NCBI RefSeq assembly: GCF_964194025.1
Contig: NC_134471.1
Coordinates: forward strand, 61,318,001-61,382,000
Source of the DNA: Convolutriloba macropyga
Lineage: Eukaryota
DNA length: 64,000 nucleotides
Reading direction: 5' to 3'
Numbering within the stretch: position 1 is the first letter of the stretch; the number at the start of each line of letters is the position of its first letter. A program made the translations under genes and the position numbers. This document shows, piece after piece, positions 1 through 64,000 of this stretch. The notes below the pieces were generated by a model. That model was not told the DNA's origin. It was given only the letters and a program-made list of their open reading frames with translations, and searched no databases.

Positions 1-3000
1 TTGTACAAACAGTAGATCAGCCATTTTGTTAACGTCTATATTTAAATATTAATTTGGAGCGGTTAATGAGATACGCAAAAAACATAAAACACGGAGCTAC
101 TGTACAAACAGCAAACTCTGTAGGAGCTGCAATATGGTTCCAACCATAGACCAGCCAGTTTTTTTAATGATCCGTTTAGAATCTTTTGTGCAATTTGTTG
201 AGGGGCAAATATGAATGTATGTAATCCTTCGATAGCAGTTCTTTTTAGAAAACAGAAGTTATTAGGTAAAAAATTATGCAATTTAAGGAAACTCGTTTTT
301 GTATCAGGCTATTAATTCAGCTCGAAATTTTGACTATTGTTCAATTTTCGCATATTTTTTGAGACAATATACATAATAAGGAATCTGCTGTACAAACAGC
401 AAGTTTTCATGAAGCTGATTTGTTGTACAAACATTCGATTAGCCATTTTGTTGACATCTATACTTAAATATTAATTTGGAGCGGTTAATAAGATACGCAA
501 AAAAATAAAACCCAGAGCTACTGTACAAACAGCAAACTCTGTAGGAGCTGTAATATGGTACAAACCATAGACCAGCCAGTTATTTTATTGATCAGTTGAG
601 AAATTTTTGTACAATTTGTTGAGGGGCAAATATAAATGTATGTAAAACTTCGATAGCAATTTTTCATAGAAAAAATAATTTATTAGGTAAAAAATTATGC
701 AATTAAACGAAACTGGTTATTGGTACAGGCTATTAATTCAGCTCAAAATTTTATGTATTTTTGAACTCTCGCATAAATTTTGAGGCAATATACATAATAA
801 GAAATCTACTGTACAAACAGCAAGTTTTTATGGAGCTGATTTGTTGTACAAACATTCGATCAGCCATTTTGTTGACATCTATACTTAAATATTAATTTGG
901 AGCGGTTAATAAGATACGCAAAAAAATAAAACCCAGAGCTACTGTACAAACAGCAAACTCTGTAGGAGCTGTAATATGGTACAAACCATAGACCAACCAG
1001 TTATTTTATTGATCAGTTGAGAAATTTTTGTACAATTTGTTGAGGGGCAAATATAAATGTATGTAAAACTTCGATAGCAATTTTTCATAGAAAACATAAT
1101 TTATTAGGTAAAAAATTATGTAATTAAACGAAACTGGTTATTGGTACAGGCTATTAATTCAGCACAAAATTTTGAGTATTGTTGAACTCTCGCATAAATT
1201 TTGAGACAATATACATAATAAGAAATCTGCTGTACAAACAGCAAGTTGTCATGGAGCTGATTTGTTGTACAAACACTCGATCAGCCATTTTGTTGACATC
1301 TATACTTAAATATTAATTTGGAGCGGTTAATAAGATACGCAAAAAAAAACCCAGAGCTACTGTACAAACAGCAAACTCTATAGGAGCTGTAATATGGTAC
1401 AAACCATAGATCAGCCAGTTATTTTATTGATCAGTTGAGAAATTTTTGTACAATTTGTTGAGGGGCAAATATAAATGTGTGTAAAATTTCGATAGCAATT
1501 TTTCATAGAAAACATAATTTATTAGGTAAAAAATTTTGCAATTAAACGCAACTGGTTATTGGTACAGGCTAATAATTCAGCTCGAAATTTTGAGTTTTGT
1601 TGAACTCTCGCATAATTTTTGAGACAATATATATAATAAGAAATCTGCTGTACAAACAGCAAGTTTTCGTGGAGCTGATTTGTTGTACAAACATTCGATC
1701 AGCCAGTTTGTTAACGTCTATACCTAAATACTAATTTGGAGTGGTTAATGAGATACGCAAAAAACGTAAAACCCAGAGCTACTGTACAAACAGCAAACTC
1801 TATAGGAGCTGCAATAAGGTACAAACCATAGACCAGTCAGTTATTTTAATGATCAGTTGGGAATATTTTGTGCAATTCGTTGAGGGGCAAATATAAATGT
1901 ATGTAAACCTTCGATAGCAATTCCTTTTAGAAAACATAAGTTATTAAGTAAAAAATAATGCAACTAAACGAAACTGGTGATTGGTCAGGCTATTAATTCA
2001 GCTCGAAATTGTGACTATTGTTCAACTCTCGCATAACTTTTGAGACAAAATACATAATAGGAAATCTGCTGTACATACAGCAAATTTTCATGGAGCATAT
2101 TTGTTGTACAAACAGTAGATCAGCCATTTTGTTAACGTCTATATTTAAATATTAATTTGGAGCGGTTAATGAGATACGCAAAAAACATAAAACATGGAGC
2201 TACTGTACAAACAGCAAACTCTGTAGGAGCTGCAATATGGTTCCAACCATAGACCAGCCAGTTTTTTTAATGATCCGTTTAGAATCTTTTGTGCAATTTG
2301 TTGAGGGGCAAATATGAATGTATGTAATCCTTCGATAGCAGCTCTTTTTAGAAAACAGAAGTTATTAGGTAAAAAATTATGCAATTTAACGAAACTCGTT
2401 TTTGTATCAGGCTATTAATTCAGCTCGAAATTTTGACTATTGTTCAATTTTCGCATAATTTTTGAGACAATATACATAATAAGAAATCTGCTGTACAAAC
2501 AGCAAGTTTTCATCGAGCTGATTTATTCTACAAACATTCGATTAGCCATTTTGTTGACATCTATACTTAAATATTAATTTGGAGCGGTTAATAAGATACG
2601 CAAAAAAAAATAAAACCCAGAGCTACTGTACAAACAGCAAACTCTGTAGGAGCTGTAATATGGTACAAACCATAGATCAGCCAGTTATTTTAGTAATTAG
2701 TTCAGAATTCTTTATGCAATTCGTTGAGGGGCAAATATAAATGTATGTAAACCTTCGATAGCAATTCATTCTAGAAAACATAAGTTATTAGGTAAAAAGT
2801 TATGCAATTTAACGAAACTGGTTTTTGTATCAGGCTATTAATTGAGAGAATATACATAATAAGAAATCTACTCTACAAACAACAAGTTTTCATGGAGCTA
2901 TTTTATTAAACAAACAGTCGATCAGCCATTTTGTTAACGTCTTTACTTAAATATTAATTTGGAGTGGTTAATGAGATACGCAAAAAAACATAAAACCCAG

Positions 3001-6000
3001 AGCTACTGTACAAACAGCAAAATCTGTAGGAGCTGTAATATGGTACAAACCATAGATCAGCCAGTTATTTTAATGATCAGTTGAGAATTATTTGTAGAAT
3101 TCGTTGAGGGGCAAATAAAAATGTATGTAAACCTTCGATAGCAATTCTTTCTAGAAAACATAAGTTATTAGGTAAAATATTATGCAATTAAACGAAACTG
3201 GTTATTGGTCAGGCTATTAATTCAGCTAGAAAGTTTGACTATTGTTCAACTCTCGCATGACCTTTGAGACAATATACATAATAAGAAATTTGCTATAGAA
3301 ACAGCAAGTTTTCATGGAGCTGATTTGTTGTACAAACAGTAGATCAGCCATTTTGCTAACGTCTATACTTAAATAATAAATTGGTGCGGTTAATGAGATA
3401 CGCAAAAAAGACATAAAACTCAGAGCTACTATACAAACAGCAAACTATGTAGGAGCTGCAATTTGGTACAAACCAAAGACCAGCCAGTTATTTTAATGAT
3501 CAGTTGAGAGTCCTTTGTGCAATTTGTTGAGGTGCAAATATAAATGTATGTAAAACATCGATGGCAATTGTTTTTAGAAAACATAATTTATTAGGTAAAA
3601 AATTATGCAATTAAGCGAAACTGTTTATTGGTACAGGCTATTAATTCAACTCAAAATTTTGACTATTGTTCAACTCTCGCATAACTTTTGAGACAATATA
3701 CATAATAAGAAATCTGCTGTAGAAACAGCAAGTTTTCATGGAGCATATTTGTTGTACAAACAGTAGATCAGCCATTTTGTTAACGTCTATACTTAAATAA
3801 TAAATTGGAGCGGTTAATGAGATACGCGAAAAAGACATAAAACTCAGAGCTACTATGCAAACAGCAAACTATGTAGGAGCTGCAATATGGTACAAACCAA
3901 AGACCAGCCAGTTATTTTATTGATCAGTTGAGAATTTCTAGTACAATTTGTTGAGAGGCAAATATAAATGTATGTAAACCTTCGATAGCAATTCATTCTA
4001 GAAAACATAAGTTATTAGGTAAAAAATTATGCAATTAAACGAAACTGTTTATTGGTACAGGCTATGAATTCAGCTCGAAATTTTGACTATTGTTCAACTC
4101 TGGCATAACATTTGAGACAATATATATAATAAGAAATCTGCTGTACAAACAGCAAGTTTTCATGGAGCATATTTGTTGTACAAACAATAGATCAGCCTTT
4201 TTGTTAATGTCTATACTTAAATATTAATTTGGAGCGGTTAATGAGATACGCAAAATAAATATTAAACCCAGAGCTACTGTACAAACAGCAAACTCTGTAG
4301 GAGCTGCAATATGGTGCAAACCAAAGACCAGCCAATTATTTTAATGATCAGTTGAGAATCCTTTGTGCAATTTGTTGAGGGGCAAATATAAATGTATGTA
4401 AACCTTCGATAGCAATTCATTCTAGAAAACATAATTTATTAGGTAAAAAGTTATGCAATTTAACGAAACTGGTTTTTGTATCAGGCTATTAATTGAGAGA
4501 ATATACATAATAATAAATCTACTCTACAAACAACAAGTTTTCATGGAGCTATTTTATTAAACAAACAGTCGATCAGCCATTTTGTTAACGTCTTTACTTA
4601 AATATTAATTTGGAGTGGTTAATGAGATACGCAAAAAAACATAAAACCCAGAGCTACTGTACAAACAGCAAAATCTGTAGGAGCTGTAATATGGTACAAA
4701 CCATAGATCAGCCAGTTATTTTAATGATCAGTTGAGAATTATTTGTAGAATTCGTTGAGGGGCAAATAAAAATTTATGGAAACCTTCGATAGCAATTCTT
4801 TCTAGAAAACATAAGTTATTAGGTAAAATATTATGCAATTAAACGAAACTGGTTATTGGTCAGGCTATTAATTCAGCTCGAAAGTTTGACTATTGTTCAA
4901 CTCTCGCATGACCTTTGAGACAATATACATAATAAGAAATCTGCTATAGAAACAGCAAGTTTTCATGGAGCTGATTTGTTGTACAAACAGTAGATCAGCC
5001 ATTTTGCTAACGTCTATACTTAAATAATAAATTGGAGCGGTTAATGAGATACGCAAAAAAGACATAAAACTCAGAGCTACTATACAAACAGCAAACTATG
5101 TAGGAGCTGCAATTTGGTACAAACCAAAGACCAGCCAGTTATTTTAATGATCAGTTGAGAGTCCTTTGTGCAATTTGTTGAGGTGCAAATATAAATGTAT
5201 GTTAAACATCGATGGCAATTGTTTTTAGAAAACATAATTTATTAGGTAAAAAATTATGCAATTAAGCGAAACTGTTTATTGGTACAGGCTATTAATTCAG
5301 CTCAAAATTTTGACTATTGTTCAACTCTCGCATAACTTTTGAGACAATATACATAATAAGAAATCTGCTGTAGAAACAGCAAGTTTTCATGGAGCATATT
5401 TGTTGTACAAACAGTAGATCAGCCATTTTGTTAACGTCTATACTTAAATAATAAATTGGAGCGGTTAAGGAGATACGCAAAAAAGACATAAAACTCAGAG
5501 CTACTATGCAAACAGCAAACTATGTAGGAGCTGCAATATGGTACAAACCAAAGACCAGCCAGTTATTTTATTGATCAGTTGAGAATTTCTAGTACAATTT
5601 GTTGAGAGGCAAATATAAATGTATGTAAACCTTCGATAGCAATTTTTCCTAGAAAACATAATTTATTAGGTAAAAAATTATGCAATTAAACGAAACTGTT
5701 TATTGGTACAGGCTATTAATTCAGCTAGAAATTTTGACTATTGTTCAACTCTCGCATAACTTTTGAGACAATATACATAATAAAAAATCTGCTGTAGAAA
5801 CATCAAGTTTCCATGGAGCATATTTGATGTACAAGCAGTAGACCAGCCATTTTGTTAACGTCTATAGTTAAATATTAATTTGGACTGGTTAATGAGATAC
5901 GCAAAAAAAACATAAAACACGGAGCTACTGTACAAACAGCAAACTCTGTAGGAGCTGCAATATGGTACAAACCAAAGACCAGCCAGTTGTTGAGAATCCT

Positions 6001-9000
6001 TTGTGCAATTCGTTGGGGGGAAAATATAAATGTATGTAAACCATCGATAGCAATTTTTCATAGAAAACATAATTTATTAGGTAAAAAATTATGCAATTAA
6101 ACGAAACTGTTTATTGGTACAGGCTATTAATTCAGCTCGAAATTTTGACTATTGTTCAACTCTCGCATAACTTTTGAGACAATTTACATAATAAGAAATC
6201 TGCTGTAGAAACAGCAAGATTTCATGGAGCATATTTGTTGTACAAACAGTAGATCAGCCATTTTGTTAACGTCTATAGTTAAATATTAATTTGGAGCGGT
6301 TAATGAGATACGCAAAAAAACATAAAACACGGGGCTACTGTACAAACAGCAAACTCTGTAGGAGCTGCAATATGGTACAAACCAAAGACCAGCCAGTTGT
6401 TGAGAATCCTTTGTGCAATTCGTTGGGGGGCAAATATAAATGTATGTAAACCATCGATAGCAATTCCTTTTAGAAAACATAAGTTATTAGGTAAAAATTT
6501 ATGCAATTAAACGAAACTGGTTATTGGTACAGGCTATTAATTCAGCTCGAAATTTTGACTATGGTTCAACTCTCGCATAACTTTTGAGACAATATGCATA
6601 ATACAAAATCTGCTGTACAAACAGCAAGTTTTCATGGAGCTGCTTTGTTGTACAAACAGTCGATCAGCCATTTTGTTAACTTCTATACTCAAATGTTAGT
6701 TTGGAGCGGTTAATGAGATACGCAAAAAAACATAAAACCCAGAGCTACTGTACAAACAGCAAACTCTATAGGAGCTGTAATATGATACAAACCATTTTAT
6801 TGATCAGTTGAGAATTTTTTGTACAATTTGTTGAGGGGCAAATATAAATGTATGTAAACCTTCGATAGCAATTTTTCCTAGAAAATATGAGTTATTAGGT
6901 AAAAAATTATGAAATTAAACGAAACTGTTTATTGGTACAGGCTATTAATTCAGCTCGAAATTTTGACTATTGTTCAACTCTGGCATAACATTTGAGACAA
7001 TATATATAATAAGAAATCTGCTGTACAAACAGCAAGTTTTCATGGAGCATATTTGTTGTACAAACAATAGATCAGCCTTTTTGTTAAAGTCTATACTTAA
7101 ATATTAATTTGGAGCGGTTAATTAGATACGCAAAAAAAATATTAAACCCAGAGCTACTGTACAAACAGCAAACTCTGTAGGAGCTGCAATATGGTGCAAA
7201 CCAAAGACCAGCCAATTATTTTAATGATCAGTTGAGAATCCTTTGTGCAATTTGTTGAGGGGCAAATATAAATGTATGTAAAACATCGATAGCAATTCCT
7301 TTTCGAAAACATAAGTTATCAGGTAAAAATTATGCAATTAAACGAAACTGTTTATTGGTCAGGCTATTAGTTCAGCTCAAAATTTTGACTATTGTTCAAC
7401 TCTCGCATAACTTTTGAGACATTATACATAATAATAAATCTGCTGTACAAACAGCAAGTTTTCATGGAGCATATTTGTTGTACAAACAGTAGATCAGCCT
7501 TTTTGTTAAAGTCTATACTTAAATATTAATTTGGAGCGGTTAATGAGATACGCAAAAAAATATTAAAATCAGAGCTACTGTACAAACAGTAAACTCTGTA
7601 GGAGCTGCAATATGGTGCAAACCAAAGACCAGCCAGTTATTTTAATGATCAGTTGAGAATCCTTTGTGCAATTTGTTGAGGGGCAAATATAAATGTATGT
7701 AAAACATCGATAGCAATTCCTTTTCGAAAACATAAGTTATCAGGTATAAAATTATGCAATTAAACGAAACTGTTTATTGGTCAGGCTATTAGTTCAGCTC
7801 AAAATTTTGACTATTGTTCAACTCTCGCATAACTTTTGAGACAATATACATAAATAAGAAGTCTGCTGTACAGACAGCAAGTTTTCATGGAGCTGATTTG
7901 TTGTACAAACTGTAGATCAGACATTTTGTTAACGTCTATAATTAAATATTAGTTTGGAGCTGTTAAAAAGATACGCAAAGAAAATATAATAAAACACATA
8001 GCTGCTGTACAAACAGCAAACTCTGTAGGAGCTCTAATATGGTACAAACCATAGACCAGCCAGTTATTTTAATAATGAGTTGAGAATCTTTTGTACAAAT
8101 TGTTGAGGTGCGAATATAAATGTATGTAAACCTTTGATAGCAATTCTTTCTAGAAAACATAAGTTATAAGGTAAAATAATATGCAATTAAACGAAACTGG
8201 TTGTTGGTACAGGCTATTAATTCAGCTCGAAATTTTGACTTTTCTTCAACTCTTGCATAACTTTTGAGACAATATACATAATGAGAAATCTACTGTACGA
8301 ACAGCAAATTTTCATGGAGCATATTTGTTGTACAAACAATAGATGAGCCTTTTTGTTAAAGTCTATACTTAAATGTTAATTCGGAGAGGTTAATTAGATA
8401 CGCAAAAAAACATAAAACACGGAGCTATTGTAAAAACAGCAAACTCTCTAGGAGCTGCAATATGGTTCAAAACATAGACCAGCCAGTTGTTTTAATGATC
8501 AGTTGAGAATCTTTTGTGCAATTTGTTGAGGGGCATATATAAATGTATGTAAACCTTCGATAGCAATTCATTCTAGAAAACATAATTTATTAGGTAAAAA
8601 GTTATGCAATTAAACGAAACTGTTTATTGGTACAGGCTATTAATTCAGCTCGAGATATAGACTATTGTTTAACTCTCGCATAAATTTGAGACAATATACA
8701 TAATAAGAAATCTGCTGTACAAACAGCAAGTTTTCATGGAGCATATTTGTTGTACAAACAGTAGATCAGCCATTTTTTGTTAACGTCTATAGTTAAATAT
8801 TAATTTGGAGCAGTTAATGAGGTACGCAAAAAAACACAAAACCCAGAGCTACTGTACAAACAGCAAACTCTGTAGGAGCTGCAATATGGTACAAACCAAA
8901 GACCAGCCAGTTATTTTAATGATCAGTTGAGAATCCTTTCTGCAATTCGTTGAGGGGCAAATATAAATGTATGTAAACCATCGATAGCAATTCCTTTTAG

Positions 9001-12000
9001 AAAACATAAGTTATTAGGGAAAAAATTATGCAATTAAACGAAACTGTTTATTGGTACAGGCTATAAATTCAGCTCAAAATTTTGACTATTGCTCAGCTCT
9101 CGCATAAATTTTGAGACAATATACATAATAGGAAATCTGCTGTACAAACAGCAAGTTTTCATGGAGAATATTTGTTGTACAAACTGTAGATCAGCCATTT
9201 TGTTAACATCTATAGTTAAATATTAATTTGGAGCGGTTATTGAGATACGCAAAAAAAAACATAAAACATGGAGCTACTGTAGATACAGCAAACTCTGTAG
9301 GAGCAGCAATATGGTTCAAACCATAGACCAGCATTATTTTAATGATCAGTTGAGAATCTTTTGTGTAATTTGTTGAGAGGCAAATATAAATGTATGTAAA
9401 CCATCGATAGCAATTCCTTTTAGAAAACATAAGTTATTAGGTAAAAAATTATGCTATTAAACGAAACTGTTTATTGGTACGGCCTATTAATTCAGCTCGG
9501 AATTTTGGGTATTATTCAACTCTCGCATAACTTTTGAGACAATATACATAATAATTAATCTGCTGTACAAACAGTAAGTTTTCATAGAGCATATTTGTTG
9601 TGCAAACAGTAGATCAGTCATTTTGTTAACGTCTATATTTAAATATTAATTTGGAGCGGTTAATGAGATACGCAAAAAAACATAAAACACAGAGCTACTG
9701 TACAAACAGAAAACTCTGTAGGAGCTGCATCATGGTACAAGCCATAGACCAGCCAGTTATTTTAATAATCAGTTGAGAATCGTTTGTGCAATTCGTTGAG
9801 GGGCAAAAATAAATGTATGTAAACCTTCGATAGCAATTCTTTATAGAAAACAAAAGTTATAAGGTAAAAAATTGTGCAATTAAACGAAACTGGTTACTGG
9901 TACAGGCTATAAATTCAGCTCAAAATTTTGACTATTGCTCAGCTCTCGCATAACTTTTGAGACAATATACATAATACGAAATCTGCTGTACAAACAGCAA
10001 CTTTTCGTGGAGCTGCTTTGTTGTACAAACAGTCGATCAGCCATTTTGTTAACGTCTATTGTTAAATAATAATTTGGAGTGGTTAATGAAATACGCAAAA
10101 AAACATAAAATCCAGAGCCACTGTACAAACAGCAAACTCTGTAGGAGCTGCAATATGGTACAAAACAAAGACCAGCCCATTATTTTAATGATCAGTTGAG
10201 AATCCTTTGTGCAATTCGTTGAAGGGCAAATATAAATGTATCTAAACCATCGATAGCAATTCCTTATAGAAAACAACTTATTAGGTAAAAAATTTTGCAA
10301 TTAAACGAAACTGGCTACTAGTACAAGCTATTAATTCAGCTCGAAATTTTGACTATTCTTCAACTCTCGAATAACTTTGGGACAATATACATAATACGAA
10401 ATCTGCTGTACAAACAGCAACTTTTCGTGGAGCTGCTTTGTTGTACAAACAGTCGATCAGCCATTTTGTTAACGTCTACAATTAAATATTAATTTGGAGC
10501 GGTTAATGAGATACGCAAAAAAAACATAAAACCCAGTGCTACTGTACAAACAGCAAACGCTGTAGGAGCTGTAATATGGTACAAACCATAGATCAGCCAG
10601 TTATTTTAATGATCATTTGAGAATTTGTTGTACAATTCGTTGAGGGGCAAATATAAATGTATGTAAACCTTCGATAGCAATTCTTTCTAGAAAACATAAG
10701 TTATTGGGTAAAATACTATGCAATTAAACGAAACTGGTTATTGGTCAGGCTATTATTTCAGCTCGAAATTCTGAATATTGTTCAACTCTCGCATAACTTT
10801 TGAGACAATATACACAATAGAAAATCTGCTGTACAAACAGCAATTTTTCATCGAGCTGATTTATTCTACAAACAGTCGATCAGCCATTTTGTTAACGTCT
10901 ATACTTAAATATTAATTTGGAGTGGTTAAGGAGATACGCAAAAAACATAAAGCCCAGAGCTACTGTACAAACAGCAAACACTGTAGGAGCTGCAATATGG
11001 TACAAACCATAGACCAGTCAGTTATCTTAATGATCAGTTGAGGATCCTTTGTGCAATTTGTTGAGGGGCAAATATAAATGTATGTAAACCATCGATAGCA
11101 ATTGCTTTTAGAAAACATAAGTTATTAGGTAAAAATTTATGCACTTAAACAAAACTGGTTATTGGTACAGGCTATTAATTCAGCTCGAAATTTTGACTAT
11201 TGTTCAACTCTCGCATAACTTTTGAGACAATACACATAATAAAAAATCTGCTGTGCAATCAGCAATTTTTCATCGAGCTGATTTGTTGTACAAACAGTCG
11301 ATCAGCCATTTTGTTAACGTCTTTACTTAAATAATAATTTGGAGCGGTTAATGAGATACGCAAAAAAACATAAAACCCAGAGCTACTGTACAAACAGCAA
11401 ACTCTGTAGGAGCTGCAATATGGTACAAACCATAGACCAGCCAGTTATTTTAATGATTAGTTGGGAATCTTTTGTGCAATTCGTTGAGGGGCAAATATAA
11501 ATGTATGTAAACCTACAATAGCAATTCTTTTTAGAAAACATAAGTTATTAGGTGAAAAATTATGCAATTAAACGAAACTGGTTATTGGTACAGGCTATTA
11601 ATTCAGCTCGAAATGTTGACTATTGTTCAACTCTCGCAAATCTTTTGAGACAATATACATAAAAAGAAATCTGTTGTACAAACAGCAATTTTTCATCGAG
11701 CTGATTTGTTGTACAAACAGTCGATCAGCCATTTTGTTAACGTCTATACTTAAATATTAATTTGGAGCGGTTAATGAGATACGCAAAAAAAAACATAAAA
11801 CCCAGAGCTACTGTACAAACAGCAAACTCTGTAGGAGCTGTAATATGGTACAAACCATAGACCAGCCAGTTATTTTAATGATCAGTTGAGAATCTTTTGT
11901 GCAATTCGTTGAGGGGCAAATATAAATGTATGTAAACCAACGATAGCAATTCTTTTTAGAAAACATAATTTATTAGGTAAAAAATTATGCAATTAAACGA

Positions 12001-12820
12001 ATCTGCTTATTGGTACACGCTATTAATTCAGCTCAAAATTTTGACTATTGTTCAACTCTCGCATAACTTTTGAGACAATATACATAATAAGAAATCTGCA
12101 GTACAAACAGCAAGTTTTCATGGAGCATATTAGTTGTAGAAACAGTAGATCAGCCATTTTGTTAACGTCTATACTTAAAAATTAATTTGGAGTGGTCAAT
12201 GAGACATGCAAAGAAAACATAAAACACAGAGCTGCTGTACAAACAGCAAACTCGGTAAAAGCTGTAATATGGTACAAACCATAGATCAGCCAGTTATTTT
12301 AATGATCAGTTGAGAATCTTTTGTACAATTCGTTGAGGGGCAAATATAAATGTATGTAAACCTTCGATAGCAATTCTTTCTAGAAAATATAAGTTATTAG
12401 GTAAAACACTATGCAATTAAATGAAACTGGTTATTGGTACAGGCTATTGATTCAACTTGAAATTTTGACTTTTATTCAACTCTCACATAATTTTTGAGAC
12501 AATATACATAAATAAGAAATCTGCTGTACAAACAACAACTTTTCATGGAGCAGATTTGTGGTACAAACAGTAGATCAGGCTTTTTATTAACGTCTATGCT
12601 TAAATATTATTTTGGAGCGGTTAATGAGATATGCAAATTAAGAAAAAAACACAGAGCTGCTGTAGAAACAGCGAACTCTGTAGGAGCTGTAATATGATAC
12701 AAGACATAGACTAGCCAGTTATTTTAATGATCAGTTGAAAATCTTTTGTACCATTCGTTTAGGGGCAAATATAATTGTATGTAAACCTTCGATAGCAATT
12801 CTTTTTAGAAAACATAAATA
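1..12820. repeat. Satellite DNA array, ~421-424 bp monomer, ~30 copies, extends beyond window start
   Basis: Motif GGCTATTAATTCAGCTC recurs about every 420 bp (~308, ~729, ~1150 ... ~12442); monomers are clearly related but not identical; array ends abruptly near 12820. Confidence 0.97.
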
Positions 12821-12984
12821 AATGCTACTATTGTGTCCACTAACTTATATAACCCGTTGCTGTTGTTGTTGAACGTTGAAAAAAACAACAACCTCGGTAA
12901 TTTTCTTCATCATCATAAATAAATAAAAACTGCAGAAAAATTTGTGTTTCAAAGAAAAATTTTTGTTTTATTAAAGATTTCACA

Positions 12985-14800
12985 ATGCACTCGCAGCACC
13001 AGGCAGATCAACAACCCCAGACAGTTATACGAAAACGAAGACTTGCAGAGTGCAATGCGCAAAACCTTGAGCTCAACTTATCTCCTTCTACTTTGATGAC
13101 TGCAAACCGTCAACATTGAAAATTCTGTCCGACCAAATTCTGATTCCTTTAGAAGATAGGGGTTCATTGAAGGTTTCTATTTTTGTCTTCTTTTCCGTCA
13201 TCTAATGTTTTCGCCAAGTTCTCTTTCCAGGTTGAGCAGATCCAACAAAGAACGATGGGAAAATTTTCACCCCAAAAATTAAAGCAATTGGTCCAAAGGA
13301 AGTTGTTAATGAGCATCTGGCAGAACTGTCTGCAGTCTTTCATGGTTTGAAAATGGGGGATGAACCAGATATTGACTTTCCAACAATTGACGTCCAACAC
13401 AGATCAAGACTAAGCACAAGCGCTTGTAATAAGGAAAATACAGATAATGGCAATGCGGCTGTTTATACTCAGCTTTTGCCGCCGCAGCCTGATTTTTCAG
13501 AAGAAGTGGCTTTAAACCAGCAACAGAAATTTAAAAAGACAACACGTTGCACTTACTTTTCAGTTCTCACTTTTTTTAAATTCAGGAGAAGATAGTAAAC
13601 GACATAATTGATATCTTCAATGAAAATGAAAACATGGAAATAACACTTCCTCACCTTGATCCCATAACAGACAATCATCAACCTACTCTTTCAAAAAAAC
13701 GAAAAACTGCATTGTTTCATCCTACTGACGTAATGAAGTCGAACAAGCCTGCCAATGTGTCGAAAATTAGCAAGAGCTCAAAGACTCCAACGACATCTGT
13801 TAATTTGAACAACAACCAAGCCACATCGACACCTCTTCCGGTTTGTTTGTAAGGAAAATGATAAAAAAAGGACTCCTAAGTACCAAATTTTTATTTAGAA
13901 CGCTTTGCCTCAAATGGAAGAAGGTTTCTGCAAACTTGGTTCTTTAGTTGAGAATTTGAGTTCTATTACCGAAAAATTGAGCTCTGTAACGGAGAGGCTT
14001 GGGAGCGTAATTGAAAGGTTTGCTGCAGTGACTGAAAGAGCTGACAAAGACTCAGTCGTCTTCGAGGAGACCATCCACAATGCCTTCAACAGACAAGTCA
14101 CAGAAACACAGAGACTGGAACTTTCATTGAAAAAAATTGTAGGTATCAAAATGGAAAACATATTTTTTTAAACAATCGAAGATTTTTGAAAAGATTATAA
14201 AGAATCTATTAAAAAATTTTTAAGATTTTTAAACTAACACGTGAATAATAAAGACAGCACGAGCTGAAGTTGTTGCTAGAAAACCAGTTGCAATTGAGCC
14301 TACCTCAAACGAAAAAGTGATGTATAATGGTGAAGATCTACTTCGTATAAACGCATCAACAACGGCTAAATGCAGACGAAAAATAGCTTTCAAGATGTGG
14401 ACCACCCAAGAGTTAGTTGAGCACATGATATCACCACGAAAGAACCAAGGATCACTAGAGGCCTGCAATCGATGATGTTCGAAAACTTATTTGGGAAGGT
14501 ATAGCATCAAATTTATTGTCAAATTTTGCATTCAGATTATCAAAAGAACTAATATGCATGCTTATGAAAATATAATTACGCCTTAATAAACGTACGTTGC
14601 AATTTTAGAAGCTGTGAAGACAAAATACAAAAAACAACCCTCTCGCGGCCTATGAGGAAGCAAAAGATATTGTTAAAAGAGTGGGCAATAAAAGTTCTGT
14701 GCGCAAGAAAACAAAAGGAATTTAGAAAGAGGCAACTTGAATCAAACAGTCCCATTGCTGATGAAGAAAATGACACAACTGTTTTGCCGTACCAAAACAC
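12985..14800 (+). pseudogene. Degenerate multi-exon BEN-domain gene (N-terminal domain, coiled coil, C-terminal BEN domain)
   Basis: Exon-like blocks separated by short GT..AG introns. Coiled coil LGSLVENLSSITEKLSSVTERLGSVIERF (13905-14140). At 14250-14500 the + strand reads VMYNGEDLLRINASTTAKCRRKIAFKMWTTQELVEHMISPRKNQGS/frameshift/RPAIDDVRKLIWE, then EAVKTKY..AYEEAKDIVKRVGN after an intron; this fits the BEN pattern (F/W-T-x-E-E-L ... K..RPxLD..R). Frameshifts present. Confidence 0.65.
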
Positions 14801-15604
14801 ATAACAAGAAAAAAAAACTCTGATAAAATGAACTACATCCTCAAGAACGAGCAACTGAAAACAGAAAGAAAAACCAAATAAATGTTTGTTATTTTGCTAT
14901 TATGATGCTTAACTAAAACTTTTCACCAAAACATCTTCGGCTTTCAACTGTACCTCTTACTGTTGATCTTTTATTTATACACAAGAAAGAATACTGTGTC
15001 CCAATTATGTAATATTAAAATGATAATTTTCTCCGCTCAAGAAACTTGTGCAGTCATATTATTTTCCCCAACGACTAATCTTTATGAGCATAGCACTGTT
15101 GGAGTGACGTTTACTCTTTTCAATTATATCAAAAATTTCTGAAAATTTCAAGGCCTGTTTTTATGTTTAACTTTACCGCCATTCANNNNNNNNNNNNNNN
15201 NNNNNNNNNNNNNNNNNNNNNNNNNNNNNNNNNNNNNNNNNNNNNNNNNNNNNNNNNNNNNNNNNNNNNNNNNNNNNNNNNNNNNNNNNNNNNNNNNNNN
15301 NNNNNNNNNNNNNNNNNNNNNNNNNNNNNNNNNNNNNNNNNNNNNNNNNNNNNNNNNNNNNNNNNNNNNNNNNNNNNNNNNNNNNAGCGGTTGAGAAAAC
15401 CTTTCTGAAATAGAATCTAGTTGTAAAAACACCAACTCCCAATAAGATTATTGACCGCAAACAACAACGTTACAATTAACATCCTTGAGTTACCCCCCAT
15501 TAATTTAAGTTTGCTACTTCTATGTACACAATCTACATCTCTACACTTCTTCCACCACTTGCACACAACATGCGTGTGTATGCCTTTGCTTCCTATAATT
15601 CCGT

Positions 15605-16114
15605 TGTAGTATTGCTAATTGGATAATTGCCGCCGCAATAACCGATACTACAGAGAGTTTATTTATTTAACCGTCGACTTTGTGAACACTTTAGACTTAG
15701 TCTAAACTGACGAAATATTAAGAGAGAGCTACGCTGCTTGAAATGCGTTGAGTGAATGAATACATTATTCATAGCCAAATACTGCTGTGTATTATTTAAT
15801 ACACTATTGCACAAGCAATGTCGGCTGATTCAGTGCCGCTATTGATACGCGTATTAAGTGAAGGATACTGAAGCTATCCAGGCCACTCTTCACAGCACCA
15901 AGTCTGAAACGATAATATGACTAAAGACGAATAATAGTCGGCTCCACGAATGACTTAGAAATTGATACGGAGCTAGTCATAAGTCTTGTGATTTTTAGTC
16001 GTGTTGACTCAAGTATAAAACACGCACGAGCCTAGAGCTTGCTGCTGAAGGAAATCAGTACCAAACTCAACCAGCGCAAACTTAAGCCGCTTCATTTGTC
16101 ACTAATAATTTCTC

Positions 16115-16168
<54 letters not shown>

Positions 16169-16576
16169 CCATTCTCTGCTCTAAGAGCGAAACATCTACT
16201 CCACCGCTAAGCGGGAATACCAGCGGCGATTTTAAGTCTGCCGATTTAATAGCAAAATAGAGTTAAAGTAATATTCACATCCAGCAGTAAGATGGATCTA
16301 GTTTCTTGATTAAGATTAGATACCCCACCATATTTCCAATAGGACTTACCGCAAATTTTGCTCTATCCTTCTATCTGTTTAATAATTAACCTTTACATCT
16401 AATCAATTTTATTTCTAGCAAATAACTTTTAGATTTGGAAATTAGCAAAGAACATTGTGAGCATATAGTGAGACTTATTCTAGCATTTAATTAAGGTCGC
16501 TATAATAATATTGGTTTAGCTCTAGTGTGGTAATTAAGATCGAGCGAATAAAATCCGTACCACATCAGAGTTAAAA
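15605..16576 (+). repeat. 5' LTR of Element 1 (972 bp, TG...AA)
   Basis: Aligns end to end with 33078-34019 (about 95% identity by eye); contains a (CT)n tract at ~16111-16165. Confidence 0.95.
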
Positions 16577-16578
16577 AC

Positions 16579-16588
16579 TGGTGCGTCG
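16579..16588 (+). promoter_or_regulatory. Primer binding site, tRNA-Gly-like
   Basis: TGGTGCGTCG 2 nt after the LTR; complementary to ...CGACGCACCA, the 3' end of metazoan tRNA-Gly(TCC) as recalled. Confidence 0.7.
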
Positions 16589-17359
16589 AGGAATAAAGAA
16601 CGTCGTTTGCTCACACATTTAGGGACCTGGTGGACTTTTTGTGGCTAGTTTTCCAAACCAAAAGCCCAGAGGTCACACAGGTTCTATGGTAGGGCCACAT
16701 ACCGCGCTATCCCAGTACCTGTGTGAGATGTTCTAAGATTCTGAACTTCTCAATTACGACCGAATAAAAGAGACCGGTTCTCCCCACAAAAGAACAGTCC
16801 ACTGCTTTAGTAACTTTGAGCACCAGTTCTTTGCTTCTCAGACCCGATTTTTGACACTGTAGGTTGGTTTTTTAAGCGCACACGTTAGTACATAACTGTG
16901 TATTATAAAAAAGGACGTCTTTGTATTCCCCCCGCACAAAGTTAGACAAGACCGGTCACATTAATGTTACTTTTAGACTAAATAATTGTGTTCAACTTAA
17001 CCAAATCTTTAATACTGTAAGCATAACGAACTGTACAATCCCCCTCAGTCCTATATGCGAAATCATACACCCATATTCATTAACCTAGTTCTCATATATT
17101 GTCCTTAACTTAACTTTAGCGTGTCTTAAACACATTAACTTTTAATTTATCGTCTAAATTATCAGACTTATCACTCTCCAAACCCATAGTATTGCAAAAA
17201 CAAAATGACCCACATGCAAATAAGCCTAGTTTAACGTTGTTCTGCTGCATCATACATTTATAATGTACCTATTAGTGTCTCTAAAAGTTAATAACTCACT
17301 CTGATAGCTGCAAATAACGTTGTATTGTTAAAGAAACGTCCCAGCAATAACTATTACTC

Positions 17360-18300
17360 CTCGATTTAGCCCCGAATTTCTAAAATTTCGTGGTTTTGAG
17401 TTAAACAAGGTTGGATTTATGAGATTTTTAGCCCAATTTTGCCTATTTTTTGCCTAAATTAACAAGATTTAGTGAGAATTCATCCAAAAAACAGCCAGTT
17501 ATACACAATTTTTCTCTAGAATTGAGAAAATAATTGAATTTTGGTGCCAAATTTTACTAATTCCGACCTAACCCCAGTTTTGAGAAAAAAATTGAATTTT
17601 GGTGCCAAATTTTACTAATTTCGACCTAAATAAGCCAAAATTGTCCCCCAAATTTGCCAATTTAAGCTCAGAAAGCCCCAAAATTCACAGATTCAGACCA
17701 AAATTTTTCAATTTCTACTTAAAAATTGCCCAAATTTAGGACCAGAGGGCCCAAAATTTCCAAAATTTGCCCACTTTTGACCAAAATATCTCAACTTTTA
17801 TCCAAAATTCATGCAAATTTATTGTTTTTAATCCAAAATTTGCCTAGAATTAACCAATAATTGACTATATTTAGTAAACTTGTTCCTTTTAAACACAAAA
17901 TTGAAATAATCTCAACCCAAAACTATTAGATTTGACCCAAATTATGGACATATTAGCCCAAAATTGTCAAGAAATTGTCAAAATTAGCCAAAATTTTCCC
18001 GATTTTGCCCTTTTTCATTAAAAAAACACCCGTTTTTGGTAAAATATTGTCAAAATTTGCCAAAATGTTTCAAAATTTTGCCTAAAATGATCTGGTAAAT
18101 GATCAAAATTGACCAAAATTTGTCACTTTTTGCCCAAAATTGACCCAAAATTCAGCCAGGTAATCCAAAAATTGCCCGGAACTTGTGGAAAATTACCCAA
18201 ATTGGAACACAAAAAGTGAAAAATATCTCATTTTGGAAACAAATTAGCGATACCAATCCCAAAATTGGTCTCAAAATTCCAAATAATTTCCTGAAACTCG
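17360..18300. repeat. Degenerate periodic CCAAAATT / A-tract region in the leader of Element 1
   Basis: Dozens of (G/A)CCAAAATT(T/G) variants, often ~10-11 bp apart; includes a ~58-bp direct repeat at ~17522 and ~17580. Confidence 0.75.
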
Positions 18301-18628
18301 CCGATAATCCTGAAGTATGAGTAAATATTCGAACACAGAGACAAGAAAATAGCTATTGAAGACTTTTAACGCCTGTTTTAAGTTAATATACGAATAGAAA
18401 TATAGCGTTTTGTCCAAAATTAACCACCAAAACGGCAAATTTAAAGGAAATAACACGATCTTTTCATGCAACCTTTTAAACGTTCCCGTTATTGTTATTT
18501 TGTGATATTTAAGTTTCTCTTTCGTTTTTCTGAGCCATATATTCGATTGTACTTATTAGGTTACGTATAATTTTGCATAAAGTCTTCATTTCACCAAATT
18601 AATAGCACAAAAATTGAGCAAAAAGTAT

Positions 18629-18862
18629 ATGGAATATCTAATAGGAGACAAACAAATAAGTATTAAGGATAACTCAGCAGACTGTCGAGTGCTCAAATAC
18701 GTCACCAACGTTGAACAATCATACTTGACAATAGTCTACCGCATTAAAAGAACAAAAACTGTCGGACAGGTAATCATATTTAAAATAGAAACTACATCAT
18801 TAGATGTTTTGTTCAATAGACTTAATAAACGTGGCTCAATCATTGATTTACAAAGTATGTAG
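18629..18862 (+). CDS. Element 1 upstream accessory ORF u1 (77 aa, unknown function)
   Basis: ATG-initiated ORF; segment ISIKDNSADCRVLKY..QSYLTIVYRI aligns by eye with u3 and u4. Confidence 0.6.
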   Translation: MEYLIGDKQISIKDNSADCRVLKYVTNVEQSYLTIVYRIKRTKTVGQVIIFKIETTSLDVLFNRLNKRGSIIDLQSM

Positions 18863-18885
18863 ACTCAACCACAAGTTTCCAATAA

Positions 18886-19211
18886 ATGAGTGAAAGCAAC
18901 CAAAACCTGAAATTAGTACCCTTACCAGATAATAAGCTCTATATATTTGAAAAAGTTTCCATCTCTTCAACCACATTACCTAAATTTATTAGAGAAAAAA
19001 TCCAAAAAGAAAACGTTTATTGTGTCCTAATAAAAAAATCTGATAGCAATAATCAAATCATTTCCTATAGAGTCAGAGTATTTAGACCAATTTTAACAAC
19101 AGCATTCTCTGAAAGCAAAAATCAAAGTTCTGTCAAGCAGGAAAATTTTTCTGGTTAGAATATCGACTAACCGAAAAAGATTGCTATCAACGATTAAATA
19201 AATGTCTATAA
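18886..19211 (+). CDS. Element 1 upstream accessory ORF u2 (90 aa, probably longer before a frameshift)
   Basis: ORF 18886-19158; another frame continues FWLEYRLTEKDCYQRLNKCL* to 19211; VLIKKSDSNNQIISYRV resembles u4 ITITLSHNTGKVTSYKV. Confidence 0.55.
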
Positions 19212-19298
19212 TTAGTTAATCTCAAATATTTTTGTATAAAACAAAGTGAAAAACAAAACAAAAATTCTTTTCTCTTTTATTGTCTTCTAACTTAGCTT

Positions 19299-19522
19299 AT
19301 GAATATTAGTACAAAGCACCTAAATGTAACCATTTTGGACGACGATAAAGTTGCGAAAGTTAAAAAGTACACACTAAATAACGATAAACAATCTCTGATT
19401 TTTTATTACAAGGTTGTTAATGATCCGCGCCTACACTGTTTTGTAACATATGCAAGTTGTAATCCTGTTTTTTCTAAAAATTGAAAGCTTTGCACACGCC
19501 CAATAGTTATATTGGACTCTAG
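19299..19522 (+). pseudogene. Element 1 upstream accessory ORF u3 (frameshifted paralog of u4)
   Basis: LNVTIL..KVKKY..PRLHCFVTYASCNPVFSK then frameshift to LKALHTPNSYIGL*, versus u4 LNITIT..KVTSY..PGLACYITHAKNNPNFIKILNALCTPNSVFEI. Confidence 0.7.
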
Positions 19523-19598
19523 ATCACTAAATTTTTAATTAATTTGTAACTAATACTGTCTAAAATTAAACCTTTTTTAAAAACAAAAGTTGAACTTA

Positions 19599-19835
19599 AT
19601 GAGTAATGACGCTACCTCCTTGAACATTACTATCACACTTAGTCATAATACAGGCAAAGTTACTAGTTATAAAGTACATAAGAAAAAACAATATATGTAC
19701 ATTTTCATTAATTTTGATAACGTTCCAGGACTAGCTTGCTATATAACCCATGCAAAAAACAACCCTAATTTTATCAAAATTTTAAACGCTCTTTGCACTC
19801 CAAATAGTGTTTTTGAAATAAGACCATTTGTTTAA
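19599..19835 (+). CDS. Element 1 upstream accessory ORF u4 (78 aa, unknown function)
   Basis: Intact ATG-initiated ORF, clear paralog of u3. Confidence 0.7.
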   Translation: MSNDATSLNITITLSHNTGKVTSYKVHKKKQYMYIFINFDNVPGLACYITHAKNNPNFIKILNALCTPNSVFEIRPFV

Positions 19836-19985
19836 ACAAATTGTCTAAATTTTTCTTAAATTTCATATTAGACTCTGATCTTTTCTTAGCTTCAATTTCT
19901 TTTGAATGTACTTTTGAGTTGTTTCCTTTCGTTTACCTTCTCATATAAAAACTTAATAATCATTAAACAAAAACCTTAAATAAAA

Positions 19986-21252
19986 ATGGTGAACATTGTA
20001 GCATACCCAGACATTTCTCTTGAAAAATTTACAGGCTTAGACCCAAGTGAGGACGTAGCAGATTTTCTAAGTTTAATAGAACGAAAAAGCGAATTGTCTT
20101 TTGGAGTTAGACCAGTATTAGGAGACGCTCGAAATGATTATGACGCACGTAGAAAAGAATTATTTGGCTCAGTCCTAAGAGGGCCAGCAGCCCAATGTTC
20201 GATTCTGTACCCGCAGCGGAACCATGGGATGATGTTAGAACAGGTTTCTTAAATAGATTCACAGACGAGAAAGACAAGTACAGAAAACGAATTGAGGTAG
20301 AAAACATTCGCAGACAACCAGACCAAAGAGCAGTGGAAAAAGGATGGCCAGACCCATTGACAGATGCTCAAAGGCAAACTAAGTGTATGGAATTCTTTGT
20401 AAGAGGACTAACTCCTCCATCACTTAAACAAAAAGCGCATCAATTTCTGATAGAAACACCTCACGCAACATGGGAACAACTTAGAAATCATGTTAGCACT
20501 AAGGATTTAAGATTTGCAGTAAGTAGAGATTTCACAGGCACAGCTTCGAGCAGTATAGATAACAAAATAGAGATAGATGGTATAAAAGATCAGCTCCAAT
20601 AACTAGCAAGTCTAATATGAGAAAAATAACAGAATTATTGCAGCCTACAACCCAAATGAGCCTAGAAACAAACAAAATCACACACAATTTTGTAAATTTT
20701 GCTGAAAGTCAGGTCACACAATAGCATATTGCTATGCAAACAAAGACTTTAAAGAACAAAACAGACAGCAATCACAGCAAAGAGATAAGTGCAGAGATAA
20801 CTATCAAAGCTATAGAGGACGTCGTCCAAGAGAAGATAGTTATGATAGGAATCAGAACAGATACAGACAAGACTACAGACCAAGAAACAGTTACAGTTAC
20901 TACAACCAAAACAACCGCATACAATACTCTCTTTATCCTAGAACTGAGAACAATAACTTCAGAAATCGCTCACAAAGCTTTGAGAATCGAGATCGCCGCT
21001 ATAGTTGCAGATCCAAAAATTGCAGACCCCAGGACTATAGAAACTATTCACGGGAACAACAATATGATCGAAACGATTCTCGGACAAGGTATCGTGAGTC
21101 ACACAGTCCAAGACAGGATTATAGAAGAAGTAACAGTTCCAATCAGAAGGCTAGAGATAACAGTAGAGAACGTAACTCAAACAGAGTTCAATTCAGAGAG
21201 AATAAAGTTGATGGGTTCATTGTGGACAATCAACAAGATGAAATTAATTTAA
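19986..21252 (+). pseudogene. gag: Element 1 gag (frameshifts and stops)
   Basis: EKFTGLDPSEDVADFL..LRGPAAQ/FDSV..WDDVRTGFLNRFTD capsid-like segments; zinc knuckle CKFC*KSGHTIAYC at ~20691-20733; R/S/Y/N-rich basic tail. Confidence 0.88.
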
Positions 21253-24200
21253 GCTAGACAAGTCTCCGTACAAATATAAAAAGACAAACATTTTTATTAT
21301 CTTGTACATTCACGCCATCGGAGACAGTAATAAACATAACGGTTTCGAATCGCAGTTTCTAGTTGACACAGGATCAACCTGTTCCTTAATTAATTTTGAT
21401 TTTCTACAGGAAATTAAGTCACTGATTGATGTTAAACTAATTAAGTCTAGACAGAAAACAATTGCAGTCAACGGCGAAAGATTAAAATTGTTGGGCTACA
21501 TTCATGTCCCCATCTCATTTGACATTGAAGGCAAATATTACACAGATCTTAAAACATGGGTTTAGGAGAAAAACGGTTGCGAATTAAACAAAATTGGGAT
21601 GGATGTTTTGAATTGTGCCACAAAATCAATTGAGTTCACAACTCCATAAATGAACTTGAAAATTTAACCAAACGTCTCAATCAGGCTCTCAAAATATCAA
21701 ACAAAAACCTTTCCTTTTGTAAGTAAATTTGAATAAGTAGTGCTAAACAGACCTTTCGAGCTAGCACCAAAATCTAATAGAGATCTATCAATTCCACCAT
21801 CAAACCAATTTTTCAAACAAGGGACATCTTTCAAAATTGACAAACGCCTTCAAGACAAAGGTATCTACACATACAAAGTCTATTGCGTAAGAAAAGAAAA
21901 AGAATTACCAATAATGTTTAATAACCCCTGTGGTTGTAAAGTAACAATAGATAAAGGTTCAATAGGATACACTTTGGAAGAAATTTGTCAAAAAACACAA
22001 AAATACACACTGATTGATAATGTTGCGTTCTTAGATGTCTTAACAGAAACTGAAACAGATTTCAATCACATGTTTCATGTAACTGAAAAAGTTGAAAACC
22101 CAGTTCAGATTTTAGAAAATCCGAAAATAGACAAAACAGATATTAGACAAAAGTTGAAAAAAGCTCAGAAAAAGATTCAAGAAAAAGAATTTGCAGACCA
22201 CCATGAATTAGAAACAGATTTTAGTCAATATCTAAAAGACTTAAAACCCAAAGAAACAATAGATGGTGAAAATCAACCACAACAAATACCACTAGAAAAA
22301 CTGGAATTGTTTAGTATATCAGACCTTGAGTTTCGCAAAAAATTTGACTTCAGTCAATCAGATATTAACGAGGCACAATTACTAGATCTAATGAAACTAC
22401 TTGCCAGAGACAAGGACGTCTATTCTCAACACAAGTTTGACGTTGGAAAAATAAAGCAAAAATTTCACGTAAAACTTCTACCAAATTCAACCTTGACTAA
22501 GCAAAGACCATCGCGAGTACATTTGCACCATCAGAAAAAACTTGAAATTTTGATAGAACAGATCTGCAAAGCTGGAATCATTCGAGAAATGGGAGACGAC
22601 ACCGAAATGGGATCGTCATTTATTAATCCAGTAATCATCCTAACTAAAAAACATAGTGAAACTAGTAATCGACGCCAGATATCAAAATTCAATAAAAGAC
22701 CTGAGTAAATACTTATGGCCTCTAGAGCCAATAGGTTCTTTATTGACTAGATTGAACGGAAATAACTTCACTACAAGTGATTTATGCTCGGCATATAATC
22801 AAGTTCCTCTAAAGGAGGAAACACAACAACTGACAAGTTTTGTAATAGGTTCAGAACAATACACGTTTCAACATGGTTTTTACGGACTTTGCGGACTACC
22901 AAACTTTTTCAGTAGGATAATGACAATCCATTTTGCACCCTTAATAAAATCAAGACAAGCCGTAACTTACATTGACGACACAATCATGCAAGCTCAGACA
23001 GCTGAAGAAATGTACTCAATAATAAAAAAGTATCATCTTTTGCTACGCAAAGCAGGACTTAAAGCTCAGCCTGAGAAAACAAAATTCATTTGCGCAAAGT
23101 ACAATTCTTAGGACATGTAGTAGGGAAAGACGGCACTCAACAAATAAAGAAAAGGATTGAAGATCTGAAAGCCTTAAAAAACCTGAGAATAAGCGAGATG
23201 TAATTGCGAGTCCTAGGTTGTTTAGAATTTTACAGCATGTACATAAAAAATCTGCACACAGAGAGTAAGCTATTTTAAGATCTCATAAAAACTGAAACCA
23301 CATTTCAATGGACAGATGAACACGAAAAGTTGTTCACAGAAACTAAGGATCGTATAAGTGAAGATACAGTCCTAGCAATTCCAGACCCAAGATACCCTTT
23401 CCATGTTCATGTAGGTGCATCATCAATTGGTGTTGGTTCAGTTTTAGTCCAGGAATTTCCTGCCGGAAAACGGATAGTTTCATTTAATTCTTGCGTTTAC
23501 ACAAAAAATGAGCAAAAAATGAGTACAACAGCTAGAGAACTTTGTGGTGTAATTTCTGCTCTACAAACGTATGAGCATTACATAATAGGTTCCCCAGATC
23601 CACTGTATCTCTACACAGACCAAAAACCCCTACTGTATCTTTGGGGACGTAGAGGAAAATCATCTCATCGATTTTTCTGCTATCAACTTGTCATTTCACA
23701 ATTCCAAAACTTGAAAATAATCTGGACAGAAGGCAAAAACCTAGCCTTTCCAGGCATTCTAAGTAGACTTAGACAAATATCAACTGAAACACAAAAGAAT
23801 TCCGAAAGAGATTAAATTGTACGTCGAGTCAGGCAACGAAGAAAAATACTTCGTGTTGCATGACATTGAAAAAGGACAGAAAAACGATTGCTACCCCACT
23901 CTAAAACAAACTTTTCAAGGAGTTAAAAAATTGAATTTTGAGAAGGAACAGTTTTTTCAGACAGCCTATGAACCTAGTGATCGAATTTGTTCAAATTCCG
24001 ACATCTAAGAATCTTTTTTGAAAGGAAATGCAATAAACCATTATCGTGACAAATGCCCATTAAAAAAACCAATTTGAAGCGAACCAGACGACAGTGAAAA
24101 CTACTACTCTGATTTGTCTTTAGAATTTGATGATAATTTAGAAAAAGAAAAAGAACAATTTGAAAAAGTTTCTACAACAGAAAACAACTCTTTGCTAAAT

Positions 24201-26328
24201 TCAGTTGAAGTTTCAGATATAGAAATAGATGACATGAGTCTTGAGCAAGAGGTTGAAGCAAGCAAAACAACTTTTTATAGAATAGCAAGTGTTCGACTAG
24301 CAAAACAAATTTGCGAGAATAACGAAATCCCAGATGGAAAAGAACTCATTGAGAAATTATCTAGTTTTGCTAAAGATATTGACTTGAACATAGCAGCAAT
24401 CAGCCAGGAACAATTCAAAGACCCAGTTATCCAGACTAATAGACAACTTTTTGAGTCAGGAAACAAAGACGAGAAAAACATAAAGTTTCGACAATCAAAA
24501 GCTATAAAAGCATACTTGAATAATTTCGAAAAATCTTTGCCTAATTGGAAACATTTTGTGTTTTAAACAACCAACTGAAGAACCAAATATTCATAACATC
24601 AAGATATGCGCACCGTTATCCCTCTTCTCAAATATTTTTGAATTAGCTCACCAAGATTCACTTTCCGGACACTCTGGGAAAGACAAAACATTGTCAAGCA
24701 GAAAACGCTTTTTCTATTGGCCAGGTTTATACAAATGGGTTTCTCACTTGATAGCCAATTGTCTAGACTGTCAAAAAAAACGCAAAGACTTAAACGAAGC
24801 ACCATTTGAAAAATGGACAGAAACTGTACCTTTCCCCTACCACACGGCACATATAGATCACAAAGGTCCAACAAATCCACCCTCGAACTGAAATAAACAT
24901 TGCCTAGTAGTAATTGATTCCTTTTCATGTTACATTCAAGTTTATTCAGTTTCATCAACATCAGCAAGTGAAACAATATCAGCACTTGAGAAATTTTTTT
25001 TTACTTTCGTTACCCCACAAAAACTTGTGTATGATAAAGGATCAGCCTTTATGAACGCAGAGTTCACAAGTTGGACTCATGAACTTGGAATTACGCATGC
25101 TCCAAGAACAGCATAATCTCCCTGGACCAACGGAAAAGTTGAGATCCAAAACGAACACCTTGGCACAAAATTCCGAATCTTTTTTGAACAAGCCAATCGT
25201 AATTGGAGTGACTTAGCACCAAAGTTTGCGTTTGCTCATAACACAACAGCAAACACTAGTACAGGATTAACACCCTACGAAATTGTTTTTTGGCCAAAAG
25301 CCCCAAATTCTGCTTTCTCTGAAATTAGGATTATCAAGTTCTTCCGACTTAACTTGTAATTCAGAATATTGCAAAGATTCACCACACCACAAACATTCAG
25401 AACAGAGTAACAAGAACGGTCAGATAGATAAACTGCTAAAGCCGAAATTAAGTAGTTCTTTACTTGCTCATGAAAATCAATTCAAACAAATTTACAAAAC
25501 TGCATACAACAGAAGCCTTGAGGTTAACTCCACAGCACATCAAAACAGAAACAAACATAAACTAGGTAAGCCTTCAGACGTAGGACAGCTAGTTTTAATG
25601 GAAATTCATTCATTCGAGGATGGAAAATCTAGAAAGTTACATGAACTAGACCATATGAAGTAACAAAAAAATTGACAAATGTAAATTACGAAATAGAACT
25701 TGTTGCAAACAAAACCGTCAAGAAAGTTGCTCATAGAAACCATCTAATTGAGTACTTCCCAATCGAAAACGCAATTTCAGAATTAATTGTGGATTATGGC
25801 TTAAGGAATGAAAGGTTCCGACCATTTTACAAAAATTTAATGAATAAACAAATTGAAAAACTTAATAAGCTAGTTGATAAATTTTCTTTTCAACAACCCT
25901 TCACTGAAACTGAATTTTTCCCAGTAGACAATTTTACAAGTAATACAGATAATACACAAAATAAAAATCAACATGAGAAAACTCTTAAAGACAACAATAC
26001 CACAATAACAAAACCAGACTCAGGATTTCAGGAAGGTTTTTCAACTACATATGTAGATAACACACAAACACCTGATAGCCGTAGTCGTAGTGGAACTAGA
26101 AGTTCTACCCCATATCCCGAGACACGTATTCGTTTTGCACATCCACCTGACATTAGAGTCAGCCCTGTTAGAACCCAACCCCGTGTACAATCACCCGAAG
26201 CAAACCCAACTCCTTCGGATGATCAACGTTCATCTCGAATAGATCGTCGAATTTCGGGACGATTAAAAAACATACTACTCGCTGTCAAGCGGGATTTACT
26301 TAAACCATACTTTATATTTTTACTTTAA
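21253..26328 (+). pseudogene. pol: Element 1 pol (protease, RT, RNase H, integrase), disrupted
   Basis: Protease FLVDTGSTCSLIN; RT KLVIDARY..SDLCSAYNQVPL..FYGLCGLP..YIDD; RNase H FHVHVGASSIGVG..RELCG..YTDQKPL; integrase H-H-C-C (AHQDSLSGH..CLDCQ), HIDHKGP, YDKGSAF, NGKVEIQN; GPY-like PYEVTKK at ~25650. Confidence 0.95.
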
Positions 26329-26447
26329 AGGTACAAATCATCGGAAAATTATTCTCCGAGACCTTTTCACTTACTTTTTCCAGACTTACTCGTGTTTTTC
26401 TGACACTAAAAAAAAACTCTGTCAATCATTAATAAAATAAAGTTATT

Positions 26448-29029
26448 GTGAAGAACAATAACTTCCTTTGTAAATCTTTAACTATTTTGATTGTTTTTAT
26501 TGTTGTATCTTTTTGTAGACCCTGAGTTAGGAATAAGTTGGATGACATTTCCCCTACATTAAAAGTTGTTCATTATGACTGTTCAAAAAAGAAAGAAAGC
26601 AAAATGTATGCTTTAAATCAAGTAGCTCAAGGCAACATTAAACCAGAAAATATTAAAGTTGCACCCGCAATGGTGACACTTTACCAAAGTTCATACAGAA
26701 CAAAAGTAGAGACCATAATGTGTCGAGTAAAATCGCAAGCCTTAAGATGGCACTGTGGCTTTTTATCACACTCTTCCTTAGCATGCAACCAAAATTCTCT
26801 TACAACTGACTTAATAGTAACACCAGAGAATTGCAGACTTGCTAACAAAACAGGACAAATTGCAATAAGAGAGTACGATAGAACTTATAAATTAGATATT
26901 TCAAATGAAGTTTTAAAACACCAATACACACACGGTGGTCTGAATGAGGACGACCACCTAGAAGATAACACAGATTGCTCCTCGTCAGGAGAAATAAAAC
27001 TTTTTTCCTTTGAAACACAAATGCAAAGAGTTGAACTTGAAGTTGATCAGGAAACTGACTTACAACTCTTACAACTGACTTAATAGTAACACCAGAGAAT
27101 TGCAGACTTGCTATCAAAACAGGACAAATTGCAATAACAGAGTACGATAGAACTTATAAATTAGATATTTCAAATGAAGTTTTAAAACACCAATACACAC
27201 ACGGTGGTCTGAATGAGGACGACCACCTAGAAGATAACACAGATTGCTCCTCGTCAGGAGAAATAAAACTTTTTTCCTTTGAAACACAAATGCAAAGAGT
27301 TGAACTTGAAGTTGATCAGGAAACAAAATCAGTTTCCACCCCGTTAGGATTAAAATTTTCATGCGAACTTAAGGAAGGAGGTTGTGAAACAACATCACTA
27401 GACCCCTTCGCTTACTCATTGTTACAAAACTTTTCACTCAAAACGCAAAAATGATAAAGTTCACAAACGAACCAGATCCACCCTAATACAACATCATAAG
27501 TACGCACGACATGCAAAATGATGTTTATCGTTTGCAAAACAACATGAAAATAGACCACACGCAAGACATAGAACTTAGGATAAATAATGAAAGAAATTAT
27601 ATTTGTGGAAAGCCTAATCCTTTGTTTATTACAAACTTTGATGATTTTTTTGTTTCTTTTACAGGCCGATTTGATATGAATACGGGAAAAACAGTAATTT
27701 CAAAAAATAATGTTAATTATTACAAAATGCAAGCCGGCACCGACAACAGAATAAGGGTGAACGGTTTTACGAGACACCTAAAAACGAACTAGTTCGTAGC
27801 CAACATTTTGGAAACCATAGACAAATTTTGGAAAACGTTGGAAAAGACACTATCAATTATGATGCTCATATGCGTATGAAAATTAATTTCATGATGTATA
27901 AGGTCTATCGTGATTTGGAACAGTCTGACTTCCTTATTTTACAAAATATGTGCGAGCTCAGACGCACTCAAATCCAAATGATCAATGCATTGTCTTACGA
28001 AAACAATAGATTGGCCGGATACATGTTAACCGGAAATCGTTCAATGTTCTTAGAAATTGAGGGTGTTATAGATTTTCAATATCCGTGTCCAAAGAAAATT
28101 TCACCGCTTAAAATACTTGATCGCTGTTACGACCGTATTCCAATCTTTTATGACGGAAAAACTATGTTTGTTAATCCTATTACGCGCCAAACAGTTCAAT
28201 TTGCAAATGAAATAGACTGTACAGATACTTTCAAAAATTTGTTTCAACTTGATTTAGATAATAATAATTCTTGGTATCAGTTGATGCCGGCGCCAGTTTC
28301 TTTTAAACCGCCAGCTGTTTTTGCTCCACAACAAATTAGTCATATTCAAAAAATCCCAGATTATGATTCTCGTCGTGCAGGTATTTACACTGTAATTCAA
28401 TTGAAAGATCTTTTGAGAACAATTTTGCCCAAATCTGCATCTAATTCAGTCTTGAAAAAGATTTCTCGAACAGTTCTTCAAAACGCACACATAGACAATA
28501 GTCAGCGCGATATCTATCGCGCCGCAAGCCTCAATAATCGATTATATTTACATTCAATGTTGTCACCATCTTTTTTCCTTGATCACTTTAAGAGTACTTT
28601 TGGAGAAATTGGCTATTACGTAGAAAGAGCCGGAATTTTGTTTGCATCTTTCATGTTAATCATTTTTTGATCGATGTTGTAATTTTTATTCTAAGAGCTT
28701 TCGAGATACAAAAACTGTCGAAAAACACTATTGATTTTTGGAAAACATTACTAGGAGCCTCGTACAATTTGTTTCTACTTTCCATTGTAACATCAATTTA
28801 TCAAACACCTAAGGATGATGAAAACTCTGATAACCATACAAACAATGAACCAAATAGAAATCGGTGCCTCAAGCATACACCAGATAATAACATCTATCAC
28901 GACAACAGTCAAATAGAATTGTCACCACTCAATGCCCTTGAAGTAGCATCACCTCCTATGCCAGAATTACCACATCTTTACCTTAAAGTTCCTACTGAGC
29001 AAGAAGTAAATGCAATTGCTCCCACATAA
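26448..29029 (+). pseudogene. env: Element 1 envelope glycoprotein, chuvirus/herpes gB-like (class III fusogen-like), disrupted
   Basis: In-frame signal peptide (V)KNNNFLCKSLTILIVFIVVSFCRP* from 26448; VHYDCS, WHCGFLSHSS, MCELRRTQI, CYDRIPIFY..TMFVNPITRQ..DC and AGIYT motifs as recalled for chuvirus-like glycoproteins; C-terminal TM (GILFASFMLIIF/IDVVIFIL) and cytoplasmic tail. Confidence 0.8.
26797..27324 (+). repeat. 259-bp tandem duplication with 10-bp filler inside env of Element 1
   Basis: 26797-27055 repeated at 27066-27324 (period 269 bp), nearly identical; shifts the reading frame. Confidence 0.95.
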
Positions 29030-29112
29030 ATCAGTCATCCAATTAGTCCTTTTACACTTATTTAACCACACTTAATCAATTCTTCTTAGCCTAACCTAAC
29101 TGTTTCAGAATT

Positions 29113-30434
29113 ATGATCTGAGATTCAAAACTTTAATGATCTTTTCGTATTTGAGTACCATAAAGTTTTATTTATTAAGTTTCACGAATTTTATGGACAT
29201 ATATATATATATTACTCTTTTATACCTGTTTATGAAAACTTAGTGCATTTAAAAGTTAGCGCACCCAAATTTTCTGACTTAGTAGATATACTAATTTATT
29301 CAAACAACAAAAAAAATTTATACTCTTAAGGAATTTTTACTTGATTGTGAATACGGTTTACTCGATTTAGGGAGCAACATCCACTTTCTTTTATAAAATG
29401 ATGCACCTCGATCTTCAAAAGTACCTGCGGGAACTGATTATCTTATTTGCTATTTTATACGTTTTAACTATATTTGCCTTATTTCTTAAACATTTCAGAG
29501 AACCAAACGTATCCACAGTACATTGCAAACACTTCGAGATCCATCAGCACGAGAATAACGTTTTGGAATGTACTTTTACTACAAAGGCAGTTTAGTAAGA
29601 ACTTATCAAATTAATCGATCTTTTACTATCCATTTTCCCTATCAAGTAACCCGCACCTTAGAAGTTTTGTTTGATTTTGTTGACTCTTGGGACGAAGGTT
29701 CGATAACAATAGCAGCTTTTTCTCCCTATTGGAACTTTTTTTTGATGCTTTCAGAGCAAAATTTAGACCAGATTCCCATTGATATTTCCAACTGGTGATG
29801 ATAAACATACAAAACAGATCCCTTACCCTTAAATTGAATAACACAAAATATATTATTCTTTGATTATCCACCACCCATAACTCCTTCATAATTTACATTC
29901 GACAACCCCATAGCATTTTAAACCACTATCTAAATTTCAAAATTAACCACCCCCAAATACTTGAAATTGCCTGTTCCTACCTTTTTATTCTAACCGCGAA
30001 CTAACAATTAAATACCCTATTCTTTTATTTTGATAATGTTTTTCTTATTAAGAAAAGAATTAGTTGAAATTGGTAGTTTCGAAAAAACATTCGAAACAGA
30101 ACCTTCCCTCCAAGCTTTCATTTTAGTACACTTGAGGAAAGTCGAATCCCAAGAACAATCAACCCTCTCAGTATACCCCTCTTCTTGTTATTGGAACTAT
30201 TCTTTTTATTTACTCGAAAATACGCCAAATGTGCCAAAAACATCTGCACAGAAAATAATAAATTATTATAAAATGATATTCCATTTAAACCAACATCTGG
30301 TCAGAATAACTGACATTAAACGTTCCTTCGTAGAAACAGGTAATTACACCTCCCCTTCCCTAGACATTTACTATATAAATATTGACACCCAAGAAAAAAT
30401 AATTAAAACACTTACTCCTCTATCACCCCACTAG
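29113..30434 (+). pseudogene. Degenerate accessory coding region downstream of env (one or more ORFs, unknown function)
   Basis: Successive + strand open segments (29118-29330, 29568-29798, 30030-30434), aromatic-rich; preceded by CTAACCTAACTGTTTCAG, a branch point plus acceptor-like sequence ending at 29108. Confidence 0.45.
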
Positions 30435-30542
30435 AACTTTTTTTAAAAAAATTGAAACATCCTTCCATTTAAAATTAAGTGAAATAAATCCCCCCAGCCA
30501 ACATCGACAACGAAACAATTTATCCTACCCGCGACTTTTAAA

Positions 30543-30979
30543 ATGGGAAACTGTTTATCCTTCAGAATAGTTTTTCCCCTTCAGAACTCATCACGCCCCC
30601 TTTTTGTCGAATATCGTGATGAATGTCCCATTTGTTAAAGAATTGCTTCCTGTTGGAAAAAATTGCGCCCTTCCGACGTAGACCCACCACCCCCATTTAG
30701 TTTGCACCGATTGCAGAATTAACCTATTCCGACACTCTTCCAACCCAAATTGCCCTCTTTTGCCTCCGCCACATTTATACATTATCCCTTAGTTTTTATT
30801 ACCAATGTTTCTGGTGCAATCAAGTAAAGAAGTGTGTAAGTTCCTCCACTCATCCGCACATAAAATGTCACGAGGACTTTGGACATTTTTTGTGTAATCC
30901 CTGTGCCCAGGAGAAAAATAATTGCCCCATCTGTTTAAAAAAAATCAACCCCCACGACGTATGGTCGGAGAGTTTTTAA
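30543..30979 (+). pseudogene. Myristoylation-motif RING-finger protein (~145 aa reconstructed; one stop, one frameshift); absent from the ORF track
   Basis: AAAATGG start, MGNCLSFRIVFPLQNSSRPLFVEYRDECPIC*RIASCWKKLRPSDVDPPPPF; second frame open 30701-30976: FAPIAELTYSDTLPTQIALFCLRHIYTLSLSFYYQCFWCNQVKKCVSSSTHPHIKCHEDFGHFLCNPCAQEKNNCPICLKKINPHDVWSESF*, i.e. C-x2-C-x16-C-x5-H-x2-C-x2-C-x6-C-x2-C. Confidence 0.75.
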
Positions 30980-30982
30980 ACA

Positions 30983-31043
30983 ATGCACCCCGTTCACGTC
31001 CCAATCCTTATCCTTTTCTCGTTCTTCATCACCCTATCTGTTG
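30983..31043 (+). CDS. Start of a possible small secreted or membrane ORF, cut by the assembly gap
   Basis: ATG 3 nt after the RING ORF stop; MHPVHVPILILFSFFITLSV is hydrophobic and signal-like. Confidence 0.3.
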
Positions 31044-31712
31044 NNNNNNNNNNNNNNNNNNNNNNNNNNNNNNNNNNNNNNNNNNNNNNNNNNNNNNNNN
31101 NNNNNNNNNNNNNNNNNNNNNNNNNNNNNNNNNNNNNNNNNNNNNNNNNNNNNNNNNNNNNNNNNNNNNNNNNNNNNNNNNNNNNNNNNNNNNNNNNNNN
31201 NNNNNNNNNNNNNNNNNNNNNNNNNNNNNNNNNNNNNNNNNNNNNNNNNNNNNNNNNNNNNNNNNNNACAAGCAGGTATACACTGCAACACAAAAAAACC
31301 AGCTGCGCGGGTCGTCGCACGGAGGGGAACCACGAGGTCCGAAACCCGATTTTAGTCAGTTAAATCTGACACAATTTGATTCAAAGCTCCTAAACAAATA
31401 AATTTTTGGTTAATAGGATTTTCCGATTTTAAAAACGGAGATTCTTTTCCAATTTTCAGTTCTTTTGAATTTTTTTTTCTTTCTTTCCAACCCGGTAGGA
31501 GTTTTGCAAAATTGATTCTGCACATAATGTGTGATTGTATTCCGGTACTCTAAGAATATGATTTTGATGGTACTTTAAAAAGTACGATTGTTTTCTTTTC
31601 AGCACAGCTAGATTTCGTTTTAACCTTTCTTTGTAAGTGTGTTTTTTTTATGTTTGACAAGATGTCGAAAGATCCTAGCAGAACACAACCCGCACACTGC
31701 TAGAGAAGCAGT

Positions 31713-31796
31713 ATGACCAACTGGATGGCAGATCTCCCACCATTAACAAAGAAACATAGAGCGATCCACCCGCGTCAACGTGGCCACTTCAACAAG

Positions 31797-31843
<47 letters not shown>

Positions 31844-32615
31844 TCAACCACACCAACACCAAAGACAACCAAACGCAAGTTATTCCCAGCCACTTCCCAA
31901 AAAACTTACCAAAAGTACTATTGATGATGGACTTCCAAAGGGACGTGACTTTCCAGAGAAACCACAGCGCCTAGAGGAACAATTTGGTCGAGAGCAGTTC
32001 CCCTTGAACGACAATCCACTATTTGTCAAGTCGCTTGACTACTCCCTCAGGCCAGAACACAACAAGTGTTGCCTCTCTGAACAGTCCATCATTCAGAGTA
32101 AGGTCACAGGCGAGAAAATCGCGGTCCCCTCGTCTGTGCTTCCTGTGATACCAGACTTCTCTCTGGTCCGATCGCTGAACTTGAGGAGACTCAGAAACCG
32201 TGATGTGAGTCAAAGGAAATATGAGATAGAGAATAAAGAATTGCACAGTCGCATCAGCGTTCCCTTTGAGATGATTACGGCTTTTCCTCCACAAGATGAT
32301 CCGGTAGAAACGATCTGTTCAGATCAGCTTCTAATGGAAAACCATGAGTTCAGACGACAGCTCTGGACCTCAGAATCCTCTGTTAGTGAGCTCCAAGTTA
32401 AGCTGGATCGTCTCACAATAAATGCAAATGAAGAGAAGGAGCGGTACCGAAAGCAAAACATCCAGTCCAGTCAAATGCTCAAAATTCGGGATAACCAACA
32501 AAAGGAGCTGATAAAGAAAACTGAGGCCCTAATTGAATCAAATAAGCAGATGGCCTCAGAACGTAAGAGACTGGGCCAGGAGAACAAAGAACTAATAAAA
32601 CATTCTGCCCTCTAA
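31713..32615 (+). CDS. 300-aa protein with Q/H repeat and C-terminal coiled coil, inside Element 1
   Basis: Uninterrupted ORF; (QQQH)n repeat; heptad region LLMENHEFRRQL..VSELQVKLDRL..LGQENKELIK; acceptor-like TTTTCTTTTCAG at ~31591-31602 upstream and AATAAA at ~32765 downstream. Confidence 0.7.
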
Positions 32616-33077
32616 CTCTAATTGTGAACTAAACTCTCTTAATATGTTCTATTTTTGAATGCTTGAATAGTATCCCCCCATTTATTATACATAATTTTGA
32701 TCTTATGTTTCTTCTCTACATTTGGTGAAATTGTGTTTAATCATTTTATTACCACTCTCCTGCTAATAAACTTTGTCTATCTGTCGATTGAAAACTCTAA
32801 TTTTGTAAGGTAAAATATTTATCTCATATTAGCTCAATAGCCGGTGTATTAATCAGTCTCTTTCTGTAATTATTGTTTGTTTCATCAATCAACCTTTTAA
32901 CTCTTTTGTAAAGAGGTGATCACTGTTCACTTATTACCCTAAATGTAAACTTTTAACATACTTTTATCTTAATGTGTTGCTTTTTAATTTGCAACTCTAT
33001 TATTGTTTCTTTAATAATCTAAATGTAAACTTTATACGATAGATCACAATTTTTCTCTTCTTCAAACCGGTGTGAGC

Positions 33078-34019
33078 TGTAGTATTACTAATTGGATAAT
33101 TGCCGCCGCAATTACCGGTACTACAGGGAGTATAATTATTTAACCGTCAACTTTGTGAACACTTTAGACTTAGTCTAAACTGACGGAATATTAAGAGAGA
33201 GCTATGCTGCGTGAAATGCGTTGAGTGAATGAATACATTATTCATAGCCAAATACTGCTGTGTATTATTTAATAAACTATTGCACAAGCTATGCCGGCTG
33301 ATTCACTGCCGCTATTGATACGCGTATTAAGTAAAGTATACTGAAGCTATCCAGGCCGCTCGTCACAGCAGCAAGTCTGAAACGATAATATGACTAAAGA
33401 CGAATATTAGTCGGCTCCACGAATGACTTAGGAAATGATTCGGAGCTAGTCATAAGTCTTGTGATTTTTAGTCGAGTTGACTCAAGTATAAACACGCACG
33501 AGCCTAGAGCTTGCTGCTGAAGGAAATGAGTACCAAACTCAACCAGCGCAAACTTAAGCCGCTTCATTTGTCACTAATAATTTCTCTCTCTCTCTCTCTC
33601 TCTCTCTTCCTCTCTCTGCTCTAAGAGCAAAACATCTACTCCTCCGCTAAGCGGGAATGCCAGAAGCGATTGTAAGTCTGCCGATTTAATAGCAAAATAG
33701 AGTTAAAGTAATATTCACATCCAGCAGTAAGATGGATCTAATTTCTTGATTAAGATTAGATACCCCACCATATTTTCAAGTAGGATTTACCCCCAAATTT
33801 TGCTCTATCCTTTCTATCTGTTTAATAATTAACCTTTATATCTAATCAATTTTAATTTTAGCAAATAACACTTAGATTTGGATATTAGCAAAGAACATTG
33901 TGAGCATATAATGAGACTTATTCTAACACTTAAATAAGGTCGCTATAATAATATTGGTTTAGCTCTAGTGTGGTAATTAAGATCGAGCGAATAAAATCCC
34001 TACCACATCAGAGTTAAAA
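33078..34019 (+). repeat. 3' LTR of Element 1 (942 bp)
   Basis: Direct repeat of 15605-16576 with a shorter (CT)n tract; followed by TSD CCGT. Confidence 0.95.
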
Positions 34020-34381
34020 CCGTATTGTCTTCACCCCTACACGGCCATCCAACGCAAGACACAATCCCTCATACAAATAATGGGTGGGGGTTTGCATGTA
34101 AATATAAGAATTACACCACCCAACACCATACCCCACCTCTGCTTCACGCCCGCTTCATAGGTGCCATCTACTAAACTAATTTACTCTCCTCCACCAGCCA
34201 CCTCCCGTCTCTCACTCAATCGAAGTCACTAATGCTTCCTACTTTGTGATATTACTGATTTCATCATTTCTCAATCCGACAATCGTCAATTTGACAATGA
34301 AGATTTGCCTTTTCGTTAACCCCCATTATCTTTAATCCAAGGATTATTCCGTCCACTTCGTGGACTGCCAACGAGCGCTTG

Positions 34382-34906
34382 AAAAAATGAGCGCTTGAAT
34401 ATGATTGGCCAATACGCAAGTTGAATAATTTTATTTTTGATCTACTTCCCCAATTTTGGCTTTCGAGCTATTGTTTTTTGGATCTATTTATATGTTTTTA
34501 TACAGCTAAAGTTAGAAATATAACTTTGTTCTGCATTTCTTATAATTTTCTATGTTGTTATACAATAGTATTAATAGTATAACTAGTAATGTCAACATCT
34601 GACATTTCATCATCGCTTTTTAGATTTAAAAGCAAGCCAAATCAAACGGGAAAGCTGAAACTTACTGATATTCAATTTGAAGATCAGTAAGTTCCAGCTT
34701 TCCCTTTTGATTTGGCTTACTAGTTATACTATTAAAACTTTTGTTTAAGAACATAGAAATGTATAAGAAAGCTATATTTCTAGTATAAGAATATATAAAT
34801 AGATCAAAAAACAATAGATCGAAAGCCAAAATTTGGAAAATAGATCGAAAATAAAATTATTCAACTTGCATATTGGATTGCAATCAGATTCAAGCGCTCA
34901 TTTTTT
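34382..34906. mobile_element. Foldback / MITE-like long palindrome (~525 bp)
   Basis: AAAAAATGAGCGCTTGAAT.. at the left is the reverse complement of ..ATTCAAGCGCTCATTTTTT at the right; arms pair, with indels, down to a centre TTCAATTTGAA at ~34672-34682. Confidence 0.85.
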
Positions 34907-37900
34907 ATACAGCGTACAAAATGTTCTGCTATAATTTTTTGTTTGGTTGAGATAGATTCATATCAAGTCTCACAGGCCGCTAACGCATGGCCATGGCTCT
35001 CAAATAACACCTATATTTAGACAATGAAATAGAGATTAATTTTCAAACAGTGGTCGCAAAATTTTCTGGTTTTTATCTATTCCCCGGTCACCTATTAGGA
35101 TATTGCAGATAAACTAACCAAAAAGCGCTAATGTGTTCACTCTATTAGTGCAAGGCACACGTAACTGAATTTGGACAAAAATTGCACATTTTTTAAATTC
35201 TGATAGCATTTTTTNNNNNNNNNNNNNNNNNNNNNNNNNNNNNNNNNNNNNNNNNNNNNNNNNNNNNNNNNNNNNNNNNNNNNNNNNNNNNNNNNNNNNN
35301 NNNNNNNNNNNNNNNNNNNNNNNNNNNNNNNNNNNNNNNNNNNNNNNNNNNNNNNNNNNNNNNNNNNNNNNNNNNNNNNNNNNNNNNNNNNNNNNNNNNN
35401 NNNNNNNNNNNNNNNNNNNNNNNNNNNNNNNNNNNNNNNNNNNNNNNNNNNNNNNNNNNNNNNNNNNNNNNNNNNNNNNNNNNNNNNNNNNNNNNNNNNN
35501 NNNNNNNNNNNNNNNNNNNNNNNNNNNNNNNNNNNNNNNNNNNNNNNNCAGTATTCAAAAACAAGCAAAATAGCAAGCTTTAATTGCTAGCGTTTTAGTT
35601 TAGTGGTGTGTGTTTGGGATATCTTTTTTTATTGTTCATGAGAAAAATAGTACAAAAATCAACGATATGGCAAAGTTTTGATTCCAACTGAAAAGAAATT
35701 TTTTCTAAATAATAACAGCTGAACAATTCAAATGATTACAAACAAAACATTTACATCTACACTGGTTTCATTCAATTGAAAAGGAACTCACTAATTATTT
35801 ATCGTCCAACGTTTTTTCAAAATCCTACATTTTGCAATAAGAAAAACGAAAACAGAACAACATATCTCTTGTTCTTCTCGCGCAAATGCTTGCAGTGAAA
35901 CGCAAGACATTAACACCTATTTTGTCTTATGTTAATATAATCTTTCCTCTAAAATATTCTTATAAAGATCTTGTAATACAAATGTTGAAAAACTCCAACC
36001 TTTTTGATCCCAGACGAGACAACTATTGTCCCGAATATCCATGAAATATGCAAAGGAACTATATGATACCCCAGCAGTCAGGTTTGGCCGGTGAATATTG
36101 TAATATATTACCCTAGCAGTCAGTTTTGGTTGGCAAGATAGAAACATAATACCATTTTTGAGCTCCATGAAAACTAAATGGATGGTTAAAACGTTTTCTT
36201 TTTTCCAAAATTAGAATTTTTCGACAAAAAACGATTTGTATCAAATTTTTTGAACTTGCTACAATTGCGCGCTTCGAATATCTTATCTGCTGTATAATCC
36301 TCTAGATATTAAATTGCTAAGTGAGGTTACCTATTGGAAGCTATTGGACTTAAATTTGCAGCCAGAAGTTTCTTAATTTCCAAGCACAATAAAATAGTGG
36401 AATCGTTGGTAAAAACAACTAAATTTGAGTTGAGAATTTGCACTAAAAGAACGAAATCAACAATATCGTTTTTTTATCTTTTTGTTTTAAAGGTTTGTTT
36501 TTGAAAACTAGCATGTATGCAATCGAATGATAAATTGTTGCGCTGTTATGCAATATTCTGGTTGCTTCCGAAACAAAGGGTCAATCCAGGGTGGACTTGA
36601 TTTTAATAATATAAAGTATTTCAAATTGTCGTCTTCTGAACACTGCTAGGGTGAACAGTGAGGGGAATCTGTCGCCCGGAAAATCGATCAAATAAAATAA
36701 ACCAAAGGTTTTGAATTGGTGAAGCAAGCATTAATTTGTTACTCCGCAATTTCCCCTTTTCCACTCTTGTATGCTTTCGCAAATTAGATTGCCTTTAAAT
36801 AATTTAAATCACAATGGGGCCCGTAATATCAATTCCAGTTAGATGGCTAACAAATGTAAGAAAATTACTTGCACGTCAATGGAAAGGACAAACTATAGGC
36901 AATTTACAATTGTAAATAAACAATAACGAAAAAAATATACACGGTTCACTTCCCAAATTAACTAAATCAAAACCGCTCACAGTAACCCAACTGGTCTTGC
37001 AAATACAAACTTCCTGAATTCAGTGTCACTCACACTCAATCTCTTCCCTGCTTTTCACAATATCTTTTAAAGTTTAGTCCCACTAAACCAACTACTTTCT
37101 CTCGCTTGTGCAAAAGACTCTCCCGTGTTCAAACTTCTAAATTCTCCCAAAATTCTACGTCTGCCCAAATTTTTCTGTGTCAATTCAATACATACTCAAC
37201 CAATACGCTCTTAGCTTAAGCAAGCAGACCTTAATCTCTTAAGTAATCATTGCAACTTGAAATCTGTCACATTTTGTGGAGGGCTTTGTTTGCTATGCAA
37301 AAAAAACAATTTCAAATCTAGATCTGTCATTCAACTGCTACCAACCATTTTTCAACCTTCTCCTTATCTTAAGTATACAACCTTTGGACTCTTATGTAAA
37401 CGAATTCACTCCGCTTTGTCTCATATATGCATTTGACATGTCAATCAATTTTTGTTTAGTAAAAATTGAACGTTGCTCTAAAAAGTTTTTATTTCTTTTT
37501 TCCGATATAAATTTAACTAGCTGCAATCAATCCCTGTCAAAATTCATGTGATTAAAACAAACCTAAACTCAAGCCCAAACCTAAGAGCAATTGTTATTCT
37601 TTTTTTCACAAAATTTCATGCAATTCCCCAATTCAAACCTGCCGAAAAATCTGAGATTCCTAAAAGCCAACAATTTGACCTCTAGGGTCATCCAAAGGTC
37701 ACCCTCAAAAAAGAGGGGTGAAGTTGTTAAAAACTAACTATTGTCAAAACAATTTTTCATAGCTGCACCTATCTTAAAACTTTCATGACCTAACTCCCAC
37801 TAGAACACGAGCAATGACTGGGCAAACTTTTCGTCAACCTCCCGGATTACCACAAACTTCCCAACGTAATATCTCGGGAAGTAGTAACCAAAACGTCATC

Positions 37901-40114
37901 GAATATATTTTTCTTGTAAATATAGGCTGCCACCAATCTGCCTGTCATCTTTCATGACCAACGGGTAAGTCGTTGCGAGTCGTTGTGCAGTTTGAATATT
38001 ATTAACGAGTCGTGGGTGCCAAAGTCCGAAATGGACTCCGTCCAAATTGACCAGGGTGGGTATATTTTGTCACTAACTGTCCTGGGTTATCATAATTTTA
38101 CCATATCAAGCTCATTTGGGGGCCAAAAATTCGTGTTTTTTTGTTTTCGGCTCTCAAGTCTTCCCGTAGCACCGACTTCCGGTGGCACCCGGAAGTTTAA
38201 TTTAGCACCAATATAAAACCCTTGAAAAGTTACGCTAATCTTCCAAAAATCAAAAGACTGCTACCAATTTTCCACGAGCAATTCAAATTTTACGTCCCGC
38301 AGCACGGGGCGTGCGCTAGTCCCGTGCAGGATGGTTTGGATACAATTCCGACATTAAAATCGAATTCCTCGTCCCCAAATTAGTCTATCCTCCATATTTC
38401 AGGTCAATCCGACTTCAGTTTTTTGAGAAATTGCTAATTCCGTTTCAATGTTAACTGATTTTAGTGAAAACTGCCTATTCTTATTTCAAAATGCTAAAAA
38501 ATTTCTCCCAGAACTTCCTTAACCCTTCGCATGATCATCTGATTCATTTATCTGGACTTAATATCCATTGCAACCCTTAATTACTATAATATTATACTCA
38601 AACAGTCATTTTCTATCCGAAATATTGAAAAATTTCAAATCACACCATTTCCGGTTTTAATAGCTCGGCGTTGGGTGGTCAGATTGGCCCAAAAGATATA
38701 CCAGCCTGAGAAGACCATTGGGTGTACCTGACAGTAAAATTTGGTAGACGTCCGCTGAATATAACCCTACATAGGGAGGCGGTTTAGATCTCCTTGGTGC
38801 TATTTTGAGAAACTGATAAATTGCCTTTTTAATTTACTTTTAATCAACAAAATTCTACTTAAATAAATGAGATCGAAAAACTGTAACCGTCCGAGCACGT
38901 ATTCCTATTATGTATGGACAATCGTTAGGGGAACATCCCCAAAAAATTTCAAAGTCCAAGAATGAATGTAAATTAAAGAGTTGAGGTGTACCAGGTTTTG
39001 GGTGCCGATTATTTTGCAAATTCAAAATTGCACTTTGATTTACTTCAAATTGAAATTGCAATTCTGTTCAAAGTATCTAATTAACTTCAAATGTTCGCTC
39101 TCTAGTATTCTTCTAAAATTAAATCGTTGATTTCAACTTTGGCATGATCCACGATTACAACTTTGCTAATTCAACTAAATATTTTGACAGCTCAATATGT
39201 TTTTTTTTCTTTAATTTGTTTGTATAAGACATATCACTCAACTCCCCTCTCTGGCGCCTTCGAAACAATAATCCTTTAAGAAAGAACGCTGATTTCAAAC
39301 ACCTGATTAACTTGTCTAAGTTGAACTAAATTATCTAACTTACTCGCAGTATCTACTTATAAAAATTCCTTGCGTTCTACACAAATTTATTTCTGAAGAA
39401 ATTTGCTTATAAATGAAAAAGTGAGCTGAGGAAAATCCGAAATCTCACAAATGAAGGCCAATGATATCCCTTATAGGCTGAAATTGAAGAACTGGATCAT
39501 CAATGTCTACTTTTTTTCGGAAAATTATCGCGAATCTTAGGAGTAAATTTGCTTTGCAGGCCAGTAGTGCATTATTTCTTTCTAAATAATGTCGTCAGAA
39601 AAAATCCAGTTTTGCCTTCCTTTACCGCATTTCCAACCTTTTGCGTGATTTTTTAAAAGTTTTTCAGGATAGTTTTATTCTCCTCCTAGACTTCACAGTC
39701 GTAAAGTTAAGAACGGTTGCTATGCAAAACAACATGAAGTGACTGGATTTAATATGCCTAAAAACGACAACAAAAAAATATAATAAATTAATAAAGCCCA
39801 TTTAATATAGCCGTTGTCTTATTATGTTTTTCTTGGTGTTAGTTACAGACCTAAAGATAATTGGTTTTTGTTTTAGCCGTTTAATGTTCTTCATGAAACC
39901 AAAGTAAGAGTATCACAATATCGAAAAATCCTAACAAAGTATTACGTACTTTTGTATTTTGTAATAAAAATTCCATCAAATTATTCTATTTAGTTTTCTC
40001 AGCTTTATTCAGTCTAAACGGTCTTCTGAAAACCAATCTCGTCTACGTCCTGCAATTTCATATTTGTTTTAGACGTGAAGCGGTTGTTTGTCTATTTGAA
40101 CTCTTATTTAGTGT

Positions 40115-40987
40115 GAAATGGCAGAAAATTATTCGCAAACTTTAATTTTTGTCATACTGAAAATCAAAAAAAAGCTATTTGTGATAATTATTTCATGAAA
40201 TGTGAGACCATTTGTTGTTTTGTTTTATCGGAACGAAGAACAATGAGTTTGTATTCTATACAGACAAGATAGTTGACTTGATATTCTCATACTCACAACC
40301 CAGGATGAGGTGGTGGAAATGTGGATCGATGTTAACGGCCAGGGAACGTAGCCTCCCAAACATTAATTACATGGTCTGGACCTTACTTTTTGTCGCCTTA
40401 AATCTAATCATAAGTCTGCTACATCGAATCATAGTGGCGTTATATCGCAGGCCCACATTTTTATATTCACAAGCCCACAGTTTCGGACAGTAGAGAGAAA
40501 TGGCAGAAAATTATTCCCAAACTTTAATTTTTGTCATACTGAAAATCAAAAAAGAAGCTATTTGTGATAACTATTTCATGAAATGTGAGACTATTTGTTG
40601 TTTTGTTTTATCGGAACGAAGAACAATGAGTTTGTATTCTATACAGACAATATAGTTGACTTGATATTCTCATACTCACAACCCAGGATGAGGTGGTGGA
40701 AATGTGGATCGATGTTAACGGCCAGGGAACGTAGCCTCCCAAACATTAATTACATGGTCTGGACCTTACTTTTTGTCGCCTTAAATCTAATCATAAGTCT
40801 GCTACATCGAATCATAGTGGCGTTATATCGCAGGCCCACATTTTTATATTCACAAGCCCACAGTTTCGGACAGTAGAGAGAAATGGCAGAAAATTATTCG
40901 CAAACTTTAATTTTTGTCATACTGAAAATCAAGAAGCTATTTGTGATTATTACTTCATGAAATGTGAGACTATTTGTTGTTTTGTTC
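40115..40987. repeat. Tandem duplication, ~383-bp unit, ~2.3 copies
   Basis: GAAATGGCAGAAAATTATTC starts at 40115, 40497 and 40880; copies nearly identical. Confidence 0.93.
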
Positions 40988-43058
40988 TTAATTTGATTTT
41001 AAAATTCGCATTTTTAAGAAGCGGTACTTTTAATCAAATAACTTAAGTATTTCGATTAACAAAGGTCAGCATTTCGATTCATATAAAAAATTGTGATCAT
41101 ATCGCCTTAAGTCCATGCAATAAGCTCTTCTTCTTATATTTAATTAACTTGCACCCACCCTGTCCTCTACTCAAGTATTTGATTCCAACACTTCATCTAA
41201 CATTCACCAGCTCAAAAGGTTAACAGTGGCCCAGAGCCGAAATTGGGAGCTTCAAGTGATGTGATAGCCATTCCAAAAAGTAAAAGAAGTTTTTTTTTGA
41301 TGAATCTCATTGTCTTACCACCTTACTTGAAAGAGGAAATAGTATCCAAAAATCCTTTTTCAATAAAAATTCTTTAACCATATGAGACGCTGCACATCAT
41401 GATGATATGTCGTGGCTTCTTATATTATCATTACTTTTCTTGCGCTGCAGCTCCGGTGTAGTTACAATGAAAGTTGAATATTGCATTTATGATTTTTATT
41501 ATCATCACTCAGATATCACAAATACGCTTCCTGTAAAGCACTAAAATATGAAACATACCATTAGGCTTGAATCCAAAGTCATAGTGACATCTTCTGAAAC
41601 TTCACTGATCAAATAGTGAAAACCTTGAGCAAAACCTGGACGATTGTATTTCTGAGACATTGGTCAGAGAAAATGAAAGATAGATTACTGATTATTATAT
41701 CATGTATTATATATACTGGTGACAATAGTTAATTTACAAGGGTACTTATTTATACAAATAGATACTAATTAATAATATGTCGAAAATATCTCCAGTTTTT
41801 CTTTGTACCGGAGTTGATTGAAAAGATCTTGTAACTCAAACCACACTAATATGATACATTCAAGTGCAAACATACTCTCCTTTTGAAGCATAGCTTCAGA
41901 ATTTTGTCCATCGCAAATATGAATAATTTACTTTCAATGTTAATTTTGGTCACAAATTTGGAAATAACTCTCTTGGAATATGTGCAGATTTGAAATCAAA
42001 AGTTAGTTAGGTGTTTTACAACATTTTAATTCAACATAACTACACACTCTTTGAGATTATCATATAATCTGGGTAATATCAGATAAGAAATAATTTCGAT
42101 GAAAGAGGGATATAAAGAGGCGCGTTTGCTATTTAATAGATAAATTTAGAATTCCTGCACCTTTTTTGTAAGCAGTGCGATTGGATCATTTTTAAAGAAT
42201 TTGGTTCTGTCCACTAATTTAAAGAAGCTATCGATAGCTTGAGCAATTTAGATCAACTCAGCAATAATCAGAAAATATATTTTGTTTTTTTTTAATTTTT
42301 GAACAGTGATACATGTGTTCAGTGTTACGAGATTTCGCCGATTGCTGATTGTATGATATGACGTAATGTGATTGATTCCTCCTTGAATTTCAGAGTCCTA
42401 TGATGCTTGATATATTCTGCATAATCATTAATAAGAATCGGTCTGACCTCTTATAGCCTCCTCCCCCAGCTTACAGATCAGATAATGTATACCCTCCCTT
42501 CTCCACTTACCATAAATATGCGATAGTGTAGGGCTTTACATTCGTGGGGTACTATAATGGGAAACACCAAAAGATTAATCCAGTCAATCCTAAGTAGTGG
42601 TAAGTTTTTTTCCTCTTGTTGTTACAAGAATGATAGAAGAGCGGACAATGCGAGCACAACCAAGTATTTCTCTCCGCCAAACCTCAGTGACAAATCTGAA
42701 ACGGCAAAAATTTTGACACCAATTGCGTGTTTTTTTTTAAAAAAGAGTTAACTTATATCTTCTCCGAGTTTTGGAGTAAAAAGAGTAATGTAAATTTAGA
42801 GCCGAAACGCCTCAAAATAAGCTTTCTAAACCTACTTTATAATCTCGTCATGTCTCGTCAAAAAATGTCTTATCAAGATTAAAAGTTGAAGCTCTATTTG
42901 GTTAAAATTTTGAAAAACGTTAAAAACTATTAACTCCGCGAAAACAACGAAGGAAAATTAGACTGACTGTGGTGAAATAATTGCCAAAGGCTGGGCGATA
43001 AAAAAATTCTTACATATTTTTCAACTAAGGTAAAATCCCAGTAGGAAGGGCTATAAAG

Positions 43059-43228
43059 AAAAAAGCCACCGTATGAACCCAACCTTCTTTTCTACCACTA
43101 ATACCGGTGTTGAGAAATAGCGACAAAGCAAAGAAAAAGCGACAAAAACCGACGATTTTTTATGTTTGAACCCGACGAAGTAGGGAAAAGTAGGGAAAAA
43201 TAGGGTGGGTTCATACGTTGATTTTTTT
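43059..43228. mobile_element. Small MITE-like element (~170 bp)
   Basis: Imperfect ~35-bp inverted repeats with core CGTATGAACCCA / TGGGTTCATACG. Confidence 0.55.
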
Positions 43229-43259
43229 GAAACGAAGAAGTTTGAAACGGATTTCTTAC

Positions 43260-43488
43260 CAGTTTCCGAGATCGATCGATTTCGGGCACCCACACATCCA
43301 AAATCAAAGGAGGCTTCGGCCCATTTGACTGTCTCGTAGTAGACGTCCAGTTGGAATGAGTACCCTGATGCCAGTGCAGTCATACCAGTCATCACGTGTT
43401 CACACTCCCAATCGCTGTTTCCATTTTGGGTGCAGATGTCACTGAAGTTGAGTCGATCCACGTTGGTCAGTGAGTCACATGCACCCCA
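43260..43488 (-). CDS. Probable internal exon of a host gene, extracellular fibronectin type III-like segment
   Basis: Minus strand TTGTTCACATGCAG acceptor and GTAAG donor; 229 bp open frame, higher GC than flanks; WGACDSL..CEHVMTGMTALASGYSFQLDVYYET resembles the FN3 E-F strand pattern. Confidence 0.55.
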
Positions 43489-43593
43489 CTGCATGTGAAC
43501 AACAAATAAACACCTATCCTTCTGTACCTGTGTCTTTTATGACCTAAATTGTCCTTAAGTACTTAAATACGCATAAGAGTAGCTATATAGCAA

Positions 43594-44689
43594 CCTTACA
43601 GGCGTCTACCGGTATCAAAAATCCAGGTGCGGACAAAACAGTCCAAGACAAAACAATCCCAAATTGTTAAATATTCCTAGACAAAATAGTCCAATAAAAG
43701 CAGACAAAATAGTCCCAGACAAAATGATCCCGAATAAATATTGAAACAATTGTGAATATGAAGTAAAAACAATTAAAAAGCATAATCTATGAGTTGAGCT
43801 TCAGAATGCACTGTTTTTAATTGACATGAATCAAAAATAATCCAAAAACGTGGTTCAAAATACATAATTAGGCGAAGAAAGCTATGTTGTAATCAGCTTT
43901 ATATTTTTTTCAGTTAATAATTACAGTTATATGAATTACTGTAAGTTCCCATTTGTTAATTGTTGTGAGCATGTTTAACTCTAGGTTTACCTGGGACTGT
44001 TTCGTCTGGGATCATTTTGTCTGCTTTCTTGAGACTACTTTGTCTGGGACTGTTTTGTCAGGGCATATTTTGCTATTCAGGACTGTTCTCTCCGGGACTG
44101 TTCTGCCCGGTACTGTTTTTTCTGGGAATGTTTTGTCAGGGATTGTTTTGTTTGTTGATCTCAAAAAACATAGAGTTACAAAAATGGCTTTTGACGTCCT
44201 CTCGTCTTTTGACGCCCAATGTGGGAAGCGCGTAAATGTCGTGTAAGCAGTTTGCATACCGCAATTCACTAGCCTAAAATGGAAAATATCTCCAAAATAT
44301 GTGACTAGCATTTACTTTTGATTGTAGGGGTATTTCACAAAAAATAAATCCTTTTTGAAGTGAAGCGATACCGAAGTGAAGCGAAGTGTTCCGGCAGATA
44401 AGACTCAGATAAATTTTCAGCATTGATTACTAAAATGAGGTATTAAGTTGCAATTAAGTAAAATTTATTTATCTAATTTTTTCGAATGTGCTTCTGCGAG
44501 AAAACTTTTTCGACGAAGAGTATATTTGACTTTTCAACTACCGGTGACTGAAATTATCACACAGGGCACTGGTTTTTCATGTTCAAAGTTGGTAAGTACG
44601 TTAAATTATGTTACGTTACGCAGAGTGACTTCTGATTACAAAAGTGAGTAAATTTACTCAAATTTTGGTACCGGTAGACACGTGTAAGG
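43594..44689. mobile_element. Non-autonomous DNA transposon with TIRs, containing an inverted array of ~15-bp repeats
   Basis: CCTTACAGGCGTCTACCGGTATCAAAA versus reverse complement of the right end CCTTACACGTGTCTACCGGTACCAAAA; internal GACAAAACAGTCCCA-like units at 43632-43731 and inverted units at 43991-44150. Confidence 0.8.
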
Positions 44690-45499
44690 AAATGACAACG
44701 TGAATATTAGTATGTCAGCTGTTGTAAGTTCATTCAGTTGTAAAACCGCTTTGAAAAAAGTGCCTTACCCAGTATGGGGCAAGGTGTTGTTGCTATCGAG
44801 GTGGCGGGTCAACGAATGAAAGAGTATTTCATCATAAGTGAAACAACAATTGAAAACAAACACAAAGAAAAATAAAAGGTTACTTCTGTTTATTTCGACT
44901 GGTATTAAATTATAAAAAAAGAGGCGGAGGAAAAGAAAACTCATATGATGTTCTTCAGATGAGATGTTCTAATAAAACATAAGACATCGAGAGATTTGCG
45001 GAAGTTTGAGAAGAATCATTGGATTGATCAAACAACAAGGGAGTGGATTTCTCAGTTTTAAGCTTGCAAAAAGTCTCTTTTTAGTTTTTCATCAGTGTTT
45101 TTTAGTTTTTATAAAAGATGTCTTGCACGAGGCGTACTTCATTCTTGCCCATTAGACTGGTGGCAGTAATTTTAGACATCTTTCTGAACGTAAAAAAATT
45201 ACATATAAAAAAAGAGTATAAAAAAATGTATAAAAAAGAGCGGGCGTTGTTGTTTTCAGTTATTTGCATTGCTTCAATTGGAAAGTATTTGTAGTTTCTT
45301 TACTAAATAAATAGGTTTGAAATTGTGTCCAGATTTTCGTTTATAGTATTAATGGAGAAGCACTTCTTCATACATCGCAAAGTTATTGAAGGCATCAACA
45401 AGGAAAAAGATGACGGGATTTGAATTATCTGTTAACTAAAGTGATTAATCTTACCTTTTGTTGAAACAAAATCTCAGATATTCAATAAAAATTTACTTA

Positions 45500-47100
45500 C
45501 AAAATTAGGCAGCAGTTTTCTTGATATTGTTGGTTAGGGATTTGCCACCACTTCCTAGCGTTTAAAGCATGAAAAGATGTGGTGTGAAAAAGCCTTTGCT
45601 CTGTCTGAGCAATTTTATTGAAACATGTGTGTTGGTTGTAAAATTTTTGTTTTCTTTTTGTGATAAGCAACAAGGATTTCTGACAGGTGTTTAACTGTTC
45701 GCTGAACCATAATGCTCTTTTTTGAAATCAAATTCCTTTAAGTGGGCTATTGATCGGACTGATGACTTTATGGTGTGGTACTCGAGACTTTAAAACTTTA
45801 TATTGAGGTGTGTTATTACAATTTTCTTGGTCCGTTAAATATACACAAAAAATAAGGGAAAGTGCGACTTAACCTATATCATCTTACTGTTTATAAAATA
45901 CTATGTTGTTGTTTAGGTGGAAGCGAAAACCAATGCTTGTATATTGCTTAGGATAATTACGTGAACAAATACAACAGTTTTTCTTGGTATTGAAACTGAT
46001 TGAGCAAGATTAGCTAATCTCCTGCAAGATGATTGTGATTTTTGTGTTACAGTTTTGGAACAAGTGGTTGAAGGCAGGCCCAGGGTGCTTCCCACGGCGC
46101 TTCGAATTGTTGGCTTGGGTGTTTTGGACCGTTCAGACTTGACAGAACGGAATAGAACCGCATTATCATAGTTTCGTATATATTTGTTTGGTGTGGGCCA
46201 ATAGATAGTGCGCTTTGTAATCAACGGCATCTACAGAGTTAGCAATCAAACTTTTCTGCAATTACAAAGGTATCCCTCAGAAAATTCTGTCAGACTTTGT
46301 TTAAAAAAATCTAAGAGCAGCAGAAGTCTCAATAACAGAAAATCGTCTATTATAGCATTTTGTCGTGAAAGAAGCCGAGAACATAATTAAATCGGGGTTC
46401 AATCCACCACCGCCAACTCAATTTTTCGATGCATGGGAAATATAGTTGGCATGGCCAAATCTTTGAAATTCTGGATTGAAGTGAACGAAAAACTTGCAGA
46501 CGAAGAATACATACGCTGATTTGTGAGGGAACTATGTTGAATACGCCTCCGCTGATAGCCCTATCCAATAAAATATTTGGTGTTGAGCCACTGACCCGAG
46601 TCATCTTCCTCTTCGCAAATGCAAGAACGGCTTGTTGAGTTCTCCACCGGCATTAGCAGGGCATTTGTGGGAACGAAACAATTAACTGTTGGAGGAAATC
46701 TGGGAAAAGCTATCGAAGGAAAATCTTCCTACCTTCACGGAAAGAAGCCAATGGCATCAATCGTTTGACACAATATAATTAGGTGACGTCATGTGGAATT
46801 TGGAGGTAAACACGGTTAAGGATGAATGGCACTGAGGAGAGTTGATAAGGTAACCATAAAGTTACCCATTCAGACGATAGGTTCTAGGTAGAGAACAATT
46901 AAGTTGTTTTGAAGGGTTACATCAACAGGGAGAAAAATTTACTATCTGCAAACAAACTTTGTTCAGTACAAGCGGCTGTAGAATGAAAATCTGCAACAAC
47001 AAAGTTTAAAGATTTGCAGTTTTGATCAACCAAAATAGATGATGGTACAACAGATGAAAAGACAAAATCTAATATGGTTTTGACCATTTAGAATTGAGGG
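45500..47100 (-). mobile_element. Highly degenerate non-LTR (CR1/L2-like) retrotransposon remnant
   Basis: Minus-strand fragments in the expected order: TILDFVFS (endonuclease end, ~47070), SAV--GSTLG (SGVPQGSxLGP-like, ~46090), *DDI (YADD-like, ~45880). Boundaries approximate. Confidence 0.4.
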
Positions 47101-48309
47101 CGGAGAATGTCCGGATATGGAATAATTGACACGTTACGTTGTCAATGAACAACGACTGGAAATGGAGTCTTAACTTGTGTTCATAATTGGTCAGTTTTGG
47201 CAGCATAGTGTAGACCTCTGTAAATAGCATCAGGGTAGCAAACATATAGCAATTGAAAGTATCACTCCTAACACCCGGGAACTATAAATAATATTCGAAT
47301 CCCCCAATCAGCGTACCATTGTCTTCTACGTTGGGTATAGGTTTAGAACTCCTCCTCAGCGTATCAAACATTGATTTTATACTGGGATACACACCAGGCC
47401 AAATCCTTGATATTCCGGATTGAATTGAACCAAAAAAAACTCGAGCACAAAGAATACATGACGCTGATTTATGAGAGAACTATGTTGAATACGGGAACTA
47501 TGTCTGTTTATTTTTAGGTCACTCTAGTGTTTCGTTATAGAATTTACACAACCAAAAATGACTGAATAAATTAAAAAGCTGTTATGTAATAATGATTTTC
47601 CTTCGTTGTAAAACAGGATTCTAAAAATCTGAATTTTTATTGTGGGTTTTTTCGGTAAATTTTTTTATCCTCCAGCTCATCTTTGAGCCAAAAGTGAGCT
47701 GAATATCCGACTATTTGAGTTGGTCGCGATGTTCGAATCAGATTGTTTCAAACAGACAGCTATAGTCCTGTTTAGCAGAAACTTAAAAGTTTGGTAAACA
47801 CATCCAAGGTCATTTCAGAGCGCATTTTATAGATCCTACATAAATATACGCTGAAATTCGCGGGAATGTGCTGAAAATTTCTTGACCCCGATATTAACGA
47901 TTTGATTTTCGCCTATGATAAAATTGTGAATCCTAGACGTACATTTAGTTTAAAGAAGACCCTATCATCGCCAGCATCTTCTCCTATTTCGACGAACAAA
48001 GTGCAGGTCTGCCCATTGCACGTCATGTTTGCTCCAGTGAACAGAGTTTCAGAGGCTGAAACACAAAATAATTACCAAAAACAATACCGAACTTGCAGAG
48101 GTCATCATTGTACCAGAGATTTCCCTATGACGAAGTCTTGGTATAGAGAGGTCAAAACTTGGTTATAGGAACCAAGACTTGAGACCTCTCTGCCCCCGAA
48201 TCTTACATATTTTGGGGGGTAAAATCTAAAAATTCCCCCCATTACCACATTACCCCCACTAATCTCACATCGTTTTACCACCCCCCCCCTCCAACTCCCC
48301 CCCCCCCCA

Positions 48310-49913
48310 TGTAGGAATGGAAAGTTAAACTTAAGCGTTTTTCGGAAAAGAACCAAATTAATACTGACCTTGAATTATTCCCAACACAAAAGCGAATTCT
48401 AAATTTGAAACTGTACAAAGATAATAATGGTGAAGAAATTTAAACTGATGAGAACGTTTGAATAAGTAAATATGGGCTCTGATAAAGATTATGTCACAGA
48501 TTGAACATCAAAATTCTCACCCACGTAACATTGAATTAGAAACCCAAATTAAGGGCCTAGGTTATCAAGTCATGATTGACCTTCTGAAAACATTTCCCGA
48601 AAAGGCATTTTTCACACAACGATTCGGAACATTTGGTAAAAATAGGACTAAACTATCGTAACCAAACATAGATAAGCAGTATATATACGGCTCAATTTTA
48701 GCAAATTTTTGTAACCAAAATCAGTCTGAAAATAATTATATTGTCGTGATAATCCGAATAGCGGAGTAAATTTTCTTAGACGAGTGAGTTAACAGATCTC
48801 TGTCGTAGTACTGAAAATTATAATAATTGTTGAACTAGTATACTGTGGTAACTATACTTTTCGTTAAATTAACTAAGCAAATTTTTAACTACTTTCATTT
48901 TTTAGACATTTTCTTATAACTTAGTAGAGCATAAACTGTATCTAGTAGGTATTTGCTAACGGTTCGATACTTGGCACCCGTAGGCATTTGTAACTAGTTG
49001 TTCTGTAGTAACCATAGCCTGTAATAATTAGGACTGGGTAAGACTTAATCGTTTCTTTCGGTTTTCTGTTAATCAACAGCGTAATTGTACAACTTTAGTA
49101 ACTTCACAATACATCTCTAAGGATCTGAAATCATACTCAATCTAGCTTCAAATTATTGGATTTAAATTAGTTTGGTGACTAGTAAAGTAGTGATCAACCA
49201 ATCAATAATTAGGTTAAGTTAGGTTAACGAACTGGAGGACAGCATCGAATCCCGGACAACATCAAGACGATTGATTTCTGAGAGTATTAATCGGCCAAGC
49301 TCCTTCTAGGAGACCGCATAGTGAAGCCACTCTGAGGGTAGGCCTGCCTGCTCGTAGAAGACTTGGCAAGTTAAGTTAACCCATGTAGTATGGAATGGTG
49401 AACCAAGTAGACAACTAAAAAGGTCTGAAGTAACCTGAAGTACCTGATGGGCAATATCTTAACGTTCTATCAAGTTGGTTAATACTCGTCTGGTTGGGTT
49501 GTGGAGTGAACACCGACGAGCTCTTTACGTCATCTACTATTTGTTTTAAGTATATTGGTTGATCGATTAATTAGAAAGTGAATTGAGGACCTGGTATAAT
49601 TCTCAATCTTAGAGTCACCAATTTATTTCATTTGGTAAAACACTTCTTAGAAGCTAAAATGTCTTATAACATAGAGAAGCATTACAAACATATGCCAATA
49701 CCATCATTATTATTGGCAATTGACTTAAGCCCCTGAAAATACTTTCTTTAGGACTTGAACGGAGGGCCTGGTATAACCCTTTAGTCCAGTTAAGAGTAGT
49801 AGGTTTGTGAAGTTTCTATCCAGTCCAGTAGTTTTCTCTAAAGATAGATTCTAGGAACAATTGTGGAATTGTGAATAGGGTAAAACTTCCACCCTAAATA
49901 TTCAGATTCTATA
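48310..49913 (+). repeat. 5' LTR of Element 2 (1604 bp, TG...TA)
   Basis: About 98% identical to 57513-59118 (~32 differences by manual count). Confidence 0.97.
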
Positions 49914-49914
49914 T

Positions 49915-49934
49915 TGGCGACCACAGAGGGATTC
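49915..49934 (+). promoter_or_regulatory. Primer binding site, tRNA-Arg-like
   Basis: TGGCGACCACAGAGGGATTC, 1 nt after the LTR; near-complement of the tRNA-Arg(TCG) 3' end ..CCCTTCGTGGTCGCCA as recalled. Confidence 0.8.
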
Positions 49935-50105
49935 TTCTGATTGGAAGGCGGTTTTGCATTTTTTTTAAAAAAAAACAAAAATTTAGAGTTTTAGAGAACC
50001 GATGAATTAGATCTTTGGAATACGTCCCAAAGGTAAAACTCATCTATATATATTTTTTCTTCGTGTCATTTGGTTTTACATCGAAAAATACTTCAATTAC
50101 CAAAA

Positions 50106-51060
50106 ATGAACAACGCACCAAACAACCAGCAACAGCAACAACAGAACCAAGCGAACAATCAGCAGCAAATAGTCGTAGCACCACCCCTTCTCACCCCCTT
50201 CGATACCCTAGCCGCGACTTCGAGAGTTTCGAAAGATGGGTTCGACACTTCGAATCCATGTCAAACGCCAATAATTGGGATGACCAGAGAACGCGAGGTT
50301 CTACCCACGTGTTTGAACAGCTATCCGTTAGACGAGTATTACAATCTCCCCAATCATTACTTTCAACAAGTGCAAGGACAACCAGCCCCGACCATAGCGA
50401 GAGTTCTGAATGCTCTCAACTACAGAATCGGCGACTTTCCGAACGCAAGGAGTGTCCGCACCGAATTCAAAAATCTTCAGCAACTGGAATCAGAGTCAAT
50501 CCAAGAGTTCTCAAGGCGAGTTCATAAGTTAGGAGAGGCAGCCAATGCTCATCTTGATGCTGCGGGACGACAGGAAGCTATCAAAGATGCCTTTATAGAC
50601 GGACTGTTGGACAGCGAAATCAGATATACACTCCTGAAGGAAGAACGGGTAAGCTTCAATGCAGCTACACAACGGGCCATTGCTCTAGATGCCATCAGTA
50701 AAGCGGAATCCAGTCGACTGCGGGGACGAAGAAACGGACATGTGAGATGGACAAAGGGTGACCAAGATCCTGACGATTCAGTGACAGCTGACTTTAGAGC
50801 ACTTAACACCAGTCTGTCATCGGGTTTCAATCAAATGATCGAGTTTCAGACCAGAAGCTTCAATAAGATGCTAGAGCAGCAAGAGCGACATACACAGATC
50901 ATGGAGAAGATTCTTGAGACTCAAACAAGATTTCTATCCGAATCAAGTTAACCCAGATTTCAGAGTAGAGGCCCGGGAAGACCGGAAGGCTTTCGACCCA
51001 GAACTTCTGCGATGCAGTGCTTTAATTGCCGCACTTGTCAAATCAGTGTCCACAGAAAGG
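50106..51060 (+). pseudogene. gag: Element 2 gag (frameshifted)
   Basis: FERWVRHFESMSNANNWDD, LQQLESESIQEFSRRVHKL, DAFIDGLLDSEIRYTLL; remnant zinc knuckle QCFNC..NQCP at ~51015-51052. Confidence 0.88.

Positions 51061-64000: not shown

What the first reader, a model, noticed from the sequence alone, without database searches (positions are those of the whole stretch)
18629..19835. Cassette of four small divergent paralogous ORFs upstream of gag
Seen: four ~75-105-codon same-strand ORFs with short spacers. u3 and u4 align throughout (PRLHCFVTYASCNPVF / PGLACYITHAKNNPNF; LKALHTPNS / LNALCTPNS). u1 and u2 share the weaker pattern hydrophobic-x-I-x6-(R/K/Q)-(V/I)-x-(K/S)-Y followed by a hydrophobic strand, and u1/u2 share RLNK near the end. 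Protein similarity persisting despite DNA divergence suggests selection. Genes upstream of gag are rare in Gypsy elements and raise a translation problem for gag. Inference: an expanded family of small host-interaction proteins, such as silencing suppressors.
Basis: partly seen in the sequence, partly recalled or inferred. Interest (0 to 1): 0.78.

Follow-up and report, generated by a model that had tools for sequence, protein, structure and literature searches.

The report
Duplicated mini-genes ahead of retroelement gag
A large retrovirus-like jumping gene in an animal genome carries four small extra genes in front of its capsid gene; three of them look like old duplicates of a small protein not matched to any known family, which suggests these elements evolve accessory gene families as complex viruses do.

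Summary
The cassette is real but holds at most three detectable paralogues, not four. It lies between the primer-binding site and gag of an 18.4-kb Ty3/Gypsy element with a Monjiviricetes-type env. Relatives of all four ORFs occur on many other contigs with strong modal lengths (86, 107-109, 74, 78 aa), and 23 contigs carry two or three of them. In this decayed copy only u4 is intact. u3 and u4 are clear paralogues (HH probability 99%, rough dN/dS 0.14). u1 joins them weakly, through a fifth member (u5) found on other contigs. u2 is not detectably related, and its RLNK lies in a frameshifted tail. The family folds confidently (u5 model, pLDDT 93) into a 78-residue beta-meander plus helix with no clear match in Pfam, PDB, BFVD or ESM Atlas. 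The proteins are soluble, basic and lack invariant catalytic residues, so they are probably binding modules. Silencing suppression is untested. Small ORFs upstream of gag are known (MDG1 group, Burro, WDSV orf C); a paralogous array there was not found in my searches. How gag is translated stays open: 29 ATGs precede it.

The parts
15605..16576 (+). 5' LTR
   Evidence: 91.5% identical to 33078-34019 over 975 columns; CCGT on both outer flanks, a likely 4-bp target-site duplication (the LTR end is ambiguous by 1-2 nt)
16579..16590 (+). primer-binding site, tRNA-Gly-like
   Evidence: 10 of 12 bases complementary to a tRNA-Gly 3' end listed in PMC13524379 supplementary file 1
17400..18300 (.). 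non-coding leader with A-tracts phased at about 10.4 nt
   Evidence: autocorrelation peaks at 21, 31 and 41-42 nt; 21-nt tandem units
18629..18889 (+). u1: distant member of the u3/u4/u5 family; premature stop after codon 77 in this copy; the frame of the 86-aa relatives ends in a stop that overlaps the u2 start (ATGA)
   Evidence: 42 clusters, 28 of them 86 aa; tblastn of P0064 maps to 18629-18886; link to u5
18886..19211 (+). u2: conserved small gene, not detectably related to the others; frameshifted in this copy near 19116-19146
   Evidence: 18 clusters; the four largest (29, 13, 7, 6 members) are 109 aa; tblastn in two frames; no significant profile match
19299..19522 (+). u3: paralogue of u4; frameshifted in this copy near 19470-19480
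   Evidence: 19 clusters, 5 of them 74 aa, one with 45 members; HH probability 98.7-98.9% to u4
19599..19835 (+). u4: intact 78-aa member of the family
   Evidence: 12 of 18 non-self hits are exactly 78 aa at 72-85% identity
19986..21257 (+). gag, broken by stops and frameshifts, with a CCHC-like knuckle
   Evidence: ORF fragments; position between cassette and protease; no Pfam hit; knuckle motif recalled and read
21248..26328 (+). pol (PR-RT-RH-IN order), broken
   Evidence: Pfam protease (sub-threshold), RVT_1, RT_RNaseH, Integrase_H2C2, rve, Integrase_p58_C
26526..29029 (+). env, Monjiviricetes_fusion type, broken, with a 269-bp tandem duplication
   Evidence: PF24664 E 1.4e-12 and 2.1e-22; duplication at 26797-27324
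29117..32615 (+). further accessory ORFs 3' of env: d1, d2 (hydrophobic stretch), the related pair d3/d4, a RING-like ORF and a 303-codon Q-rich ORF; an N gap lies at 31044-31267
   Evidence: ORF list; d3/d4 p 0.001, z 5.4; RING Pfam hits below cut-off, E 0.027-0.089
33078..34019 (+). 3' LTR

Best explanation
The four ORFs are accessory genes of an env-bearing Ty3/Gypsy (errantivirus-like) element and are inherited with it as a cassette (shown). u3 and u4, and more distantly u1, arose by duplication of one 75-86-aa domain and diverged under purifying selection (u3/u4 shown, u1 moderately supported); u2 is a separate gene or has diverged beyond detection. The proteins are soluble, basic, single-domain beta-meander/helix modules whose core is conserved while their surfaces differ (fold predicted). 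I infer that they are non-enzymatic binders that act inside the host cell, each paralogue engaging a different host factor or variant of one, to let the element be expressed and spread against host restriction. u2 is probably made by stop-start reinitiation after u1, and u3, u4 and gag from shorter transcripts (inferred, weak). Confidence: real selected accessory cassette about 0.93; u1 a true paralogue about 0.8; host-antagonist binder function about 0.4.
For: Position inside the LTRs between PBS and gag. Modal lengths in relatives. u3/u4: codon-position identities 34, 34, 26 of 58; dN 0.55, dS 3.79. Substitutions shared between copies are more often conservative than private ones (36 of 84 vs 82 of 276, p 0.033). 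Model of u5 from 51 sequences: pLDDT 93.4, pTM 0.82. Near-invariant columns are I, V, Y, I, S, with no invariant catalytic-type residue. No transmembrane stretch or Gly2; pI 8.8-9.4. The same element carries a RING-like ORF and a second related pair. Accessory proteins of complex retroviruses bind host factors (PMC3185748 passages).
Against: No target, expression or interaction data exist here. No family or fold match gives a function. The u1 link is modest: HH probability only 23-35%, one shuffle scored 40.8 against the observed 40.9, and direct u1-u3 and u1-u4 profile tests are not significant. dS is saturated and the second method failed. The conservative share of shared changes (43%) is little above the neutral count (34-39%). 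Basic pI is expected in AT-rich genes. The confident model is of u5, not of a window protein; the u4-only model was poor (pLDDT 56). The acceptor-site test for subgenomic transcripts was not significant.
Confidence: 0.45

Rival explanations
1. The family binds nucleic acid (element RNA or DNA) and regulates export, translation or packaging of the long genomic RNA, working like a KTSC/Pur/PC4-type beta-sheet protein.
For: All five groups are net basic. KTSC 7x8c_A ranks first for the good model (Z 4.1, rmsd 2.9, 56 aligned) and third for the poor one (Z 4.4); AP2, KOW, SSB and Pur rows also appear. The element has an unusual translation problem that such regulators could solve. That KTSC binds single-stranded nucleic acid is recalled; the search gave no paper on it.
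Against: Z about 4 is background level, tied with unrelated rows; 0 of 48161 chains reach Z 5. No Pfam KTSC hit among 51 members. Gag has its own CCHC-like knuckle.
Confidence: 0.25
2. The proteins are virion components, a split matrix-like layer linking the capsid to the membrane or Env tail.
For: They lie where matrix lies in retroviruses, are small and basic, and the element has env.
Against: No Gly2 or hydrophobic anchor; no viral matrix protein among the listed fold rows; many env-bearing Gypsy elements are described with three ORFs only (PMC13524379).
Confidence: 0.13
3. They are RNA-silencing suppressors in the strict sense, binding small RNAs or Argonaute/Piwi.
For: Small, basic, diversified; such elements are piRNA targets in insects (PMC13524379 passage).
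Against: 0 of 67 modal-length sequences have GW/WG; no listed fold row is a known suppressor; evolution looks purifying, and positive selection could not be tested.
Confidence: 0.12
4. u2 is also a paralogue, with a 40-residue N-terminal extension, so the reader's four-member family is right. (A side question, independent of function.)
For: By eye its last 65 residues repeat the four-strand-plus-helix pattern and the I-x8-(V/I)-x2-Y spacing. Relaxed local tests give z 2.1-2.5 (8-12 of 300 shuffles).
Against: HH probability below 0.5% against every group and the merged profile; most shuffle tests are at chance; the weak signals come from many tests.
Confidence: 0.3
5. The ORFs are chance frames in non-coding tandem duplications of AT-rich leader DNA.
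For: Three of four are broken in this copy; the spacers share a short motif.
Against: 0 of 2000 shuffles; modal lengths; rough dN/dS 0.14; confident fold. gag, pol and env of this copy are broken too and the LTRs differ by 8.5%.
Confidence: 0.03

Closest known systems
MDG1-group Gypsy elements (412, Mdg1, Stalker, Blood) with sORF1 and sORF2 (PMC11952523, passages)
   Same: Small (70-110 aa) same-strand accessory ORFs upstream of gag in a Ty3/Gypsy element, under purifying selection.
   Different: MDG1 elements lack env, carry two unrelated helical proteins, one a FAST-like membrane fusogen, on unspliced RNA. Here env is present, there are four ORFs, three related, predicted beta-rich and with no transmembrane stretch.
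Env-carrying Ty3/Gypsy errantiviruses of metazoans, HSV/gB or chuvirus-like type (PMC13524379, sections and supplement file 1)
   Same: LTR-gag-pol-env order, PR-RT-RH-IN pol, tRNA PBS, Monjiviricetes-type glycoprotein.
   Different: That survey annotates three ORFs; its main text has no occurrence of 'accessory' or 'upstream of'. This element is 18.4 kb with about ten extra ORFs on both sides.
Giant LTR elements Burro and Ogre (PMC6431247, passages)
   Same: Large Gypsy elements with extra ORFs; a Burro-like element has one upstream accessory ORF and ubiquitin-related domains.
   Different: Their extras are one or two ORFs or recognisable host domains in a polyprotein, not an array of small unannotated paralogues.
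Complex retroviruses such as WDSV (orf C 5' of gag; orf a and b 3' of env) (PMC3185748, passages)
   Same: Accessory genes on both sides of gag-pol-env; host-binding functions; orf C poses the same translation question.
   Different: Vertebrate retrovirus, one upstream gene, no sequence relation found. That orf a and b are duplicates is recalled, not seen in the passages.
KTSC domain (7x8c)
   Same: Similar size and beta-meander plus helix order; best structural row.
   Different: Z 4.1, 11% identity, no profile match; not evidence of kinship.

Membership tests
Ty3/Gypsy LTR retrotransposon | Two LTRs, PBS, target-site duplication | tested here: met
   no clear polypurine tract before the 3' LTR
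Ty3/Gypsy LTR retrotransposon | pol order PR-RT-RH-IN | tested here: met
   (protease hit below cut-off, in the expected place)
Ty3/Gypsy LTR retrotransposon | RT phylogeny inside Ty3/Gypsy | not tested
Errantivirus-like element (Chary and Hayashi) | env ORF after pol | tested here: met
   PF24664 above cut-off
Errantivirus-like element (Chary and Hayashi) | Env of HSV/gB type (five domains, cysteine bridges) | tested here: inconclusive
   Pfam family is consistent with it; no solved relative by sequence; env is broken and was not folded
Errantivirus-like element (Chary and Hayashi) | RNase H bridge type (mini or pseudo domain) and pol clade | not tested
MDG1 sORF2/FAST-like fusogen | Single transmembrane helix, polybasic tail, often myristoyl-Gly2 | tested here: not met
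   maximum 19-residue hydropathy 1.22, Gly2 in 0 of 67; beta-rich model
MDG1 sORF1 | Helix-turn-helix-like fold | tested here: not met
   u5 model has six strands and one helix; u2 was not folded
KTSC domain | Sequence profile match | tested here: inconclusive
   not listed for any of 51 members at E 1
KTSC domain | Fold match above background | tested here: inconclusive
   Z 4.1, rmsd 2.9, 56 aligned, tied with unrelated rows
Viral suppressor of RNA silencing | GW/WG Argonaute hook (one class only; motif recalled) | tested here: not met
   0 of 67
Viral suppressor of RNA silencing | Relief of silencing or small-RNA binding | not testable with these tools
   needs bench assay
u3/u4/u5 family (defined here) | u1: significant profile match | tested here: met
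   moderately:
u3/u4/u5 family (defined here) | u2: significant profile match | tested here: not met
   a fold comparison was not possible

The most novel reading that the evidence does not exclude
An invertebrate lineage of complex endogenous retroviruses with about ten accessory genes, in which a small domain of previously undescribed fold has been amplified in tandem ahead of gag (all four ORFs related) as a set of counter-defence proteins against piRNA or other restriction, expressed from a polycistronic leader by stop-start reinitiation and splicing or trans-splicing.
Probability: 0.2. Interest if true: 0.85.

Novelty: new variant of a known kind. Interest (0 to 1): 0.62.

Why it matters
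Gypsy elements are usually treated as gag-pol(-env) with at most one or two captured extras. This one has accessory genes on both sides, including two separate duplicated families, an organisation closer to complex retroviruses and large viruses. The upstream family gives small, intact, natural proteins with a confidently predicted and unmatched fold, which can be expressed and pulled down. That makes a long-open question testable: whether animal retrotransposons encode dedicated antagonists of host restriction. It also offers a natural case of a gag gene lying behind 29 upstream ATGs.

Tried and rejected
Four-way paralogy: u2 failed pairwise, HH and shuffle tests; one search timed out after 10 of 32 planned tests. 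My guess that d1 (3' of env) belongs to the family failed (z 0.8 or less; p 0.055). Leaky scanning: ATG is no rarer in the cassette (observed/expected 0.69) than in background (0.77-0.79). Splice-acceptor model: in 16577-20000 four of the six most pyrimidine-rich AG sites of 159 lie before u1, u3 or gag, but over the element's accessory regions 1 of 5 strong vs 22 of 165 weaker YAG sites precede a long ORF (p 0.52); the pre-u1 site is GAG. No TGGGA reinitiation motif (recalled from caliciviruses) before the u1/u2 overlap. Function by homology: no Pfam family above cut-off, no PDB sequence hit below E 0.027, no Atlas hit for u4 or u2, no phage hit, no Foldseek hit at E 0.001 in PDB or BFVD, no VIA Z of 5 or more among 48161 chains; absence does not prove a new fold. 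Rfam gave only chance microRNA rows and no tRNA was found. The host taxon was not determined; acoel names are absent from the errantivirus table.

Full report
Context. The ORFs lie inside one LTR element. The LTRs are at 15605-16576 and 33078-34019, 91.5% identical, with CCGT on both outer flanks. A primer-binding site at 16579 matches 10 of 12 bases of a tRNA-Gly end listed in the supplement of PMC13524379. Pfam gives protease (below cut-off), RT, RNase H and integrase in Ty3/Gypsy order, and a Monjiviricetes_fusion env (E 2e-22). gag, pol and env are all broken, so this is a decayed copy of an 18.4-kb env-bearing element. The host is an AT-rich animal by inference from the element type; its taxon was not determined.

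Observation. Four ATG ORFs of 77, 90, 61 and 78 aa precede gag; 0 of 2000 shuffles give four ORFs of 60 aa or more. Relatives show why. For u4, 12 of 18 non-self hits are exactly 78 aa. For u2, 8 of 17 are 107-109 aa, including the four largest clusters. Sorting all 128 proteins fetched gave 42 u1 clusters (28 of 86 aa), 19 u3 clusters (5 of 74 aa, one with 45 members), 25 u4, 18 u2 and 24 of a fifth group, u5 (13 of 78 aa). So in this copy u1 has a premature stop, u2 and u3 are frameshifted, and u4 is intact. All hits are unnamed and from one source type; they look like copies from one or a few related genomes, and the scan of 1.84 billion representatives with the u4 profile found only 9 proteins, all in these groups.

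Cassette. The 22 contigs with u5 carry none of u1-u4, so u5 probably belongs to a sister element. Order and distance on those contigs were not seen, and only one representative per cluster is listed. A few longer hits read on into sequence matching the window's spacers.

Paralogy. u3, u4 and u5 are firmly homologous (HH probability 96-99%, E 7e-9 to 3e-17). u5 was found from the u4 profile alone (E 1.7e-4), so its match to u1 is an independent test: E 4e-4 to 9e-4 over 67 columns, probability 23-35%, 0 of 60 shuffles (z 7.5), 0 of 300 (z 6.5, best shuffle 40.8 vs 40.9), tblastn E 0.004 over 75 residues. Direct u1-u3 and u1-u4 profile tests are not significant; the single-sequence u1-u3 p of 0.005 is one of 35 tests. 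The alignment is nearly gapless, with I, V, Y, I and S columns at 90% or more. In the tree u3 and u4 are sisters and u1 is on a long branch (bootstrap not settled, 51 of 110 family proteins used). u2 matches nothing: probability under 0.5%, best z 2.5 among 24 comparisons, z up to 2.2 in targeted tests. Its RLNK reads RINK or RMNK in relatives.

Selection. Over 58 gapless codons u3 and u4 share 34, 34 and 26 bases at the three positions, with dN 0.55 and dS 3.79 (NG86; saturated; LWL85 failed). Among modal-length sequences, shared substitutions are conservative in 36 of 84 cases and private ones in 82 of 276 (p 0.033); u3 and u5 alone show no such trend, and the neutral count is 34-39%. The paralogue-level evidence is the stronger part.

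Structure. u4 with 19 close sequences gave a poor model (pLDDT 56). u5 with 51 sequences from four groups gave pLDDT 93.4, pTM 0.82, six strands and one helix before the last strand. Foldseek found nothing at E 0.001 in PDB or BFVD; VIA found no chain at Z 5 among 48161, best KTSC 7x8c_A at Z 4.1, rmsd 2.9, 56 aligned. Pfam, PDB sequence, Atlas and phage searches were blank. Among 67 modal-length sequences none has a transmembrane stretch, Gly2 or GW/WG, and pI medians are 8.8-9.4. They are therefore not sORF2/FAST-like fusogens.

How it probably works. Shown: a co-inherited, selected set of small genes. Predicted: one compact soluble fold for u3, u4, u5 and probably u1. Inferred: conserved core, divergent surface and no catalytic residue point to binding modules; duplication and divergence, together with a RING-like ORF and a second related pair (d3/d4, p 0.001 and z 5.4) behind env, fit host-antagonist adaptors best (about 0.4), ahead of element-RNA regulators (0.25), matrix-like virion proteins (0.13) and strict silencing suppressors (0.12).

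Translation. 15 ATGs lie between the LTR and u1 and 14 more before gag, without special depletion; u1-u4 starts have a pyrimidine at -3 whereas gag has A at -3 and G at +4. Simple scanning from the LTR is unlikely. The frame of 86-aa u1 ends in a stop overlapping the u2 start, and 28 of 28 u1 ends and 18 of 18 u2 second residues are compatible with that overlap, which suggests stop-start coupling; no TGGGA motif was found. Acceptor-like AG sites lie before u1, u3 (3 nt before its ATG) and gag, but the enrichment test failed. Shorter transcripts are my best guess (about 0.5), unproven. MDG1 elements translate upstream sORFs and Gag without detected splicing, so an unspliced route is possible.

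Prior art. Seen: PMC13524379 (abstract, sections 7 and 14 whole, first parts of 5 and 6, term passages, part 1 and one search of supplement file 1; the other six files were not read and may list related elements); PMC11952523, PMC6431247, PMC3185748 and PMC8278194 (passages; the last not relevant); PMC5408684 (abstract). Small ORFs upstream of gag are known: two in MDG1 elements, one in a Burro-like element, orf C in WDSV. Ten searches showed no report of a paralogous array upstream of gag in a Gypsy element; the library omits most subscription papers and Repbase.

Verdict. Real, selected accessory cassette; three related genes plus one unrelated; new protein family with an unmatched predicted fold; function inferred only. 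New variant of a known kind, interest 0.62.

Noticed in passing
window 29117-32615: At least six further ORFs between env and the 3' LTR: d1, d2 with a hydrophobic stretch, the related pair d3/d4, a broken RING-like ORF with two CPIC motifs, and an open 303-codon Q-rich ORF. An N gap at 31044-31267 interrupts the region.
   Followed up: partly
P0045 family (not in window): A fifth paralogue, u5, 24 clusters on 22 contigs that never carry u1-u4; three entries share one contig length (77217).
   Followed up: partly
window 19203, 19557, 19842: TGTCTA occurs three times in 16577-20000, once at the end of the u2 frame and once in each of the next two spacers; similar pyrimidine tracts precede u1 and gag. 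Post hoc; may be a signal or a duplication remnant.
   Followed up: no
window 17400-18300: Leader with A-tracts phased at about 10.4 nt, possibly curved or nucleosome-positioning DNA.
   Followed up: partly
window 33050-33077: No clear polypurine tract before the 3' LTR; the LTR ends in AGTTAAAA rather than CA.
   Followed up: no
window 26797-27324: 269-bp tandem duplication (99% identical) inside env; recent event or assembly artefact.
   Followed up: no
window 48309-59118: Second, younger Gypsy element (LTRs 98% identical) with a third ORF that looks like an F-type env by eye (basic cleavage-like site and hydrophobic peptide; no Pfam env hit).
   Followed up: partly
window 1-12940: Satellite array of about 31 copies of a 423-bp unit; no Rfam match.
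   Followed up: partly
window 34409-34876 and 43669-44055: Nested inverted repeats, MITE-like.
   Followed up: no

Follow-up and report, generated by a model that had tools for sequence, protein, structure and literature searches.

We analysed a window of 64,000 nt from Convolutriloba macropyga (GCF_964194025.1, NC_134471.1:61,318,001–61,382,000, forward strand). The window contains an 18.4-kb Ty3/gypsy element with LTRs, gag, pol, a gB-type env, and about 12–15 extra ORFs; about ten of these have 65–110 aa, and one is the double-RING accessory gene considered here. The features of the element are as follows.

15605–16576, +: 5' LTR, preceded by the target-site duplication CCGT (15601–15604); a TGG primer-binding-site-like sequence lies at 16579
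18629–19835, +: four small ORFs upstream of gag
19986–21251, +: gag, without Gly2 and with YPx3L at residue 7; Retrotrans_gag was matched in an open relative
21250–26330, +: pol, decayed, with protease, reverse transcriptase (RT), RNase H, then integrase, in the Ty3/gypsy order (Pfam)
26448–29026, +: env of class III/gB-type (PF24664), frameshifted and with a 269-bp internal duplication
29123–30540, +: six tightly packed ORFs of 65–88 aa from env to the RING gene, partly decayed; three of them form one paralogous family
30543–30979, +: double-RING accessory gene, decayed in this copy (sequence and alignment to open copies)
30543–30692, +: piece 1 of this copy, with MGNCLS, the first Cys pair, and the first His; in-frame stop at 30636–30638
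30691–~30760, +: piece 2, in a second frame, with a His and two Cys pairs of cluster 1
30758–30979, +: piece 3, in a third frame, with an aromatic linker strand and the second C2H2C4 cluster
30983–31043, +: start of an entirely hydrophobic micro-ORF right behind the RING stop, running into a stretch of N
31650–32615, +: last accessory ORF (~300–370 aa in relatives), with a Gln-rich start and a coiled-coil-like end; no significant Pfam match
33078–34019, +: 3' LTR, followed by CCGT (34020–34023)

The match of env to PF24664 had an E value of 2e-22 in the window and 1e-38 in an open relative. In an alignment of 975 columns, the two LTRs mismatch at 47 and are gapped at 36, and the window copy is therefore old. 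Relatives in the same genome possess LTR pairs that are 99.3, 99.6, and 100% identical and frames that are mostly open; judged by these sequences, the relatives are recently mobile. Three element families were examined, namely A (that of the window), B, and C, the Gag proteins of which are 56–74% identical. Behind env, each family carries six to eight ORFs of 65–105 aa, the RING gene or genes, hydrophobic micro-ORFs, and a last ORF of 290–415 aa. The RING genes per element number one in family A, two in B, and three in C, and three or four small ORFs precede gag in families A and C. The RT relatives form a group at 44–97% identity, with the next group at ~30%. At a further locus (L109, G000:C5:66659001-66669000), the post-env cassette, with its one RING gene, is present three times in tandem and has open frames, and P0153, a Pol relative of this clade, has a macro domain (PF01661, precomputed Pfam).

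Relative to an open natural copy, the RING gene of the window is damaged by one stop and two frame changes (matching pieces 30543–30692, 30691–~30760, and 30758–30973). The sequence-only reading of this stretch had proposed a myristoylated RING-finger protein with a late-domain-like motif. Several of its observations were confirmed: the ATG at 30543 opens MGNCLS, CPIC stands ahead of the stop at 30636–30638, the C-terminal Cys cluster runs up to the stop at 30977–30979, and Gag starts at 19986 with MVNIV and has no Gly2. Its reconstruction, in which two halves were joined by a single change near 30698, disagrees with the alignment, as the window copy follows the open copy in three frames and a two-frame join omits the middle piece, which bears two Cys pairs of zinc cluster 1. 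The late-domain-like motif PPPPFS is off-frame and arises beyond the first frame change; DPPPPF occurs at 1 of 50 loci (the window), and DQPPHL at 42 of the 50. The proposed C3HC4 RING used C108 and H114, which vary; H105 and H109 are conserved, and the ligands form two C2H2C4 clusters.

The stretch is repetitive in the genome, with all 40 scored DNA matches spanning it at 85–100% identity. The open 144-aa frame was read, unedited, at 8 of the 29 other loci of the DNA search. One open frame of 143–145 aa was found at 25 of 50 distinct family loci, a set biased toward open copies because 30 of the loci were top protein matches. The sequence-only reading had expected one continuous frame in other copies, and both halves are indeed in frame there. 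The gene also recurs in three element families and in other genomes, so that a one-off captured host fragment does not describe it. All 67 distinct RING loci adjoin element ORFs (66 small-ORF matches and 61 last-ORF matches).

Rates of substitution were calculated for open frames only. Between two subfamilies of family A (8 and 14 frames), net dS was 0.35 and net dN was 0.029, which gives a net dN/dS of 0.08. A second calculation, in which pairs with dS ≤0.05 were dropped, gave dN/dS values of 0.09 for the RING gene (18/18 pairs) and 0.08–0.27 for the six ORFs upstream of it. Family B is little diverged and gave 0.37–0.44 (1–2 pairs). Purifying selection on the RING gene is clear from these frames. 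The stretch in the window is a dead copy; the accessory gene from which it derives is under selection in these env-bearing Ty3/gypsy elements.

The product of the open copies consists of 144 aa, with a Met-Gly N-terminus, a disordered linker of ~25 aa, two C2H2C4 clusters, and a short tail bearing Trp. The two sets of eight putative zinc ligands, read from the sequence, are in RING spacing: C28, C31, H42, H51, C54, C57, C70, and C73 in cluster 1, and C88, C91, H105, H109, C117, C120, C127, and C130 in cluster 2, where just 6–7 residues separate ligands 6 and 7. All 16 candidate Cys/His ligands are invariant across the nine sequences compared, which represent six paralogues and three element families (25–93% identity to the first), and the complete pattern is present in 63 of 72 open frames. 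On inspection, the sequence and model lack a long hydrophobic segment or helix. In cluster 1, the first Cys pair contains I, V, or L in 13 of 14 sequences, the helix position is hydrophobic in 15 of 15, and the last pair contains Pro, which presumably also faces the E2, in 15 of 15. Conservation does not extend to an Arg or Lys behind the last Cys (3/15 for cluster 1 and 5/15 for cluster 2). Hydrophobic RING positions of this kind are E2 contacts, and the Arg or Lys is common in active RINGs and not universal (PMC7010608, in excerpt).

Myristoylation at Gly2 is predicted from the N-terminal sequence. A Met-Gly start is found in four of six RING paralogues, as opposed to 0 of 34 other element ORFs (Fisher p 1.6e-4; the paralogues are not independent), and none of the families examined is without a Met-Gly RING paralogue. 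MGxxx[ST] fits three RING paralogues, including all 22 open family-A frames; of the others, two lack Gly2 and one lacks Ser/Thr6. The palmitoylatable Cys noted in the sequence-only reading, at position 4, is present in only one of the six paralogues, that of family A.

A profile search of 1.84 billion representatives returned 51 matches, including double-cluster proteins of the same pattern. The double-RING relatives outside this genome are P0043, P0050, P0051, P0053, P0055, and P0060, and 4 of 12 further relatives start with Met-Gly. The two outside relatives that were compared, P0051 and P0053, are not encoded in this genome, where their best matches have 37–46% identity over the matched parts. 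The search also gave single RINGs in unrelated proteins (P0057, P0065, P0069–P0071, P0075, P0076, and P0078), most of which share the His-His pattern of cluster 1; one of these proteins has ankyrin-like repeats, and another has two such RINGs behind a signal-like N-terminus.

In the AlphaFold model, a core at residues 31–130 has pLDDT 80–90 and the N-terminus is disordered; cluster 1 is predicted to adopt a RING fold. The PDB fold matches were RING/U-box E3s with best Z scores of 5–7, such as a GID ligase subunit (Z 7.1, 70 residues, rmsd 3.6 Å) and RNF146 (Z 6.0, rmsd 2.0 Å, 55 residues). Lassa Z stood at rank 49 (Z 4.6, rmsd 2.4 Å over 50 residues), level with many RINGs. The matches among viral models were led by PE38, ICP0, IE2, CG30, and large-DNA-virus RINGs, all weak (E ≥0.018), and no named arenavirus Z was among the top 50. 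The fold matches are weak throughout (Foldseek E ≥0.018; Z ≤7.1) and lie largely within residues 15–90, and cluster 2 is therefore a RING by pattern only. Profile matches included RNF4, TRIM32, BRCA1, and MDM2. Pfam zf-C3HC4_3 was matched by eight of nine members (best E 3.6e-6), and zf-P11, the Pfam family of arenavirus Z, was absent from the nine at E ≤0.1. In Atlas, unnamed and large-DNA-virus RING clusters scored 0.90–0.93, and arenavirus Z scored 0.88 at rank 9. In these searches, the nearest matches, all of them weak, were E3 ligases of cells and viruses, and arenavirus Z lay far down the list. An origin of the RING from large DNA viruses is a lead.

The best PDB profile match was the engineered RNF4 RING-RING fusion (PDB 4AP4, E 1.8e-4), in which the aromatic tail after RING 1 aligns. 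This fusion and the RING1B-BMI1 fusion (6WI7/6WI8) occupied the top Foldseek rows with poor whole-chain superposition (TM ~0.3, rmsd ~11 Å). A classic single-chain RING dimer, suggested by the profile, is disfavoured because the model fails to superpose on these fusions; the matches may reflect merely two RING-like units in tandem. When the double RING was modelled together with the UBE2N-like E2 encoded by an intronless gene of the host (L122), the complex scored 0.04 against a mark of 0.34, in a run without alignments or controls.

Among 72 open RING frames, none carries PPxY, LPxY, or PT/SAP, and a YPxL-type motif was matched once. PPxY matches occur at 8 loci and are off-frame in all 3 that were inspected; a PPxY late domain was thus rejected. 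Gag begins with YPDI(S/A)L, a YPx3L motif and candidate late domain, in families A, B, and C (window 19986–20030), and a separate late-domain carrier would be unneeded because of this conserved start. The Env tail of family C holds PSAP and YPNL.

The ORFs behind env abut through TAATG overlaps or gaps of 1–3 nt (L065:6840-8689; L094:4388-5652), and a T-rich AG lies 17–24 nt upstream of the first of them in all three families. This layout is compatible with one spliced RNA that would be read by stop-restart. A family of paralogues of 75–94 aa, with three to five per element (window 29568–30540; L062, L065, and L094), has invariant Phe, Trp, and Phe (12 aligned) and is under selection, with dN/dS values of 0.07–0.26 in families A and C. 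Its model (pLDDT 87) has four strands and a helix, and EF-P/eIF5A gave the best fold match, a weak one to its SH3-like N-domain (Z 5.5, rmsd 2.7 Å, 54 residues); a translation-related role suggested by this model is only a lead. The small post-env family gave no Pfam, PDB-sequence, or Atlas match, and a possible likeness to PC4 was unsupported. The hydrophobic micro-ORF behind the RING stop encodes 31–34 aa at 35 of the 50 family loci, and micro-ORFs of 32–67 aa trail the RING genes in all three families (L062:8566-8757; L094:5691-5894, 6298-6669). The 67-aa micro-ORF of family C had a dN/dS of 0.88 (4 pairs), and selection on the micro-ORFs is therefore unsupported.

We compared the element and its RING protein with known systems. 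The Ty3/gypsy 'errantiviruses' with a gB-type env (1512 elements; Chary and Hayashi, eLife 2026, PMC13524379, in part) share with the present element the LTRs, the gag-pol-env order, the gB-type env, and young multi-copy insertions. They differ from it in that about 12–15 extra ORFs are present here, including one to three double-RING genes; in the main text of PMC13524379, RING, accessory, myristoylation, and ubiquitin are not mentioned. Other extras of LTR elements are the ORF3 enzymes of rotifer elements (PMC5408684, excerpted, without mention of a RING) and CERV of Cer1 (PMC10309623); PMC7084138, likewise in extract, deals with host ligases. The literature searched, which was that outside subscription journals and Repbase and was partly available as excerpts, described no LTR element with an accessory gene of RING type. 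The sORF2 of MDG1-group LTR retrotransposons (bioRxiv 10.1101/2025.03.14.642691, in part) is likewise a small, separately encoded protein of a gypsy element with MGxxxS/T; unlike the RING protein, it is a FAST-like fusogen of env-less elements and has a single transmembrane segment, a polybasic tail, and no zinc finger.

The RING protein shares the C2-H2-C4 ligand order with MDM2/MDMX, to which weak profile and fold matches were found (MDM2, best E 0.018). It differs from them in having two clusters in one chain of 125–170 aa, a His-His spacing of 7–8 in cluster 1, and an element-encoded product of clusters only, with no p53-binding or acidic domain and no significant sequence homology. RINGs of the ICP0, PE38, IE2, and CG30 type are mostly single C3HC4 domains in larger, often nuclear proteins; these herpesvirus, baculovirus, and large-DNA-virus E3-type RINGs are virus-encoded and gave the best viral fold matches and the best Atlas matches (0.90–0.91), all weak. 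The C2H2C4 order has been called unique to Mdm2/Mdm4 (PMC6372010, in excerpt). Arenavirus Z has small size, a Gly2 myristoylation motif, and RING-type zinc binding (putative here) in common with the present protein; it is a self-budding matrix protein with a single RING (zf-P11), and most members carry PPxY and/or PT/SAP (PMC3640512, in excerpt); the present protein differs in having two clusters, no proline-rich late domain, no significant sequence similarity, and a retroelement as its source.

We favour, with a probability of about 0.55, the reading that the 144-aa product would be a predicted-myristoylated, membrane-tethered ubiquitin E3 ligase acting against host membrane or restriction proteins. 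The RNA downstream of env would be polycistronic, and the TAATG overlaps and short gaps suggest that the RING gene would be translated from it by stop-restart. A myristate at Gly2 would anchor the protein at the inner membrane face, cluster 1 would dock a host E2, and cluster 2 may be a shortened built-in partner or a substrate-binding module. Host membrane or restriction proteins would then be tagged with ubiquitin; more speculatively, the hydrophobic micro-peptide encoded directly behind the RING gene could be a membrane adaptor. The RING paralogue number of one, two, or three among the families is as expected for host-targeting genes. The unconserved Arg/Lys after the last Cys, the weak fold matches, and the two of six paralogues that lack Gly2 argue against this reading. 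RING folds also occur in non-ligase roles, for example in arenavirus Z.

The same protein could instead carry its two zinc fingers without catalysis, as an adaptor or decoy at membranes that would sequester a host E2, an E3 (as an MDMX/BARD1-like partner), or a defence protein. The unconserved linchpin Arg/Lys and the shortened cluster 2 are in accord with this, as is the C2H2C4 order of MDM2/MDMX, since MDMX acts as a partner without engaging the E2 (PMC7010608 and PMC6372010, in excerpt). However, the E2-facing hydrophobic residues of cluster 1 are kept across all relatives and the nearest viral folds are annotated E3-type RINGs, and we regard a decoy as possible though not probable. A separate matrix protein like arenavirus Z, which would link Env and a Gag lacking myristoylation to the membrane and would drive budding, is improbable. 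A Gly2 motif and a RING in one small protein, a Gag without Gly2 in all three families, and a Met-Gly paralogue in each family examined agree with such a role; Z itself was matched weakly (Atlas 0.88, rank 9; Lassa Z, Z-score 4.6, rank 49), and certain Z proteins have no proline-rich late domain (PMC3640512, in excerpt). Nevertheless, the protein has two clusters rather than one, PPxY/PTAP was found in 0 of 72 open frames with one YPxL-type match, Z lies outside the top 50 viral folds, Gag owns a YPx3L, the RING paralogue number is variable, and the position as seventh ORF behind env would suggest a low output. That the gene is a neutral passenger, or a host fragment captured once, might be argued from the broken window copy and the half of the examined loci that are not open; this is ruled out by the selection and distribution data: dN/dS is 0.08–0.09, 67 of 67 RING loci lie beside element ORFs, six paralogues occur in three families, and the outside relatives P0051 and P0053 are not encoded in this genome.

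Of the sequence-only reading, what survives is a conserved protein that the element encodes separately and that bears a myristoylation motif and RING-type clusters, together with the proposal that it may be a membrane-anchored E3. Its late domain, its one C3HC4 RING, and a matrix role resembling that of arenavirus Z are unsupported. A broader reading, which we consider unlikely, is that these elements form an invertebrate endogenous retrovirus clade with a counter-defence kit in the style of DNA viruses. The kit would comprise an expanding family of myristoylated double-C2H2C4 E3s, each with transmembrane micro-peptides behind it that would adapt substrates (an arrangement like a split MARCH/K3-K5 or Vpu), a polycistronic RNA, and a family of small barrel proteins. 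If this is true, an LTR retrotransposon would for the first time be seen to encode a ubiquitin ligase, and C2H2C4 RINGs would have a lineage beyond the Mdm proteins.

Ty3/gypsy elements are usually viewed as three-gene parasites with one or two extras at most. The present elements, which appear recently mobile, keep a dozen accessory genes under selection, including proteins built like viral E3 ligases, and the double C2H2C4 module would be a new natural RING architecture. If the proteins are ligases, retrotransposons would, like herpesviruses and baculoviruses, degrade proteins of the host, and the substrates would reveal the anti-retroelement defences of a little-studied animal.

Three further features were observed in the window. 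Positions 1–13000 are a satellite tandem array with a unit of ~423 bp in about 31 copies, and a palindrome of ~470 bp composed of nested inverted repeats, MITE-like, lies at 34409–34876. A second LTR element occupies ~48300–58500, with a repeat spacing of ~9.2 kb, a gag-like region, protease, and RT-RH-IN; it contains an extra ORF of 374 aa (55466–56590) with no significant Pfam match.
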